Positions 1 to 64,000 of a stretch of 64,000 bases of DNA are shown piece after piece (positions within the stretch are counted from its first letter, which is position 1; every line of letters begins with the position of its first letter). The position numbers and the translations under genes were made by a program. Source of the stretch: Thermoanaerobaculia bacterium (GTDB taxonomy: Bacteria; Acidobacteriota; Thermoanaerobaculia; Multivoradales; J023); the NCBI GenBank assembly GCA_028066595.1, contig JALCBJ010000030.1, forward strand, positions 8,580 to 72,579, written 5' to 3'. The notes below the pieces were generated by a model that worked only from the letters and a program-made list of their open reading frames with translations, was not told where the DNA came from and did not search any database.

Positions 1-765
1 GAATGAGGGCTGCGCAGTCTCTGGGGCGATCACGCTGACGAGCGCCCAGAGTATTCCTCCTACTCCGACCGCGAAGGAGATGTGGAATACCAAAGTGGGC
101 CCGAAGAGGCGCGCCGCGTCGCCGAACCGGAGGCGCGGCAAACCCTGAAACCAGGGAGCGGTCGGCCCGAAGCGGCGTAGTCCGGTATCCATGACCCTCC
201 AGCCAAAGACGAGAACCAGAATCCCCCCTGTAGAGGCGAGCCAAACCAGATGGTGGTCGTGGTCCGGTAAGTACGTCGTGCCAGAAGCGAGGAGTATGAG
301 TGCCGCCGCTGCCGTCAGCATGCTCGCCATCTCCAAGATACTGCTAGCCACCAATGCGGTGTGGCTCAGTCCGGCCCGCCTTCCGAGGAGTTGTCGGCTC
401 ACGTAGTGAAAGATGTTTCCCGGCAGGTACTTTGCAACCTGGGAGCGGGCGAACACTTCGTAGCCGCGTCGCAGCGTCGGACGGCAACCATAGAGACCCG
501 CCAGCCACCACCATGCTAAAGCGTTGAGGACACTTAGTGCCGCATACGCCAATGCGCCAGCGGCGGTCCGCCCCAAGAGATGTCCTCCTTCGACGGAGGC
601 TGCGAGCTCGCGGCCGTTGGCGATCAAAGGCCGAAGCACCCAGATCAGACAAGCCGAGGAGAACAGCAGTACGAATGTGCGTACGTAGCGGGTGCGGTCT
701 CCCTCGGGCTCTCCCTCGGGAACCGTCCCACTCACTTCATCGGTATCGATCGCAGACTGTGTCAT
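1..765 (-). CDS. Integral membrane protein, 3' end beyond the window edge (flippase-like / UPF0104-type multi-TM protein); ATG at 765
   Basis: My own translation of the minus strand gives a stop-free frame running off coordinate 1: MTQSAIDTDEVSGTVPEGEPEGDRTRYVRTFVLLFSSACLIWVLRPL...GNIFHYVSRQLLG...LILLASGTTYL...ILVLVFGWRV. It has several hydrophobic segments and high GC3, and is co-directional with the downstream GT2. It is absent from the ORF track, presumably because it lacks a stop inside the window. Confidence 0.45.
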   Translation of the reverse strand, partial: MTQSAIDTDEVSGTVPEGEPEGDRTRYVRTFVLLFSSACLIWVLRPLIANGRELAASVEGGHLLGRTAAGALAYAALSVLNALAWWWLAGLYGCRPTLRRGYEVFARSQVAKYLPGNIFHYVSRQLLGRRAGLSHTALVASSILEMASMLTAAAALILLASGTTYLPDHDHHLVWLASTGGILVLVFGWRVMDTGLRRFGPTAPWFQGLPRLRFGDAARLFGPTLVFHISFAVGVGGILWALVSVIAPETAQPSF

Positions 766-922
766 CGGCAATCCGCTCGGTATATGGCCAAGGGCTGAGG
801 CTGACCTTCGTGCCGGACACTGAACCTACCGATTTGTCGGAGCGGATCCTGAGTACGGTTCTCGTCGCCGAGAATGCCGCAGACGAACTCCCTGGAGTGG
901 TCTGCGAGATCGAATCGAGGTG

Positions 923-1951
923 TCATCCGGAGGATGTCTCTGCTGTTTCGCGGCGGTCTTCCGCAGACAACCGGGGACGGAGCCTCTCGGAATGTAGGAG
1001 GTATCGAGTTTCTTCCAGCAGCTGTCGATTGACGCCTTGCAGGTGCGCCACGATGCCGATGGCGAGCATGAACACACCGCAGATGGCCAGCACACCCGAG
1101 GCCACTACCGACTGGACATGGCCCGTTCCCTCACCGAGCGCCACATAGACGAGGTAGCGAGTCGCGAGAAAGGCCGCCGGAATCAGGAACAGCGCTCCTA
1201 GTAGCCCAAAGATCCGAACCGGGTGGTAGATGACGTAGGTCTTCAGGATGTCGACCACGCTGCGCCGGAGGTAGGAGGGTATGGAGCGGATCAGTCGGCT
1301 CGGACGCGTCGGCCCGTTGACGCGGATCGGTACGTCGACGATGCGCAGGTTGGCGGATCCGGCCTGGATGATCGTCTCCAAGGTATAGGTGTAGCTAGAG
1401 AAGACGTTGAGACGTAGCGCCGCATCAGCCGTGAACGCGCGGAATCCGCTGGGTGCGTCGCGCACCTCGGTGCCACTCACGGTCCGTACCACTCGGCTCC
1501 CGAGGCGCTGCAGGAATCGTTTCAGGGGTGAGAAGTGGCGGATGGCCTGGATCGGGCGGGAGCCGATGACCATGTCGGCTTCCCCTGCGACGATCGGTGC
1601 CACGATCTTCTCGATGTCGTCTGCCTGGTATTGATTGTCCGCATCGGTGTTGACGATCACGTCGGCGGCCAGCTCTGCGGCCGCGAGCAGACCGGCTGTG
1701 AATGCCCGTGCCAAACCCTGGTTCCCATTCATCGGCACCACGTGATCGACGCCGTGCGCTCGGGCAACCGCCGCGGTATCGTCCGTACTGCCATCATCGA
1801 TCACCAACCATTCGACCGAGTCGACGCCCGGAAGCTCGCGAGGAAGGGCCGCGAGCGTAGCCGGCAGTGTCTTGGCCTCGTTGAGGCACGGAATCTGGAT
1901 GATGACTTTCAAGATAGATCCGTCGCGGTAGCTCTTTGTCGGGCTGCGCAT
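923..1951 (-). CDS. Family-2 glycosyltransferase, polyprenyl-phosphate sugar synthase-like (DPM1/ArnC/GtrB type) with a C-terminal TM anchor
   Basis: ORF 923..2197, trimmed to the internal start MRSPTKSYRDGSILKVIIQIPCLNE. GT2 motifs present: VIDDGSTDDT and NTDADNQY (DxD). The C-terminal hydrophobic helices are typical of DPM synthase/GtrB. Confidence 0.8.
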   Translation of the reverse strand: MRSPTKSYRDGSILKVIIQIPCLNEAKTLPATLAALPRELPGVDSVEWLVIDDGSTDDTAAVARAHGVDHVVPMNGNQGLARAFTAGLLAAAELAADVIVNTDADNQYQADDIEKIVAPIVAGEADMVIGSRPIQAIRHFSPLKRFLQRLGSRVVRTVSGTEVRDAPSGFRAFTADAALRLNVFSSYTYTLETIIQAGSANLRIVDVPIRVNGPTRPSRLIRSIPSYLRRSVVDILKTYVIYHPVRIFGLLGALFLIPAAFLATRYLVYVALGEGTGHVQSVVASGVLAICGVFMLAIGIVAHLQGVNRQLLEETRYLLHSERLRPRLSAEDRRETAETSSG

Positions 1952-2103
1952 CGCCTCCGCGTCGACCTCGACCGGTCGCCGTGGCCGCCACAGTCTCGCC
2001 GACCGGCTGGGCCGGGTCAACCGACAGGTACGAGGGCCCGCGCGAAGTGCCCTCGATCTCGTTGTTCCCGGTTCCGGCCGTTTGTTCGCTTGGAATGCCG
2101 GAG

Positions 2104-5100
2104 TCAGTCGCCCCCGCGAAGGACAGCGCTCTCCACGATCACAGACCGGTCCGTTCGTAGCTCCAGGCCGTCCACGTTCCCCTGCCACCAACGCCATTGG
2201 GTGCTGAGTCGGACCAGATAGTCGTCGCGACCAGAACGATCTTGCAGTAGAGCGAACGAGAAAGAGCTCGCGGGCTCGCCCCAGGTCAGCGAGATGGTGG
2301 GGGGGCTCTGTGCCGCGTCGTCCTCGGTTCGGATTTCCAGGTGGAGGTAGGCGCCGAGGGCGACATCGAAGATCAGATCTTCGGGAAAACGTAGATCGAG
2401 GGGCTCGCCACTCTCCATCTCTACCGGCTCGTCGAGGAGGTCGGCGAGTATCCGAGTCGTCGTGGCTGCCTTCAGCGGATCGTGCCGAGCCCAGATCGCC
2501 GGCAATGCATCGAGATCGAAGTTCTGCGCCAATTCCTCGTCGCGCAGTGGCCGATGGGATGAGCCACGCCCGCGGACGCGGACCTCCCGGATGGTCAGGG
2601 TCGATCCTTGGGGTGGATCGAAGCGAAGGTCTGTGAGCTGTCTTCCCTGTCCACCTGGTATTTCCAGCGTGACGATCCCGTCAGCTGCATCTTCGGGCAA
2701 GAACCAAGCGTGGGACTCTGCCGCGAAATACTGATCATCGAAGCCGAAGAACATCTGGATGGGCTCGTCGGCGGTGGATTCCATTCGCAGCTCGACCTGC
2801 CAGTCGTTGTGTGTGTAGAGATCGGGCAACGGCGTGGTGTCGAAGATGCCGAAAACGTGACCACCCGATGTCTTCCCTACGACACGAATCGCCCCGTCGG
2901 CTTGGAAGTTCGCAGTAGCTCCATATTCCTCCGCGCTGGAAGTGGATTCCAGAGTCCACTCACGGGTGTCTGCCGTGGTGGGCCAGGGAATCAGACGATT
3001 CCTGCGCCACCAGATCTGGTATTTGCCCACCGCTGCCGCAGGCCGGTAGTTCTCATAGAGCCACTCCGCCACCCGATAGCAGCGAACTTCGTTCGGCACT
3101 CCGTCTGTGGCATCCCAGAAGGCGTTGCCTTGCTTGAAGATCACCAGGGGTAGGCGGTCCGCTGCGGCGTAGACCGAAAGATCTCGTAGGGTTCGTGCCT
3201 GGACGGTCTCCGAAGTCTGAAGGAGGTTAGGAATAATGTAGGTTGGAAACTCGCGCTCGGCCAAAGCGTAGAGAAGAGGCGCGTTCGAGAAGTCGAAGAA
3301 GGTCTCATCTGGCTCAAGATGTCGATCGAGGAAGTCCAGCAGAGCACGATGACGACCGTCCGCGAAGCGCACCCTAGGCTCCCCTTCTTGGAATCGGTGG
3401 AAGCGAAAGAGGGTATCTCCCTGGCGCAGCGCGATTCCTAGGGGTGACGAGATGTCTTGCCGGGCTGGCGGAAGCGCGAAGAGTGACGTGGTCACCAGGA
3501 CGGCCGCGAAGACCGCCCGGCTGGAGGGGCGCTCGAACCGGCCGCCGTTGCGTTGGAACAACAGCGGAAGCAGGGCTAGTAGTAGTACCGAAAGGTAGGG
3601 GTTGAAAGCTTCGATGAGCGAGTGCCGTTCCATGGACCGAACTGAGATCACCAGCGAGAACGCGGCCAGGAAGGTCAGTAGCTGGAGACGGGTCGAGACC
3701 CACCGCCTTTGCAGAAGCTGGCGAGCAGTCAGGACGACGATGTACAGCAAAGCGACAGCCGGCACGAGGTAGTACTGCAGGACAGCTGCAGCGGTGTAGC
3801 TCTCGATCACTTCCGGACGCGTTCTCGTAAGCAACCGGTAGGAGTACGATTGGAAGAAAAAGCCGATAGTCTCGAAGAGGCGGGGGCCAGCCAGCAGCCT
3901 TGCCGTGGCGATCGACACGACGAAACCCGAAACCATCCAGGCCGCTGCTCTGGCGGCTGCTCGGCGGCGGTGGGCACCTCGCAGGAGATGTAGGCCGACC
4001 ACACCTGCGGCAGCTACGGACGCTGCCAGGCCGAAATCGATGCGCCAAAGGAGCACAGCCACTAGGGCGCAGGCCAAAGCAACGAAACGAGCAGTGGTCG
4101 GCCGTCGCAGGGCCTTGGCCAGAAAGATCGCCGGGAGCAGCACGATGGCGTAGTAAGGCCTGAAGGTGGACAGCACGGGTAGGAACAGGCAGGCGAGGAG
4201 GGCATATCCTGGTGAGAAGATCCTCGCCAATACGAAATAGGCGAGCATCAATCCGACGAGGTTTTTCAGGCCATGGCTCCAGATAAGTAGGTCCAGGCCC
4301 TGGACACCGTGGAACATGGCGTAGAGCCACTCGTACGCCATGTCGGAGAAAGTATGGGTCAGGCGCAGATCCAGCAGAGGTACCTTGGAGAACTGCAGGA
4401 GCTGCTGTGTCGGCAGTACGCTCTCACCCAGATGAAAGTAGTCGAGGTTGCCCAGGTGACGATGCGAGGGATGAAATCGCAGTAGTCCGACGGTAAAGAC
4501 CGTGAGGCCGAAGTAGACGTACAAGAGCCGATCGGAAACGCTACGGCGAACGTCCGCAGATGCATGTCGACGAAGCGGATTCCAGTGGTAGAGACCGACC
4601 GTCGAGGCCACCAACAGCAGAATCAGGACCAGGGCCACCCTCCTCGGATCGAGTGAGCGGAAGGCAGCCTGGACTTCGTTGGCCAGGGGCAGCGATGCGG
4701 GAACGAGCAGCCAAGGAATGACGGAGGCCATTAGGCGCGTGGACTCGGCACGACCGGTCGTTCGAGCGAGTCGGTAGCCCACGAGCCACAATGTGAGCAG
4801 CCACAACAAGGCCCAGAGGGTGTACCACATCGCGGTAGGAGCGCCTTGGAACCCCAACGGACGATCCGTGACGACCCAAACTACGAAGAATGCCGGCACT
4901 GGCCAGAATAGGGTGGCTACCAAGAACGATCGATCCACCCGTCGTAGAGGCTCGATCATCGAGAAAGAGGCAAACCACCGGTGGTTGCGGATGATCAGCA
5001 CGCCGATTGCGAGTACCGAGAGAAAGGCAAGCAGTATTGTCAGCGGACGCAGATCCACCCCGGCCGGGAAGAAGACATCGTAGATGGCGAGCGCTGCCCA

Positions 5101-5478
5101 GATTTCGGTCAGGCGGGCGATCCATCGATGTTCGGGCGCGTCAACTGTGGCGAACCCATCGATCCATCGACGGAGCCAACGAGCTCCGCCGTAGGCCACC
5201 AAAGAAACCAGGGCAAGGAGCACCTGGAGCCGTATGAAGCCGTGCGCATAGCCGGACGAATCCACTCCGGCGAGGGTCGCCATGCCGATGGCACGGTCGA
5301 AGAAGTGCTCCAGATCGGCTGCGTTGTGGAAGAGGCCGATGATCGGCCCCCGAAGTAGAGACAGCGCGATCGCGAGAGCCAAGCTGACGGGCCACGAACG
5401 GCCGTCCACCAGAGACTCCGGTGACGAGGCGAGGCGAGGATCGCGAGGCTTGATCAGGGGGGCGGCTCGGGTGGACAC
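2104..5478 (-). CDS. Very large polytopic membrane protein (about 20+ predicted TM helices followed by a ~400-aa soluble C-terminal domain); putative GT-C-type (Emb/AftD/PMT-like) glycosyltransferase
   Basis: 1124-aa ORF. The N-terminal ~700 aa are almost entirely hydrophobic helices and the C-terminal ~400 aa are hydrophilic. Placement directly upstream of a polyprenyl-P-sugar synthase-like GT2 and a flippase-like protein supports a GT-C role; this is inference, I recognised no motif. Confidence 0.55.
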   Translation of the reverse strand: MSTRAAPLIKPRDPRLASSPESLVDGRSWPVSLALAIALSLLRGPIIGLFHNAADLEHFFDRAIGMATLAGVDSSGYAHGFIRLQVLLALVSLVAYGGARWLRRWIDGFATVDAPEHRWIARLTEIWAALAIYDVFFPAGVDLRPLTILLAFLSVLAIGVLIIRNHRWFASFSMIEPLRRVDRSFLVATLFWPVPAFFVVWVVTDRPLGFQGAPTAMWYTLWALLWLLTLWLVGYRLARTTGRAESTRLMASVIPWLLVPASLPLANEVQAAFRSLDPRRVALVLILLLVASTVGLYHWNPLRRHASADVRRSVSDRLLYVYFGLTVFTVGLLRFHPSHRHLGNLDYFHLGESVLPTQQLLQFSKVPLLDLRLTHTFSDMAYEWLYAMFHGVQGLDLLIWSHGLKNLVGLMLAYFVLARIFSPGYALLACLFLPVLSTFRPYYAIVLLPAIFLAKALRRPTTARFVALACALVAVLLWRIDFGLAASVAAAGVVGLHLLRGAHRRRAAARAAAWMVSGFVVSIATARLLAGPRLFETIGFFFQSYSYRLLTRTRPEVIESYTAAAVLQYYLVPAVALLYIVVLTARQLLQRRWVSTRLQLLTFLAAFSLVISVRSMERHSLIEAFNPYLSVLLLALLPLLFQRNGGRFERPSSRAVFAAVLVTTSLFALPPARQDISSPLGIALRQGDTLFRFHRFQEGEPRVRFADGRHRALLDFLDRHLEPDETFFDFSNAPLLYALAEREFPTYIIPNLLQTSETVQARTLRDLSVYAAADRLPLVIFKQGNAFWDATDGVPNEVRCYRVAEWLYENYRPAAAVGKYQIWWRRNRLIPWPTTADTREWTLESTSSAEEYGATANFQADGAIRVVGKTSGGHVFGIFDTTPLPDLYTHNDWQVELRMESTADEPIQMFFGFDDQYFAAESHAWFLPEDAADGIVTLEIPGGQGRQLTDLRFDPPQGSTLTIREVRVRGRGSSHRPLRDEELAQNFDLDALPAIWARHDPLKAATTTRILADLLDEPVEMESGEPLDLRFPEDLIFDVALGAYLHLEIRTEDDAAQSPPTISLTWGEPASSFSFALLQDRSGRDDYLVRLSTQWRWWQGNVDGLELRTDRSVIVESAVLRGGD

Positions 5479-5507
5479 GAGCCGTGATCATACATAGCCG
5501 CGACAGA

Positions 5508-6764
5508 TCAGCCCAGGAGGTGGCTGGGCGGTGCCTCGACCGCCCAACCCGGGAAGAGAGACTTGCCTGGATCGAGTCGAAAGTGCTTTGTCGCCACTTC
5601 TTGGAATACGGTGCGAAAGTCGAGACCCACGGGGAGATCACGGCCCTCGAATAGGTTTTCCGGTGCCAACTTGGGAACGCTTCCGTGAACACGACCGCCT
5701 TCCACTTCACCTCCGAGGAGAAACAGGCATGAGCCGTGACCGTGGTCGGTGCCGCCCGTGCCGTTCTCGGCAACCGTGCGACCAAACTCGGTCATCGTCA
5801 TCAGGGTCACCTCGGCGCGATGGCGGCCCAGATCGTGCCAAAAGGCGGAGATCGAGCGGGCCAGATCGCCGGCTCGGGCCGCGAAGCTGCCGCGATCGCT
5901 TCCCTGTTGTACGTGGGTATCCCATCCGCCCGATTCGGCGAACGCGACTTGTAGTCCGACGTCCGATTTCACCAGGAAGGCGATCTGCATCAGAGCCCGG
6001 CCGAGGGGTGAGCTCGGGTAGTCGGCGCCGCTGGCGGGGCGGTAGTTTCTTACATCCAGTGCCTTCAGTGTTTCCACCGCCTCGAAGGTCTCGGCACCGG
6101 TGTCTCTAAGGAGGTCCTGCGAGGTCTGCTCGTAGAGTGCTTCGAAGCCCTGGCCGGCTGCCTGTGCGGCGCTGTGATTCCCTGGTAGCTCGACATCGAA
6201 TGTGCGCAGGTTGGTGACGGCGAGGGCGGGCTCGTTTCCATACAACGAGCGGGGAAGAGCCGGCGTCAGCGATACGGCTCGGAACGGCGTCGTGTCGTGG
6301 CCGAGACGTCCGACCACCCGGTTGAGCCAACCATCGGGTGTGCCTTTGCGGCCCGGAGTACCCGTTTCCATGTAATCCTGCGCATCGAAGTGTGATCGGG
6401 TGGAGGAAGGGGATCCGACTCCGTGAACGACTCCGAGGACTCCTTCGCGATATAGCGGTAGGAGGTCGCCGAAAGCTGGGTGAAGTCCGTAGCCGTTGCC
6501 GAGGTCCACCACTCGATCTCTCGATCGGCCGAGGCTCGACCCACCGGCGGGCAGATGTAGCCGTGGCCGAAGGCTCTGCAGCCTGGGATCGGTGAGTGGG
6601 GGCACTGCCGCGAGCCCGTCCATCGCACCGCGCTGGAAGATCGTCACCAGGACTTTGGGGCGGCGCCCGTTTGCACGCGCCGCGCGTTCGAGGAAGGTGG
6701 GCCCCGCGCCGACGGTGATCAAGGCGATGGCTCCGGACTTGAGGAAGGCTCTGCGGTCGAGCAT
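5508..6764 (-). CDS. DUF1501 family protein with a twin-arginine (Tat) signal
   Basis: N-terminus MLDRRAFLKSGAIALI is a Tat motif. The body matches the sulfatase-like DUF1501 family (GGWDTH..., TEFGRT...GTDHG). It is paired with the upstream DUF1800 gene, as is usual for this family. Confidence 0.8.
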   Translation of the reverse strand: MLDRRAFLKSGAIALITVGAGPTFLERAARANGRRPKVLVTIFQRGAMDGLAAVPPLTDPRLQSLRPRLHLPAGGSSLGRSRDRVVDLGNGYGLHPAFGDLLPLYREGVLGVVHGVGSPSSTRSHFDAQDYMETGTPGRKGTPDGWLNRVVGRLGHDTTPFRAVSLTPALPRSLYGNEPALAVTNLRTFDVELPGNHSAAQAAGQGFEALYEQTSQDLLRDTGAETFEAVETLKALDVRNYRPASGADYPSSPLGRALMQIAFLVKSDVGLQVAFAESGGWDTHVQQGSDRGSFAARAGDLARSISAFWHDLGRHRAEVTLMTMTEFGRTVAENGTGGTDHGHGSCLFLLGGEVEGGRVHGSVPKLAPENLFEGRDLPVGLDFRTVFQEVATKHFRLDPGKSLFPGWAVEAPPSHLLG

Positions 6765-6802
6765 GTCGGACTCCTGTGATCGGGTAGGTGTCGATGCGGC
6801 GG

Positions 6803-8872
6803 CTATCGGCGCTGGAACTCAGGTGAGCCGAGGATTACGCCGACGACGTGGGCGGTGAAGCTGTCATCCGGATGGGTTGCTGGCGCCGCTCGCCTTGCTC
6901 GGAGATCGCGCCGTCCGGGTCCTCGTGTGACGTCCCAGTCGGCGTCGCTCGAGACGTCGGTACCCCGGCCACCGGTCCGATCTCTTTCTGCCAAGGGATT
7001 CCAGGTGTTGTCCTCGTCGTCATCGGGCGCAGCTCGGGCGACCTTGTCGGCAAGGTCCGGATCCTGTATCACCGGCAGCAGTCTGCGCATGGTGGGTTCG
7101 GGATCCCGTTCCGGAATCAGGAAGGTGAGCCAATGACGCAATTGCTCCTCCGGTGACGTCTCGTCAGGCGGGTGGCCGGTGTATCGATCGAGCTCTACGC
7201 GAATACCCGCGACCCTTCCCGTGGCGAGCTGGAGACCGAAGTTCATTCGTTGGAGCAGGGCTCCGGTGTTCACCCATGCCTCGGCGCGGTCCGGGAAACC
7301 TGTGGGGGCTTGATACGCGTAGAGCGGTTGACCCATACGCCGGATCCACTCCAGGGTCTCTCGAGGGTCCGAGGAGTGGGCATCGAGTGCACGCAACGCC
7401 GAGATGGTCAGCTCGAATGGGGACTTGATCTTCTGGCCGATTGAGTCGGCCGACCAGAACTCAGGCGATGCGACCAGCTCCGCCAGCATGGCTCGGATAT
7501 CTCCTCCGGACGCTTGATAGATCTTCGCCAGCCGGTCGATGAGAGATCGCGGTGGCTGATCAGAAACGAACCGGATCGCTAGCTTGGTGGAGAGATGCTG
7601 GGCGGTGGACGGATGGTTCGCCAGAAGGTCCAGGACGTCCTCGCCGTCCTCGACACCCCGCCCCGCAGGCAGCTCGCGACCGAGAACGAGCTTGCGCTCC
7701 GCATCGTGGGCGTCCGGGCGGAAAAGAAAGGCATTTTCGATCACGAATCCGGCACGTGTACGTAGGCCTGCTCGGGCCCGTTCCAGTCGCTCCGGCAGTC
7801 CACGAGGTGGCACGACAGTCCAGCCCGTGAAGGATCGGGCCACCTCCACAACATCCTCTTGGGTGTAGCCGCCGTCCACGCCGAGGGTGTGAAGCTCCAT
7901 GAGCTCCCGGGCATAGTTCTCGTTCAGACCTGTGGCCCGTTGCCGGCCTCCTTGCGAGTCGCGCTGCCGCTGGTCGCGTAGCTCGGCCCGCCTCGGGCCA
8001 TTGATTCCACGACGACCTCGCCTCTCCGAGGCTCTTCTCGAGCGCAGGTCCCAGGTTGTCGTGGTGTCCTTCTCGGCCACACTGAGTGCGTTGTCGAGGT
8101 AGAGCAGCATGGCGGGGTGACGGGCGGTGGCTCCCAGCATGTCGTGGAACGAGCCAGCGACATGAGGCCGGATGGCGTCGCGCTCGTAGGGCCAGAGAAA
8201 GATGCGGGCCCGGTTGTCCGTAAGCGAGACGTTGAAGTGGTTGAACCAGAAGTCGGTGAGGACCTCGTGCAGCTGGTTCTCGGAATGCCGGGCGCGCGCC
8301 AGCTTCTGGATCATCAGGTCGGCCAGGGCTTCGCGCTGCGAGCCGAATCCCTTTTCTTCGGCAAGGGCACGGACTGCCCGTCGCTGCTCGGCCCTCTTCC
8401 GAGGCTCGGTTCCGGATCCCTCTGCCGGTAGGGCGGCAGCCGTGTCGCCCTCGGGCGACTCGATCACACCTTCTTGGATCGCCATACGCCGGACGGCCCC
8501 GGGAGACGGATATCGTCGCGCCAGCTCCAGAGCGTCCAGCTCGAAGGTCGCTAGACCCTCCAGGAAGCGATCGAGCTCAGGTGTTGCCAAGCCGCCGTCG
8601 AGTTGCTGCTCGAACCAGGTTTCCAAGCCGATCGCCAAGACCCGGTCGAGGTCGCCGGGTCGAGCGCCGAAGGTAAAGCGGTCGAGCAGATGAGCCGCAG
8701 CCTGGCGTTCCGTCAAGCCTGCCTGTCGCCAGGGCATCTCGATGGAGGAGTCGGCGGAGCCGGTGTGCCCGATATCGGCAGCCAAGGCCCAGCCGGGTAG
8801 TGCCAGCCAAGCGATGAGTAGGGCGAGGTGCCGGTGAGTCGGTGGATGAACAGCGCTGATTCGCGACGGCAT
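6803..8872 (-). CDS. DUF1800 family secreted protein (partner of DUF1501)
   Basis: 689-aa ORF with a signal peptide (MPSRISAVHPPTHRHLALLIAWLALPGWALAA). The early conserved DRFTFGARPGDLD stretch is typical of DUF1800. It lies immediately upstream of the DUF1501 gene. Confidence 0.75.
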   Translation of the reverse strand: MPSRISAVHPPTHRHLALLIAWLALPGWALAADIGHTGSADSSIEMPWRQAGLTERQAAAHLLDRFTFGARPGDLDRVLAIGLETWFEQQLDGGLATPELDRFLEGLATFELDALELARRYPSPGAVRRMAIQEGVIESPEGDTAAALPAEGSGTEPRKRAEQRRAVRALAEEKGFGSQREALADLMIQKLARARHSENQLHEVLTDFWFNHFNVSLTDNRARIFLWPYERDAIRPHVAGSFHDMLGATARHPAMLLYLDNALSVAEKDTTTTWDLRSRRASERRGRRGINGPRRAELRDQRQRDSQGGRQRATGLNENYARELMELHTLGVDGGYTQEDVVEVARSFTGWTVVPPRGLPERLERARAGLRTRAGFVIENAFLFRPDAHDAERKLVLGRELPAGRGVEDGEDVLDLLANHPSTAQHLSTKLAIRFVSDQPPRSLIDRLAKIYQASGGDIRAMLAELVASPEFWSADSIGQKIKSPFELTISALRALDAHSSDPRETLEWIRRMGQPLYAYQAPTGFPDRAEAWVNTGALLQRMNFGLQLATGRVAGIRVELDRYTGHPPDETSPEEQLRHWLTFLIPERDPEPTMRRLLPVIQDPDLADKVARAAPDDDEDNTWNPLAERDRTGGRGTDVSSDADWDVTRGPGRRDLRARRAAPATHPDDSFTAHVVGVILGSPEFQRR

Positions 8873-9094
8873 GGTGTCTCCGGTCTGGGCAGGGATCGCG
8901 AGTCGTTTCGTCGACCTGCAGGATGCAACCCATGACTCGGATGTTTCTTGCGCTCATCCGGGTGAATCTGTCGCGAGCGGCAAGCAGTCCGGGCGAGCAG
9001 GTCGCAACTCCGCCGGGATTGGTCTGGCAGGTGCGCTCAGTGCTCGGCCAGGGCCGACTCCCCCTAGCGCCAGAAGCTCAGCTTCTGGAATGCC

Positions 9095-10372
9095 TTAGTG
9101 GGGATCGGAGGCGCGCCGTTGCGGTGCCCTCTCGGGCTCTGTGCCCGAGGGGCCCACCACGCGGTTTCGGCCGCCCTGCTTGGCGCGATAAAGCCGCTCG
9201 TCGGCCAGGCGCAAGGCCTCCGACAAGTCGCTTCCGTCGTCGGGCCAAACCGCGACACCGATCGACACCGTAACCCGGACCACTTTTCCCTTCTCCAGGT
9301 GGATCGGGGTTCCCTCCATGCGGGCGCGCAGGATCTCGAGACGGTTGATTGCATCCTGGATGTTCATGCCTGGGAAGATGCCTGCGAACTCTTCGCCTCC
9401 GTAGCGGGCTACGAGGTCGGTGGTCCGAAACTGATTCGAAAGCACACGGGCGACGCTGACAAGGGCGATATCCCCGGCCTGATGACCATACGAGTCGTTG
9501 AACTTCTTGAAGTGGTCGACGTCGATCATCACCACAGCCACCGGATCGCCCGAGCGCGACGCGATGGCACCGATACGGTGGATGCTCTCGTTGAAGAAAC
9601 CTCGGTTCGCCAGATTGGTCAGGCGATCGCGATTAGAACGTGCCCGCTGTTCTTTGGCGCGAACCACGACCGTGGTGGCGAGAAGAGTCGCCATCGCGAG
9701 CAGGACGCCGCGTCCGATCTGGGAGGTCCAGCTGAACTGCTCCGCGAGAATCGGTGAGGTGGCAGCGTCGTTCAGATCCCACAACCACTCGGTGTAGTAG
9801 ACCAAACCGAGGTACTGCACCACCGCCGTGGTGCCGGCGAGGATACAGACTCTCCAGTCGTAACGCAGACTGGTCGCTCCGATGGCCAAGAAGTAGACCG
9901 GAAAGATCAGGAGGTCGTTGGTCACCTGCAGCGGTTGACCCAGCCGGAGGAAAATGAATAGGGAGAGAGTGACCAGAGACACGTCGATGATGCCGCTGAA
10001 GAAACCTATCCACCCCCGTCCCCAACTGCGCATGACCGCTGAATACACGATCAGGGCCTCGGCGAGGGCGGCAACGGCGAGCCAAAGAATGGCCTCCCGT
10101 CCACGCTCGTTGGGGGAATCGAAGTAGGTGCGGAGAGGGAAATAGAGGATCAGCACGATGATCAGCAGCCGCACGCCTGCGATCAACCATTCTCCCCGTT
10201 GCCCTGCATCGACCAGATCCGGATCCGGTGGGGCCCAGATGCGCCGGAACCAGGCCAGGAATCCGTCGGTCTTCTTCCCTGGCCGAGCCTGGCCAGCCCC
10301 GTGGGAATGTAGCGGTGGTTTGTGGGAGGTCTCGACCACGGTCGCCTGGCCGGGTGCTCCCGAAACGCTCAT
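9095..10372 (-). CDS. Membrane-anchored diguanylate cyclase (multi-TM N-terminal domain + GGDEF)
   Basis: C-terminal GGDEF domain: RYGGEEFAGIF, with DVDHFKKFNDSYGH and an upstream RxxD-like region. The N-terminal half carries five or six hydrophobic helices. Confidence 0.8.
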   Translation of the reverse strand: MSVSGAPGQATVVETSHKPPLHSHGAGQARPGKKTDGFLAWFRRIWAPPDPDLVDAGQRGEWLIAGVRLLIIVLILYFPLRTYFDSPNERGREAILWLAVAALAEALIVYSAVMRSWGRGWIGFFSGIIDVSLVTLSLFIFLRLGQPLQVTNDLLIFPVYFLAIGATSLRYDWRVCILAGTTAVVQYLGLVYYTEWLWDLNDAATSPILAEQFSWTSQIGRGVLLAMATLLATTVVVRAKEQRARSNRDRLTNLANRGFFNESIHRIGAIASRSGDPVAVVMIDVDHFKKFNDSYGHQAGDIALVSVARVLSNQFRTTDLVARYGGEEFAGIFPGMNIQDAINRLEILRARMEGTPIHLEKGKVVRVTVSIGVAVWPDDGSDLSEALRLADERLYRAKQGGRNRVVGPSGTEPERAPQRRASDPH

Positions 10373-10495
10373 CGTGAAACCCGGCAGGCTTCCACCGGCG
10401 CGTCGGGACTCGGCGAAGGTGACGCGTCAGGTGAAGCAGGGCTGGGGCGACGGAACTGCGACCACGACATCAGAGTGGACGCAGTGTAGCACTCC

Positions 10496-12967
10496 TTACT
10501 CGCTACGTAGTGCGCTCGAGGGCTCTACGCCCAGGGCTTTGAGCGCGGGTAGCCAGCAAGCCAAGAAGGCGGTGAGCAGCATGGTCAGAACGACGCCTCC
10601 GAGCACTCGCCAATCCACGCCGGCAGACTCGAAAAGGAAAGGTGCAAGGCTGCGGCCCCCCGCTATCGCGCCCACCAAGCCGACGACCAGTCCGGCTGCC
10701 ACCAGAGTCAGAGCCTGGGCCAGCACGAGACGAAGAACCTCCAGGCGCTGGGCACCCAGAGCCATGCGGACACCGATCTCTCGTCGACGTCTGCCTACAC
10801 CGTGGGCAACGATACCCGCGACACCAGCGATGGTGATGAGGAGTGCCAGACCGGCGAACAGCGACACCAAGATCGTGATGGTGCGCGGCGCCGCCGTCGA
10901 ATTCCGCCTGAGCTCTTCGAGCGTGCGAATCTCGGCGACGACCTGGTCAGGAGCGACATGCCAGATAGCGGCCTTCAAATCGCGGGCGAGGGCTCCGGGT
11001 TCGCGATCGGTTCGTAGGAACAGACTATCGGCGAAACCGGACTGGCGTGGATTCTGATATACCGTCGGCTTGGGGGTCTCGTCGGCCCGATTCTGTCGGG
11101 TACTGGCGACGATGCCCACGATCTCGACCCAGGTGCGACCCTGATCGGCGCTGACGCGCTGGCCAAGGGCCGGCCGATCGGGGAACAGCTGGTGGGCTGC
11201 CCGCCGGTCGATGATCAGTACGTCCTGGGAGTCTTCGGTGTCCGAATCGGCGAAAGTGCGGCCCTCTTGCAGAGCGATGCCGAGGGTCTGGAAATAGTCT
11301 TTTCCGGCGATGCGGAATTCGACCTCGGGACCACCGTTGGGGTCGATTGCGCCCTGCTCCTCGGTGAGCAGGCGGAACTGCATAGGTGTCTGCTCCGCGA
11401 GGGGAATTACGTTGCCCAGCGCCACCGACGAGACTCCGGGAACCCCTGCGACGGCCGTTTCGATGCGTTCCAGATAGGGCCGGCGTTCCTCGGCGCTGCC
11501 GAGTTGCGACCAGTTGAGCGGGATCTCGGCCGTGATGATGCGTTCCGTTTCGAAACCGAGGTCCACTTGCTGTAGTCGCCACATGCTGTCCAGGAAGAGT
11601 CCGGCCGCGGCCAGCAGGATCACCGATGCGGCGACCTGTGCCGTGATCAGGAATGCGCGCAGACGAGAGCGACCCACACCGTCGCCCGAGCGGGTTCCAT
11701 CGCGCAAGGCGTCGGCCAGACGCCGCCGAGCCGAGAAGGACAGCAGTGGCAGGCTTCCGGCGGCGATTCCCGCCGCCACCGCGATCACCGCAGTGAATGC
11801 CACCACCCTCAGGTCGAGAGCTACGTCCATCGCCCGCGGCGAGTAGCGGGCGACGAAGCGGGCCAAGATGTCGAGGCTGCGGTAGGCGACGAAGAGTCCA
11901 AAGACGCTCCCTGCGAGAGCCAGCACCGTACTTTCGGTCAACAGCTGTCCCAGGAGGCGACGACGTCCAGCCCCGAGGGCGCCTCGTACAGCCAGCTCCC
12001 GTCGGCGCGCGAGCAGGCGAGCCACGCCCAGGTTGGCGACGTTGGCGCAGGCGATGAGCAACACCAGTGCGGCGGTGGCGAGAAGCATGCCCAGTGTGGA
12101 GCGGGCGCCTCGTCCAAGACGTTCGTCGAGCCTGGAGGTCGCGACCGAGAAGCCGTCTTCCTCCCGGTATGCCTCGGGGTGCTCTTCGCGCCAGGTGGCG
12201 GCGATGCCGTCCATCTCCCGAACCGCGGCCTGCAGATCCTTCCCTTCTGCCAGGCGTCCGAAGATCGACAGACTGCGAAACGCGTTTCGGTTCTCGTGCC
12301 GCATCTCGTTGCCTCGGGCTCGGAACGGGCAGGCCACGGTCGGCATATAGACATCGTGTCGTGCAGGCCACTGCGGGATCGGAGGCAGAACACCTACGAC
12401 CTGGTGAGGGCGGTCGTTCATCTCGAAGACTTGACCGACGATGCCATCGTCGCCACCGAACGCCTGCTGCCAGAACTCCCAAGACAGAACCAGCACGGGA
12501 TCGGCCTCGTGAGTTTCGTCGTCCGCGCGGAAGAGCCGGCCTACTTGTGGTCCCACTCCCAGGACGTCGAAGAAATTCGCCGACACCACCCCTGTCGACA
12601 CCCGGCGTGGTTCGTCACGTCCCAGGAGGATGAAGCTCATCGCGTGGTGCTCGACCACTTCGTCCAGCGTGTGTACCCGTTGCCGTAACTCGTGCATCTC
12701 CTGCACCGAGAAGCGAGTTTGTGTGGCCTGGCGTTTCGGATTCTGCGCTTCGAGCACTACCAGTCGATCGTTGTGCTCGTAGGGCAGGTCTCGCAACAAG
12801 ACTCCGTCCACCAAGCTGAAAATCGCACTGTTGGCGCCGATGGCCAAACCCAGCGTGACAACGACGGTGATCGCATAACCAGGGCTGCGTGCCAGAGTAC
12901 GCAGGGCAAAGCGAAGGTCCTGGCTCTGAGCGTCGAGGAACGATCGGACGGCGGCGAGTGACTTCAT
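10496..12967 (-). CDS. ADOP-type ABC transporter permease (duplicated FtsX/MacB-like), an 'orphan' copy with no adjacent PadR
   Basis: ORF 10496..13210, trimmed to MKSLAAVRSFLDAQSQDLRFALRTLARSPGYAITVV (ATG at 12967). Two FtsX-like 4-TM modules; the C-terminus ...LKALGVEPSSALRSE is typical of FtsX/MacB. Confidence 0.8.
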   Translation of the reverse strand: MKSLAAVRSFLDAQSQDLRFALRTLARSPGYAITVVVTLGLAIGANSAIFSLVDGVLLRDLPYEHNDRLVVLEAQNPKRQATQTRFSVQEMHELRQRVHTLDEVVEHHAMSFILLGRDEPRRVSTGVVSANFFDVLGVGPQVGRLFRADDETHEADPVLVLSWEFWQQAFGGDDGIVGQVFEMNDRPHQVVGVLPPIPQWPARHDVYMPTVACPFRARGNEMRHENRNAFRSLSIFGRLAEGKDLQAAVREMDGIAATWREEHPEAYREEDGFSVATSRLDERLGRGARSTLGMLLATAALVLLIACANVANLGVARLLARRRELAVRGALGAGRRRLLGQLLTESTVLALAGSVFGLFVAYRSLDILARFVARYSPRAMDVALDLRVVAFTAVIAVAAGIAAGSLPLLSFSARRRLADALRDGTRSGDGVGRSRLRAFLITAQVAASVILLAAAGLFLDSMWRLQQVDLGFETERIITAEIPLNWSQLGSAEERRPYLERIETAVAGVPGVSSVALGNVIPLAEQTPMQFRLLTEEQGAIDPNGGPEVEFRIAGKDYFQTLGIALQEGRTFADSDTEDSQDVLIIDRRAAHQLFPDRPALGQRVSADQGRTWVEIVGIVASTRQNRADETPKPTVYQNPRQSGFADSLFLRTDREPGALARDLKAAIWHVAPDQVVAEIRTLEELRRNSTAAPRTITILVSLFAGLALLITIAGVAGIVAHGVGRRRREIGVRMALGAQRLEVLRLVLAQALTLVAAGLVVGLVGAIAGGRSLAPFLFESAGVDWRVLGGVVLTMLLTAFLACWLPALKALGVEPSSALRSE

Positions 12968-13201
12968 GGGTCGGGATCCAGCGTCGAAGGGGATTCGTCG
13001 AATCGGAACGGAGCCGGTAGGTCGATCCTGTGAGTACGGTGAGATTCCACTCGTGTTGCGCTCGCAGGTGTCATACGGTCGAGAGGACCTGTCGTTGACC
13101 GTCCCACTTGACGCCGCTATGCTGACACCGGCGAGAGCGCGCCGGAAGGTATCCGTCCAGGCTTTCCTCTCCGCCCAGCCGCGTATCTTTCCGAGATCCA
13201 A

Positions 13202-14281
13202 GTGACGCAAGACCGCCCCACTCCCCCGACGCCGGATCGATCCTCGTCCTCTTCTCAGTCCATGTCGGATACGACGGCTGATCTCAGCTCGAGGGCAGAG
13301 AATACGATCTTCACAGAGGCTGACACGGGCGAGCTCCAGGCCTTGGCGCAGGCGCGCAAGGATCTGGCGATCGAAGCCAACTTGATTCTCTTCTCACATC
13401 CGGAGGACCGGATGCTGGGAACTCGGTTTCGCCTGGCACCTCACGAACGGCTCGATGTCGGTCGCTCTTCCACGTGCCAGATCGCCATGCCCGGCGTGCG
13501 CTCTCTTTCTCGGAGACACGCTCGGCTGGAGCATCTCGGAGCGGTCGTGGTGATCGAGGACCTCGGCTCGACCAACGGAACCTACGTCAACGACCGCCGC
13601 ATCGATGGGCGGCACCGTCTACGGTCCGGCGACCGGTTTCAAGTGGGCGCGCTGCATTTCAAGTTCTTACATGAACGGGATCCAGAAACCGCGTACCACG
13701 AGGCGATCTACCAGCTGGTCATGTGCGACGGCCTGACGAGGATCTTCAACAAGCGAAAGCTCGATGAGGAACTGCGCAAGGAATACGAGCGTGCACGGCG
13801 TCACCACCGACCGCTGTCACTGATCTTTTTCGATCTCGATCATTTCAAGCTGATCAACGATACTCACGGCCATTTGTGTGGCGACTTCGTCCTGCAGCAG
13901 GTGGCGCGCTTGGTGCAGACCTACCTGCGGTCGGAGCAGGTCTTCGCCCGGGTGGGTGGCGAGGAGTTCGTCATCCTGAATCCGGAGATCGATCAATCGG
14001 GCGCGGTGCAATTGGCCGAGAAACTGCGCCGCCGGATGGCTGAGGAAAAGCTCAGTTACGGTGACGTCGAGTTGGAGCTGACCTGCTCGTTCGGTGTGGC
14101 GGTGCTCGATCCGCTGACCATGACCTCACCCGTCGATTTGTATCGGGCGGCCGACGACGCCATGTACCAATCGAAGCATGCCGGTCGCGACCGGGTGACG
14201 CTCTATGGCACGGAGTCCGACGAGTCGGGCTCCGACGACGGGGAGTCGGGAGAGTCAGAGTCGGAGGCCGCCGGGGATTGA
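13202..14281 (+). CDS. FHA domain-GGDEF diguanylate cyclase
   Basis: FHA signature (GRSSTCQIAMPGVRSLSRRHARLEH...DLGSTNGTYVN) followed by GGDEF (RVGGEEFVIL; DLDHFKLINDTHGH). Acidic Ser/Gly/Glu-rich C-terminal tail. Confidence 0.8.
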   Translation: MTQDRPTPPTPDRSSSSSQSMSDTTADLSSRAENTIFTEADTGELQALAQARKDLAIEANLILFSHPEDRMLGTRFRLAPHERLDVGRSSTCQIAMPGVRSLSRRHARLEHLGAVVVIEDLGSTNGTYVNDRRIDGRHRLRSGDRFQVGALHFKFLHERDPETAYHEAIYQLVMCDGLTRIFNKRKLDEELRKEYERARRHHRPLSLIFFDLDHFKLINDTHGHLCGDFVLQQVARLVQTYLRSEQVFARVGGEEFVILNPEIDQSGAVQLAEKLRRRMAEEKLSYGDVELELTCSFGVAVLDPLTMTSPVDLYRAADDAMYQSKHAGRDRVTLYGTESDESGSDDGESGESESEAAGD

Positions 14282-15390
14282 GCGGGTAGTCGGAACCGGG
14301 CAGCAAACTCGCGCTTGAGGTTACCCAGATAGAGCCAGCCATTGTGCTCCTCGACGGAAGTGACCTCGGGAATCACCTCGCCGCCCGGGTCGTGGAAGCT
14401 GGCGATGATGGCAGCGCTCTCGTCGAGTTGCAGCACCACGCCGTGAGGCTCCGGCTGCGGCCAGAGGGCTCGCGGTAGCTTGACCAGCTGCTTCTTCATG
14501 AAGGGCCTGGGTTGGAGTTTGTCGGCTCGCTCATTTCGTACGGTGAAGCAGGCGACCCAGAAAGTCCCTCGCCGATTGGCCGATACGCCATCTGGGATGC
14601 ACGGCAGGTTGTCGATGAAGACGTCGGAGGTGCCTGCTTCTGGGCCGTCGAGCCAGTAGCGGGTAATCCTGTAGCGGTACGTCTCGTTGACCAGGACAAA
14701 GTCCTCGTTCTGCGACAGCGCAATGCCATTGGCGAAGTACAGGTCCTCCAGCAATACTCGTGTGGTGCCGTCAGCCGGGTCGTAGACCAGAAGCCTGCCG
14801 TGAGGCTTCGCTTCCAGGAGGTCGTGGAGATAGTGGTGGTGGTCCCACCGGTGACTTGCGTCGGAGAAGTAGATCTTTCCGTCCGAAGCGATGTCGAGGT
14901 CGTCGGTGAAGCGAAAGGGTACGCCGTCGGCCTCGGTCGTCAAGGTCTCGACCCGAGTGGCGGCGTCAGGCCCCTCGTAGAGACGCAGCAGACCCGCGCT
15001 GGCATCGGCGATCAACAGACGACCTTCGGCGTCGAAATGCAGTCCCAACGGCCTGCCGCCGGTGTCGTATACGGTCTCTATGTCGCCATCGGGAAGGAAA
15101 CGAACAATGCGTCCATCCACCAATCCGCCCCAGATGCGACCGGACGCATCCACCGCCAGATCTTCGGGTCCGACGATGTCGCCCTGAGCCATCCTTTCCG
15201 CTCGTTCGAGTGCCTGGTTCGGTGCGGTCGGCCCGGCGAGTGCGGGAGCTGCGGGTGGGGTCCAAGCCGCGGGGTCGATGGAGGAGGGCCAGAGAAGAAA
15301 CGTCCCGACGGCGACCGCCGACAGAATCAGGGTCACCGGGAGACGGGAGGTGCGGTGAAAGGGGTCGGTACGTTTCACGGAGTGGCCCAT
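14203..15390 (-). CDS. Strictosidine synthase-like / SMP-30-gluconolactonase-like beta-propeller protein with an N-terminal signal anchor
   Basis: ORF 14203..15477; start probably MGHSVKRTDP... at 15390. SSL-type motifs are present (GRLLVYDP.DGTTRVLLEDLYFANGIALS, RYWLDGP). The Ser/Asp/Pro-rich C-tail overlaps the 3' end of the convergent GGDEF gene by 79 bp. Confidence 0.6.
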   Translation of the reverse strand: MGHSVKRTDPFHRTSRLPVTLILSAVAVGTFLLWPSSIDPAAWTPPAAPALAGPTAPNQALERAERMAQGDIVGPEDLAVDASGRIWGGLVDGRIVRFLPDGDIETVYDTGGRPLGLHFDAEGRLLIADASAGLLRLYEGPDAATRVETLTTEADGVPFRFTDDLDIASDGKIYFSDASHRWDHHHYLHDLLEAKPHGRLLVYDPADGTTRVLLEDLYFANGIALSQNEDFVLVNETYRYRITRYWLDGPEAGTSDVFIDNLPCIPDGVSANRRGTFWVACFTVRNERADKLQPRPFMKKQLVKLPRALWPQPEPHGVVLQLDESAAIIASFHDPGGEVIPEVTSVEEHNGWLYLGNLKREFAARFRLPAQSPAASDSDSPDSPSSEPDSSDSVP

Positions 15391-15515
15391 GTCGATGAAA
15401 TCGAGGTCGGCGGGAAGATCGGCCGGACGCTGCGTGTTGGACAGTGCGGGCGCGCGACGTCGCGTCGCTCCGGCCACGAGTTGCAGGAGTCCGGTACTCA
15501 GCTTAACTTAGGGCC

Positions 15516-15884
15516 ATGAGTCCGTTGGATCCCATCGACGTCGAGATGAACCACCCGATCCCTCACGCCCAGATCGCCGACGATCCGGGAAGCGGAACGG
15601 AACTCGACGTCTCCCGCGATCGCAAGACAGAGCGACCGGGAAAGTGGAAGGTTCTGATGCACAACGACGACTACACTACCCAGGACTTCGTCATCGACGT
15701 CCTGGTGCGACACTTCCACAAAGCTCCCGGCGAGGCGACCCACATCATGCTCCAAGTCCACACCAAGGGCGTGGCCGTCGCCGGTGTCTACCCGAAAGAT
15801 CTCGCTGAGACCAAGATTCACGATGTGACCCTCGAAGCGCGGGCTCAGGGGATGCCTCTGGTCCTGTCGATGGAGGAGGCGTGA
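15516..15884 (+). CDS. clpS: ATP-dependent Clp protease adaptor ClpS
   Basis: KWKVLMHNDDYTTQDFVIDVLVRHFHK is the ClpS core. ~120 aa, directly upstream of clpA. Confidence 0.85.
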   Translation: MSPLDPIDVEMNHPIPHAQIADDPGSGTELDVSRDRKTERPGKWKVLMHNDDYTTQDFVIDVLVRHFHKAPGEATHIMLQVHTKGVAVAGVYPKDLAETKIHDVTLEARAQGMPLVLSMEEA

Positions 15885-15951
15885 AGACGATTGGACGTGC
15901 GTCGCCCAGACGAACGCGCCGCGTGGAAGCGGAGAAGCAAGGCACCCATAG

Positions 15952-18195
15952 ATGAAGATCTCCGAAGATCTGCAGATCATTTTCAGCGTCGCCCTATCCG
16001 AAGCGGCGCGATTGCGACACGAATATGCCGGGCTGGAGCATCTGCTCTACGCCCTGTGCATCGATGAAGAAACGGCCAAGGTACTACGCCACGCCGGGGC
16101 CGATGTGACCCGTCTGAAGGACGACCTCTACCTCTACCTCAATGAAGAGATCGAGGTGGTAGACGAGAAGAAGATCTCTTTCGAGCCGCAGCCCAGTCTC
16201 GCGTTTCAGCGCGTGATCGCACGTGCCCACGCCCATGTGGAAGGTGCGGACAAGGAAGTCTTGGAGGGCAAGGACCTGCTGGTAGCCCTTTTCTACGAGA
16301 GCGATTCCGAGGCTGTGCACATGCTGATGGAAATGGGCGTGTCACGGCTCGACGTGGTCAGCTACCTGGCCCATGGGCTTTCGAAGCTCCAGCCCACGTC
16401 GCCGACCCGGCGTCTGCTCACCGCTGACGGCGAGGACGAGGACGAGCTGCCCGCTGAGGACGAGATCCTCGCTGCGTTCGCCCAGAACCTGACGGCGATG
16501 GCGCAGGACGGCGGGCTCGATCCGTTGATCGGTCGCGAGAGGGAGATCTTGCGCACCCTCCACATCTTGCAGCGGCGACGCAAGAACAACCCGATTTACG
16601 TCGGTGATCCCGGCGTCGGCAAGACGGCATTGGCGGAGGGCTTGGCGCTCAAGATCGCTCAGGGAGCGGTTCCGACGCAGTTCGACGCGGTCAAGATCTA
16701 TCGGCTGGACATGGGAGCGCTTCTCGCCGGCACCCGCTACCGCGGTGATTTCGAGAACCGGCTCAAGGGAGTCCTGGCCGCTCTGGAGAAAGAGGATCAA
16801 CCGATCCTCTTCATCGACGAGATTCATACGATCATCGGCGCGGGCTCGGCGGGACGCGGAACGCTCGATGCGTCGAACCTGCTGAAGCCTGCCCTGCAGG
16901 AAGGCCATGTTCGCTTCATTGGAGCCACGACCTGGGAAGAATACCGGCAGAATTTTCAGCATGACCAGGCGTTGTCTCGGCGCTTTCAGAAGGTCGATGT
17001 CATGGAGCCCTCCGTCGACGAGACGGTGAAGATCTTCGAGGGGCTGCGCGAGCGCTACGAGGATCACCACTCGGTCTCGTATACGCGCCCCGCCGTGCGA
17101 GCCGCAGCGGAGCTGGCGTCGCGCTACCTCCGCGACCGGCGCCTGCCCGACAAGGCCATCGATCTTTTGGACGAGGCGGGCGCAGCAGTGGCGTTGGTGG
17201 GAAGGAAGCGGGTCAGCGTGAATCAGCTGGAGCGAGTGCTGTCCACCATGGCGCAGATTCCCGAGCGGAGGGTAAAGGGTGGTGATCGGGAGCGCCTCCA
17301 ACTGTTGGAGTCCGAGCTGAAGCACGTCGTCTTCGGCCAGGATTCCGCGATCGACCGATTGGTCGACGCGATCAAGGTGTCGAGAGCCGGCTTGCGCGAT
17401 CCGAACAAGCCCATCGGGGCATTTCTGCTCACCGGACCCACAGGCGTCGGCAAGACCGAAGTCGCGAAGCAACTGGCGGTGGTGATGGGTATCCACTTCG
17501 CACGCTTCGACATGTCGGAATACATGGAACGTCACACGGTATCGAGGCTGGTGGGCGCTCCTCCTGGCTACGTGGGATTCGATCGTGGTGGTCTGCTGAC
17601 CGAAGCGGTGTCGAAGAATCCCCATGCGGTGATCTTGCTGGACGAGATCGAGAAGGCCCACCCGGACGTCTTCAACATCCTGCTCCAGGTGATGGATCAC
17701 GGGACCCTCACCGACACCAACGGCAAGCAGTCGGACTTCCGTCAGGTGATTCTGCTGATGACGTCCAACGTCGGGGCCCGCGAGATGGCAGGGCGGGCCG
17801 TCGGTTTCGGCGACACGCAAGGGGTTGCCCTGGGGCGTGGCGATGAAGCGTTCGAGAAGGCCTTCAGCCCCGAGTTCCGCAACCGTCTGGATGCGCGGCT
17901 ACAGTTCGCGCCGCTGTCGCAGGAGGTCATGGAGAAGATCGTCGACAAGTTCATCGGCGAGCTGCGGTCCCAACTGCGTCAAAAGAACGTGAAGTTGAAG
18001 CTCACGTCGGCGGCGCGGAAGCTTCTTGCCGAGAAGGGCTACGACCCGGCCTTCGGTGCCCGTCCTCTCGCCCGTGTCGTCGAAGAACAGATCAAGCGTC
18101 CGTTGACGGACGAGATCCTCTTTGGCGCGCTCGAAGGCGGTGGGCGGGTGACGTTGGGCGTCGCCGATGGTCGGCTGGATCTGCGATACGACTGA
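15952..18195 (+). CDS. clpA: ATP-dependent Clp protease ATP-binding subunit ClpA
   Basis: 747 aa with an N-domain plus two AAA+ modules. Walker A motifs GDPGVGKT and GPTGVGKT are present, and the arrangement is the conserved clpS-clpA pair. Confidence 0.9.
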   Translation: MKISEDLQIIFSVALSEAARLRHEYAGLEHLLYALCIDEETAKVLRHAGADVTRLKDDLYLYLNEEIEVVDEKKISFEPQPSLAFQRVIARAHAHVEGADKEVLEGKDLLVALFYESDSEAVHMLMEMGVSRLDVVSYLAHGLSKLQPTSPTRRLLTADGEDEDELPAEDEILAAFAQNLTAMAQDGGLDPLIGREREILRTLHILQRRRKNNPIYVGDPGVGKTALAEGLALKIAQGAVPTQFDAVKIYRLDMGALLAGTRYRGDFENRLKGVLAALEKEDQPILFIDEIHTIIGAGSAGRGTLDASNLLKPALQEGHVRFIGATTWEEYRQNFQHDQALSRRFQKVDVMEPSVDETVKIFEGLRERYEDHHSVSYTRPAVRAAAELASRYLRDRRLPDKAIDLLDEAGAAVALVGRKRVSVNQLERVLSTMAQIPERRVKGGDRERLQLLESELKHVVFGQDSAIDRLVDAIKVSRAGLRDPNKPIGAFLLTGPTGVGKTEVAKQLAVVMGIHFARFDMSEYMERHTVSRLVGAPPGYVGFDRGGLLTEAVSKNPHAVILLDEIEKAHPDVFNILLQVMDHGTLTDTNGKQSDFRQVILLMTSNVGAREMAGRAVGFGDTQGVALGRGDEAFEKAFSPEFRNRLDARLQFAPLSQEVMEKIVDKFIGELRSQLRQKNVKLKLTSAARKLLAEKGYDPAFGARPLARVVEEQIKRPLTDEILFGALEGGGRVTLGVADGRLDLRYD

Positions 18196-18298
18196 CCGGG
18201 TTCATACTCTCCTCTCGATTTCTTTATGATCGACGCAGCGCCGCCGCCTAGGCTTGGGTCCGTGCGTCGCTCTATGAAACCTTTGGATCTTTTTCGTC

Positions 18299-19168
18299 AT
18301 GTCGACTCCGGAGCCGTTCCTCGAAGACTTGTGGCGCCGACCGATGCCGGAGATGGCATCGGAGCCGTTGACGCGGCTGTATATCCGCGGGGCAGCCGAT
18401 CTGGCGCGGAGAAAGTGGATCCGCTCGGTGGAAGGACTGGAGCACATCGCGGTGGAGAACGACCCGTTCGTTCTGGTAGCCAATCACAGCCAGCGCCCGG
18501 AGACCGTGATCTTGAATGCGCTGCTGGCGTTCCATCGTGACGGGCGGCTGGTGCATTTTCTGGCCGACTGGCCGATGATGCTAGTTCCGGGCGTGGCAAT
18601 GCTCTACAGACGGGGTGGCGTGATACCGGTCTTCGGCAAGAAGCCCAAGGTTCGCTTCTTGGCGGCCGTGGAGCAGTTCTTTCGACGGGCTCACCCAGGC
18701 ACGGCCTGGGAACGAGCAAGGAATCATTTGGATGCCGGGCGATCGGTGGGAGTGTTTCCCGAGGCAACCATGAACCGAAATCGTCGTAGGATGCTGCGTG
18801 GGCGCCCCGGTGCGGCTCTCTTGGCTCTAGAGGCCGGCGTGCCAGTGGTACCCGTAGGGCTTCGATTCCACGACGAGCCGCGAAGCCGGCCCATCGGCGA
18901 TTTCGAGCCCTTCTCGGTCCACATCGGACCTGCGATCCCGACACCTGCCATCCCGTCCCTGTCCGGCGACGACCAGACGGCGCGCACACTCCTCCGATCT
19001 ACAACGAAGGAGTTGCAACGAGAATTGATGCTTCGCATCTCTGAGCTGTGTGGCAAAACTTGGCGCCCAGATGCTGCCCGACGCAAGGGACGAGCGGATG
19101 CGGCCGAATCCTCTGAGATGAACGAAACGACCCGAACCGAACCTGGAGACCGACATGGCGTTACGTGA
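18299..19168 (+). CDS. PlsC-family lysophospholipid O-acyltransferase (OlsA-like)
   Basis: LPLAT motifs: VANHSQRPE (H-x4-D/E block), FPEAT, VPVVPVG. The stop overlaps the next ORF's start by 14 nt. Confidence 0.7.
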   Translation: MSTPEPFLEDLWRRPMPEMASEPLTRLYIRGAADLARRKWIRSVEGLEHIAVENDPFVLVANHSQRPETVILNALLAFHRDGRLVHFLADWPMMLVPGVAMLYRRGGVIPVFGKKPKVRFLAAVEQFFRRAHPGTAWERARNHLDAGRSVGVFPEATMNRNRRRMLRGRPGAALLALEAGVPVVPVGLRFHDEPRSRPIGDFEPFSVHIGPAIPTPAIPSLSGDDQTARTLLRSTTKELQRELMLRISELCGKTWRPDAARRKGRADAAESSEMNETTRTEPGDRHGVT

Positions 19169-19844
19169 TGAGCTGACCGTTCGCAAGGTGGAGGATGCCG
19201 GAGGGTACCGCGCGGCGCTCGATGTGCTCGGCACCGTCTATCTCGGCGAGAAAGGCTGGGGGACCCCAGAGCAGCTCTTCCCCGAATCGGACCTGAGCTC
19301 GGCCGCCATGTCGTGGTTCCTGGCAGAACGCGACGGCATACCGGTCGGTGTCACCCGCGTGCTCTACGAGATTCCCTTCGACCTCTATACCGCCTACGAG
19401 TTCGAGCTGGAGATCCCGGGACTCGACGTGGAGGCTTTCATCCGTGCGAACCGGATCGCAGAGGTCGGGCGATTCGCCGTCATTCCGGAGTATCGGAAGC
19501 AGATCCTGGTGGCGGCCATCCTGATGAGGGCCGCTGCCACCGAAACGGTGGAACGGGGCTTCTCCCACTTCATCACCGACGTCTTCGAGTCCGATCCCAA
19601 CAGCCCATTCGAGTTCCACCGCCGCATTCTCGGATTCGAGATCGTCGCGTCTCACGATCACGGTGAGCTGAAGATCGACTCCAAGCGGATCACGATGTTG
19701 CTCGATCTGAAGGCCGCCTACCAGCGCATGAGCCGCCGGAAGAGCTGGATCTTTCGTTACATCACGGACGGGTGGAACGAGGCTCTGATCGATCGGCTGT
19801 CGACGAAACCGCCCGCCGCGCCTGCCCCCCTCGTAACCGTGTGA
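19155..19844 (+). CDS. GNAT-fold N-acyltransferase of the N-acyl amino acid synthase / OlsB / FeeM type
   Basis: ~230 aa Acetyltransf_5-like protein (EVGRFAVIPEYRK...) without the canonical acetyl-CoA Q/RxxGxG/A motif. Size and position immediately after a PlsC-like gene mirror olsB/olsA. Family assignment is from pattern memory and needs an HMM check. Confidence 0.5.
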   Translation: MALRDELTVRKVEDAGGYRAALDVLGTVYLGEKGWGTPEQLFPESDLSSAAMSWFLAERDGIPVGVTRVLYEIPFDLYTAYEFELEIPGLDVEAFIRANRIAEVGRFAVIPEYRKQILVAAILMRAAATETVERGFSHFITDVFESDPNSPFEFHRRILGFEIVASHDHGELKIDSKRITMLLDLKAAYQRMSRRKSWIFRYITDGWNEALIDRLSTKPPAAPAPLVTV

Positions 19845-20000
19845 GTCCTCAGAACTCTGAGCCGATCGCGCCGGGAATCGGAGCGGCGCTCGGCCGAGTT
19901 CTGTCCAACTCTAGAGAGTGGCGGGTTTGCCGGATCCGTCCGGCGTCGATAGCTCCTGTCGCTGCCACTCCGAATCGAACCGCAGTCTAGCCTTCTTCCG

Positions 20001-22538
20001 TTGATGCTCAGTCTCCTCTCCCCACGCCGTCTGGCGGCCCGGTTGATGACCGCCTCCGCCCATCGCCCGAGAACCGTTCTGTGGACGTCGGGTGCTCTTC
20101 TCTTGTTGGCATTGTTCGTTGCATCGAGGGTGCAGATCGATGCCGACGTTCTCGCGCTCTTGCCTGAGAGCGACGAAGCGGTGGCCGATTTCCGCGAGAC
20201 CATGGACCGTTTCGGCGGGCTCAACCTCCTGCTGGTCGCGCTGGAAGTGGATCCCGCAGAACGACAACGGTCCGGGATCCGTCCGGCGCTCTCGTATGCC
20301 GATCATCTGGCACGGGAGGTACGAGCGCTCGAGTCGATCCGGTGGCTCGAGTACCATCGGGACGATCTTCGGGACGCGGCCCTCGATCTTCTGCCCTGGG
20401 CACCGCTCTTCATGTCGGAGAGCGATCTAGAGGAGTTGCTCGCCACCGTCGAAGATCCGGAGAAGCTGGATCGAGCTGTGGCCGAGTTGAAGGCCTCCCT
20501 GCGGTCTCCCGCGAACCTGCCGTTCAAGGACCTCCGGGTCGTCGATCCATTCGGAATGGTGCCCCGGGCGGCGGATCGCTTCGCCCAGTCCGGTGTGGAG
20601 CAGCGCTTCGACTCCGGCACCGGGTATGTGCTCGATCCAGAGGAGCGATTCGTGCTGCTGTTGGCGGAACCGACCCGCCCGGCGGCAGACGTCGTCTTCG
20701 GTCGGCGTTTGTTGGCCGACCTCGAAGCGGCTTCGGCGCGTGCGACAGAAACCTGGCGCGCAGAGGGCTGGGACGGTGATCCGCCGCGGGTGCGCATCGG
20801 TGGCGGACACGCGGTCGCGGTGTACGACTCTCAACTGATCGTCGGAGATCTGAGTGTCGGATCGGCTGGGGCGCTGGTAGCGGTGATCACGCTATTCGCT
20901 GTTGCGTTCGGTCGTCCCATTTCTCTGGTGGTGGCAGCCGTGCCGTTACTCGCCGGTCTCGTGTTCACTGCCGCGTTCGGCGTCGCCACTCTGGGACGAC
21001 TCGATGCGGTGACCGGCTCCTTCGCGGCCTTGCTGATCGGCCTTGGAGTAGATTTCGTCATCGTGCTCTACGGCCGCTACGTGGAGGAGCGACGTTCCGG
21101 TGTCGATCACGCGACGGCGGTCGGCGATGGCCTGCGTCATACCGCGTCTGGCGTCATGCTGGGAGCCGTCACCACCGCTGCCACCTTCTACGCCTTCCTC
21201 ATCTCCGACTTTAAGGGTCTGTGGCGTCTCGGCTGGCTGACGGGCGGCGGGATCCTGCTCGTGATGACGACAGTCTTCGTCCTACTGCCGGCGATCTTGG
21301 GTAGCGCGGAGCAGCGCTTCGGAGAGAAGACGCATCGTATTCGGGGCTTCGGGGCCAGGCACCTCTTCCGCTGGAGTTTGCGTCGACCCAAGACCATGGT
21401 GGCACTCAACCTGGTACTGACTGTCTTCCTGGGACTCGGCGCGTTGCGCGTGGAGTACACCGACGACGCGCTGGCGCTGCGATCGACCGAGAATCCAGGT
21501 GGCCAAACACAGACCGAGGTCATGCGCGCTTTTGGGTTGCGCTTCGTGCCCTACATGGTGCGAGTCGACGGCGTCGACGAAGCGGAGGCGCTGGCGCGGG
21601 CTCGCCGCGTCGACACTGCGATTCGGAAACTGGTGGACGGCGAGGCGCTGGCGAAGGTGGAGTCGATCGCGTCTTGGCTGCCCGATCCTGCGCACCAGGA
21701 GAAGCAATTGGAACGCCTGCGTCGCTTCGACCCTGGAACCGACCTACGCCAGCGACTCGAAGAGGCGTTTCGCCGGGGAGGGCTGTCTCCCGAGGGCTTC
21801 GCCCGCGGTCTCGATCACCTGGAGAAGGCCCTCGGTTTGGAACGACCGCTCCTCCCCAGTACTCTGGCGGAGACCGCGCTGGCTCCAGCCGTGGGCCGTT
21901 ACTCTTGGTTGGGGAGCGCTGGCGCCTCGACGGTGATCTACGCCTATCCGCCCCCGGATCGATGGCGTACGGAGATGCCGCCGGGCCTCGAGGAGACCAT
22001 CGCCGCGGCGGGACTACAAGATCACGTGGCGATTACCGGCACGCAGGTCGTATCGTGGCGGCTCAAGGAAGTCGTCTGGCGCGACGCCCGCCGAGCGACC
22101 TTGCTGGGGACCGCCGTCGTCTTCGTCTTCCTTGCCTTCGACCTCGGCGGGATCCGCAGAGCTGTGCTGGCCCTGTTGCCACTCGGCGTAGGCATCGTCT
22201 GGATGTTGGGGTTGATGGCGCTCGCCGGCATCCAGGTCAACTTCATGAATCTGTTCGTCTTCACGATGATCCTCGGAATCGGCGTGGACTACGGAATTCA
22301 CCTGGTACATCGCAGGCGCGAGGCCGGCGATCAAGCCCTTCCCGGCACGGCCGCCGCGATCGCGGTCGCCGCGCTGACGACGGTATGCGGCTTCGGTTCG
22401 CTCGTCTTCAGCCATTTTCCCGGTCTACAGAGCATGGGAGCTGCCGCTATTTTCGGCACGCTGTCGACGGCTTGGCTATCGGTGACATTGCTGCCGGCTC
22501 TCTTCGCTTGGCGGCGCGAGACATCACGGGATCCATGA
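20001..22538 (+). CDS. MMPL/RND-superfamily exporter (HpnN-like lipid transporter)
   Basis: 845 aa with two repeated blocks of ~6 TM helices, each followed by a large soluble loop, as in MMPL/HpnN exporters. Co-directional and directly downstream of the two acyltransferases. Confidence 0.7.
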   Translation: MMLSLLSPRRLAARLMTASAHRPRTVLWTSGALLLLALFVASRVQIDADVLALLPESDEAVADFRETMDRFGGLNLLLVALEVDPAERQRSGIRPALSYADHLAREVRALESIRWLEYHRDDLRDAALDLLPWAPLFMSESDLEELLATVEDPEKLDRAVAELKASLRSPANLPFKDLRVVDPFGMVPRAADRFAQSGVEQRFDSGTGYVLDPEERFVLLLAEPTRPAADVVFGRRLLADLEAASARATETWRAEGWDGDPPRVRIGGGHAVAVYDSQLIVGDLSVGSAGALVAVITLFAVAFGRPISLVVAAVPLLAGLVFTAAFGVATLGRLDAVTGSFAALLIGLGVDFVIVLYGRYVEERRSGVDHATAVGDGLRHTASGVMLGAVTTAATFYAFLISDFKGLWRLGWLTGGGILLVMTTVFVLLPAILGSAEQRFGEKTHRIRGFGARHLFRWSLRRPKTMVALNLVLTVFLGLGALRVEYTDDALALRSTENPGGQTQTEVMRAFGLRFVPYMVRVDGVDEAEALARARRVDTAIRKLVDGEALAKVESIASWLPDPAHQEKQLERLRRFDPGTDLRQRLEEAFRRGGLSPEGFARGLDHLEKALGLERPLLPSTLAETALAPAVGRYSWLGSAGASTVIYAYPPPDRWRTEMPPGLEETIAAAGLQDHVAITGTQVVSWRLKEVVWRDARRATLLGTAVVFVFLAFDLGGIRRAVLALLPLGVGIVWMLGLMALAGIQVNFMNLFVFTMILGIGVDYGIHLVHRRREAGDQALPGTAAAIAVAALTTVCGFGSLVFSHFPGLQSMGAAAIFGTLSTAWLSVTLLPALFAWRRETSRDP

Positions 22539-22550
22539 TCCCGCCGGTGG

Positions 22551-23000
22551 CTATTCGAATCGGCGCATCGGGATGTGGGGGATGCCCACTTCGGTGAAGC
22601 GTTCGCCGTCGTCTTGGAAGCCGAGACTCTCGTAGAACTCCTGGAGGTGAGATTGGGCGTTCAGGACGAATCGTCGGTGTCCGGATCGCCTCGCCTCTTC
22701 GACGACGAAACGCACGAGTGGCCTGCCATAGCCGTTTCCGCGATGCGCCTCGAGTATGGCGAAGCGCTCCAGTTTCGCGGCTGGAGCGCCGCGATAGGCG
22801 ACGACGCGCCAACGGGCGCAGGCGGCTGGCTCGCCCTCGATGACTCCGAGGACGTGTCGGGCCGTAGCGTCGTGCTCGTCCCACTCGTCCGAAGGTGAAC
22901 AGCGCTGTTCCTCCACGAAGACACGCTGGCGGATGCTCTGGACTGCCCGCCAGCCCTCGTCGTCCACCACGCGGACGAATCGGATCTCGGGCGCGGTCAT
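22551..23000 (-). CDS. GNAT family N-acetyltransferase
   Basis: 149 aa with GNAT motif A (LEAHRGNGYGRPLV). Confidence 0.75.
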   Translation of the reverse strand: MTAPEIRFVRVVDDEGWRAVQSIRQRVFVEEQRCSPSDEWDEHDATARHVLGVIEGEPAACARWRVVAYRGAPAAKLERFAILEAHRGNGYGRPLVRFVVEEARRSGHRRFVLNAQSHLQEFYESLGFQDDGERFTEVGIPHIPMRRFE

Positions 23001-23003
23001 GGT

Positions 23004-25223
23004 TCAGGGTGCGGGCTCGACACCCATCTCGCGGAGCAGGAAATCGACTTGATCGATCTCGTCCATCATCCAGAGCATGTAGCGCACGTCGACGTTGATG
23101 GAGCGCGATACCTGCGGCAGAAAGTCCCAGTCCGAGATGATCGACTCCCAGTTGCCGTCGAAGGCCAAGCCGACGAGTCGGCCTTTGCCGTCGAGCACTG
23201 CCGAGCCGGAATTCCCGCCCGTGATGTCGAGATCGGCCAGGAAATTGACGGGTACCGTTTCCTTTTCACCGTGCAGAAGTCCCTGGACGCCGTACTGGCC
23301 ATGGCGCTCGTCGCGAACGGCTTCCAACACCTCCGCCGGAGCATCGAAGGGCGCCTCTCCCGTGTCCTTCTGTAGCAGGCCCTGGAGAGTGGTAAACGGC
23401 AGGTGTGAGGAGCCGTCCCGCGGCGAGTAGCCTTGGACGTTGCCGAAAGTTACACGCAACGTGCTGTTGGCATCGGGGTACACCGAGCGACCCAGAGAGT
23501 CCAGATAGCTCAGGAGAGCCTCCATGTACTTTGGACGCCGGGAGCTGATCTTGCCGGACAGCTCCTCGGCAGCAACCTCTCGTCGCATGGTCTCGTCGTA
23601 CAACGCCACCACCGCTGCGAGGAACGGATCGTCCGACGATTCGATGTCTTCCGTCGTGGCATCGATCAGCGCGAGCCGTACCTCACCATCGTCCAGGCGC
23701 GTCCCGGAGTAGAAACGCTCCAGTGCGCTGTCGACTTGAGACTCCAGAGACTTTGACTCGTCCTCGGTCGAGGTCCCAGCAGACGGATCGACACCGAACA
23801 GCGAGTCGATCACATCGATACGCACCGAAGGTTCGGCGGTGAAGTACTCGAGAATTCCATCTTTCCAGAGCGCTCGGTCGACGTCGGGATCGAAGCGCCG
23901 GTCCTGGCGCTCCAGACGCGCCCGGAAGAATCGCATGTCGCGTTCCTGATATCCGGACTTGCGCTCGGCATCGGGCTTTTCCTGCTCCTTTGCCAGGCGG
24001 TGGAGTCGCGAAGCCGTCCGGTAGAGAGTGCTGCCGAGCGCGCCGAATTGGAGGCTGTCCCGCAGGTCGTCGGCGTGGGCTTCGGATAGCAGATCGCGCA
24101 GTTCCTTCAGCGCGTCACCCCAGCGAGCCTTGCGGTCGGGGTCGGCCTCGATCCAGGCGGCCAGCTCGGATTCCAGGGCCTTCTTCCGCTCCAGCATGTT
24201 GCCCTTGGAATAGCCTTCCAACATGCCCTTGCGGTTCTTCAAGCCATTGTTGATACCGCCGACCATGCTGGCGTATTTGATCGCTGCTTCCGGATCGTCG
24301 GCGGTTGCCTCGTCGATGATTCCGAGCGTCTCGGTCATCTGCTCGACACCGTACGGATAGCTCCATCCGAAGGTGTGCTCGATCTCGGCCGCCAGACGAT
24401 GGCGGCTGGTGAAGCCTGGATAGCCCAGTACCATAACGAAGTCGCCGCTCTGGACACCATCGGGAGCCACCTCGAGATAGCTCGTAGGACGATAGGGCAC
24501 GTTCTCCTCCGCCGGGTCGGCGGGCTCGCCGTCGGGCGACACGTAGGCGCGATAGAACGCAAAGTCGCCGGTGTGACGGGGCCACTGCCAATTGTCGACA
24601 TCGCCACCGTAGCGTCCCACCGATCCCTTGGGCGCATAGACGATCCGTACGTCGCGGATCTCCAGCTGCTTGGTCAATCGGTAGTGGTGGCCGCCGTGGT
24701 AGGACGCGACTCGACAGCGATGACCCTCGTCTTCCTCACACTCGGCGACGATCGCCTTACGGCGATCTTCCCGGGCATCGTAGCGAGCCTTGCCGTCGAG
24801 CTCTTCCAGGCCCTCGGTCATGCGCGAAGTGACGTCGTCGAAAGCTACCGTAACCAGGATTCGCGAGCCGGGCCCGGCTGCGATCTCCTCCGAGCGCTCG
24901 TGGGCGATGAAGCCGTCCTGGATCAGGTTCCGCTCTTCCGTGGAGTTGAGCTGCAGCGCGCCGTAGGCGCAGTGGTGATTTGTCACCGCCAGACCGTCGG
25001 CGGAGACGAACGACGCAGTGCAACCACCGAGGGAGATCACGGCGCTCATGGGATGTTGCGTCACGTCAGCCAGGGTGGAGGGTGGAACCTCGAGTCCGGC
25101 GTCCTTCAGAGCCGGGGCGATGTCGGGAAGCTGTTCCGGAGTCCACATTCCCTCGCGGGCGGACGCAGGAGCGGTCAGGAGTAGAGCTGCGAGGCAGGTG
25201 AGTAGGGGGCGTTCGAGGCGCAT
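23004..25223 (-). CDS. Peptidase S46 family serine dipeptidyl-peptidase (DPP7/DPP11-like), secreted
   Basis: Signal peptide; catalytic-His region GGCTASFVSADGLAVTNHHC; catalytic-Ser region DLDITGGNSGSAVLDGKGRLVGLAFDG. 739 aa fits the S46 size. Confidence 0.8.
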   Translation of the reverse strand: MRLERPLLTCLAALLLTAPASAREGMWTPEQLPDIAPALKDAGLEVPPSTLADVTQHPMSAVISLGGCTASFVSADGLAVTNHHCAYGALQLNSTEERNLIQDGFIAHERSEEIAAGPGSRILVTVAFDDVTSRMTEGLEELDGKARYDAREDRRKAIVAECEEDEGHRCRVASYHGGHHYRLTKQLEIRDVRIVYAPKGSVGRYGGDVDNWQWPRHTGDFAFYRAYVSPDGEPADPAEENVPYRPTSYLEVAPDGVQSGDFVMVLGYPGFTSRHRLAAEIEHTFGWSYPYGVEQMTETLGIIDEATADDPEAAIKYASMVGGINNGLKNRKGMLEGYSKGNMLERKKALESELAAWIEADPDRKARWGDALKELRDLLSEAHADDLRDSLQFGALGSTLYRTASRLHRLAKEQEKPDAERKSGYQERDMRFFRARLERQDRRFDPDVDRALWKDGILEYFTAEPSVRIDVIDSLFGVDPSAGTSTEDESKSLESQVDSALERFYSGTRLDDGEVRLALIDATTEDIESSDDPFLAAVVALYDETMRREVAAEELSGKISSRRPKYMEALLSYLDSLGRSVYPDANSTLRVTFGNVQGYSPRDGSSHLPFTTLQGLLQKDTGEAPFDAPAEVLEAVRDERHGQYGVQGLLHGEKETVPVNFLADLDITGGNSGSAVLDGKGRLVGLAFDGNWESIISDWDFLPQVSRSINVDVRYMLWMMDEIDQVDFLLREMGVEPAP

Positions 25224-25363
25224 GAGTTTCTTCTCCTGACGAGTCGGTCAGCGACTGAGTCTGCAACGGATCTTGGAGAGCACAGAGCGGCGAGTCCTCG
25301 GGTGGGACGATGCGAAGGACTCGGGGGACTGGCAGGCCAATGTAGTCGACGGGTCCCTGGGGG

Positions 25364-26590
25364 TCAAGGAGTCGAGCGCCGACCCAGGTAGCCCCAACTG
25401 AAGTGCAGACCGATATCGGGTGTGTTGTCCATGTTGAAGAGGTTTTCGGTCAAGCCCAGGCCGAAGACTCCGAGACGGGTGTCCCATTTCATGGCGAGTG
25501 TGAGCTGGAATTCGCCCTTGGTCAGCTCAGAGTCGGTGATGTCGCGGAACGGATGCTCCGCCATCAACATCTGCAGCATGATGCGCGTGGATTCCCAGCG
25601 CCGAAAGGCATGCAGCCAGGTCAGATGCAGAGTCGGCAGGTTCGGTGGGTCGAACTGTGCCTGCTCGAAGTCGCCCGGGATCACGTAGTCGAAATTGAAG
25701 ATGAAGGCATCGCGGGTCCAGCGCCGATCCGCCGTCAGCTGCAGTCCGAAATCGAAGCCGCCACTGGACAGGAAGGTGGCCTCGTCGGCGATGGGGATCT
25801 TGATCCCGCCGGACAATGCGAATTGCCAGCCCGACGATCGTTTGGGAAAGCCGTACCGGAAGCTGACCACCGGGTCGCTGAACCCACCGGAGGTCGGGCG
25901 CTCGGTGACCACCAGGGGTTGCCCACCAGCGTCGGCTCCGACCCCAAGAACCACCTGGAACTGGTCGTCGGTGACGTACTGACGTCCCTGCTGGCCAAAG
26001 CCGAACTCGTCGTGGAAGTCGAAGATCGAGCCGTCGAGCTCACCCCCGCTGTAGCCGATGTAGTACCAGCCGATCGCGAGATCGAGACGTTCGGTGACGC
26101 CGTAGAAGGCGTTGAAGTCCCAGAAGCTGAATTCGCCGTCGATATAGAAGGCGCTTCCCGCAGGCTGGGCGAGGATCGCGTCGATGTCCGCGGTGTCGAG
26201 GGGTCTGCGCTCACCTTCAGCACGAGTCGACGCAAGGTATTCCTCCACCTCCGGGCTGACCTGGAAGTTATTGACCTGGGAGAAGTGCGCCTCGAGGGCC
26301 CAGTTTCCTCGGCCCAGCGGTGCTGCTGGCATGGGCGCGAAGGCGAGCACCAGGTGTGAGGGGAAGGTGAAATCGCGGATGCGCATCGGCACGCCGATCG
26401 GGTCGGACGCGAGCGGGTCCGGTATCCGTACTTCGTCGTCAACGACATCTTGGGACTGTTTTGCCTCGGCGGGCTGCGGCTCGACTCCATCGTCGTCGAT
26501 GGCGACCTCGATAGAGGCCCGAGCCAGCACTGGCAAGGCGAGGGTCAATCCGAGGCAAACGAGGAACCGTCGGGACCTGGCCTGTTTCAT
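25364..26590 (-). CDS. Hypothetical secreted / outer-membrane protein (signal peptide; beta-strand-rich, aromatic-rich)
   Basis: ORF trimmed to MKQARSRRFLVCLGLTLALPVLARA (ATG at 26590). Alternating aromatic/hydrophilic pattern; no family recognised (possibly DUF3187-like). Confidence 0.5.
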   Translation of the reverse strand: MKQARSRRFLVCLGLTLALPVLARASIEVAIDDDGVEPQPAEAKQSQDVVDDEVRIPDPLASDPIGVPMRIRDFTFPSHLVLAFAPMPAAPLGRGNWALEAHFSQVNNFQVSPEVEEYLASTRAEGERRPLDTADIDAILAQPAGSAFYIDGEFSFWDFNAFYGVTERLDLAIGWYYIGYSGGELDGSIFDFHDEFGFGQQGRQYVTDDQFQVVLGVGADAGGQPLVVTERPTSGGFSDPVVSFRYGFPKRSSGWQFALSGGIKIPIADEATFLSSGGFDFGLQLTADRRWTRDAFIFNFDYVIPGDFEQAQFDPPNLPTLHLTWLHAFRRWESTRIMLQMLMAEHPFRDITDSELTKGEFQLTLAMKWDTRLGVFGLGLTENLFNMDNTPDIGLHFSWGYLGRRSTP

Positions 26591-26752
26591 CTCTGGGGGG
26601 ATCGCTGGAAGTCGTCGGGAAAATCTCAAGAGACGCTATCGCGAGACTATCAGTGTCAATGGGTTGACAGGGCTGGAGGATCTCTGTTTTCGTGTCGGAC
26701 TCGTGTTTGACGGAGGCGGCCCTCGCCGTCGACGGTCCCGGAGTGAATCCCC

Positions 26753-28501
26753 ATGTGTTCGATCTTCGCGTTGCTCGATCTCGTAACCCCTGCCGACGGC
26801 GAAGCTTTGCGTGGGTTGCTGCTCGAGTGCTCCCGTCGCCAGCGCCATCGAGGTCCCGATTGGAGTGGTGTCTATACCGACGAGGGCGCGCTGCTGGCCC
26901 ACGAGCGACTGGCGATCGTTGACGTGGACAACGGTGCCCAACCGCTGCGTAGCGCCGACGGACGTAGGGTGCTGGCGGTCAATGGTGAGATCTACAACCA
27001 CCGAGCGCTGCGCGACCGGCTGACGATTCCATACGAGTTCCAAACCGGATCGGACTGCGAGGTCATCCTCGGTATGTTCCCCGAATCCGTACGGGCAGCA
27101 GATCGCAATGCCGCGACGGTCCGCATGCTCGAAGCGCTCAACGGCATCTTTGCATTCGTTCTGTGGGACGCCGACGAGGATCGATATTTGGTCGCCCGCG
27201 ACCCGATAGGCGTGATCCCACTCTACTGGGGACGGGACGAACAGGGACGCCGCGTCGTCGCCTCCGAGATGAAGGCGTTGTACGACGTCTGTGGTGATTT
27301 CGAGGCCTTTCCGCCGGGGCACTTCTTCGACAGCCGAGGTGGCGTCGAAGGGAAGGGCGAGCTCATCCGCTACTACCGCCCGCTGTGGCGTCGGCATTCG
27401 GAGGCCGAAGCCTCGAGCGACCAGGCAGCTGCGGAGACCGCCGCCGCCGCGCGCATCCGAGATGCTCTCGATGCTGCCGTCGCTCGCCAGCTCATGACCG
27501 ACGTTCCCTATGGCGTCCTCCTCTCGGGCGGGCTCGACTCGTCGGTGATCGCGGCGTTGGCGGCTCAGCACGCGCGCCGTCGCGTAGAGACCGACGAACG
27601 AGAGGAGGCCTGGTGGCCGAGGTTGCACACTTTCGCCGTCGGTCTGGAAGGTAGCCCCGATCTGGCCGCCGCACGGAAGGTGGCCGATCACCTGGAAACC
27701 GTGCATCACGAGATGCACTACACGATCCAGGAAGGTCTGGATGCTCTGCGAGACGTGATCTGGCATATCGAGACCTTCGACGTCACGACCATCCGTGCCT
27801 CGACTCCGATGTATCTCATGGCGCGGCGTATCAAGGCCATGGGTGTGAAGATGGTGCTCTCCGGCGAAGGGTCGGACGAGATCTTCGGTGGCTACCTCTA
27901 CTTCCACAAGGCGCCGGACGCCGAGGAGTTTCACGCCGAGACCGTGCGCAAGCTCGACGCGCTTCACCTCTTCGATTGTCTGCGCGCCAACAAGTCGATG
28001 GCGGCATGGGGTGTGGAGGCGCGTGTGCCGTTCCTCGATCGCGAGTTTCTGGATGTCGCGATGGCCGTGCCCGCACTGTTCAAGATGACGCAGGGCGCCG
28101 GTGGAACGCCGCGCATAGAGAAGCATGTGCTGCGCCTGGCCGTAGAAGATCTTTTGCCTCACGACGTGGTCTGGCGCCAGAAGGAACAGTTTTCGGACGG
28201 AGTCGGTTATGGCTGGATCGACTCGCTGCGCGCCTTGGCGGAGGAACAGGTATCGGACGACGAGCTTCGCCGAGCCGAGTTCCGCTTTCCCCGCAACACG
28301 CCCGCGACGAAAGAGGCCTATCTCTACCGGAGCCTGTTCGCAGAACAGTTTCCCTCCGAAGCCGCCGTCGCGACCGTCCCGGGAGGGAAGAGCATCGCCT
28401 GCAGCTCACCTGTCGCCATTGCCTGGGACGCTTCGTTTGGCGCCAACGCCGATCCGTCAGGGCGGGCGATTCGCGACGTGCATGTGGCGGAAGAAAGCTA
28501 A
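26753..28501 (+). CDS. asnB: Asparagine synthetase B (glutamine-hydrolysing)
   Basis: N-terminal MC (Cys2 nucleophile), Ntn-amidotransferase domain, and PP-loop SGGLDSS in the synthetase domain. 582 aa. Confidence 0.9.
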   Translation: MCSIFALLDLVTPADGEALRGLLLECSRRQRHRGPDWSGVYTDEGALLAHERLAIVDVDNGAQPLRSADGRRVLAVNGEIYNHRALRDRLTIPYEFQTGSDCEVILGMFPESVRAADRNAATVRMLEALNGIFAFVLWDADEDRYLVARDPIGVIPLYWGRDEQGRRVVASEMKALYDVCGDFEAFPPGHFFDSRGGVEGKGELIRYYRPLWRRHSEAEASSDQAAAETAAAARIRDALDAAVARQLMTDVPYGVLLSGGLDSSVIAALAAQHARRRVETDEREEAWWPRLHTFAVGLEGSPDLAAARKVADHLETVHHEMHYTIQEGLDALRDVIWHIETFDVTTIRASTPMYLMARRIKAMGVKMVLSGEGSDEIFGGYLYFHKAPDAEEFHAETVRKLDALHLFDCLRANKSMAAWGVEARVPFLDREFLDVAMAVPALFKMTQGAGGTPRIEKHVLRLAVEDLLPHDVVWRQKEQFSDGVGYGWIDSLRALAEEQVSDDELRRAEFRFPRNTPATKEAYLYRSLFAEQFPSEAAVATVPGGKSIACSSPVAIAWDASFGANADPSGRAIRDVHVAEES

Positions 28502-28589
28502 TCGTCATCGGGTCCCGGCTCACGAAGCGAGGCAGATGAAGCAGAGCGGCCCTGCATCCAAGAAACGAGATTGGGCTAATGTCGTATAG

Positions 28590-29063
28590 ATGACCGTGCG
28601 ACCCACAGTCCACCTGCCGAGGGATGAGCCGGACTTCTTCACCCGGCTGACGCCATGGCTCGTCGCTGCCTGCCTGACGGCCGGCATGGGTTGGCTCGTT
28701 CAGTCCGCTGGCGACGGACATGTTCACGTGACGGCGAAGGGGGTCGAGCGCCACCATCACGGTCACCTGGGTGAACACACCCACGATGCAGCGGGCGGCC
28801 ACGTCCACGAGTATGCGGGCGACGAGAAGCAGGACACCGAAGACGATCCTTATGGCTCCGAGAACCAGATCGGCTTCTTCTCCGCGGTTTGGGTGGCGCA
28901 GTCCGCTCCGGCCCTACCTACCGGATTGCCTGTCCTTGCTGTCGTCGCCGCGTCCGCGCTCCCACCGGCGTTTGCGCCTCCGACGCGAGACGCCGCGGCC
29001 CAGGTACAGCCGCGCGGACCGCCCGGCCAGCGGGTCTCGGAACCAGGCAGCCGCGCGGTCTGA
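28590..29063 (+). CDS. Small His-rich membrane-associated protein (putative metal-binding) upstream of a TonB-dependent receptor
   Basis: 157 aa with high GC3; His cluster GDGHVHVTAKGVERHHHGHLGEHTHDAAGGHVHEY; one N-terminal and one C-terminal hydrophobic segment. No recognised family. Confidence 0.4.
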   Translation: MTVRPTVHLPRDEPDFFTRLTPWLVAACLTAGMGWLVQSAGDGHVHVTAKGVERHHHGHLGEHTHDAAGGHVHEYAGDEKQDTEDDPYGSENQIGFFSAVWVAQSAPALPTGLPVLAVVAASALPPAFAPPTRDAAAQVQPRGPPGQRVSEPGSRAV

Positions 29064-29124
29064 CGCCTAGCGCCAAGAGGTCTTGGGCGGGTGATCGCCC
29101 GCGCAAACCAAGATCGGAGGCATC

Positions 29125-31326
29125 GTGAATTCACTTACCCATGCGCGCATGAGGCGCGCGTCCGGGCGAGTCACGTTGTGCGTGCTCGCACTCGGAGCCT
29201 TTGCGCTCCTCCTGGCGACTTCGGCTCGTGCGGTCGATCCAGAGCAAGACGAACCAACACCAGAACAGGCCGATTCGGAGGACAGCCATGAGCAGGGAAC
29301 GGAGCCACTCCGGGTCTACGACGAGGTGGAAGTGCGCTCCCGCTCGTCGGACCTGGTGGGTGTTGCCACTTCCGCCAATGAAGGCGCTACCGGACGAGCC
29401 GATCTCGAGCGTAGACCGATTCTGCGTGCCGGTGAGATCGTCGAGTCCACGCCGGGTGTCGTGGCGACGCAACATTCGGGTGGCGGCAAGGCCAACCAGT
29501 ACTTCCTACGCGGCTTCAATCTGGACCACGGCACTGACTTTTCGCTCAGTGTCGGTGGCGTGCCGGTCAATATGCCCACCCATGGACACGGTCAAGGCTA
29601 CGCCGACCTGGCGTTTCTGATTCCCGAGACCATCGACCATCTGTACTACCGCAAAGGTCCCTATTGGGCAGACCAGGGCGACTTCTCCGCCGCGGGTTCG
29701 GCGCAGATCGATCTCAGCCGCCGTGTAGGAGATCGCGTGGAATTCGCGGGCGGTAGCTACGGAGAGGGACGGGTCCTGTGGCTCGATGGCATCGCCGCCG
29801 ATCCAACATCGAACAGCCTCTTGCGCCGCGGTGATGCAGTCGTTGCTGTCGAGCTGTTCCGGTCTGACGGACCCTGGACGCGCGACGACGAGTACGAGGG
29901 AGTCAAGACGCTGCTCCGCTGGGAGACCGGCGACGCGACCCGCGGCTCGTCGGTGGCGATCATGGGCTACGACGCCGACTGGCTGTCCACGGACCAGGTG
30001 CCACGTCGTGCCGTGGACTCAGGACTGATCGAGCGATTCGATCTCATCGACTCGGGGCCGCGCGGCAGCACGTCGCGCTGGAGCCTTTCGGCGAAGGGAC
30101 ACCGCGGCACAGACGATGCCCTCCTCAGCTGGAGCGGGTATGCCCTGTACTACGACTTCCGGCTGGTCTCGAACTTCACTTACTTGCTGGAAGATCCGCT
30201 GAACGGCGACCAGTTCGAGCAGCTCGACGAACGTTGGATCTTCGGCGGAGAATTTCGTGGTACTTGGCAGCGCCAGCTTTTTGGACGCTCGGGTGAAGTG
30301 TCAGCCGGGGTCGACATCCGCCACGACGACATCGACAACGGCCTCTTCCGCACCAGCGACCTGAGACAGACCGGCACTGTTCGGTCCGATGCGGTTCGTC
30401 AGGTGACCGGCGGGCCTTGGGCCGAGTTCGCGGTCGACTGGACGGACAGGGTCCGGGTGCGTGCCGGCTTGCGAGCCGAGCTCTTCGATGCCGAGGTCGA
30501 CAGCGATCTTGCAATCAATTCCGGCAGTCGCAGCGATGTCTTGCTCTCGCCCAACCTGAACTTCACCTTCGGTCCCTGGAACGACACCGAGGTGTATCTC
30601 AACCTGGGCTGGGGCCATCACTCAAATGATGCCCGCGGCGCCGTCATTCGTGTCGATCCTTCGAACGGCGAGTCGGTCGAGCGGGTCGATCCGCTGGTGC
30701 GTGCCCGCGGTGCCGACCTGGGTTTCCGCACCTCCGCCTGGCGAGGTGCTCAATCGACTCTGACGGTTTTCGGCCTGGAGCTCGACTCCGAGCTTCTCTT
30801 CGTCGGAGACGGTGGAGCCACCGAAGCCAGTCGCCCGAGCCGGCGCGTCGGCGTCGAGTGGACCCACGTGCAGCGTATCGGTTCCCGGCTCCAACTCGAC
30901 CTGGACATCACCTGGACCGATGCCGAGTTCACGGACGGCGAGCGAGTCGACGGAGAACTCGTCGGCAACCGAATCCCCGGAGCGGTGGAAACCACTATCG
31001 CCGGGGGAGTCTCCTGGGCGGCGCCAGAGGGCCCCGGCTTCTTCGGAGGCCTGCGTTGGCGTTACTTCGACGGTGCGCCGCTGGTGGAGGACGGATCGGT
31101 TACGGCGTCCACCACGTCGCTGGTCAACGGGCGCCTGGGCCATCGATTCGAGAGTGGACTCGATCTCGTGCTGGAAGTCTTCAATCTCCTCGACGAGGAG
31201 GCCTCCGACATCGAGTACTTCTACGCGTCGCGCCTGCCGGGAGAGCCCTTGGACGGCGTCGAAGACGTCCACTTCCATCCCGTCCAACCGTTGTCGGCAC
31301 GCTTGGTATTGATGTGGAGGTACTGA
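29125..31326 (+). CDS. TonB-dependent outer-membrane receptor
   Basis: Signal peptide; plug-domain-like region (ILRAGEIVESTPGVVATQHSGGGKANQYFLRGFNLDHGTDFS); long beta-barrel region ending in aromatic residues (...LVLMWRY). GGAGG Shine-Dalgarno 5 nt upstream of a GTG start. Confidence 0.75.
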   Translation: MNSLTHARMRRASGRVTLCVLALGAFALLLATSARAVDPEQDEPTPEQADSEDSHEQGTEPLRVYDEVEVRSRSSDLVGVATSANEGATGRADLERRPILRAGEIVESTPGVVATQHSGGGKANQYFLRGFNLDHGTDFSLSVGGVPVNMPTHGHGQGYADLAFLIPETIDHLYYRKGPYWADQGDFSAAGSAQIDLSRRVGDRVEFAGGSYGEGRVLWLDGIAADPTSNSLLRRGDAVVAVELFRSDGPWTRDDEYEGVKTLLRWETGDATRGSSVAIMGYDADWLSTDQVPRRAVDSGLIERFDLIDSGPRGSTSRWSLSAKGHRGTDDALLSWSGYALYYDFRLVSNFTYLLEDPLNGDQFEQLDERWIFGGEFRGTWQRQLFGRSGEVSAGVDIRHDDIDNGLFRTSDLRQTGTVRSDAVRQVTGGPWAEFAVDWTDRVRVRAGLRAELFDAEVDSDLAINSGSRSDVLLSPNLNFTFGPWNDTEVYLNLGWGHHSNDARGAVIRVDPSNGESVERVDPLVRARGADLGFRTSAWRGAQSTLTVFGLELDSELLFVGDGGATEASRPSRRVGVEWTHVQRIGSRLQLDLDITWTDAEFTDGERVDGELVGNRIPGAVETTIAGGVSWAAPEGPGFFGGLRWRYFDGAPLVEDGSVTASTTSLVNGRLGHRFESGLDLVLEVFNLLDEEASDIEYFYASRLPGEPLDGVEDVHFHPVQPLSARLVLMWRY

Positions 31327-31351
31327 CGCGGGTCGACTGGTGAATACCCGC

Positions 31352-34009
31352 TCATTCCCACCGCAAGATCCGGCTCGGGTCGACCCGGGCCGCCTTGCGG
31401 GCGGGGATGGCAGCAGCTATCAGTGCCGACGCGGCCACCAGAAGTGCCACGCCGACGAGCACCGACGGATCGGTGGCCGATACTCCGAAGAAGAGTCGCT
31501 CTGCGGCGTGGCCGGCAAGAATCGCGCCGCTCAGTCCGACGACGACCGCGGCGGCCGTCCAGGTGGCGACCCGGCGGACGAAGAGCCCTACGACTTCCAG
31601 CGGCCGAGCTCCCAACGCCATGCGCACGCCGACTTCTTGGCGACTCTCCGTGACCGAAAGCATGGTGACGCCATAGATGCCGACGATGGAAAGCAGGAAA
31701 GCCAGTGCGCCGAAGGCTGTGACGACTCGGGAAAGGAACTGCCGATCGGCCAGCGTGCCGCGGACGATGCTGCGGATGGGGTGGACGTCGTATACGGGAA
31801 TCGTCGGGTCGATCGCCGCTACGGATCCCCGGAGCTCGGGCGCCAGTGCCGCGAGATCGCGCTGTGTGGCCAGAACCAAGCTCATCCGACGCTCGGGCTC
31901 TTGGGCGTGGGGAAAGTAGATGGCCTGTCGCGGCGCCGTACCCGGATCCACGTGGTGCACGGTCTCCACCACACCTACGATGCGGCGTTCGCGCGCCGGA
32001 TCGCCCCAGTTGATGTGTAGACCTTTGCCCAGGGCGTCGCCGTTGGGCCAGAGATCGTCGGCGAGGTCGCGGCTGACGATGACGCTACCCACGGTGTCTT
32101 CGCCGTGATCGCTGGAGTCGAAGTTCCGCCCCTTCACCAGCTCGATACCCATGGCAGCGAAGTAGGCACCCTCCACCACGCGGATATCGGCGACCGGCCA
32201 GTCCGCCGCATCCGGTTCGGGGCGGTCCGTGGCGGCGAACGAGGTGCCGGCGCCCAGTCCTGCCATCGGGACCGCCGTGACGGCACCGACCCTGTCGACA
32301 CCTGGCAGGGCTCCGACATCAGCCATCAGCTGATCGAGAAAGTTCGACATGCGTTCGGGGCCGTAGTCGCGGGGCGGCGAGACGCTGAAGGCCACGACGC
32401 CGTCGGTGTCGAAGCCTGGGTCCACCGAGAGCAGTCGATGAATCGTCTGCAGCATGAGTGCGGCGCCCACGAGTAGGACGAGGGCCAGCGCGGTCTGGGC
32501 GAAGACCATCCCGGCACGTGCGCGGTGGCGGCCTCGTCCGCCGCCGAAATCGCGCGTGCTGCCGGGCCGCGCCGCGGCCCGGAGTCCGGAAAGACCGGTG
32601 AGCAGGGCCAGGACAATGATCAGCATGCTGCCGGCGGCCAGGGCCGCAACCCAAACGGCGCCTTCGGTCGTCGACGCCGCTGCCGCCAGATGTTCGGGCA
32701 GGCTCGCAGCGGAGAGTCGTCGTAGCCCCAGGGCCAAGACCCAGCCTGCGCCGGCGGCCAGACCCGCCAGCAATAGGCCTTCGGCGAAGAATTGGCGCGC
32801 GAGGCGTGTCCGGCCGGCCCCCAGTGCACGGCGGAGACCCAGCTCTTCGGCGCGGGCCAGGTTGCGCGACAACAAAAGGCTGGAGGCGTTGATGCAGACG
32901 ACCAACAGCAGCAGCAAGACCGCACCGCCCAGTGCCGTGAGCGGCAGCTCCAGCGGTTCCCGCAAGACCTCTGCCAGCGGGATGGCGTGGCCGATCCAGC
33001 CGGCGTTGAAATCGGGCATGGCCTCTCGTTGGCGATCCATGATGCCCGACGCCTCTGCGTGGGCTTCCTCCGGAGCAGAACCGTCCGCCAGTCGGGCTAC
33101 GATCATCAACCACCGGCCTCGCTGGGTCGCCCACTCTTCGGTCACCGGCAAGGGTCGCCAAAGGTCGGCGGCGTCGCCATACGGTGCTCGGGCGGGGCCC
33201 AGGTCGAGAGCGGCTCCCGGGGGCATGACTCCGATGACCTCATACGGAATGCCGTCGATTTTCAGCTTCTCTCCCTCGACGTCTCGGCGGCCGCCGAAGT
33301 GCTGCCGCCAGAGGCGGTGGCTGATCACCGCGGGTGCAGGATCTTCCAGAAGCCCATCCCCCGGTCGAAAGGTGCGCCCGACGGCTGGCGGAATCCCCAG
33401 CACCTCGAAGTACTCTTCCGTGACCCAGCGTGCACCGACGCGCATGGGCGGAACACCTTCAGCGTTCAGGCTCGCGGGGACCGTGATGAAGCCGGCCAGT
33501 TGGTCCAGCGTCTTCGCGCCGTCGCGGAACGCGACGAAGTTCGCCGGACCTACCACGTTCAGGCCCTTGCCGCGTGTCGTCTGCTCCTCCCAGAGCGTGA
33601 CGAGGCGATCCGGGTCGGAGAAGGGTAGCTTCTTCCAGAAAGCATGGTGCCAGATACCCGCCATCGTCAGACTGGTGCCGAGTCCCAACGCGAGCATGCC
33701 GACCAGGAGTATTGCCAGACCCGGTCGCTTGGCGAAGCGGCGGAGGGCGAATCGAAGATCCTGGCGGACCTCGTCGAGCCAGGCCACGAGGCGCCATCGA
33801 CGGTTCCGGATACCGGCCTCGCGGAGGCATTCGGCGGCATGTCGATCGAGATCGCCGAATCGTTCGAGGGCCTTGCGCCGTGCGTCCCGCTGGGACATAC
33901 CTTGGTCGACGTATTCCTTCGTTCGGAGTTCCAGATGAGTCGCCAGCTCTTCATGAACCTCCGACCCCGCCGGACGTTGCCACAGCGGAGATTTGTTGGA
34001 GCGTTTCAC
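31352..34009 (-). CDS. ADOP-type ABC transporter permease (duplicated FtsX/MacB-like), PadR-associated
   Basis: ORF 31352..34282, trimmed to the GTG at 34009 that overlaps the PadR stop (GTGA). The N-terminal soluble helix region matches ADOP N-termini (...EYVDQGMSQRDARRKALERFGDLDRHAAECLREAG...) and is followed by two FtsX 4-TM modules. Confidence 0.8.
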   Translation of the reverse strand: MKRSNKSPLWQRPAGSEVHEELATHLELRTKEYVDQGMSQRDARRKALERFGDLDRHAAECLREAGIRNRRWRLVAWLDEVRQDLRFALRRFAKRPGLAILLVGMLALGLGTSLTMAGIWHHAFWKKLPFSDPDRLVTLWEEQTTRGKGLNVVGPANFVAFRDGAKTLDQLAGFITVPASLNAEGVPPMRVGARWVTEEYFEVLGIPPAVGRTFRPGDGLLEDPAPAVISHRLWRQHFGGRRDVEGEKLKIDGIPYEVIGVMPPGAALDLGPARAPYGDAADLWRPLPVTEEWATQRGRWLMIVARLADGSAPEEAHAEASGIMDRQREAMPDFNAGWIGHAIPLAEVLREPLELPLTALGGAVLLLLLVVCINASSLLLSRNLARAEELGLRRALGAGRTRLARQFFAEGLLLAGLAAGAGWVLALGLRRLSAASLPEHLAAAASTTEGAVWVAALAAGSMLIIVLALLTGLSGLRAAARPGSTRDFGGGRGRHRARAGMVFAQTALALVLLVGAALMLQTIHRLLSVDPGFDTDGVVAFSVSPPRDYGPERMSNFLDQLMADVGALPGVDRVGAVTAVPMAGLGAGTSFAATDRPEPDAADWPVADIRVVEGAYFAAMGIELVKGRNFDSSDHGEDTVGSVIVSRDLADDLWPNGDALGKGLHINWGDPARERRIVGVVETVHHVDPGTAPRQAIYFPHAQEPERRMSLVLATQRDLAALAPELRGSVAAIDPTIPVYDVHPIRSIVRGTLADRQFLSRVVTAFGALAFLLSIVGIYGVTMLSVTESRQEVGVRMALGARPLEVVGLFVRRVATWTAAAVVVGLSGAILAGHAAERLFFGVSATDPSVLVGVALLVAASALIAAAIPARKAARVDPSRILRWE

Positions 34010-34353
34010 GACGCCGGCTCCGTCGACAAGACGCGCGAAACGATCTGGGCGAACCGCGTCCAATCTTCGGTTTCCCTCTGCAACTGCGCACGTCCGAACG
34101 GTGTCAAGCGATAGTGCTTGGCACGGCGTCCCAACTCCGAGACGCCCCATTCCGACTCCACATACCCTCGTTTCTCGAGTCGGTAGAGAGCAGGGTAGAG
34201 GGAACCCTCTTCGATACGAAGCATGTCGTCGCTGACGTCCTCCAGCCAACGGGCGATGCCATAGCCATGGCGAGGTCCCCACGCCAGAGTCTTGAGGATC
34301 AGCGTGTCGAGAGTGCCGCGCAGCAGGTCGGAGCTAGAGGTGTCTTTCGCCAT
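34006..34353 (-). CDS. PadR family transcriptional regulator
   Basis: 115 aa with the winged-HTH PadR signature LILKTLAWGPRHGYGIARWL...GSLYPALYRLEKRGYVESEW. Confidence 0.85.
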   Translation of the reverse strand: MAKDTSSSDLLRGTLDTLILKTLAWGPRHGYGIARWLEDVSDDMLRIEEGSLYPALYRLEKRGYVESEWGVSELGRRAKHYRLTPFGRAQLQRETEDWTRFAQIVSRVLSTEPAS

Positions 34354-34443
34354 GTCGACTCCGTTCGTCGGAATTGCCTAGAGTGTCTAGGTAATGGATA
34401 CGAACGGTCTGGTGAAAGGTTACCCAGTCTGTCTAGGTGTGAG

Positions 34444-34502
34444 TGTTTTCTTGAACTCCCCCTCCAGCTCCCCCTCTCCGAAGAGGGGGAGAGCCAAGGC
34501 AG
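34444..34502. repeat. 59-bp intergenic repeat, copy 1, with an embedded hairpin (CTCCCCCTC-TCCGAAGA-GGGGGAG)
   Basis: Direct reading: tgttttcttgaactccccctccagctccccctctccgaagagggggagagccaaggcag. Recurs at 34639..34697 with 2 mismatches. Confidence 0.8.
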
Positions 34503-34576
34503 CTCCACGACCCGCGATCGACGCACCGGGGACGGATTCACCTGCGACGAGACTTCCGGCGTCATGCACACCCAGT

Positions 34577-34600
34577 GCCCCCCTTTTCCGAAAGGGGGGT
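34577..34600. repeat. Related C-run / TCCGAAA / G-run hairpin (cccccttttccgaaagggggg)
   Basis: Seen directly, between the two 59-bp copies. Same poly-C / ccgaa / poly-G architecture. Confidence 0.6.
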
Positions 34601-34638
34601 TAGGGGGGATTTCGAATCAACGCCGCTTGGCAGCAGCT

Positions 34639-34697
34639 GTTTTCTTGAACTCCCCCTCCAACTCCCCCTTTCCGAAGAGGGGGAGAGCCAAGGCAGG
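34639..34697. repeat. 59-bp intergenic repeat, copy 2 (hairpin ctcccccttt-ccgaaga-gggggag), immediately 3' of the GNAT gene stop
   Basis: tgttttcttgaactccccctccaactccccctttccgaagagggggagagccaaggcag; it could double as the terminator of the 34704..35327 gene. Confidence 0.8.
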
Positions 34698-34703
34698 GGC
34701 GTT

Positions 34704-35327
34704 TCAAGAAGCAGACGGGTTGGTTTCGTCCGGCAGGAAGTCCTCCTCCAGGTCCACTTCCCGCGACATCATGATCAGATTGTGGGTGCGGCCTTCGCGA
34801 TCGATGACCCAGTCGTGGAGCATGGCCTCGGGAATGAAGCCCAAGCTGTGAAACAGGGTCTGAGCGCTCCGCTGCGTGCTGGTCATCTGAGCCACCAGTT
34901 TCTGCAGATCCTGACGTTTCGCCAGTTCTAGAATCTGGCGCGCGAGGCGGCCTCCGAGGCCGTGGCCACGCCCGTCGGACGCCACCAGGAGCAGGATCTC
35001 CCCAAGGTGACGGGTCCACAGGCTCTCCGAGAGTTGCAAGCTGGAGTAGCCCAGGATTCTCTCTGCTCCGTCACTGGAGCTGGGCTCCACCGCAACGACC
35101 GTCTGCGTCTGACCTGACTCCAGGTCCCGAAGCCATTGGTCGACGACGTGTTCCTGCGTGATGTCAGTGCGCAGGAAGAGAAGATCTTCTTCCGGCAACG
35201 CGCGCGCAAAGCGCAAGACAGCCCTGCGGTCATCCGCTGTCATGGAACGAAGCAACGCGGGTCGCCCGTCCAGATCCACGGTTTCCGGGAGATTCGGATC
35301 TTCCACGATGAGGGTCACGGTCAGCAA
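34704..35327 (-). CDS. GNAT family N-acetyltransferase
   Basis: 207 aa with motif A (VASDGRGHGLGGRLARQILE). Confidence 0.75.
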   Translation of the reverse strand: MLTVTLIVEDPNLPETVDLDGRPALLRSMTADDRRAVLRFARALPEEDLLFLRTDITQEHVVDQWLRDLESGQTQTVVAVEPSSSDGAERILGYSSLQLSESLWTRHLGEILLLVASDGRGHGLGGRLARQILELAKRQDLQKLVAQMTSTQRSAQTLFHSLGFIPEAMLHDWVIDREGRTHNLIMMSREVDLEEDFLPDETNPSAS

Positions 35328-35353
35328 ATCATATCAGCGGACCATCTCGACCT

Positions 35354-35716
35354 TCAGTACGGCATCTCCTCGTCGGACAGCCCAAAATGATGCCCGAGCT
35401 CGTGAACCACGGTGTCCCGGATTTCTAGGATCAGCTCTCGGCGGCTACGGCAGTAACGACACAACGGCCCGCGAAAGATCGATACGTGGTCGGGGAGGCC
35501 GAAGTAGCCCACCTCCCGTTCGGTCTGGGGCACACCGGTATACAGACCCAGCAACTCTTCACCGGGATCGAAGCCCATCTCCTCGAGAATGGCCGCGTCC
35601 GGCTCGTCCGCGACCACCACTGCCACGTTCTCGAGTAGCTCGGCGAATTGCTCTGGCAGCTGGTCGAGCGCCCTCTCGACCAAGGCCTCGAATTCCTCCG
35701 GCGGAACCCTCAACAT
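35354..35716 (-). CDS. Zincin-like metallopeptidase (HExxH; DUF1025-type)
   Basis: HELGHHFG zinc-binding motif. ORF 35354..35767; probable start MLRVPPEEFEAL... at 35716. Divergent from the REC-LpxC gene. Confidence 0.6.
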   Translation of the reverse strand: MLRVPPEEFEALVERALDQLPEQFAELLENVAVVVADEPDAAILEEMGFDPGEELLGLYTGVPQTEREVGYFGLPDHVSIFRGPLCRYCRSRRELILEIRDTVVHELGHHFGLSDEEMPY

Positions 35717-35790
35717 CTCGTCTCCCGGGGGAACGTGGCGTAGCCCTGGCGGGGGCTGGGGAGCCACCTGGGTGCTGTATCATCTCGCCC

Positions 35791-37098
35791 ATGTCCGCCA
35801 GCGTTCTCATCATCGACGACGAGCCCGGCGTCATCGGCGCCGTCGCCGACGTATTGGTCGACGAAGGCTACCAAACGCTGACGGCCCGAAGCGGCGCGAC
35901 CGGGATGGAGCTCTTCCGGAGCGAACGTCCCGATGTCGTGTTTCTCGACATCTGGCTGCCGGACCGAGATGGTCTCGAGGTGCTGCACGCGCTACGCGAA
36001 GCCGATCCGACCGTCGCGGTGGTGATGATCTCCGGACACGGTACGGTGTCTACTGCGGTCAAGGCTATTCGCATGGGTGCCTATGAGTATCTTGAAAAGC
36101 CTCTTTCCTATGAGCAGGTCACGCAGGCGATGGAGGGAGCCCTGGACTTTCGCAGGCGCGGCGGCGGCGACTCGCAAGCGACCGATTCCGGACGCGACCG
36201 AGGCGAGGTGGCCGCCGAGATTCAGCCTCCACCGGTGCTGCCGATCGTCAAGAACGGTCGCAAGCACCAACGCACCATCAAGCACTCGACCGTGATTTAC
36301 GGACTGGGGCTCCATTCGGGTACGCGGACCGCCATGGTCCTCCAACCCTTGCCCCCCAACTCCGGCATCCAATTCCTCACACTGCCAGCCGAGAAGGTCA
36401 TTTCGGCGCATGTGACGAGCGTCGCGGAGACGGACTACGCCACCACGCTGTCTCGGGAGGGCGAGAGCGTCAAGACCGTGGAGCACCTGCTTTCGGCGCT
36501 CCACGCCTACGGCATCACCAACCTGCTGATCAAGGTCCATGGCGAGATTCCGGTCCTCGATGGATCGGCCCTCGAGTTCTGCCGCGCGCTTGACGAGTCG
36601 GGGGTAGAGAGCCAGCGCGTGGTCCGCCGTGAGCTGGTCATCGATCGGGTCTACGAGATCGGGGGCGATGAGAAGAGGCCCGACAAGAGGCTCACCATCG
36701 AGCCTTACGATGGCTTTGCCGTTACCTATCAGTTGAGTTACCCTCCGCCGATCGGAGACCAATACTGTGAGTTCGAGCTCGACTCCGTCGAGGGCTACAA
36801 GGCCGAGATCGCGCCGGCACGTACGTTCGGTTTCGTGAAGGACGTGAAGATGATCAACGAGCTGGGCCTGGGCTCTGGCGGCCGTCTCGACAACCACATT
36901 CTGGTGGGTGAGGACGACATCATCAACACCGAGCTACGGTTCGACAACGAGTTCGTGCGCCACAAAATCCTCGACATCATCGGCGATCTGTACTTGAACG
37001 GTTTTCCGATTCGCGGCAGGGTTCGAGCGCACCTCACCGGCCACCGCGACAACATCGCCATCGTGCGGGAGATCTTCGAGGCCAACTCACCGCAATAG
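35791..37098 (+). CDS. lpxC: Response-regulator receiver domain fused to UDP-3-O-acyl-N-acetylglucosamine deacetylase (REC-LpxC)
   Basis: Start MSASVLIIDDEP at 35791 inside longer ORF 35158..37098. REC residues are intact: DD acidic pocket (IIDDE), phospho-acceptor Asp (VVFLDIWLPD), the conserved Ser/Thr (VVMISGHG) and Lys (LEKPL). LpxC body aligns with E. coli LpxC: GLGLHSG, VEHLLSALHAYGITN (E78/H79), ARTFGFV (T191/F192), HKILDIIGDLYL (H238/D242), TGHRDN (H265). Confidence 0.85.
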   Translation: MSASVLIIDDEPGVIGAVADVLVDEGYQTLTARSGATGMELFRSERPDVVFLDIWLPDRDGLEVLHALREADPTVAVVMISGHGTVSTAVKAIRMGAYEYLEKPLSYEQVTQAMEGALDFRRRGGGDSQATDSGRDRGEVAAEIQPPPVLPIVKNGRKHQRTIKHSTVIYGLGLHSGTRTAMVLQPLPPNSGIQFLTLPAEKVISAHVTSVAETDYATTLSREGESVKTVEHLLSALHAYGITNLLIKVHGEIPVLDGSALEFCRALDESGVESQRVVRRELVIDRVYEIGGDEKRPDKRLTIEPYDGFAVTYQLSYPPPIGDQYCEFELDSVEGYKAEIAPARTFGFVKDVKMINELGLGSGGRLDNHILVGEDDIINTELRFDNEFVRHKILDIIGDLYLNGFPIRGRVRAHLTGHRDNIAIVREIFEANSPQ

Positions 37099-37296
37099 CT
37101 CCGTGTCCGCGGTCCACATCTTGGCTTCTAACCGATCTGGTCGCAGGTCCGCTCGTCGTGGTGGAGGTTCCACCGGGAGCTACTGTGCGCCGGGGAACCC
37201 GGTCTCCTGGCGCGGCTTACGACTGATGGAATGTCGTGAGCTCTGGTCAGGGTGTCCGATCGATGGACAATGCAGTATCGATGAACGGTCCCCGTC

Positions 37297-40200
37297 GTGC
37301 TGACGATCTACACCTCCAACGGGCTCGATACGCTGGTGGAACGCCTTTCGGCGGAGGTGTCGTCGGCTCCGCTGCCTCCCCTGGAGCAGGAGATCGTCGT
37401 GGTCCAGAGCGAGGGGATGCAGCGTTGGTCGACGCTGGAGCTCGCCCGGCGTCAGGGCATCGCGGCGAGTCTCGCGACTCCGTTTCCCCGGCCGTTCTGC
37501 CGCTGGCTGGCGCTTCGGGTGCTGGATGCGGTGGACCTGCCGTTGTCGGAACCCATTTCGCGGAACGACGACACGGTCTTCGGACGCGAGCTCTTGTCCT
37601 GGCGCTTGTTCGGCCTGCTGGGCGATCTAGCGGAGGATGAGGCCCTGGGCGGATCTGCTCCCGCCGACTACTTGGCCGACGACCCAGACCAACGCAAGCG
37701 ATTCCAGCTCTCCCAGCGGTTGGGCTGGCTCTTCGACGACTATCAGCTGTTCCGTCCAGATCTGCTCGATGGGTGGGAACGTGACGGAGGGACTGGCGAA
37801 ACTGCGCTGGAGACCGAAACATGGCAGGCCGAGCTGTGGCGGCGCCTGGTCCGGTCAGCGGATGGTGAGGAGCCGTTCTCGCGTCGCCTGATGCAGCTGA
37901 CGCGCCATCTGGGAACCGCGAAGGAAGAGCCGGCCGGCCTTCCGAAGCGCCTGTGGGTGCTCGGTGTCTCGACGTTGCCGCCGGCCTTTGTGCGGGTGCT
38001 CGTCGCCATCTCTCGATGGCGGCCCGTAGGTATCTTCTTCGTCTCGCCGACCTACCACTACTGGGCCGATCTTCGGTCCGATCGTGAGCAAGCATCACTT
38101 CGGCGGCGAATGCGCCTCGACACTGCCCGTGGAGACCTCCCACATCTGGAGCGCGGGAATGCTCTGCTGGCAGCGCTGGGTCGCCAAGGCCGTGAGTTCT
38201 TCGAGATCTTGCAACGAGCCGATCCCTCGGGATCGGCTTGGCACGAGCTCGATTTTCACGATCCGGCCGAGGTTGCGCGACGGGAATCCGGTGGTTCCGA
38301 CGACTCGGGTGAGCGAGTACCCACGCTGGCTCGTTTGCAGAGCGACATCCTGCACCTCGTCGATCGCGGCGACCCGGAGGGGCCCGGGCCGGTGGCGTGG
38401 CCGGCCGACGCCCATCGTGACGAGAGTCTGGAAATCCATGCTTGCCACGCGCCCACGCGTGAGATGGAGGTGTTGAAAGACCGCTTGCTACACGCCTTCG
38501 CTTCCGACGAGACCTTGCGTCCCTCCGACGTGCTGGTCATGGTGCCCGACATCGAGCTCTACGGTCCGTACATTCAGGCGGTCTTCGGTGCCCGTGCCGG
38601 AGAAGGGCCGGAGATCCCTTTCAGCATCGCCGATCGTCGCGCTGGTCGGGAGCAGCCGCCGTCGGAAGCGATTCTCGACGTCCTCGATCTGGTGAATTCG
38701 CGCGCAACGGTACGGCAGGTTCTCGACTTGCTGGATACCCCGGCCGTCGCTCGCCGATTTGCGATCACGTCGATCGAGCTTCCGATCTTGCGCAGAATGA
38801 CGGAAGAGACGCGCATCCGCTGGGGCTTTGATGCCGAGCATCGGCGGCGCATCTTCGATGTGCCGCTGGAACAGCAGAATACCTGGCGGGCCGGCCTCGA
38901 TCGGTTGATCATGGGTTACGCGACCGGAGATACAGGAGAGCTCGTCGACACTCCGGACGGCTCTGTGCTGCCATTTTCTGGCGACACGGCGGGTGCGGCA
39001 GAGCTGTTGGGACGATTCGCGGGGTACGTCGAGACGTTGTCTTCTGTGCTCGAATCCCTACGTCATCGACGCAGCTTCGGCGAATGGGCCGACGAGCTGC
39101 TACTCGTGCTGGAGCGGCTCTTCTCGCCGCAGTCGGAAGACGAGGAGCGAGGCCTGCAAGCGATCCGGGACGCGGCGGACGAGCTTCGGCAACTGTCCGA
39201 GGTCGTAGGTCGTCGATCGCCGGGCCGAAGCCCGACCGAGAGCTCCGCCGAACCGCACGTCGATCCCGAGGCCGACGAGCCGATTCATCTCCAGGTCGTG
39301 CGGGAGCATCTGGGTGCGGTTCTTTCGACCGCGGGATTCGCCAGCGGTTTCCTGGCCGGAAAAGTGACGTTCTGTGCTCTACGTCCGATGCGCACCATTC
39401 CTTTCGGGGTGGTAGCGATCGGCGGGCTCGACGAAGGCGCCTTTCCACGTCGAGACCGCAGGCAGGAGCTTGATTTGATGGCACGGGCTCGGCGTCGCGG
39501 AGATCGTTCGATCCGTGACGATGACCGGTATCTGTTCCTGGAAACCCTGTTAGCGGCGCGTAGTCGGCTGATTCTCAGCTACGTTGGCTTCTCGCCGCAA
39601 GACGCGACCCCCCGTGAGCCGTCCGCGGTTCTATCGGAGCTACTGGACCAAGTGGACCGGACGTTTGTGTGTGCCGACGGCCGGCCTGCCCGCGACAAGG
39701 TGCTGGTGGCCCATCCTCTACAACCCTGGAGCTGGCGCTACTTCGCCGGCGGAGAGTCGGTTCTCAGGAGCTACGATGCGGTCCAGCTCCGAGCGGCGGA
39801 GGCCCTGCGAGCCGGTGGTGGCGACTCTTCACCCTTCGCCGCTTCCGCGCTGCCCCGAGGCGGAGAATCCGAGGTCGATCTGACGGTCGATGAGCTGGTC
39901 CGATTCTGGACGCATCCGATTCGGGAGTTCTGTCGTCGGCTGGGCATCGTGCTGGAGTCCGAGGAGGACGGCTCAGACGATGCCGAACCGTTCACGGTAA
40001 CAGGACTCGACGGTTTCGCGATACGGCAGTGGCTCCTGGAGGGCAGGCTCGAGGCTCGGCGAACTGGCGAAGAGGATCACAAGGTCCGCGAAGCGTCCGA
40101 GCGCGCCTTTCTGCGGGCCTGGGGAGCGCTCCCGCCCGGGAGACTCGGCGACGCAGCCTGGAACGAGCTGAGTCGGCGAGTTGACGAGCTACTGATTCGG

Positions 40201-40794
40201 ATACCGGACGAGTCCGAGCTCCAGCCGGCATCGATCGACGTGCGAGGTGACATCGGGTCGGCTGAAACTTCCTGGCGCCTCGGCGGTCGCATCGGCCAGC
40301 GTACGGTCCGGGGCCTCCTGCACTATCGCTGCGCCGGGGTTCGGGCGGCCGATCGCCTGCGCACCTGGATCGAGCACCTGGCGGTAACCGCGTCGACCGG
40401 TAGCCGGGAATCCGCGCGTCTACTCGGCGAATCTCGGGAACTGGTGTTCGATCCGCCCACCGATGCGATAGCGCTGCTCGGCTCCTTGGTCGACGGATAC
40501 CTCCACGGCCTACGTCGCCCGCTACCCCTGACTGCGGAGACGTCGCTGGCCTGGGCCGAGCAGGCTCGTGCTCTTTCCGATCCTCGACGGCGCCTGTCGC
40601 GATCGCCCCGAGAGGCCGCACGCCAGGTGTTCGAGGGACGCCACCGGATCGGCGGCGCTCTCGCGCCCGAGTCTCGCGATCCATACGTCCGCCTATGCTT
40701 CCGCGATCTCGATCTGCTCGATCACCCCGAGGCAGGCAGGTGGGCCGAGCGACTGTGGCGACCCGTGTTCGACCACCACCGGGAAGTAGCGTGA
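37297..40794 (+). CDS. recC: Exodeoxyribonuclease V gamma subunit RecC
   Basis: N-terminus (GTG) MLTIYTSNGLDTLVERL...VVVQSEGMQRWSTLELARRQGIAASL parallels E. coli RecC MLRVYHSNRLDVL...ILVQSTGMAQWL. 1165 aa; RDDDRYLFLETLL motif present. Confidence 0.85.
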   Translation: MLTIYTSNGLDTLVERLSAEVSSAPLPPLEQEIVVVQSEGMQRWSTLELARRQGIAASLATPFPRPFCRWLALRVLDAVDLPLSEPISRNDDTVFGRELLSWRLFGLLGDLAEDEALGGSAPADYLADDPDQRKRFQLSQRLGWLFDDYQLFRPDLLDGWERDGGTGETALETETWQAELWRRLVRSADGEEPFSRRLMQLTRHLGTAKEEPAGLPKRLWVLGVSTLPPAFVRVLVAISRWRPVGIFFVSPTYHYWADLRSDREQASLRRRMRLDTARGDLPHLERGNALLAALGRQGREFFEILQRADPSGSAWHELDFHDPAEVARRESGGSDDSGERVPTLARLQSDILHLVDRGDPEGPGPVAWPADAHRDESLEIHACHAPTREMEVLKDRLLHAFASDETLRPSDVLVMVPDIELYGPYIQAVFGARAGEGPEIPFSIADRRAGREQPPSEAILDVLDLVNSRATVRQVLDLLDTPAVARRFAITSIELPILRRMTEETRIRWGFDAEHRRRIFDVPLEQQNTWRAGLDRLIMGYATGDTGELVDTPDGSVLPFSGDTAGAAELLGRFAGYVETLSSVLESLRHRRSFGEWADELLLVLERLFSPQSEDEERGLQAIRDAADELRQLSEVVGRRSPGRSPTESSAEPHVDPEADEPIHLQVVREHLGAVLSTAGFASGFLAGKVTFCALRPMRTIPFGVVAIGGLDEGAFPRRDRRQELDLMARARRRGDRSIRDDDRYLFLETLLAARSRLILSYVGFSPQDATPREPSAVLSELLDQVDRTFVCADGRPARDKVLVAHPLQPWSWRYFAGGESVLRSYDAVQLRAAEALRAGGGDSSPFAASALPRGGESEVDLTVDELVRFWTHPIREFCRRLGIVLESEEDGSDDAEPFTVTGLDGFAIRQWLLEGRLEARRTGEEDHKVREASERAFLRAWGALPPGRLGDAAWNELSRRVDELLIRIPDESELQPASIDVRGDIGSAETSWRLGGRIGQRTVRGLLHYRCAGVRAADRLRTWIEHLAVTASTGSRESARLLGESRELVFDPPTDAIALLGSLVDGYLHGLRRPLPLTAETSLAWAEQARALSDPRRRLSRSPREAARQVFEGRHRIGGALAPESRDPYVRLCFRDLDLLDHPEAGRWAERLWRPVFDHHREVA

Positions 40795-43700
40795 CGACAG
40801 CTCCACTAGATCTTCTCGAAACACCGTTGGAGGGTGGTACCACGGTGATCGAAGCCAGCGCCGGAACAGGCAAGACCTACTGTCTGACGGGTCTGGTCCT
40901 ACGGCTTCTCTTGGAGCGACGAGTCGAATCGATCGGCCAGATTCTCGTCGTCACCTTTACCAACGCCGCGACGGACGAGCTGGTGGCGCGTCTCCGGAGC
41001 GCGTTGCGCGACGCCCATAGAGCGATGCTCGATAGCTCGCCCGCGGCAGATCCGTTCGTCCGAGGTCTCGTCGAACAGCATCGGGGGGCGGAGGGCGCCG
41101 ACGTGCTGCGCGATGCCCTCCTCGACCTGGACGGCATGCTCGTCTCCACGATCCACGGCTTCTGCAGGCGGGTGCTGGAAGAGAGCGCCTTCGAGAGCGG
41201 CTCGGCGTTCGATCCCGAGCTCGTGGAGGACGATGATCTGCTGCGTCTCGACGCGGCGCGGGACGCCTGGCGACGCCTGCTGTCGGAAGACGAGACAGGC
41301 CAGGTGGCACAGCTCGCCGCAGCGAAAGGGCTGACGCCTGAACGGTTCGCCGCCGAGGTGCGCGAGACGAGTCGGCATCCCGAGATCCAGATCGTGCCCG
41401 AGCCCCGGGACGTCGCCGAGGCCGCGGCGGAGCTGTCGACGCGACGTGCACAGCTCGCCGCGACGTGGCGCGGACCCAGGATGCGGCTCTTCTTGTCCCG
41501 ACGCCGATGGAAGACAGGTGCCGACCTGTCCGACGCCGGGGCGCAACGTGCGGCCGTGGCGGCAGTGGACGACTTCTGCCGGGGAACTCTGGGTCCCACC
41601 GCCATCGAAGAGCTGACCACACACCGGGTTGCGGAGCAGCTTCGCGAGCCCGCGGACGAGCTGACACGTGAGCCGGCCCTGGCGGTCATCGATGCGGTGG
41701 CCGAGTCCACCTGGCAGCTGCAGCACGCCGTCTGTTGCCGCATGGTGGCCGACGTGTCGGTGGCTCTGGCCCAGGCCAAGGAGCGGGCGGGGATCTTGGC
41801 TTTCGACGACCTCGTGCATCGACTCGATCGCGCGCTGGGCGATCCGTTGCATGGGCCGCGTCTGCGCCGCTCGGTTCGTCAGACGCTGCGAGTTGCCTTG
41901 GTCGACGAGTTCCAAGACACGGATCTCGTTCAATATCGGATCTTCCGCCGACTGTTCGACGACGGACCGCTCTACCTGGTGGGAGACCCGAAGCAAGCGA
42001 TCTACAGATTCCGTGGCGCCGATGTCTTCGCCTACCTCGAAGCCAAGCGTGCGGCCGACCGCATCTACACGCTGGATCGCAATTGGCGGAGCTCCGGAGA
42101 TCTGGTGCGCGCGGTCAATGCGTTGTTCGAAGTGGAGCGGCCCTTCGTTTACCGGGACATCCCGTACCCAGGAGTCCAGGCGGCGGCGAAGGTGGCTGCA
42201 CGGGCGCTTTCGTCGGGTGGGGCCCCTGTGGATGCTGAGGCGCCGCTGCAGGTGCACTGGCTCGGCGAAGAGGCGTCGGCGCGACGAGCGGAAGCCCGAT
42301 TGGTGGGCTGGACCTCCACGGAGGTCAGCCGGATGCTGGCGGCCGACCTCCGTTTGACGGACACCGAAGACCAGGAAGGCCGGCCGCTTCGTCCTGCCGA
42401 TCTTGCCGTTCTCGTGCGCACCAACGATCAGGCCCTCGCGGTGCAGGATGGGCTGCGGCGGGCCGGCATCCCGGCCGTGGTGAGCCGTTCCGGCGACATC
42501 TTCCATTCCGAAGAGGTGGAAGAGCTCGAGCGCGTCCTGCGGGCCATCCTCGATCCGTCCGACCGTGTCCGGCTGAAGACGGCTTGCGCGACCCGTTTGT
42601 GGGGAATGGACGCTGCGGAGCTCTTTCGTTTGTCTCAGGATTCGGAGGAACTCGAAGACGCCGATCGCTGGCAACGGTTGTTCGACACGTTCGAGGAGCT
42701 GCGCGAGGTCTGGCGCGAGGAGGGCTTCGTCTCCATGGCGCGACATTGGCTCGACTCCCACGGCGTCCGCGAGCGTTTGCTGAAGCTCGACCAAGGTGAA
42801 CGCAGACTCACGAATCTGCTGCACGGTGTCGAGGTCCTGGCACGCGCCATCCACGACGAGAGGCGGACACCCGCCGGTCTCGTGGCATGGTTGGCCGCCG
42901 AGCGTCGGCGCGCTTCCCACGACCGGGATGCCGCCGAGTTGCGGCTGGAGAGCGACGCGGAGGCGGTCGAGATTTCGACCGTCCACAAAGCCAAGGGATT
43001 GGAATACGAAGTGGTGCTCTGCCCATTTCTCTGGCAGGCGCGATCCGTCGACGCACCGCCGGTAACGGTACATGTCTCCTCTGTAGGCCTGCTACGTGAG
43101 CACGGTTCCTGGCCGCCTGAGCAAGGTGTCGTCGGCTCCAGGGTGGATCGGCATCTGGCCGCGGCAGAAGCCGAACGGTTGGCGGAAGACCTGAGGCTTG
43201 TGTACGTTGCGTTGACCCGAGCGAGGAGGCGCTGCCTGGTGGCGTGGGGTGCCATCGGCCGGGGCGCCGCGTCGTCGGCTTCTGGCCTGGCTTACTTGCT
43301 TCACCGTCGCCAGCAGGTGGTCGATTCGGACCTCGACGCCGCTGTCTGGTCGGCGAATGCGCTGGACGAAGCGCGTCGACGTGTGAGCGATTGGTTCAGC
43401 GACTTGACCGGATGGGCCGAACACCACGCGAGCCTCGTCGAGATCCGATCGATCGAGACCGAGGTCGTACCAGGAGCCTGGCAGAACGGGTCTGAGGTGC
43501 AGTCGAAGCTGCAGGCCAGAGAGCTGCCAATGTCGGTGCGTCGGCAGCTCAAGCCTTGGCAGATCTCCAGCTTCTCAAGCCTCAGTCGCGCGGCCCACGG
43601 CGAGTCGAGCAGGGAGCTGCCGGACCGTGCCGATCCCTCGAGGGTGCAGCCACCTGTCGGCAGCGGGAGCAGCAGTGCGCCACAGGGGATCTTCGCCTTC

Positions 43701-44552
43701 GCTCGCGGGCCCCGTGCCGGTCAATGTCTGCACGACATCCTCGAGAACCTCGACTTTGCCATGGCGGCAGACCCCCAGGCCCATGACCAGGTCGCAGATC
43801 TGGTGCGACGACAGCTGCAGCGCTTCGGCCTAGCGGAGCAGAGCGTGCACGATGACGGCTCCGGGCCATGGGTTCCGGAACACGTCGTCGTCGACCTGCT
43901 GCGCCGGTTGGTGCAGGTGGCTCTGCCGGACGGCCCGCGCCTTCGGTCGGTGGAGCGAGGAGGCCGGCTTGCGGAATGGCAGTTCTGGGCGCCGCTGAGA
44001 CCGGTGGCGGCTGCAGACTTGGCAGATTGTTTCCGCAGCGGGTCGCGGGAATCCTGGGTTTCCGACTACGCCGATCGGCTCGCGACGTTGTCTCCCCGGG
44101 AGGTGGAAGGCTTCCTGACTGGCTACGTCGACTTGGTGTTCGAATGGCAGGGTCGGTTCTACGTCGTCGACTGGAAATCCAACCATCTGGGCAACTCCGT
44201 CGCGGACTACGACAGCGGAGCTCTGATGCGTGCCATGGCGGAGCATCACTACTTCCTGCAGTACCACCTCTATGTGGTGGCTCTTCTGCGCTACCTGCGC
44301 TCACGAGGCGACTCCCGCGACTACGACGAGGTGCTCGGGGCGGTCTACTACGTGTTTCTGCGCGGAATCGCCCAAGCAGACGAGATCCCGGCGGCGGGGC
44401 AGCTGGGACTCTTTGCGCAGGCCCAGCCAGATTGCGACGCCTCGATGCACGTTTCGGCGGAGACGGGCATCTTCTGCGATCGACCGTCCCGTGAGTTGAT
44501 CGAGGAACTCGACGCGCTCCTCTTCGGCCCGGCGCGAAAGACGACCTCGTGA
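40791..44552 (+). CDS. recB: Exodeoxyribonuclease V beta subunit RecB (UvrD-like helicase + PD-(D/E)xK nuclease)
   Basis: GTG start overlaps the recC stop (GTGA). N-terminus VTTAPLDLLETPLEGGTTVIEASAGTGKTY matches RecB (Walker A). Helicase motifs (LVDEFQDTD, YLVGDPKQAIYRFRGA) and C-terminal nuclease motifs (GYVDLVFEWQGRFYVVDWKSN) present. Confidence 0.85.
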   Translation: MTTAPLDLLETPLEGGTTVIEASAGTGKTYCLTGLVLRLLLERRVESIGQILVVTFTNAATDELVARLRSALRDAHRAMLDSSPAADPFVRGLVEQHRGAEGADVLRDALLDLDGMLVSTIHGFCRRVLEESAFESGSAFDPELVEDDDLLRLDAARDAWRRLLSEDETGQVAQLAAAKGLTPERFAAEVRETSRHPEIQIVPEPRDVAEAAAELSTRRAQLAATWRGPRMRLFLSRRRWKTGADLSDAGAQRAAVAAVDDFCRGTLGPTAIEELTTHRVAEQLREPADELTREPALAVIDAVAESTWQLQHAVCCRMVADVSVALAQAKERAGILAFDDLVHRLDRALGDPLHGPRLRRSVRQTLRVALVDEFQDTDLVQYRIFRRLFDDGPLYLVGDPKQAIYRFRGADVFAYLEAKRAADRIYTLDRNWRSSGDLVRAVNALFEVERPFVYRDIPYPGVQAAAKVAARALSSGGAPVDAEAPLQVHWLGEEASARRAEARLVGWTSTEVSRMLAADLRLTDTEDQEGRPLRPADLAVLVRTNDQALAVQDGLRRAGIPAVVSRSGDIFHSEEVEELERVLRAILDPSDRVRLKTACATRLWGMDAAELFRLSQDSEELEDADRWQRLFDTFEELREVWREEGFVSMARHWLDSHGVRERLLKLDQGERRLTNLLHGVEVLARAIHDERRTPAGLVAWLAAERRRASHDRDAAELRLESDAEAVEISTVHKAKGLEYEVVLCPFLWQARSVDAPPVTVHVSSVGLLREHGSWPPEQGVVGSRVDRHLAAAEAERLAEDLRLVYVALTRARRRCLVAWGAIGRGAASSASGLAYLLHRRQQVVDSDLDAAVWSANALDEARRRVSDWFSDLTGWAEHHASLVEIRSIETEVVPGAWQNGSEVQSKLQARELPMSVRRQLKPWQISSFSSLSRAAHGESSRELPDRADPSRVQPPVGSGSSSAPQGIFAFARGPRAGQCLHDILENLDFAMAADPQAHDQVADLVRRQLQRFGLAEQSVHDDGSGPWVPEHVVVDLLRRLVQVALPDGPRLRSVERGGRLAEWQFWAPLRPVAAADLADCFRSGSRESWVSDYADRLATLSPREVEGFLTGYVDLVFEWQGRFYVVDWKSNHLGNSVADYDSGALMRAMAEHHYFLQYHLYVVALLRYLRSRGDSRDYDEVLGAVYYVFLRGIAQADEIPAAGQLGLFAQAQPDCDASMHVSAETGIFCDRPSRELIEELDALLFGPARKTTS

Positions 44553-46396
44553 CCTCCCGTCTTCCCACCTTGCCCTCGGGGCTCTCCGACGTCGATGTCG
44601 CCCTGGCCCGACTTGTCCATCGACTGTGGCCCGGGGACGAGTTGCTTCCACGGACAGCGGCTTTGGTCAGCCACGAGAGAGGACTCGGACACGTCTGTGT
44701 GCATCTGAGCGAGCAGGCGGGCCTGTTGGCCGAGGCGCGCGATGAGTTGCAGCCGGAGGCCGAAGCCAGGTCGTTCCGTTGGCCTGAAGTTGCGGAGTGG
44801 CGACGCCGGTTGTTGGCCTCCGGTGTGGCCGTTACCGGGAACTCCGAGCTGCTGGCACCGCTCGTCCTCGACGAGGCCGACCGGCTCTATTTGACTCGCT
44901 ACTACTGGGCGGAAAAAGGGCTGGCGCAGGGTCTGGCGGCCTGCGCGAAGGAAGCGAGCGACGTGCCCCCGGACCCGTCGAGCCGTGCTCTTCGGACTTC
45001 CCTCTTCGCCCCAGACGACCCCCGCGTTACCGATCAGGCACGGGCCGCGGAGGCTGCGCTGCGTGGTGGCCTGACTCTGATCAGCGGTGGACCTGGGACG
45101 GGCAAGACCACCACCGTGACCCGCATTCTCCTGCTCCTGTTGTCCTCGCGACCCGACCTTCGGATCGCTCTCGCAGCACCGACAGGCAAGGCCTCGGCTC
45201 GGCTCGGTGAGTCGATCGCCGCCAGCCTCGATGATCTGACACATCAGCCGGAGCTGGAAGCCACGCTGTCCCAGGCGGCTCCCGAGGCACTCGACCGGAT
45301 CCCGCGGACAGCGCGGACTCTGCACCGCCTGCTCGGCTATCGTCCACGCTACGACCGATTTATTCACCGATCGGAGAATCCGCTACCGTGTGACCTGGTC
45401 GTCGTGGACGAGGCATCGATGGTGGATCTACTGTTGATGTCGGCTCTCGTAGATGCATTGCCCGACGGCGCGTCTCTGCTGCTGCTGGGTGATCGCGATC
45501 AGTTGACCAGTGTGGAGGCGGGCTTCGTGTTCGGTGACCTCGCGGAGGCAGCCAAGAGCTCTGGTGAAGAGCGCTGCGATCCGGATGTCGAGAGCATCGG
45601 CTCGTTGGTGGAGCTTCGGCATAGCTGGCGTTTCGCCCGGCGTATCGGTATCGGTGATCTGGCCGAAGCGGTGCGAAGAGGGGATGCCACCGAAGCGTTG
45701 CGGGTCCTGGACGACAGCGCGCGAGACGACGTATCGCTTTCGCGCCACCTCGGGACTGACGCAATCCTGGAGCCTTTGAAGTCGCCGATCGAAGAGCTCT
45801 TGGCAGCCGAGGACCCTTCGACGGCGTTGTCGAAGCTCTCCACCTTCCGCATCCTATGCGCAACCCGGGTCGGCCCCTGGGGCGTCGAGCGCATGAATCG
45901 GGTCGTCGAAGGCTGGCTCGCGGAGCGTGGCCATCCCACCGAGGAACGCTTCTATCCTTGCCGCCCGATCCTGGTCCAGGAAAACGACTACCAGAATGGC
46001 CTGTTCAATGGCGACCTAGGCCTCTGCTGGCACCAGGGCGGGCGTACATGGGCCATCTTTCCTGGGCCTGACCCTGCTTCGCCTCGCAGGCTTCCACTCG
46101 CGAAGCTGCCGCGTCACGACACAGCATGGGCCATGACCGTGCACAAGAGTCAGGGTTCGGAGTTCGATCGAGTCCTGCTCGTCCTCCCTGAGGATGGCGC
46201 GTCGGCAGGCTCCGTCTTGAGTCGTGAGCTGGTCTACACCGGCCTGACCCGGGCCAAGCGCCGTGTCGACCTGGTGGCTACACCAGAGGTCCTTCGAGAG
46301 GCCCTGACGCGCAGCGGTCGACGACGGTCCGGTCTGGTGGATGCTCTGCGGCTCGAAGCCGGTTCGAGGCGGGGTGCCGGAAGCACACCGGACTGA
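44549..46396 (+). CDS. recD: Exodeoxyribonuclease V alpha subunit RecD
   Basis: GTG start overlaps the recB stop (GTGA). Walker A LISGGPGTGKTTTV; DEASMVD (Walker B); TVHKSQGSEFDRVLLV (motif VI). Confidence 0.85.
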   Translation: MTSRLPTLPSGLSDVDVALARLVHRLWPGDELLPRTAALVSHERGLGHVCVHLSEQAGLLAEARDELQPEAEARSFRWPEVAEWRRRLLASGVAVTGNSELLAPLVLDEADRLYLTRYYWAEKGLAQGLAACAKEASDVPPDPSSRALRTSLFAPDDPRVTDQARAAEAALRGGLTLISGGPGTGKTTTVTRILLLLLSSRPDLRIALAAPTGKASARLGESIAASLDDLTHQPELEATLSQAAPEALDRIPRTARTLHRLLGYRPRYDRFIHRSENPLPCDLVVVDEASMVDLLLMSALVDALPDGASLLLLGDRDQLTSVEAGFVFGDLAEAAKSSGEERCDPDVESIGSLVELRHSWRFARRIGIGDLAEAVRRGDATEALRVLDDSARDDVSLSRHLGTDAILEPLKSPIEELLAAEDPSTALSKLSTFRILCATRVGPWGVERMNRVVEGWLAERGHPTEERFYPCRPILVQENDYQNGLFNGDLGLCWHQGGRTWAIFPGPDPASPRRLPLAKLPRHDTAWAMTVHKSQGSEFDRVLLVLPEDGASAGSVLSRELVYTGLTRAKRRVDLVATPEVLREALTRSGRRRSGLVDALRLEAGSRRGAGSTPD

Positions 46397-46419
46397 GTGG
46401 CGTCGGCTCGACGGAGTCG

Positions 46420-47475
46420 TTACCAAGGGTTGGACAGCTCCGGGGCTTCGAGGAATGCGTCGTCTGTCAGGGCGTGGAGGAATGCCACGAGATCGGCCGC
46501 CTGTTGGTCCGTCAGCTCGAATCCCCGGATCAACTCGTCGCGCAGTGGATTGCGGGTTCGGCCTCCGCGTGCGTAAGTCTCCACGACCTCTTCCAAGGTC
46601 CCGACACTGCCGTCGTGCATGTAGGGCGCCGTAACAGCGATGTTGCGCAAGGTCGGGGCGCGGAAACGTCCCATGTCTTCCGGACGGCCCGTGTGCCGAT
46701 ACAAACCCTCGCTACCGGCAGGGTAGGCGCCTTTGCCGTCGACGTCGTACAGACCCGTGTTGAAGAATTCGCCCGGACCTGCCGAGAAGCCGAAGCCACC
46801 ATGACACTGAGAGCAGGAGAGTCTGGCAGAGAAGAAGAGGCGCATGCCGCGACGGGCCGCTTCGGGTAGGGGCCGGTCGTCGTGCAGCCAACGATCGTAG
46901 GGCGAGTCGCCGGAAAGCAGAGTTCGTTCGAAGGCGGCGAGCGCCACGACGATCCGGTCCAGTGAGATGGGATCTCCCGTCATCGGGAAGGCGTCTCGAA
47001 ACAGAGGCGCGTAGCGTGGCTCGTCCCGCAGGCGCGCTAGAGCCTCATCCTCATGGCCTCGAAGGCCCATCTCGACCGGATGCTCGTTGAGTAGCGGTAC
47101 GAGAGCTTGGTCTTCGAGGCGAGTCAGGTCGGGGTCGTCCCAGCCGAGGCTGCCGGCATAGGCGACGTTGGCCAGGCTCATGGCGCCCCGCGGATGTAGC
47201 TGACCTGTGGCGCCGATGGCGCGGGCCCGACCGTCGGTGAACGCGAGGTCTTGTTGGTGGCAGTCGGCGCAGGAGATCCCGCGGTTCACCGACAGCCGAC
47301 GATCGTAGAAGAGATGCCGACCCAGCTCCACACGGGCAGACTGAGTTTCGGGATCGAGAGTGGCCGCGGATTCGAGCAGGGGAAATCCGCGCGGCCGGTC
47401 AGACGCCAACGCTGCTGCTGCAAGGCTCGTCAGAATGAGCAGCGTCGGCGTAGCCACCCTAGGAATGCCAGCCAA
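46420..47475 (-). CDS. Di-haem cytochrome c peroxidase (CCP/MauG family)
   Basis: Signal peptide; two CxxCH haem motifs (CADCHQ, CSQCHGG). Confidence 0.85.
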   Translation of the reverse strand: MAGIPRVATPTLLILTSLAAAALASDRPRGFPLLESAATLDPETQSARVELGRHLFYDRRLSVNRGISCADCHQQDLAFTDGRARAIGATGQLHPRGAMSLANVAYAGSLGWDDPDLTRLEDQALVPLLNEHPVEMGLRGHEDEALARLRDEPRYAPLFRDAFPMTGDPISLDRIVVALAAFERTLLSGDSPYDRWLHDDRPLPEAARRGMRLFFSARLSCSQCHGGFGFSAGPGEFFNTGLYDVDGKGAYPAGSEGLYRHTGRPEDMGRFRAPTLRNIAVTAPYMHDGSVGTLEEVVETYARGGRTRNPLRDELIRGFELTDQQAADLVAFLHALTDDAFLEAPELSNPW

Positions 47476-47487
47476 GGCTGGATGGCG

Positions 47488-47976
47488 CTAGTTCGTCCAG
47501 GTGCCGGCGAGTCCGGCCGTACCCTCGGGCTCCTCACCCGTCGCGATCACCTGCAGCAAGGCCTTGGCTAGCTCGCCGTCGAGCTCCGCCAGCGTGTTGT
47601 GATCGGCCTTCGCCTTGGCTTCGTCGCCCAAGAGGACATACAGCACTCCGCGGTACATGTAGGCCTCCGCCAGTTTCGGGTTCAGCTCCAAGGCGCGGTT
47701 GTAGTGCTCCAGGGCCTTGTCGCGATGTGCATCGCCCTGCTTGCGTAGCGAGAAGCCGAGATTGTTGTGCGCTTCGGCGAAGTCGTCCTTCGCGGCCAGG
47801 GCGGCCTCGAAGCTCTTCTGCGCGGCAGCGAAGTCGCCAGCTTTCATCTGGTCGACACCCTGGTTGTAGGACTCGGCCCACTTGGCTGGCTCTTCCTTCT
47901 TCTTGGAGCCGGCGGCAAAGGCGCAGGTGGCGGCCAGTAGGAGGGCGGTCGTGACGATGATGGTCTTGCGGATCAT
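47488..47976 (-). CDS. Small TPR-repeat secreted/lipo-protein
   Basis: ORF 47488..48411, trimmed to MIRKTIIVTTALLLAATCAFAAG (ATG at 47976, AAGGAG RBS 6 nt upstream). Signal peptide with a lipobox-like AATC, followed by TPR-like helices (AEAHNNLGFSLRKQGD..., AEAYMYRGVLYVLLGD). Confidence 0.65.
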   Translation of the reverse strand: MIRKTIIVTTALLLAATCAFAAGSKKKEEPAKWAESYNQGVDQMKAGDFAAAQKSFEAALAAKDDFAEAHNNLGFSLRKQGDAHRDKALEHYNRALELNPKLAEAYMYRGVLYVLLGDEAKAKADHNTLAELDGELAKALLQVIATGEEPEGTAGLAGTWTN

Positions 47977-48057
47977 GCTGGGGGCTCCTTGCGTGAGTGG
48001 TGGGATGGGAAGCGTATCAACCCTGGTGGTGGTGAGGCCGGGCGTAGGATGAAGCGT

Positions 48058-48661
48058 CTCCCGGAGTAGCGCTCGGCGCAACTCCGGGCTAGAGGACGCA
48101 ACCCCTTCGGGGTAGGAAGGCAGGTTGGTCGTAGTCAGTCCCAAACGTACCTTTCGTCGTATTCGATGTCGTGCCTGTCGAGGAGGTGGCGGAACTCGTC
48201 TTGGAACGACCTTGTCGCATGGTGTCTCTCTTGGTTCCGGATGTAGGTCCGAACCGTCTCGATCTGAGAGGTGCTGACAGAAAAGGCACCGTAACCTTCC
48301 TGCCAGTAGAAGGAACGTAGGTCTCGGCTTCTCTTCTTGAGCCAGATCGAAGTTTCTCGCTTCAGTTCCTTCACTAGATCCGCGATCGCTACAGTCCGGT
48401 GGAGAGTGCAAAGAATGTGAGCGTGGTCGGTGACGCCTCCGACAGCAATTGACGCGCAGCGCTGGCGCTCGCAGGTTGACGCCAAGAACACATGCGTTTC
48501 GTCGAGGATTGTTCGATCCTCGAGATAGGGGAGCCTGTTCTTGGTCGAGAAGACGATGTGAACGAAAATCTGAGACAGAGACTGAGGCATGTTGAATCCG
48601 TCTAATGCCCCGAAGGGGCTTCTTTCAACAGCCCGGAGTTGGCGTCTGCGCCTACTCCGGG
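48058..48661 (-). mobile_element. REP-associated tyrosine transposase (RAYT) unit: IS200-like Y1 transposase gene flanked by inverted REP-like hairpins
   Basis: Left flank at 48058..48112: cccggag-N15-ctccggg plus ccccttcgggg. Right flank at 48607..48661: gccccgaaggggc plus cccggagt-N13-actccggg. Each flank carries the same two hairpins; they lie in mutually inverted order around the Y1 transposase gene. Confidence 0.65.
48135..48590 (-). CDS. IS200/IS605-family Y1 (HUH) transposase, RAYT-like
   Basis: 151 aa. N-terminal FVHIVFSTKNRLPYL (Y1_Tnp signature), HuH motif (DHAHIL), catalytic Tyr region (QEGYGAFSVS). Confidence 0.8.
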   Translation of the reverse strand: MPQSLSQIFVHIVFSTKNRLPYLEDRTILDETHVFLASTCERQRCASIAVGGVTDHAHILCTLHRTVAIADLVKELKRETSIWLKKRSRDLRSFYWQEGYGAFSVSTSQIETVRTYIRNQERHHATRSFQDEFRHLLDRHDIEYDERYVWD

Positions 48662-48685
48662 TGCGGTTTCGTCGGGGCCATCGGT

Positions 48686-51127
48686 TTAGAACAGACTGAG
48701 CTGCACCGCGTCGCCGATTACCTCGTCGAAATCGAGGCCTAGCACTCCCAGCACGGGTTCCGCCACGGGGCGGATCTGTTTCTGCACGTAGTGCTCGTGG
48801 TCGGGATCGCTCTTCAGCTCCTCCAGTGGCTCGGGACCGGCGACAGTGACGACGTAGGAGATCATGCGACCCGGCTTGCCCGAGAGCTTCTTGGCAGCCG
48901 CGACATGCGGCGGGGTCGTGGCCGTGTACTCGTCGAGGGGTTTGCGAAGAGCTTTGCGGTAGACGAGATGGTCATCGTGTCGGCCGTCGCGGATTTCCTG
49001 GACGACGGACTCCAAGTAGTCCGAGACGCCGATCTCAGGCGCCTCGGCGAGGAAGAGCCGATCGTAGATCTCGCGCTGCACCGATTTGGCGAGATCGGTC
49101 CAATCGCGTCGGACCACTTCCATCCCGGTGAATTCCACTCTTCGGTCACCGCCCTGCTGTATCAAGCCGGCATAGCGCTTGCGAGCGCCTGCGCTGCTGC
49201 CACGCATCGGAGGCAGCAGGAGCTGAAGGTAGAGCTTTTCGAACTCCAGCTCCAGCTTGCTCTCCATCTGCCAGCGTTCGGCGATATACCGGGCCACCGC
49301 TTCGTTCAGGGACGGCACCAGCTCCTCACCGATCCGGCGAGCAGATTCTGCGCTGTCTTGCCCTGCGAGTACGAAGAGACTGTCTGTGTCGCCGTACAGA
49401 ACCCGGAATCCACGCCGCTCCAGCTCAGTCTTCGACCACAGCAGCAACTCGCGACCCCATGCGGTGATCGATCCGGCGATGGCAGGGTGGGAGAAGCGGC
49501 AAGCTCGGGTGCCGAGGACGCCATAGAAGGAGTTCATCAGAATCTTGATGGCGTGACTGGCCACTTCATCGCCGGCTTTCTTCGCTGCCTCCCTGCGGGG
49601 AAACAGCTCGTCGAGGACACCGGGCAGGATACCCGGCTCGCGACGAAAGACCGCACCGTTGGGCGCCACGACGACATCTTCGCGTGTATCTCCTTCCCAC
49701 TTGTCGACATCTGGCAAAAAGCCCACCGGATCGATCTGAAACGTCCGAATGATGGACGGGTACAGGCTCTTGAAATCGAAAACCAAGACGTTGTGCCACA
49801 GTCCGGTCTCGGGTTCCAGCACGTGGCCGCCTAGATTGACGCTGGCATCGGTATCGGCGAACCGTCGGTCGACGCTGGGAGCGACCAGGCCGCGCGGCCA
49901 CAGGTTGGCCAGATAGAGGAAGTCGAATGCGGCGATCGATCCGCCGACGCGGTCGATGGGCAGCCCGGTGAGCTTGGAACGCTCCACGGCCAGCTCCACC
50001 AGATGAAGCTCGTCGAGGATGTCGACCACCAGGCGGGCATCCGACAGGTTGTAGTCCACCAGCAGTGCGCGATGGCGCCGGAACGCCTCCTCGATCTGAT
50101 GTCCGCGCTGGGAACCCTGGATCAGCTTGCTCTCACCCAGGACCTCTTGAGCTACGGCACCCAGGCCGTAACTGTCCATTCTGACGAAGCTCGAGCGCAG
50201 GAGGTGAATACCGTCGAGCACTACGCGCCCCGGAATCGAAGCCTCCCAGGTACTCCAGGGCGTATTGGTCTTCCGCAACCGCATGCCGGAGCGACCTGAT
50301 GGTCCACGCCCCACGTCGAAGGAGACTCCGTGACGCTCGGCGAGATTCGCCAACGTCCTGAAATCGAAGTCGACCACATTCCAGCCCGTGAGCACGTCCG
50401 GATCGATGTCGCGAATCCGGTCCGCAGTCGCGCGCAGGAGGCTCGGTTGGTCGGCGAATCCTTCGACCGATGCCTCGGTGCCTTCGGGAATCGTCAGACC
50501 CTCGGGGCACCACAGAAGAACCTCCGCCACTTCCTCTGCGACGCCGCCCGCATGCCAGCGGCCGTAGAAAGCAACGGAAAACAGGTGATTGGCCTGCATG
50601 TCGGTCTCGATATCGAGGGACAAGACCTTGAGGCGTGGAGAGACGTCGGCGTCGCCGGGCACGGTCTTCAGCGCGGGATCGTCGAAGACGAGATCGACAC
50701 CCATGGCGCGAGACGAGCTCGGATGCTCGTGCTGGCCGAGGATCTCGAGGGCGCCGCGCAGGCCGCGGTGAATCAAGAACCGGCGGGCGAAGCGGACGTC
50801 GGCTTCGTAGCAAGGCACGCCGTGGGCGATCAGCCGATCTCGGAGTGGAGGAGCGTCTGAGGGTAGGCGCAGCTGTACCTCGGACACGAAGTGGCCGCCC
50901 AAGGTTCGAAGCTCGGTCGGCTCGAGGCGCTCCGCGCCGAGCTTCGCAGCCCGCGGAGCGTCGACGGAACGGACGTAGAACGACGGCGTCGTCCGGCCGT
51001 CGCGGACCAGGAAGGTCCGGCCGTCCTCCAGAACTCCGTAGAGATGGACGATGGGACGTCCGTTCTGGATGCGGTAGGTCGGTTGGAGGATGAAGCCGCG
51101 ATGGCTCTGCGGGGAGGTCTCGGTCAC
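48686..51127 (-). CDS. polB: DNA polymerase II (family B)
   Basis: Exo I motif LSLDIETD, PolB motif A (DFKSLYPSII), motif C (LYGDTDSLFV). The N-terminus HRGFILQPTYR aligns with E. coli PolB AQAGFILTRHWR, so I placed the start at the in-frame GTG at 51127; this start is uncertain. Confidence 0.8.
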   Translation of the reverse strand: MTETSPQSHRGFILQPTYRIQNGRPIVHLYGVLEDGRTFLVRDGRTTPSFYVRSVDAPRAAKLGAERLEPTELRTLGGHFVSEVQLRLPSDAPPLRDRLIAHGVPCYEADVRFARRFLIHRGLRGALEILGQHEHPSSSRAMGVDLVFDDPALKTVPGDADVSPRLKVLSLDIETDMQANHLFSVAFYGRWHAGGVAEEVAEVLLWCPEGLTIPEGTEASVEGFADQPSLLRATADRIRDIDPDVLTGWNVVDFDFRTLANLAERHGVSFDVGRGPSGRSGMRLRKTNTPWSTWEASIPGRVVLDGIHLLRSSFVRMDSYGLGAVAQEVLGESKLIQGSQRGHQIEEAFRRHRALLVDYNLSDARLVVDILDELHLVELAVERSKLTGLPIDRVGGSIAAFDFLYLANLWPRGLVAPSVDRRFADTDASVNLGGHVLEPETGLWHNVLVFDFKSLYPSIIRTFQIDPVGFLPDVDKWEGDTREDVVVAPNGAVFRREPGILPGVLDELFPRREAAKKAGDEVASHAIKILMNSFYGVLGTRACRFSHPAIAGSITAWGRELLLWSKTELERRGFRVLYGDTDSLFVLAGQDSAESARRIGEELVPSLNEAVARYIAERWQMESKLELEFEKLYLQLLLPPMRGSSAGARKRYAGLIQQGGDRRVEFTGMEVVRRDWTDLAKSVQREIYDRLFLAEAPEIGVSDYLESVVQEIRDGRHDDHLVYRKALRKPLDEYTATTPPHVAAAKKLSGKPGRMISYVVTVAGPEPLEELKSDPDHEHYVQKQIRPVAEPVLGVLGLDFDEVIGDAVQLSLF

Positions 51128-51255
51128 CGGCCGAGAATAGCGTGAGGAAAAGAACGGTCGATTGAACTTTTTCGGGAAAGGCTGCGTCCTGTTGGCGAAC
51201 GGTCGTCGAGCTCGGCGATCGACAACGGCATTTCGATTCTGAGAGGTAGGTAGCC

Positions 51256-52761
51256 ATGAGAACGAGATGGTTAATTGGGGCCCGTGCGATGGTCGTCGCG
51301 ACGGCCTTTCAGATCGCATCATCGGCTGCAGCGGGGAACCTCGACCGGCCGCCGGGCGCAGTGGGGGACCTGACACTGGAGACCAAGAACGTCGTCATAG
51401 AAGACGGTACGGAGGTCGAAGTCGAGGCCGGGCATCTGCTGGTACCAGAGAACCGCAGCCGGCAACACAGCCCGCCGATCTCCATTCCGTTCTATCGCTT
51501 GCGGGCGACCGGCGAGCGACCGGCTTCGCCGATCTTCCTACTCGCTGGAGGGCCCGGGTCGTCCTGGATCGACCGTTTCGAGAACGAGGAGAATTTCGCG
51601 GAAGTCCAGTTCTACCGTAGCTTGGCCGATGTCGTGCTTTTCGATCAACGCGGTGGCGGACATTCCAACCCGACGATGTCCTGTGAAGAGCAGGATCGCC
51701 TGCCACTGGATCGGCCGCTGGACCGTCGACAACGAGCCGCCAAGCTGCAGCAGATGTCGGCTCGATGTCGACAACACTGGATCGACGCGGGTGTCGACCT
51801 GACGGGTTACACGACGACGGAGAACGTAGCCGATGTGCTGGCGCTACGCACGGCGCTCGGCTACGAGAAGATGACTCTGGTCGGGGGTAGCTACGGCAGC
51901 CATCTTGCACTGGCCCTCATGCGAACGGCGCCGGAGGCCATCGACCGGGTGGTTCTCTATGGTGTCGAGGGCGTCGACCATACGTGGGACGACCCAGCTG
52001 GAAGGCTGGCCGCCTATGAGCGCATCGCCGGAGCGATCGAGACCAGCGCGGAGCTGGGATCCGACGTCCCAGAAATCGGCCTCGTCGGTATCCTCGAAGA
52101 GGTGATCGATCGGTTGGAGCAGGAACCCGTAGCGGTGTCGGTCGGAGACGGTGACCAACAGCAGCAGGTGATCGTAGATGCGGAGCTCGTCCGCCTCTTG
52201 GCGGGATTTCAGGCGGGGCGTTTCAGCCGCCCGAATGCCTGGCCAGAGTTCCTCCTCGATCTCTACGGTGGCGACTATTCGTTCCTCGCCCGTGGCGCCA
52301 TGGCGCTGCGTCGGCTCGAGCTCGACGATCCGATGCACTACATGATGGACTGTGCCTCCGGTGTCAGCGCCGAGCGGGCCGAACGCTTTCGCCGCGATCC
52401 GGCGCGAGGTGTCCTGGGCGATGTCAATTTCGAGTACGAGGAGCTATGCAGGGCCTGGAAAGCTCCCGATCTCGGCTCTGAATTCCGCAGCGCCGTAGTC
52501 TCCGATGTCCCGACGCTCGTCGTACACGGCACTTGGGATACCTCGACGCCGATCGAGAACGCGCGTGAGGTCGTATCGACACTGTCGCATGGGCACCTGC
52601 TCGAAGTGATCGGCGGCAATCACGGTGCCTTGTACAACCTATTCGAACGTTGGCCGCCGGTATACGACCGTCTTGGCGCATTCTTGCGCGGCGAGCCGGT
52701 GCGGTTCCCCTCGTCCGTGACCTTGCCACGGCCGAAGCTGTCGCCGAGACAGGGGGACTGA
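51256..52761 (+). CDS. Secreted alpha/beta-hydrolase (prolyl aminopeptidase / S33-like)
   Basis: Signal peptide; nucleophile elbow LVGGSYGSHLAL (GxSxG); ~500 aa. Confidence 0.65.
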   Translation: MRTRWLIGARAMVVATAFQIASSAAAGNLDRPPGAVGDLTLETKNVVIEDGTEVEVEAGHLLVPENRSRQHSPPISIPFYRLRATGERPASPIFLLAGGPGSSWIDRFENEENFAEVQFYRSLADVVLFDQRGGGHSNPTMSCEEQDRLPLDRPLDRRQRAAKLQQMSARCRQHWIDAGVDLTGYTTTENVADVLALRTALGYEKMTLVGGSYGSHLALALMRTAPEAIDRVVLYGVEGVDHTWDDPAGRLAAYERIAGAIETSAELGSDVPEIGLVGILEEVIDRLEQEPVAVSVGDGDQQQQVIVDAELVRLLAGFQAGRFSRPNAWPEFLLDLYGGDYSFLARGAMALRRLELDDPMHYMMDCASGVSAERAERFRRDPARGVLGDVNFEYEELCRAWKAPDLGSEFRSAVVSDVPTLVVHGTWDTSTPIENAREVVSTLSHGHLLEVIGGNHGALYNLFERWPPVYDRLGAFLRGEPVRFPSSVTLPRPKLSPRQGD

Positions 52762-52766
52762 GACCC

Positions 52767-53339
52767 GTGGCCACGCCTCACCGACCTGCCGATCTTTCGG
52801 AGCGTCTGACCGTGCTGCGGGCGCAGGTCGGTGACCGCGATGCCTTGATTGTGCTCCATGAGCGTTACAACGCGAAGCTGCTGTACTACGTTCGGCGCCT
52901 GCTCGGAGCGGGTGACGCCGAAGATGCTCTTCAGGAGGTCTGGATGACGGTGGTGAAGAAGATCGGAGCGCTCGAAGAGCCACGAGCCTTGAAGACGTGG
53001 CTCTATCGGATCGCACGCAACCGCGCGATCTCCGTGTTGCGTCGTCGTCGTAACGATGTTTCGCTGGCGGACCTGGACGAGGAGCCGGAGTCGTCGGGAG
53101 ATGGTCGGGAGGAAGACGAGCTCTCGCTAGCCGGGTTCGATGCGGCCGCGCTCCACGCTGGTCTGGAACGACTTTCGCCGCGCCATCGGGAGGTTCTGAC
53201 CCTGCGCTTCCTCGAAGATCTCTCCTACGAGGAGATTGCCGATGTCGTCGGCTGCGGCCTGGGCACGGTTCGATCGCGCATTCACTACGCCAAGAAATCG
53301 CTACACGGAGTCCTCACGGCTCCTTTCGGTGACAATTAG
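52767..53339 (+). CDS. ECF-type RNA polymerase sigma-70 factor
   Basis: Region 2 (LQEVWMTVVKKIGAL...WLYRIARNRAI) and region 4 (REVLTLRFLEDLSYEEIADVVGCGLGTVRSRIHYAKKSL). Start placed at the GTG at 52767, which has an AGGGGGA Shine-Dalgarno; the longer ORF from 52650 overlaps the upstream gene. Confidence 0.75.
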   Translation: MATPHRPADLSERLTVLRAQVGDRDALIVLHERYNAKLLYYVRRLLGAGDAEDALQEVWMTVVKKIGALEEPRALKTWLYRIARNRAISVLRRRRNDVSLADLDEEPESSGDGREEDELSLAGFDAAALHAGLERLSPRHREVLTLRFLEDLSYEEIADVVGCGLGTVRSRIHYAKKSLHGVLTAPFGDN

Positions 53340-53363
53340 GGAACGTCTTAGAAGGAGAATCCC

Positions 53364-53786
53364 ATGAGTCAGGATCAACCCACCGATCACGACGCATCCG
53401 ATCTCGCAGAGCGACTGATCGCAGCGGACACTTCGTCGTCCGAGGCAGTAACGCCAAACCACGGCACCATCGACCCGATGTTCGAGATGCTCCTGGACAC
53501 CGAGCAGCGTTTCGAAGAGCGCGTCCGCAGGCTGGCCATACTCGCTTGGTGCCTGGCGTTCGGGTGCTTGTGTGCTCTCGCCGCTGCCATGGGTATCGTC
53601 TGGAACTTCGACGGAACCTCGGTCGAGATCGCCCGCGTCGTGCTGGTCGTCGTCATGGTTACCGGTGGCGTTTCATTGATCATGGGCGGGTTGGCGACAG
53701 CTCGCTGGCTCTTCAGCTCCCGGACTCCCACGTTGCGCGCGATCGAGCGCCGCTTGGCGGCCCTCGAGAAGTCGTTGTCGCGTTGA
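53364..53786 (+). CDS. Small two-TM membrane protein downstream of an ECF sigma factor (candidate anti-sigma factor)
   Basis: AGGAG RBS; 140 aa with a cytoplasmic N-terminal region then two hydrophobic helices. The anti-sigma role is inferred from position only. Confidence 0.4.
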   Translation: MSQDQPTDHDASDLAERLIAADTSSSEAVTPNHGTIDPMFEMLLDTEQRFEERVRRLAILAWCLAFGCLCALAAAMGIVWNFDGTSVEIARVVLVVVMVTGGVSLIMGGLATARWLFSSRTPTLRAIERRLAALEKSLSR

Positions 53787-53841
53787 TCGGCAGATCCGGG
53801 ACCTGTCGAGCCGAAGCGCGGAACCCCGTGGTGCGAATCCG

Positions 53842-54522
53842 TCAGGCTACAGGCTCCATGCAAGCGGCAACATCGTTCTGCGGCCGGTTGACGATCCGGC
53901 TCACCGGGTGAAGCTCCACGTCCTCGGAGGGCAGCGGTACGAGGAGCTCCAGGAGCTCATCGACACTCGAGTCGGTGTCGAGCCAGGTGTCGCGCGCAGA
54001 GCCCTGAAGAATCACAGGCATCCGCTCGTGTAGCTCCGTCACGGTCTCGTTGGCTTGGGTGGTCAGGATGGTGCACGAATACGTGGGGTTGGCTGGATCC
54101 TGGTTCCAGAACTCCCAAAGCCCGGCCATAGTGAAGGGCGCTCGGCCCGTGAGATGAATATGGAAGGGCTGCCTCACCGGCTTGCCTTCGGCGCTACGCT
54201 CCCGTTTCCACTCGTAGAAGCCGTCTGCCAGCAGGAGGCAGCGACGGCTTCCGAAAGCGTTTCGATAGGCCGGCTTTTCGGCAACTGTCTCCGCTCTGGC
54301 GTTGATCATGCGGTGCCCCACAGATTTGTCGTTCGCCCAGAACGGGATCAGACCCCACCGAAACGGCGCCAGTTTGCGTTGTCCCTGCGTATCCACGCAG
54401 ACTGCGGGGACGTCCTGCGTGGGCGCGATGTTGTACCGCGGAATGATGAGATCCGGGTTGCCGGCCGCGCCTAGCTCTGCGATCAGATCACCCGGGTTGC
54501 TCAGGGTGTAGCGTCCGCACAT
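53842..54522 (-). CDS. SOS-response-associated peptidase (SRAP / YedK / HMCES-like, abasic-site DNA-protein crosslink enzyme)
   Basis: Invariant N-terminal MCGRY (Cys2 nucleophile); 226 aa; conserved LLADGFYEW and other SRAP blocks. Confidence 0.85.
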   Translation of the reverse strand: MCGRYTLSNPGDLIAELGAAGNPDLIIPRYNIAPTQDVPAVCVDTQGQRKLAPFRWGLIPFWANDKSVGHRMINARAETVAEKPAYRNAFGSRRCLLLADGFYEWKRERSAEGKPVRQPFHIHLTGRAPFTMAGLWEFWNQDPANPTYSCTILTTQANETVTELHERMPVILQGSARDTWLDTDSSVDELLELLVPLPSEDVELHPVSRIVNRPQNDVAACMEPVA

Positions 54523-54659
54523 TCAGCCGAAACACCACCGGGCACGATGTAGAGACAAGGGGGTCGTGCGTTTCGAGGCGATGGATTGCTGAACAGTCGA
54601 CGTTGTCGACGCGCGAGGGGCCCGTCGAGCAGCGGAGGCAGGGGCTGAGCACGCCATTG

Positions 54660-56147
54660 TCAGTCCAGTAGGACCAATGGTGGCTCCGAGGCTGTGCTCA
54701 AGAATTGCGGGTCGACGAGAAAGTCGCCCGTGATCGCCTCGGTGGTACCGAGCCCCTCGATACGCTCGCCGTCTTCTTCCAACGAGATGCGATAGACCCC
54801 CTCGCCAGTTTGGTAGACGAGCTCGTAGCCCGCCGGATCAACGAGATCGGCTGGAGAAATCAAACCGCGCTCGACCATCTGAGGCAGCGAGTCCGGGTAC
54901 TTGCCCTCCAGAAGGTAGAAGGTCTTGGCCGCGGTGTCGACTCGCCGATAGAGACTCTGACGGATCTGGCGCTCGGCCGTGGAGCGCGACACGTCCTGCC
55001 AGGTGAATGGCAGCAAGACCGTCGCCGGTCGGTTCAGCAGCGTCGACACCAAACCGAGGAGGAGCAAGGTGGCCAAGATACCGCCGATCCACTTGGCCAC
55101 AGGGGACGGCGCGGCCAGCGGCCGCTCCAGCTCCATCGATTCCTCGGCTAGAGCCGCACCGAAGGTATCGTCCGTGGTGACCGGATCGCGTCCCGCGGCC
55201 GGCGGCGGAGCGGGGCTCCTCGGTGGTCGGGGCTCGAGGGGTTCCGGGACCTTCAACACTTCGTCCGCGAATACGGGCTCGCCCCCCACTCCGCCGGTCG
55301 CATCGAGGTTGACGGAGCCTACGCCGCCGACCCGGCCGGTGGGCGTCGGAGTCCTCGAACCGGTAGCGTTCAGATCATCGTCCGCGAATACGGGAGCCGA
55401 GCCCCTTCCGACGTTCTCCACCAGGTCGTATTGCAGCAGATGGTAGAGACTGTAGACCGCCGCGAACTTACCCAACCCCTGGTCGGACGCTATCTCGGAG
55501 GCGTGCCGTTGCCCGTCCATCTTGCTGAGGAACGACGCCTGCTTCTTGCTGATCCAGATGCCGACACCGCCCTCGCCGTCGCGGCCGAGGATCTGTATCT
55601 GACCTCGCGGAGGCACTTGCCGATATACGGTTTCCAGATCCGGCAGAGGACCCAGCAGGCCCACTTTCTCGCCCAGCTTGTCGATGGCCCGGACCAGTAG
55701 CTCTTCGATGCTGATGGGCTGGAATCCATCCTCGTACGAGATCTCGTCACCGGAGTAGAACTTGTACTCACCTTGACGCCAGGCGAGGATCTTGAACATC
55801 TGGCGAAAGGTCTGGATCCGCAGAGCCTCGAGAAGTTGCTTCCGGTCGATGAGGCCGCGCTGAAGGAGCAGGTCGGCAAGGCTTCCCGACGAGCCGCCCT
55901 GGTGCTCGGTCGCGACGGCACGGAAATCGTCGGGATCCACCAGACCACGGCTCTGGAGGACCCGGCCGAGTCCCTCTTCCACTGTCTCATTGAGAGCATC
56001 GGCGGTGACGATGTCGCCGTCGAGGAAGGACACGGCCACGATGTCTTCGTCACCCTGTACCGTGAGTATGCCCTTGCCGTCCTGGCCGCCGATCGCCAGC
56101 AGGACTTTGGAAAGGGAGATGTTTCTTAGATCGCCTTCGAGTTGCAT
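54660..56147 (-). CDS. DUF4388 domain membrane protein (N-terminal DUF4388, Pro-rich linker, single TM, C-terminal domain)
   Basis: N-terminal LEGDLRNISLSKVLLAIGGQDGKGILTV matches the DUF4388 signature (LxGxLxxxSLxxLLQ...G.L). TM WIGGILATLLLLGLVSTLL. Confidence 0.6.
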   Translation of the reverse strand: MQLEGDLRNISLSKVLLAIGGQDGKGILTVQGDEDIVAVSFLDGDIVTADALNETVEEGLGRVLQSRGLVDPDDFRAVATEHQGGSSGSLADLLLQRGLIDRKQLLEALRIQTFRQMFKILAWRQGEYKFYSGDEISYEDGFQPISIEELLVRAIDKLGEKVGLLGPLPDLETVYRQVPPRGQIQILGRDGEGGVGIWISKKQASFLSKMDGQRHASEIASDQGLGKFAAVYSLYHLLQYDLVENVGRGSAPVFADDDLNATGSRTPTPTGRVGGVGSVNLDATGGVGGEPVFADEVLKVPEPLEPRPPRSPAPPPAAGRDPVTTDDTFGAALAEESMELERPLAAPSPVAKWIGGILATLLLLGLVSTLLNRPATVLLPFTWQDVSRSTAERQIRQSLYRRVDTAAKTFYLLEGKYPDSLPQMVERGLISPADLVDPAGYELVYQTGEGVYRISLEEDGERIEGLGTTEAITGDFLVDPQFLSTASEPPLVLLD

Positions 56148-56162
56148 GGCCGAGGATTCCGC

Positions 56163-57974
56163 CTAGTCCGAAAGCATGACCAGGCCGGTGCGTACCAGAC
56201 CCAGGACGACCAGAGAAACGATGGCGAAACCGATCGCGAGCCACGGACCGGGCTCGTAGGCGAGCGGTGCGCGATAGCCCATGCCCCGAAGCAAGGGCAC
56301 CATGACGAACGATACCGGTATGAGGATACCCAGGAACGCAAGCAGGCCGCTCTCCTCTTCGCCCGACGCCAGCCCTGGGATGAGCACCTGAGCCCATTTG
56401 TTGTCAGCCAGACCCGATGAGACACGCGGAACCTGACGTGCCTTGAGACCCACTTGCTTGCGAGCTTGGTGCAGGATCAGAGCCAAGATCAGAGCTGCCA
56501 GCCCGGTGGCGAAGGCTCGATGCCGACGCAGCAGATCGAACGGCTCTTTGCTTTGCGCCACGGGCCTCCAAAGATCCACCATCAGGCCACGAATCTCGTC
56601 CAAGCGGCGCATGCTGCCGTCGACAGGGATGGCGCTCTCGGTGGCCGACTGGGCTCCGAGATCCTTCCAGCGGTCTGCACCGTCCGGGTCGAGCTCGCGC
56701 GCGCGGGCCAGAGCGGCATGACTGGGATCCCACTCGAACATCTGAGCGTAGGCCTGAGACAGATCGTAGAAGGCGATGGCGAGCTCGTCGTCGGCCTGCG
56801 TAGCGCGCTGAAAGTAACTGGCTGCAGTGTCGTATTCCTGCTTGCGGTGATGATAGACGCCGATGTTGGTGAATGCGGTGGCGCTGTTGGATGACGCCTG
56901 CTCCGGGTCATAGGCGAGCTCGGTGTAGATGGCTCGTGCGTGATCCCACTGGCCCAGCTTGCGATGAAGGTCTCCGGCCAGCTCGGTGACCGCCGGGCTA
57001 TCGGGAGCCAGGGAACGCAATACCTCGAGGTCGGAGAAGATCGAGCCATACAGACGAGAGCTGGCCATGTTGTCCACCAAGCGCGTGGGCGGCAGCAGAG
57101 CCAGCTGGGCCTCTCGTTGCTGGTACGAGAGGAGGAGTGGACTCAGACCCAGTGCCAGCCATAGCGCGACCAGCACACTCTTCTCGCTGCGTGAGCCATA
57201 CGTGAAGAGCAGGATCGACCAGTAGAGAATCAGCCAGAGCACCCCCCTGGGAAGCACGACCGGCCAGAGCAGGATCAGGACAGCGACGATATCTGCCTGG
57301 CCCCGCGACAGGACGCCCGAGAACAAGCGCGCCAGATCGTAGAACACGGCGCTTCCTTTCAGCGCCATGAGCAGGGCTACGAAAAGGCCGCCGGTGAACA
57401 GCAGTGTATAGAGTGCCCAGAGCTGGAGGTTGTTCAGCCACAGCGTCCGTTCCAGCGGCATGCCTAGGGCCAACACATGGCCTCGCAGGGCACTCGACAC
57501 TCCGCCGATATAGTCCCCTTGAAGCCTCAGGATGGTGGATTCCGCGAACTCGCTCTCGGGTCGCGCTTCGTCGAAAGAGCGTGCCGCTTCGAGAGCCCAC
57601 CGGGCCCGCTCGAAATCGCCGCCCTGTGCCGCCTCCACCCCTAAAGCCACGGCGGCGTTCGCGAGATCGGGCAGCCGCTGCATACCGAGAGTGCGTGACA
57701 GGCTGTTGATCTGATCGAGCGCCGTCTGTGCCGCCTCGCGATCGGAGGCGCGGAACGCCTGGTTCCACTCACCCCACGCCTGCTGCAGAGTCCACAGCGT
57801 CTTGCGGGTCTCCGGGATGAGCTCCACTCCGCCCAAGTCGCCCTCCGCGAGGGCGGACGGTACCCACAGCAGGGCAACGGAGAGCAGGACCGGCATCAGG
57901 GCCAGCGCTCCGCATCGCGGGGACGAGCCGGCGGCGCGGGACCTGCTGCGCGCGGCTGTTGAAGAGGGGTTCAT
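56163..57974 (-). CDS. Polytopic membrane protein with TPR repeats
   Basis: 603 aa: signal/TM, several TM helices in the middle, and TPR-like repeats (AFTNIGVYHHRKQEYDTAASYFQRATQ..., AIAFYDLSQAYAQMFEWDPSHAALARAREL). Confidence 0.6.
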   Translation of the reverse strand: MNPSSTAARSRSRAAGSSPRCGALALMPVLLSVALLWVPSALAEGDLGGVELIPETRKTLWTLQQAWGEWNQAFRASDREAAQTALDQINSLSRTLGMQRLPDLANAAVALGVEAAQGGDFERARWALEAARSFDEARPESEFAESTILRLQGDYIGGVSSALRGHVLALGMPLERTLWLNNLQLWALYTLLFTGGLFVALLMALKGSAVFYDLARLFSGVLSRGQADIVAVLILLWPVVLPRGVLWLILYWSILLFTYGSRSEKSVLVALWLALGLSPLLLSYQQREAQLALLPPTRLVDNMASSRLYGSIFSDLEVLRSLAPDSPAVTELAGDLHRKLGQWDHARAIYTELAYDPEQASSNSATAFTNIGVYHHRKQEYDTAASYFQRATQADDELAIAFYDLSQAYAQMFEWDPSHAALARARELDPDGADRWKDLGAQSATESAIPVDGSMRRLDEIRGLMVDLWRPVAQSKEPFDLLRRHRAFATGLAALILALILHQARKQVGLKARQVPRVSSGLADNKWAQVLIPGLASGEEESGLLAFLGILIPVSFVMVPLLRGMGYRAPLAYEPGPWLAIGFAIVSLVVLGLVRTGLVMLSD

Positions 57975-58069
57975 GACGGTTCGGATCGGAGACTATCTGA
58001 GATTGAAGTGCCGCGGAATGGTCGGCTGAACGCCGGGGTAGAAGGCTGAAACGAATGCCCGGAGTCGAC

Positions 58070-58585
58070 TCAGCCCCGCTGGGCGAAAGCCAATCGGAGC
58101 TGAGCCAAGGCATCCTGGAGCATCGCGTCCTCGGCGGGTGCCAGGTTGCCCTGTGTCTTGTCTCGAAGCACTCCCAGCAGGTCGAGATAGAGCTGTGCCT
58201 GCTCCAGACTCTCCGATCTTGCCTGCGGCCGGGAGGCCTGTTGGAGAAACGTGACGGTGGTCTGGGCCAGCAGCGCCACGAGATCCTCGAAGTGGGCTCC
58301 AGATGGGTAGTCCGCCTTGGCGGGAGGCTCTGGCTCGCGCGTCTCGGCGGCCAGATCTTGCGACTGTGAAGCCGCTGGGCTGGAGGTGGCGGCCGGAGAA
58401 GACCCCGATGGGTCTGGGGTATGGACCGAGGCGCTCTCGGCCGGCCGGGAGTCCAGGTTCTTGAATTCTTCGCGTAGCTCGCCCTCGGGAGTGAACATGC
58501 GCTTGTCGGTGACTTTGATCTGTTTGTCGGCTGGTGTCCGGTCAGTCAAGAGGTCGTACCTCGAATGGAAGCCTGCGTGGTGCAA
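58070..58585 (-). CDS. DUF1844 domain protein
   Basis: C-terminal FEDLVALLAQTTVTFLQQ...LYLDLLGVLRDKTQGNLAPAEDAMLQDALAQLRLAF fits the DUF1844 pattern (DLLGVL..KT.GNL...E). The N-terminal part is low-complexity. Confidence 0.55.
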   Translation of the reverse strand: MHHAGFHSRYDLLTDRTPADKQIKVTDKRMFTPEGELREEFKNLDSRPAESASVHTPDPSGSSPAATSSPAASQSQDLAAETREPEPPAKADYPSGAHFEDLVALLAQTTVTFLQQASRPQARSESLEQAQLYLDLLGVLRDKTQGNLAPAEDAMLQDALAQLRLAFAQRG

Positions 58586-58683
58586 TGGTAGGAATGTTCG
58601 CGAAGGGCCGCCGGTCGTCGGTCGGCGCCAAGCTCAAATGCTGACGATCGCCCATTTTACCCACATCTATCGAGGTTTATGAA

Positions 58684-59487
58684 TTGAGGGGCACGATCGA
58701 CGATCTGCTGGAACTGGTGCGCAGGCTCAGGGCTCCCGACGGATGTCCCTGGGACCGCGAACAGACGCTCCAAACGGTCCGTGCCTATTTGCTGGAAGAG
58801 GCGCACGAGGCTGCGCATGCGATCGACGAAAACGATCCCCAAGCCTTGCGCGCCGAGCTGGGGGATCTACTCTTCCAGGTCGCCTTCGTCGGCGTATTGG
58901 CGGAGGAGCAAGGAGAATTCCGGCTCGCCGACTCGATTCGGACGGTGCATCGCAAGATGGTGGCTCGGCATCCTCACGTCTTCGCTACCTCTTTGGAAGA
59001 GTCGAACTCCGACTTGGATGCCGCAGAGGTGTCGCGACGTTGGGAGGCCCGCAAAGCTTCGGAGAAGCGGGCAGGAGAGTCACTTCTCGACGGCATCGCG
59101 CCGACTCTGCCGGCGCTGACGGCAGCCTATCGGCTAGGCCAGAAGGCAGCCGGTGTGGGTTTCGACTGGCCCGATATCGGCCCTGTGCTCGACAAGGTTC
59201 GGGAGGAGCTCACCGAGGTCGAGGCAGAGATCGCAGCCGACCCGAGCAAGACGCAGCGCCGACGCCTCGAGGAGGAGGTCGGAGATCTGCTTTTCGCCAT
59301 CGTCAATCTGGCCCGGCACCTCGCGCTAGATCCGGAGGCCTCGCTGGCGCGCACCAACGCCAAGTTCAGACGGCGCTTCGCGTTTGTCGAAGCGGAGCTC
59401 CGGCGTCGAGACCGAGATCCGACGGACTCGTCGCTGGAGGAGATGGACGCGATCTGGAATGCCGCCAAGGCGGACGAAGCACGATAG
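58684..59487 (+). CDS. mazG: Nucleoside triphosphate pyrophosphohydrolase MazG
   Basis: Tandem MazG domains: CPWDREQTLQTVRAYLLEEAHEAAHAI...ELGDLLFQVAF, and a second EEVGDLLFAIVNLARHL. Confidence 0.85.
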   Translation: MRGTIDDLLELVRRLRAPDGCPWDREQTLQTVRAYLLEEAHEAAHAIDENDPQALRAELGDLLFQVAFVGVLAEEQGEFRLADSIRTVHRKMVARHPHVFATSLEESNSDLDAAEVSRRWEARKASEKRAGESLLDGIAPTLPALTAAYRLGQKAAGVGFDWPDIGPVLDKVREELTEVEAEIAADPSKTQRRRLEEEVGDLLFAIVNLARHLALDPEASLARTNAKFRRRFAFVEAELRRRDRDPTDSSLEEMDAIWNAAKADEAR

Positions 59488-59536
59488 CTCCGGCTGGTAT
59501 GCTCGGCTCTTCCGAAGGTGATGAGGGAGTTCCGCG

Positions 59537-60841
59537 GTGTCGCGAGGGCCCATCGACCGACGCCTCACACATGTGTCGTCGCCGGAGTTTCAGATGAAGA
59601 CCTACTACCTCACCGTGGGCGATCAGAGAGTGGCTCTACCGCCCGGTGTGACCCTCGCCAGATGGTCGGAAGAACGGAAGCATTGCCAGAACCCGCGTAT
59701 CCGGGCGTTTCTCGGCTGCATCCAGATGCTGGCCGACGTCATGGAGTCGAATTACGCGATCCTCCATTGCTCGCCCGAGCGACTCCTGGAGATCTGGCGC
59801 AAGGTGCGTGAAGTCACCGATCTGATGCTGGGTGAGCTGGCGCCCCTGCTGGAGATCCCCTCGTGTCTACCCGCATTGGACGACGCACGCGCTACCGCCA
59901 AGGTAGCCCTCGACATGCTGGCCGAGACCGAGATCACGGTGCTGCGTTCGCTCCCGGTGGAGGTTCCGGCAGACAGCATGTTGGAGGTGCGCAAGCAACT
60001 CTGCGTGTCCATCGGCAAGCTGCACAACTTTCTTCAGGACGCGTTCGGCGAGCTGATGGCCGCCGATCCCCGCAGCATTCACAACGCGGACTATTTCCTT
60101 TCGAAGCGCTTTCCCCAGGATGTGGAGGAAGCGGAGTGGCTGCATTCGACGGTCAACAAGCTGCAGGTCTTTCTCGAGGATCTCCACGAGGAGCGATGCA
60201 GGTCCTTGATACCGATGTTGGACTATCTCCGTCGGGAACAGACACTGCCCACGGCACGAACCTGGGAACCTTGCAAGCAGCTCTTGAGCATCTTGGTGGA
60301 CGACCTGACGCCGCGTCTGCGCGAGATCCTGGCACTGCGCGGCATCCGCTTCCAGGAGATGGAAACTCTCGACCGCTATACCGCCACGATTCCGATCCAT
60401 TGCTCGATCATCCTAGAGCTGTACGACAACGCCAGACACGCCACCGACCGGGTGAAGTCCGCTGCCGCCAGGGCGTCTGCTCGACCTGCCATCGAGCAGG
60501 GTGTGCACGACCTGGTGACGGTTCACGAGGTGGTGACTGCGCGCATCGTGGAGCTAGCCTGCGACGTCGATACGGTACTCAAAGACCTGATCTCGTTCGT
60601 TCCGCTCTGGATCGATGCCATCGAGAAGCGTCGCGCCCTTCTGCTACGACGGGGACCGTTGAACGGTGAGCAACAGCGGGCCGTTCACCAGATCCTGACG
60701 CAAGACGAAACCCACGATCCCGACGACGAGGCCGTGGCGGAGTCGTGGGCCAAACGAACCGGCATCTACTCTTGGGACGACGAGGAGGACGAAGAGGAGT
60801 CCCGCGACGGTTCCACGCCGGAAGCTGCCCTCAGAATCTGA
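59537..60841 (+). CDS. Hypothetical protein (434 aa; acidic DDEEDEEE C-terminal tail)
   Basis: Long ORF with high GC3. It may start at the GTG at 59537 (GAGGGA SD) or at MKTYYLTV at 59597. No family recognised. Confidence 0.5.
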   Translation: MSRGPIDRRLTHVSSPEFQMKTYYLTVGDQRVALPPGVTLARWSEERKHCQNPRIRAFLGCIQMLADVMESNYAILHCSPERLLEIWRKVREVTDLMLGELAPLLEIPSCLPALDDARATAKVALDMLAETEITVLRSLPVEVPADSMLEVRKQLCVSIGKLHNFLQDAFGELMAADPRSIHNADYFLSKRFPQDVEEAEWLHSTVNKLQVFLEDLHEERCRSLIPMLDYLRREQTLPTARTWEPCKQLLSILVDDLTPRLREILALRGIRFQEMETLDRYTATIPIHCSIILELYDNARHATDRVKSAAARASARPAIEQGVHDLVTVHEVVTARIVELACDVDTVLKDLISFVPLWIDAIEKRRALLLRRGPLNGEQQRAVHQILTQDETHDPDDEAVAESWAKRTGIYSWDDEEDEEESRDGSTPEAALRI

Positions 60842-60844
60842 GTT

Positions 60845-62041
60845 TCAGCCAGGCAGCGCCTGGTAGAGATCGTCCCAGAGATCCTCGACGTCTTCGATAC
60901 CGATGGAAAGGCGGACCAGCCCGTCGCCGATTCCGAGCTCGCGTCGTTCTTCGGCTGGGAGCGCCGCGTGAGAGGACTTGGCGGGCGAGACCGCGAGACT
61001 CTCCAGTCCACCCAAGCTCGGCGCGTGTAGGAACAGCTTCACCGACGTGAGGAGGCGCCGCGCAGCGGGCCAGCCGCCCACCACGTCGATTGCGATCATG
61101 TGACCGAAGCCTGCGTCTTGGGGCCCGAAGAGACGCTTCGCTCGCTGGTGGTCAGGGTGGGAGGACAGGCCAGGATAGCTGACCGAAGCGACGCCGGGAT
61201 GGCTTTGGAGCCGCCGAGCAAGCTCCAAGGCAGAAGCGTTCTGCGCCGGGAGCCGGACCCCCAGCGTCTTGACGCCACGACGCAGCAGGTAGACGGCCTG
61301 GGGGTCTGCGGTACCGCCCAGGAGCCGAAGCTGTTGATCGATGGCACCGATGCGCGCCCGAGAGCCGAGAACCACTCCTGCGAGCACGTCCGAGTGGCCA
61401 TTGAGCGCCTTGGTCGCACTGTGGACCACCAGATCGAATCCGTACTCGATGGGGCGAAAAACCAGTGGCGTGGCGAAGGTATTGTCGATGATCGAGACCA
61501 TCCCATGGGTGCGTGCAAAGGCGACCACGGCCTCCAGATCGGCCACGTTCATCAGTGGGTTGCCGATCGTCTCCACGTAGATCGCTTTGGTGTCGGGTCG
61601 CAAACAGCCCGACCAAGAGGCGGGGTCGGAAGCGTCGATGAGATCGTGCTCCACTCCGTACTCCGGTAGCCACCGGGTGATCAACTTGTGGGTTCCACCG
61701 TAAAGACCGCGCGCTGCCAGCAAGTGGCCTCCCGATCGAACGACCGACAAGATCGAGGCCGAGATCGCAGACATACCCGACGCCGTCACCAAACCGGACT
61801 CCGCACTCTCCAGGTCGGCGAGGTGGGCGCCGAGATCTAAGGGATCGTCCGTATTGGAATAGCGGGGATAGAGCAGATCATCGTAGGCGCCTGCGACGTC
61901 GTCGTCGAGTCCCTGCGAATCGATGGTCCAGACCGTGGCACGATGGATCGGTACCACCGCATGTCGAGATCGTTCGGGTGCACGGACGGAGTGCACCAGC
62001 CGCGTGGCGAGTGAGCGGTCGGATGGGTGATCGGAGCTCAT
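60845..62041 (-). CDS. PLP-dependent trans-sulfuration enzyme (cystathionine gamma-synthase / beta-lyase / O-acylhomoserine sulfhydrylase family)
   Basis: PLP-lysine motif HSATKALNGHSDVLAGVV; 398 aa; Cys_Met_Meta_PP family features. Confidence 0.85.
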   Translation of the reverse strand: MSSDHPSDRSLATRLVHSVRAPERSRHAVVPIHRATVWTIDSQGLDDDVAGAYDDLLYPRYSNTDDPLDLGAHLADLESAESGLVTASGMSAISASILSVVRSGGHLLAARGLYGGTHKLITRWLPEYGVEHDLIDASDPASWSGCLRPDTKAIYVETIGNPLMNVADLEAVVAFARTHGMVSIIDNTFATPLVFRPIEYGFDLVVHSATKALNGHSDVLAGVVLGSRARIGAIDQQLRLLGGTADPQAVYLLRRGVKTLGVRLPAQNASALELARRLQSHPGVASVSYPGLSSHPDHQRAKRLFGPQDAGFGHMIAIDVVGGWPAARRLLTSVKLFLHAPSLGGLESLAVSPAKSSHAALPAEERRELGIGDGLVRLSIGIEDVEDLWDDLYQALPG

Positions 62042-62171
62042 GGGTGTCCTTTCGTCGGTAGGCTCCGATCGTATGCGAAGGAGACGTACAGAGGCTTACT
62101 CCTCGCTCGTGTGAATCTCGTAGGCGCGGAAGCGGGCGTGACGGTCGCCGCGAACCCGATCTGGACGTGAT

Positions 62172-63437
62172 CTAACTCGCCGGGCCCAGCGGGACAGCGT
62201 AGAGCACACCGGACGCCGTGCCGACGTAGGCGGTGTCATCGTGCACCGTGAGATTCAGAATGCTGTTGGATTCGGTGAGCATCTTCTCGATGCTCCACGA
62301 GGTCGATCGATGTCGCGTCAGATCCTTCGGAACGATCTCCGGATCGAAGAATTCGGCGTATCGCTTCTCTTCCGGTCCGAGGTGCAGCAGCAGCTCACCC
62401 TGGCCGGTCATCGTGTCGACGATGTAGAGATGGCCCGAGATCGTTCCTACGATCAGCCGGTTGCCGTGGACTTCGGGCTGCGCGAAGACCAGGGAACCGG
62501 TCCGGAAGAGGAACCTCAGCGCACCGGTGTCCTTGCGATGGCCCAGGACCGCCATGCCGTCGGACAGCCCGTAGTAGACCGCGTCTTCCGTCAGGACGGC
62601 GGGGGAGCCCATCCAGCTGGCACCGACCTTGGAGCTCCAGGCTTCGGTTCCGTCCTTGGCGTTGAGTGCGTAGAAGTAGGTATTGCGGTTGCCGACGAAG
62701 ATCCGGTCGCCGTCGATCTCCGGCGACAGATGAAAGCCCGCATAGCCGATCCAGTCGACACCCTTGCTGGGTGGCATCGAGGCTCGGAACCTCCAGCGGA
62801 CCTTGCCGCTCTCTTTTTCGAGGCCATAGACACTGTGGTTCCAGCAAGCGATGACGAGCAGATCTTGGAAAGACACCGGATCGGCAGTCACCGGTCCCAC
62901 CGGTACCGCCCATCGCCTCTCGCCCGTTGCGCGATGTACGGCGAGTACACCGTCGCTGGAACCGAAATATACGGTCTCGCCATCGACCATCGGCGCCGAT
63001 CGGTACCAGCCCCAGGGATCGGGCAAGATCTCGTCTCCCCAGCCCCAGGTCCGTCCGTCGACCAGCGGGCCCCGGTCCTCGTGCTCGTAGCTCCAGAGCC
63101 GCTTGCCTTCCTCGTCGAGGGCGTACAAGCCCTCGGACGAGTGGACGTAGAGGTCGGCGCCGTCGATGTCGATGCGAGCGGCGATGGTTCCGGGCAGCTC
63201 CCGCTGCCACCGCTCCTCGCCCTGGAGATCTAGGGCATGGACGGTGTTGCCACCCGCCAGATAGATCGTCGGGCCGACGACGGTGGGTTTGGCGATGACC
63301 TTGCCACCGGCCTCGAATTGCCAGGACACGGTTCGAGGCTCTGTAGGTTTTTGTTCGTCGGCGGACGAGATGCCAGCGAACAGGAGAAGGATCGTCAGGG
63401 CTGGGGCACGGGTGAAGGTTCGTTGTCGGTTCTTCAT
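62172..63437 (-). CDS. Secreted PQQ-like beta-propeller repeat protein (BamB/PQQ_2-type repeats)
   Basis: ORF 62172..63665, trimmed to MKNRQRTFTRAPALTILLLFAGISSADEQ (ATG at 63437, GAGGAG RBS). Repeated ...Y.G..DG.LYA.D..TG...W motifs. Confidence 0.65.
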   Translation of the reverse strand: MKNRQRTFTRAPALTILLLFAGISSADEQKPTEPRTVSWQFEAGGKVIAKPTVVGPTIYLAGGNTVHALDLQGEERWQRELPGTIAARIDIDGADLYVHSSEGLYALDEEGKRLWSYEHEDRGPLVDGRTWGWGDEILPDPWGWYRSAPMVDGETVYFGSSDGVLAVHRATGERRWAVPVGPVTADPVSFQDLLVIACWNHSVYGLEKESGKVRWRFRASMPPSKGVDWIGYAGFHLSPEIDGDRIFVGNRNTYFYALNAKDGTEAWSSKVGASWMGSPAVLTEDAVYYGLSDGMAVLGHRKDTGALRFLFRTGSLVFAQPEVHGNRLIVGTISGHLYIVDTMTGQGELLLHLGPEEKRYAEFFDPEIVPKDLTRHRSTSWSIEKMLTESNSILNLTVHDDTAYVGTASGVLYAVPLGPAS

Positions 63438-63520
63438 GGGCTCTCCTCGGTCAACCATGTTTCGGATGAGCCGTAGATTGGGGAGAAGGCGCGCGAAACA
63501 CCATGAAAGAAGACTGAGAG

Positions 63521-64000
63521 TTGGCTGAGAAAACGTCACCGAGCCGGTTCCTCGTCGGTGATCTCCGGGTCGATTTCGAGCGCGGGGAGATCCAGCGGGG
63601 CGACGAGGTCTGCCGGCTTGGCGGCCAGCCGCTAGCCATCCTCTCGGTATTGCTGCGGAGTCCATCGCACAGCGTCAGTCGGGAGGAGCTCCACGGCCTG
63701 CTGTGGCCGGAGCAGAGCTTCGGGGATCTGGATCAGCGGCTCAACGCAGCCATCCGTTTGTTGCGCCGCAGCCTAGGCGATTCGACCGAAGGGCCGCGGT
63801 ACCTGGAAACGCTGAGAGGTCGGGGATATCGCATCTGCGCACCCGTCGAGGTCTTGCCCGTACCCAAGACGGGCGATGCCGAACCGTCGTTGCCACGCCT
63901 CGCGACGCCTGTCCTGCTCGTGCTTGGATTGGTGCTTCTGGGTTTCCTCGCGTCGAACCGGACGCGCGAACCCGTTGTAACCGAGTCGCGACCGCTGCGG
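63521..64000 (+). CDS. OmpR/CadC-type winged-helix DNA-binding domain protein followed by a TM helix; 3' end beyond the window edge
   Basis: My own translation: ...RFLVGDLRVDFERGEIQRGDEVCRLGGQPLAILSVLLRSPSHSVSREELHGLLWPEQSFGDLDQRLNAAIRLLRRSLGD...PRYLETLRGRGYRI (Trans_reg_C signature), then the hydrophobic PVLLVLGLVLLGFL. Start is uncertain (possible TTG at 63521). Confidence 0.55.
   Translation, partial: MAEKTSPSRFLVGDLRVDFERGEIQRGDEVCRLGGQPLAILSVLLRSPSHSVSREELHGLLWPEQSFGDLDQRLNAAIRLLRRSLGDSTEGPRYLETLRGRGYRICAPVEVLPVPKTGDAEPSLPRLATPVLLVLGLVLLGFLASNRTREPVVTESRPLR

What the first reader, a model, noticed from the sequence alone, without database searches (positions are those of the whole stretch)
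35791..37098. Receiver (REC) domain fused in frame to a catalytically intact LpxC: apparent two-component control of the committed step of lipid A synthesis
One ORF carries an N-terminal CheY-like receiver domain fused to a complete LpxC deacetylase. All REC phospho-signalling residues are conserved (DD pocket, acceptor Asp in FLDIWLPD, the Ser/Thr, and Lys in EKPL). The LpxC part retains the Zn ligands and catalytic residues that align to E. coli E78/H79/T191/H238/D242/H265. In model bacteria LpxC is controlled by regulated proteolysis (FtsH/LapB), not by phosphorylation. A phospho-switch placed directly on the enzyme would be a different regulatory logic for outer-membrane lipid A flux. No cognate histidine kinase is in the window, so the partner is unidentified.
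Basis: partly seen in the sequence, partly recalled or inferred. Interest (0 to 1): 0.85.

Follow-up and report, generated by a model that had tools for sequence, protein, structure and literature searches.

The report
Receiver domain fused to LpxC enzyme
One gene joins an intact two-component phosphorylation receiver of the NtrX type to an intact LpxC, the enzyme that commits cells to lipid A synthesis; the fusion is conserved across a whole class of Acidobacteriota and belongs to a larger NtrX-LpxC fusion family I found no paper on, which suggests direct kinase control of outer-membrane synthesis.

Summary
Window 35791-37098 (+) is one uninterrupted 435-codon ORF with a full receiver (REC) domain (PF00072, E 5e-28) and a full LpxC domain (PF03331, E 9e-82; TIGR00325 above its curated cutoff). 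All phospho-signalling and catalytic residues are present.

It is not an assembly artefact. At least 274 species-level genomes carry it. The best 80, including complete chromosomes and mostly labelled Thermoanaerobaculia, match it full length.

New here: the closest relatives outside this clade are ~700-740 aa proteins with the order REC, degenerate sigma54-type AAA+ (no GAFTGA), HTH_8, LpxC. These are NtrX response regulators fused to LpxC, found in Tectomicrobia, Nitrospinae and Desulfobacterota. Short REC-LpxC forms are nested among them, consistent with repeated loss of AAA+/HTH. In two relatives, one long and one short, an NtrY-type histidine kinase gene lies immediately upstream. The window REC best matches NtrX.

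Best reading: an orphan, NtrX-derived receiver places LpxC under direct phospho-control, probably from an NtrY-like kinase. That step is inferred, not shown. I could not test whether the genome has a second lpxC.

No paper describing the fusion was found. NtrYX is already known to affect lpxC transcript levels in alphaproteobacteria. Verdict: new variant of a known kind, interest about 0.72.

The parts
35791..37098 (+). Complete CDS of the REC-LpxC fusion protein (435 aa plus TAG stop)
   Evidence: N-terminus aligned with 120 homologues
35791..36150 (+). Receiver (REC) domain, aa 1-120, NtrX-type, with a (beta-alpha)5 fold in the model
   Evidence: PF00072 E 4.8e-28. Best NCBIfam match is NtrX NF051870 at 111.9 bits. 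Best PDB matches are Brucella NtrX 4d6x and 5m7n. Secondary structure.
35815..35820 (+). D9-D10 acidic pocket (Mg2+ site)
   Evidence: Invariant in 121 family members. Present in 272 and 266 of 277 fusions of all architectures. Codons checked.
35947..35949 (+). D53, predicted phospho-acceptor aspartate (motif FLDIW, shared with Brucella NtrX)
   Evidence: Invariant in the family. Present in 271 of 277 fusions. Alignment to NtrX.
36031..36102 (+). Switch and output face: S81, helix alpha4 (aa 86-94), Y100, K103-P104
   Evidence: S81, K103 and P104 are invariant and Y100 is at least 90% conserved. Most alpha4 residues (T88, A89, V90, K91, A92, M95) are at least 90% conserved, while alpha1 and alpha2 vary. 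S/T in 277, Y/F in 275 and K in 276 of 277 fusions.
36151..36261 (+). Inter-domain linker, aa 121-157. Variable sequence but constrained length, with a conserved C-terminal part (consensus 'EIxPPPxLPIV')
   Evidence: Mean pairwise identity 39%, length 37-48 aa. R137 and P147 at least 90% conserved. pLDDT 76-80 then 95, with a short helix at 137-143. No residual similarity to the AAA+/HTH of long forms.
36262..37095 (+). LpxC deacetylase domain, aa 158-435
   Evidence: PF03331 E 8.5e-82. TIGR00325 above cutoff. The model superposes on solved LpxC structures with TM 0.81-0.93 normalised to the target.
36481..36486 (+). E231 (general base) and H232 (Zn ligand); E. coli E78/H79
   Evidence: present in 276 of 277 fusions
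36823..36825 (+). T345 (oxyanion-stabilising Thr; E. coli T191)
   Evidence: present in 275 of 277 fusions
36961..36987 (+). H391 (Zn), K392, D395 (Zn) and D399; E. coli H238/K239/D242/D246
   Evidence: present in 275-276 of 277 fusions
37042..37044 (+). H418 (catalytic His; E. coli H265). Only 17 residues follow it, so there is no E. coli-type C-terminal tail
   Evidence: The E. coli tail length (40 residues after H265) is from my own knowledge.
35717..35790 (.). Probable divergent intergenic region between the REC-LpxC gene and the Zincin_1 gene, if the Zincin_1 start is the internal ATG
   Evidence: The Zincin_1 homologue in L081 is 119 aa. The internal Met is at aa 18, coordinate 35716. 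No consensus promoter was found here.

Best explanation
The gene encodes a real, vertically conserved fusion of an NtrX-type receiver domain to a catalytically competent LpxC. It is the short form of a multi-phylum NtrX::LpxC fusion family (REC-AAA+-HTH_8-LpxC), from which the AAA+ and DNA-binding modules appear to have been lost repeatedly.

Proposed mechanism: a histidine kinase encoded elsewhere in the genome, most likely NtrY-like, phosphorylates D53. The S81/Y100 switch then remodels the conserved alpha4-beta5-alpha5 face of REC. That changes how REC packs against the LpxC domain, or how it dimerises, and so raises or lowers deacetylase output. This would work like CheB, where a receiver gates a fused hydrolase. 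Lipid A flux would then be set after translation by a two-component signal, rather than by FtsH/LapB proteolysis.

Shown: the architecture, the intact residues, conservation, the family relationship, NtrY adjacency in two relatives, and the predicted compact fold.
Inferred: phosphorylation itself, the identity of the kinase in this genome, the direction of the effect, and that catalysis rather than stability is the controlled property.
For: Architecture and residues:
- Domains and catalytic and phospho residues are present.

Recurrence:
- All 120 best database hits carry both domains.
- 274 species-level genomes encode a relative. The best 80 match full length, and they include complete chromosomes.

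Constraint on REC:
- Mean pairwise identity is 70% for REC, 77% for LpxC and 39% for the linker.
- The D-D-D-S/T-K set is kept in 96-100% of 277 fusions.
- The alpha4/beta5 output face is the most conserved REC surface.

NtrX origin:
- The best NCBIfam and PDB matches of the REC are NtrX.
- The best representative hits are REC-Sigma54_activat-AAA_lid-HTH_8-LpxC proteins, which JGI names NtrX.
- 0 of 129 long forms have a GAFTGA-like motif, as in NtrX (bioRxiv 10.1101/2023.06.06.543975).
- In a neighbour-joining tree, most fusion-linked LpxC domains fall in one group apart from most stand-alone LpxC. The window domain is 45-52% identical to long-form LpxC and 35-42% to the nearest stand-alone LpxC.
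- Short forms P0332 and P0383 are 75-77% identical to long form P0121 and sit inside its clade. P0332 shares the long forms' synteny.

Kinase:
- An NtrY-type kinase (NtrY_N-HAMP-PAS-HisKA-HATPase_c) ends 2 nt before the long fusion in L084. Another lies directly upstream of short form P0332.

Structure:
- AlphaFold2 gives pTM 0.91 for the window protein and 0.85 for P0332, even though the P0332 linker is disordered. This implies a confidently placed REC/LpxC interface.

Biological precedent:
- Loss of NtrYX raises lpxC mRNA 8.8-fold and raises LPS in R. sphaeroides, with no NtrX site upstream of lpxC (PMC7240162). See also PMC12444477.
Against: - No kinase lies in the window or consistently near the gene in Thermoanaerobaculia. 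Kinase-like ORFs occur within 10 kb in only 6 of 83 loci, and the five scanned with Pfam have different architectures.
- The Spirochaetota short forms are also orphans.
- The Thermoanaerobaculia linker keeps no detectable remnant of AAA+ or HTH. In the midpoint-rooted NJ tree some short-form clades branch basally. Descent of this particular clade from a long form is therefore likely but not proven.
- pTM is only a proxy. Model coordinates and PAE were not available, so the interface could not be mapped to the active site.
- Nothing here shows phosphorylation or any change in activity.
- A second, stand-alone lpxC in the same genome could not be excluded.
Confidence: 0.6

Rival explanations
1. 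REC controls the amount or location of LpxC rather than its catalysis. Phosphorylation would expose or hide a degron or adaptor surface, as with RssB or CpdR, or would steer the enzyme to the membrane. In these lineages this would replace the FtsH/LapB route.
For: - The LpxC domain lacks the long E. coli-type C-terminal tail: about 17 residues follow the catalytic His.
- LpxC is controlled through protein level in E. coli, and possibly by Lon or by LapB-dependent localisation elsewhere (PMC12444477).
- The REC also scores against the RssB model, at 84.5 bits.
- Lon and ClpXP genes lie near one long form. This is weak evidence.
Against: - The compact REC/LpxC packing predicted in two clades fits intramolecular control more simply.
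- No protease or adaptor gene is consistently linked to the fusion.
Confidence: 0.2
2. The REC is a leftover of the NtrX fusion. It now serves only as a structural or dimerisation module and no longer needs phosphorylation.
For: - The gene is an orphan in Thermoanaerobaculia and Spirochaetota.
- Some NtrX functions in alphaproteobacteria are reported for the unphosphorylated form (my own knowledge, not checked here).
Against: - A pseudo-receiver would be expected to lose the acidic pocket, the acceptor Asp, the Ser/Thr or the Lys.
- Here these residues are invariant in 121 family members and kept in 96-100% of 277 fusions across phyla.
- REC is nearly as conserved as the enzyme.
Confidence: 0.1
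3. The fusion is an accessory, condition-specific LpxC paralogue, and a stand-alone housekeeping lpxC lies elsewhere in the genome. Phospho-control would then tune extra lipid A flux rather than the essential step. This is compatible with the best explanation but lowers its importance.
For: - The fusion-linked LpxC domains form their own subfamily with clade-specific residues.
- No other lpx gene lies nearby.
Against: - The domain passes the TIGR00325 equivalog cutoff.
- Within the class it is conserved at 77% mean pairwise identity, with every catalytic residue invariant.
- It occurs once per genome in the 80 loci returned.
- It is found in a small 2.68 Mb Spirochaetota genome.
- No second LpxC-like ORF was seen in the window.
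Confidence: 0.25
4. Artefact: a missed stop or frameshift, or a chimeric assembly, joins two separate genes.
For: None found.
Against: - The ORF is continuous.
- The same architecture, with a length-constrained linker, recurs in hundreds of independent assemblies, including complete chromosomes.
Confidence: 0.01

Closest known systems
LpxC (UDP-3-O-acyl-GlcNAc deacetylase) of E. coli, P. aeruginosa and Aquifex aeolicus
   Same: - Full-length PF03331 and TIGR00325 match.
- All Zn ligands and catalytic residues are present.
- The predicted fold superposes on solved structures (TM 0.81-0.93, about 35% identity).
   Different: [quoted passage not shown]
- It lacks the long C-terminal tail used for FtsH degradation in E. 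coli.
- It belongs to a distinct LpxC subfamily with its own conserved residues, for example V168, L187, H238, K248, C264, R365, L371 and T416.
NtrX, the response regulator of the NtrY/NtrX system (Brucella 4d6x/5m7n, Rhodobacter, Caulobacter)
   Same: - The REC is the best match to NtrX in NCBIfam and PDB and shares the FLDIW and ISGHG...EKP motifs.
- Long relatives have the full NtrX order REC-AAA+ (no GAFTGA)-HTH_8.
- In one long relative (L084) and one short relative (P0332), an NtrY-type kinase gene lies directly upstream.
- NtrYX affects lpxC expression and LPS level in alphaproteobacteria (PMC7240162, PMC12444477).
   Different: - The window protein has no AAA+ and no HTH_8, so it cannot act as a transcription factor. 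Its only output module is an enzyme.
- No ntrY gene lies nearby.
- It scores 112 bits against the NtrX whole-protein cutoff of 600.
CheB methylesterase (REC fused to a hydrolase)
   Same: - Same logic: an N-terminal receiver, a flexible linker and a C-terminal hydrolase.
- In CheB the unphosphorylated REC blocks the active site and phosphorylation relieves the block (my own knowledge).
- A compact REC/enzyme packing is also predicted here.
   Different: - The catalytic domains are unrelated.
- The direction and mechanism of control are untested here.
- The REC is NtrC/NtrX-type, not CheB-type.
Bifunctional LpxC-FabZ (NF009667), the known LpxC fusion
   Same: LpxC is joined to a second domain on one polypeptide.
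   Different: - There the partner is C-terminal and enzymatic (a dehydratase), not a signalling domain.
- The window protein scores 199 bits against a cutoff of 465 and has no FabZ domain.
DVU2934, an NtrC-family regulator that binds upstream of lpxC in Desulfovibrio vulgaris
   Same: An NtrC-family two-component regulator dedicated to lpxC, with an orthologue operon next to lpxC in Syntrophobacter (PMC3333781).
   Different: - Its control is transcriptional and the proteins are separate.
- Orthology to the NtrX part of the fusions was not tested.

Membership tests
LpxC (PF03331 / TIGR00325) | Full-length profile match above the curated cutoffs | tested here: met
   PF03331 at 275 bits against 27, model positions 1-267 of 268. 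TIGR00325 equivalog at 234.4 against 187.25.
LpxC (PF03331 / TIGR00325) | Zn ligands His79/His238/Asp242 and catalytic Glu78/His265/Thr191/Lys239/Asp246 (E. coli numbering) | tested here: met
   H232/H391/D395 and E231/H418/T345/K392/D399. They are invariant in 121 relatives and kept in at least 275 of 277 fusions.
LpxC (PF03331 / TIGR00325) | LpxC two-domain beta-alpha-alpha-beta fold | tested here: met
   The AlphaFold2 model (pLDDT 93.5) matches P. aeruginosa and A. aeolicus LpxC with TM 0.83-0.93 normalised to the target and rmsd 2.1-2.8 A.
LpxC (PF03331 / TIGR00325) | Deacetylase activity on UDP-3-O-acyl-GlcNAc; sole or essential copy in the genome | not testable with these tools
   This needs an enzyme assay.
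Response regulator receiver (PF00072) | Profile match and (beta-alpha)5 fold | tested here: met
   PF00072 at 98 bits against 30.2. Five strand-helix pairs, E4-8/H12-24 through E99-102/H107-122.
Response regulator receiver (PF00072) | Phospho-signalling quintet: two acidic residues, the acceptor Asp, Ser/Thr and Lys, plus the aromatic switch residue | tested here: met
   D9, D10, D53, S81, K103 and Y100.
Response regulator receiver (PF00072) | Cognate histidine kinase and phosphotransfer | tested here: inconclusive
   No kinase lies in the window or consistently near Thermoanaerobaculia homologues. An NtrY-type kinase is adjacent in two relatives from other clades. Phosphotransfer itself is not testable here.
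NtrX (NF051870) | NtrX-type receiver domain | tested here: met
   NtrX is the best NCBIfam match to the REC (111.9 bits, model positions 2-120). Brucella NtrX is the best PDB match (94 bits).
NtrX (NF051870) | Central AAA+ domain (sigma54-interaction type, lacking GAFTGA) and C-terminal HTH_8 | tested here: not met
   Both are absent from the window protein, and its linker shows no remnant of them. Both are present in the ~700-aa relatives. The window protein is therefore a relative of NtrX::LpxC fusions, not an NtrX.
NtrX (NF051870) | Whole-protein score above the curated cutoff | tested here: not met
   111.9 bits against a cutoff of 600.
LpxC-FabZ bifunctional enzyme (NF009667) | C-terminal FabZ dehydratase domain; score above cutoff | tested here: not met
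   199.1 bits against a cutoff of 465. There is no FabZ/hotdog domain and the protein ends 17 residues after the catalytic His.

The most novel reading that the evidence does not exclude
In Thermoanaerobaculia, and in the other lineages with these fusions, the fused protein may be the cell's only LpxC. Its activity would be switched directly by phosphorylation from an NtrY-type sensor kinase. [quoted passage not shown] By the Rosetta-stone argument, envelope and LPS homeostasis through LpxC would be an ancient core function of the poorly understood NtrY/NtrX system.
Probability: 0.35. Interest if true: 0.85.

Novelty: new variant of a known kind. Interest (0 to 1): 0.72.

Why it matters
LpxC is the flux-controlling and usually essential enzyme of lipid A synthesis, and it is a major antibiotic target. 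Its regulation is understood mainly in Enterobacteria (FtsH/LapB proteolysis) and Pseudomonas (MurA binding). A 2025 review of lipid A regulation mentions no receiver fusion.

A receiver domain wired directly to LpxC, conserved across a whole class and embedded in a multi-phylum NtrX::LpxC family, offers three things:
- A third regulatory logic that can be tested in vitro with one purified protein plus acetyl phosphate or BeF3-.
- An independent Rosetta-stone argument that the NtrY/NtrX system, whose physiological role is debated, is functionally tied to LpxC. This would help explain why loss of NtrYX raises lpxC expression and LPS in alphaproteobacteria without an NtrX site at lpxC.
- A natural series of long, intermediate and short forms for studying how a transcription factor is reduced to a direct enzyme switch.

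Tried and rejected
- **Misassembly or frameshift:** rejected, because the architecture recurs in hundreds of assemblies.
- **A kinase in the window or next to homologues:** none in the window. A motif scan found kinase-like ORFs in only 6 of 83 loci. Pfam on five of them showed unrelated architectures. Only L032 (HAMP-PAS-HisKA-HATPase, 25% identity to an NtrY) is vaguely NtrY-like. No conserved partner emerged.
- **Conserved neighbourhood:** only a divergent Zincin_1 and a GNAT gene recur, in about 15 of 83 loci. No lpx gene recurs.
- **Remnant of AAA+/HTH_8 in the linker:** a profile search against the long forms found nothing. Derivation of this clade from a long form rests on REC affinity and on analogy with recent deletions elsewhere.
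- **Promoter and terminator scan:** nothing useful upstream or downstream.
- **AFDB fold search**, which would have given organism names: the library was unavailable. The PDB fold search returned only stand-alone LpxC among the 50 matches listed.
- **Mapping the REC/LpxC interface:** the model coordinates are not exposed, so I used pTM and family-specific conservation only.
- **Literature:** six searches for a described REC-LpxC or NtrX-LpxC fusion found none.
Full report
**1. Observation**

Window 35791-37098 (+) translates without interruption into 435 residues followed by TAG.
- Pfam places a complete receiver domain (PF00072, aa 5-114, E 4.8e-28) and a complete LpxC domain (PF03331, aa 160-429, model positions 1-267 of 268, E 8.5e-82) on this one polypeptide.
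- The NCBIfam equivalog model for LpxC (TIGR00325) scores 234 bits against a curated cutoff of 187.
- One search lists a longer ORF starting at 35158.
- The receiver has D9-D10, the acceptor D53 (FLDIW), S81, the aromatic switch Y100 and K103-P104.
- The LpxC part has E231/H232, T345, H391/K392/D395/D399 and H418. These align to P. aeruginosa E77/H78, T190, H237/K238/D241/D245 and H264, which are E. coli E78/H79, T191, H238/K239/D242/D246 and H265.

**2. Not an artefact, and not rare**

- All 120 best hits among 5.8 billion protein clusters carry both Pfam domains. They are 427-460 aa long and 62-89% identical. Where named, they come from Thermoanaerobaculia, Acidobacteriota or Holophagales MAGs, and they are annotated only as LpxC.
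- A scan of one genome per GTDB species found 274 genomes encoding a relative. The best 80 all match full length at 60-72% identity. They include complete chromosomes: OY970373.1, OZ243123.1, OY969112.1 and OY970330.1, and OZ375331.1.
- Within this family the receiver is nearly as conserved as the enzyme, at 70% against 77% mean pairwise identity. The linker is variable (39%) but constrained in length to 37-48 aa.
- The phospho-signalling residues and the catalytic residues are invariant.
- Most residues of helix alpha4, together with beta5 and the start of alpha5, are at least 90% conserved. This is the usual output face of receivers. Alpha1 and alpha2 vary.

**3. Surroundings**

About 40 window ORFs were scanned with Pfam. 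There is no HisKA/HATPase_c protein and no other lpx gene.
- Upstream, on the opposite strand, lie Zincin_1, a GNAT and PadR. Downstream is recC-recB-recD.
- Across 83 homologous loci only the Zincin_1 and GNAT genes recur, in about 15 loci.
- Kinase-like ORFs lie within 10 kb in only 6 loci, at inconsistent positions. The five scanned with Pfam have unrelated architectures.

In this class the protein is therefore an orphan response regulator.

**4. What it is related to**

An exhaustive HMMER search of 1.84 billion representative proteins changed the picture.
- Besides about 47 further REC-LpxC clusters (35-48% identity), the best-scoring relatives are 650-740 aa proteins.
- Their Pfam architecture is Response_reg, Sigma54_activat, AAA_lid_14, HTH_8, LpxC. 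There are intermediates of the form REC-HTH_8-LpxC at 491 and 505 aa.
- JGI annotates many of them as 'NtrX'. Named sources are Entotheonellaceae/Tectomicrobia, Nitrospinae and Thermodesulfobacteriota/Desulfobacterota. One short form is from a 2.68 Mb Spirochaetota chromosome.
- None of 129 long forms has a GAFTGA-like motif, and Walker A is retained in 116. This is the NtrX pattern (bioRxiv 10.1101/2023.06.06.543975).
- The window's receiver is itself NtrX-like. NtrX is its best NCBIfam model (112 bits; next best 88). Brucella NtrX (4d6x, 5m7n) is its best solved-structure match and shares the FLDIW and ISGHG...EKP motifs.
- In a neighbour-joining tree of LpxC domains, most fusion-linked domains (short, intermediate and long) fall in one group apart from most stand-alone LpxC. 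Three basal short-form representatives (P0184, P0190, P0194) branch just outside that group, and four stand-alone-length representatives (P0160, P0172, P0186, P0189) sit inside it. The window domain is 45-52% identical to long-form domains and 35-42% to the nearest stand-alone LpxC. Clade-specific residues are listed.
- Several short forms are nested among long forms. P0332 and P0383 are 75-77% identical to long form P0121. Compared by eye in the sequences printed, P0332 differs from P0121 by a clean deletion of the AAA+/HTH region, leaving a short remnant of the last HTH helix.
- Across all 277 fusions the receiver quintet is kept in 96-100% and the LpxC catalytic set in at least 99%.

**5. 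The kinase**

- In L084 (a long form on a 2.15 Mb contig) the gene order is DUF4390, then an NtrY-type kinase (NtrY_N-HAMP-PAS-HisKA-HATPase_c), then the fusion. The kinase gene ends 2 nt before the fusion gene.
- Short form P0332 also lies directly behind an NtrY-type kinase, in the synteny MutS-NtrY-[REC-LpxC]-LolA-RseP-RimP-NusA.
- Two long forms share that synteny without the kinase.
- Two other long forms and the Spirochaetota short forms have no adjacent kinase.

The partner is thus NtrY in at least some lineages. For the window's clade an NtrY-like kinase encoded elsewhere is the leading candidate, but I could not test this.

**6. Mechanism**

- AlphaFold2 with the family alignment gives pLDDT 93.5 and pTM 0.91. 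No segment falls below pLDDT 50, and the conserved C-terminal part of the linker is ordered.
- The LpxC part superposes on solved LpxC structures with TM 0.81-0.93.
- A second model, of the distant short form P0332, used an alignment made mostly of long forms. It still gives pTM 0.85 although its linker is disordered.
- By my estimate, two freely tethered domains of 120 and 275 residues would give a pTM near 0.6. On that basis a defined REC/LpxC packing is predicted in two clades.
- Thermoanaerobaculia-specific invariant residues cluster in the Insert II helix (M354, E357, L358, G361) and next to the catalytic His (R419, D420). This is a lead only.
- The LpxC domain ends 17 residues after the catalytic His. 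It therefore lacks the long tail that carries the FtsH degradation signal in E. coli (PMC3333781 reference 22; PMC12444477).

My best explanation (confidence 0.6) is direct post-translational control, analogous to CheB. Phosphorylation of D53 remodels the alpha4-beta5-alpha5 face and changes LpxC output, either through the intramolecular interface or through dimerisation.

Rivals:
- Control of stability or localisation (0.2).
- A structural module that no longer depends on phosphorylation (0.1). This is disfavoured by the invariant phospho-residues.
- An accessory paralogue alongside a stand-alone lpxC (0.25). This is orthogonal to the mechanism and untestable here.
- An artefact (below 0.01).

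**7. Comparison with what is known**

- Response regulators with enzymatic outputs are a known kind; CheB and the GGDEF, EAL and HD-GYP regulators are examples.
- Two-component influence on lpxC is known at the transcript level. NtrYX represses lpxC in R. sphaeroides, where loss of NtrYX gives 8.8-fold more mRNA and more LPS with no NtrX site at lpxC (PMC7240162). It also does so in C. crescentus, where ChvGI activates lpxC (PMC12444477). DVU2934 binds upstream of lpxC in D. vulgaris (PMC3333781).
- Six literature searches found no description of a REC-LpxC or NtrX-LpxC fusion. A 2025 review of lipid A regulation contains neither 'receiver' nor 'fusion'.
- The sequences are present in public databases under automatic names only.

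I rate it a new variant of a known kind. The window protein is a member of LpxC and of the receiver family. It is not a member of NtrX, because AAA+ and HTH are absent and it scores 112 bits against a cutoff of 600. It is a reduced relative of NtrX::LpxC fusions.

**8. Limits**

- I could not check for a second lpxC or for ntrY in the same genomes.
- I could not map the predicted interface.
- I could not root the domain tree reliably.
- The linker shows no remnant of AAA+/HTH. Descent of this clade from a long form is likely, given the NtrX-type REC and the documented recent deletions elsewhere, but it is not proven.
- All functional statements beyond sequence and predicted structure are inference.

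Noticed in passing
window 18299-22538 (+): A PlsC/OlsA-like acyltransferase (PF01553) overlaps by 14 nt with a FeeM/GNAT-type N-acyl amino acid synthase (OlsB-like). An MMPL/RND transporter follows. Together they look like an aminolipid (ornithine-lipid-type) synthesis and export cluster.
   Followed up: no
L084 2075-13403; L085, L086 and the P0332 contig: Four of the five long-form and P0332 neighbourhoods sampled lie among envelope genes. LolA and RseP (Peptidase_M50) lie downstream; they follow the fusion directly in L085, L086 and the P0332 contig, but are separated from it by purM, purN and a rhomboid gene in L084. A LapA-domain gene lies upstream in L084. An ArnT-like PMT_2 glycosyltransferase and UppS lie near P0296 (L088).
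   Followed up: partly
window 35354-35767 (-) and 34704-35327 (-): A Zincin_1 metallopeptidase-like gene and a GNAT gene are transcribed divergently from the REC-LpxC gene. This pair recurs in about 15 of 83 homologous loci. The Zincin_1 start is probably the internal ATG at 35716, which leaves a 74-bp intergenic region.
   Followed up: partly
window 36262-37095 (LpxC domain): Fusion-clade LpxC domains differ from stand-alone LpxC at conserved positions in or near the acyl-chain passage. R365 replaces P. aeruginosa S210, L371 replaces V216 and M354 replaces Y199. This may reflect a different acyl-chain preference or a regulatory surface.
   Followed up: partly
window 10496-13210 (-) and 31352-34353 (-): Two large MacB_PCD+FtsX ('ADOP'-type) permeases. 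The second is preceded by a PadR regulator. This pairing is typical of Acidobacteriota (my own knowledge).
   Followed up: no
window 9095-10372 (-), 13202-14281 (+), 54660-56147 (-): Other signalling proteins lie in the window: a membrane GGDEF protein, an FHA-GGDEF protein and a DUF4388 protein. None is a histidine kinase.
   Followed up: no
window 2104-5478 (-) and 59537-60841 (+): A 1124-aa predicted membrane protein and a 434-aa protein have no Pfam match at E < 0.01.
   Followed up: no
window 37297-46396 (+), 48686-51376 (-), 53842-54522 (-): DNA-repair genes are concentrated downstream of the fusion gene: recC-recB-recD directly after it, then a family-B DNA polymerase and an SRAP (YedK-like) peptidase. 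In the two Spirochaetota loci the fusion is followed by a recN-like SMC gene.
   Followed up: no
proteins P0157, P0158, P0161, P0162 (representative search): Some relatives appear as AAA+-(HTH)-LpxC with no REC. They may be N-terminally truncated gene calls on short contigs, or real REC-less variants. This was not resolved.
   Followed up: no
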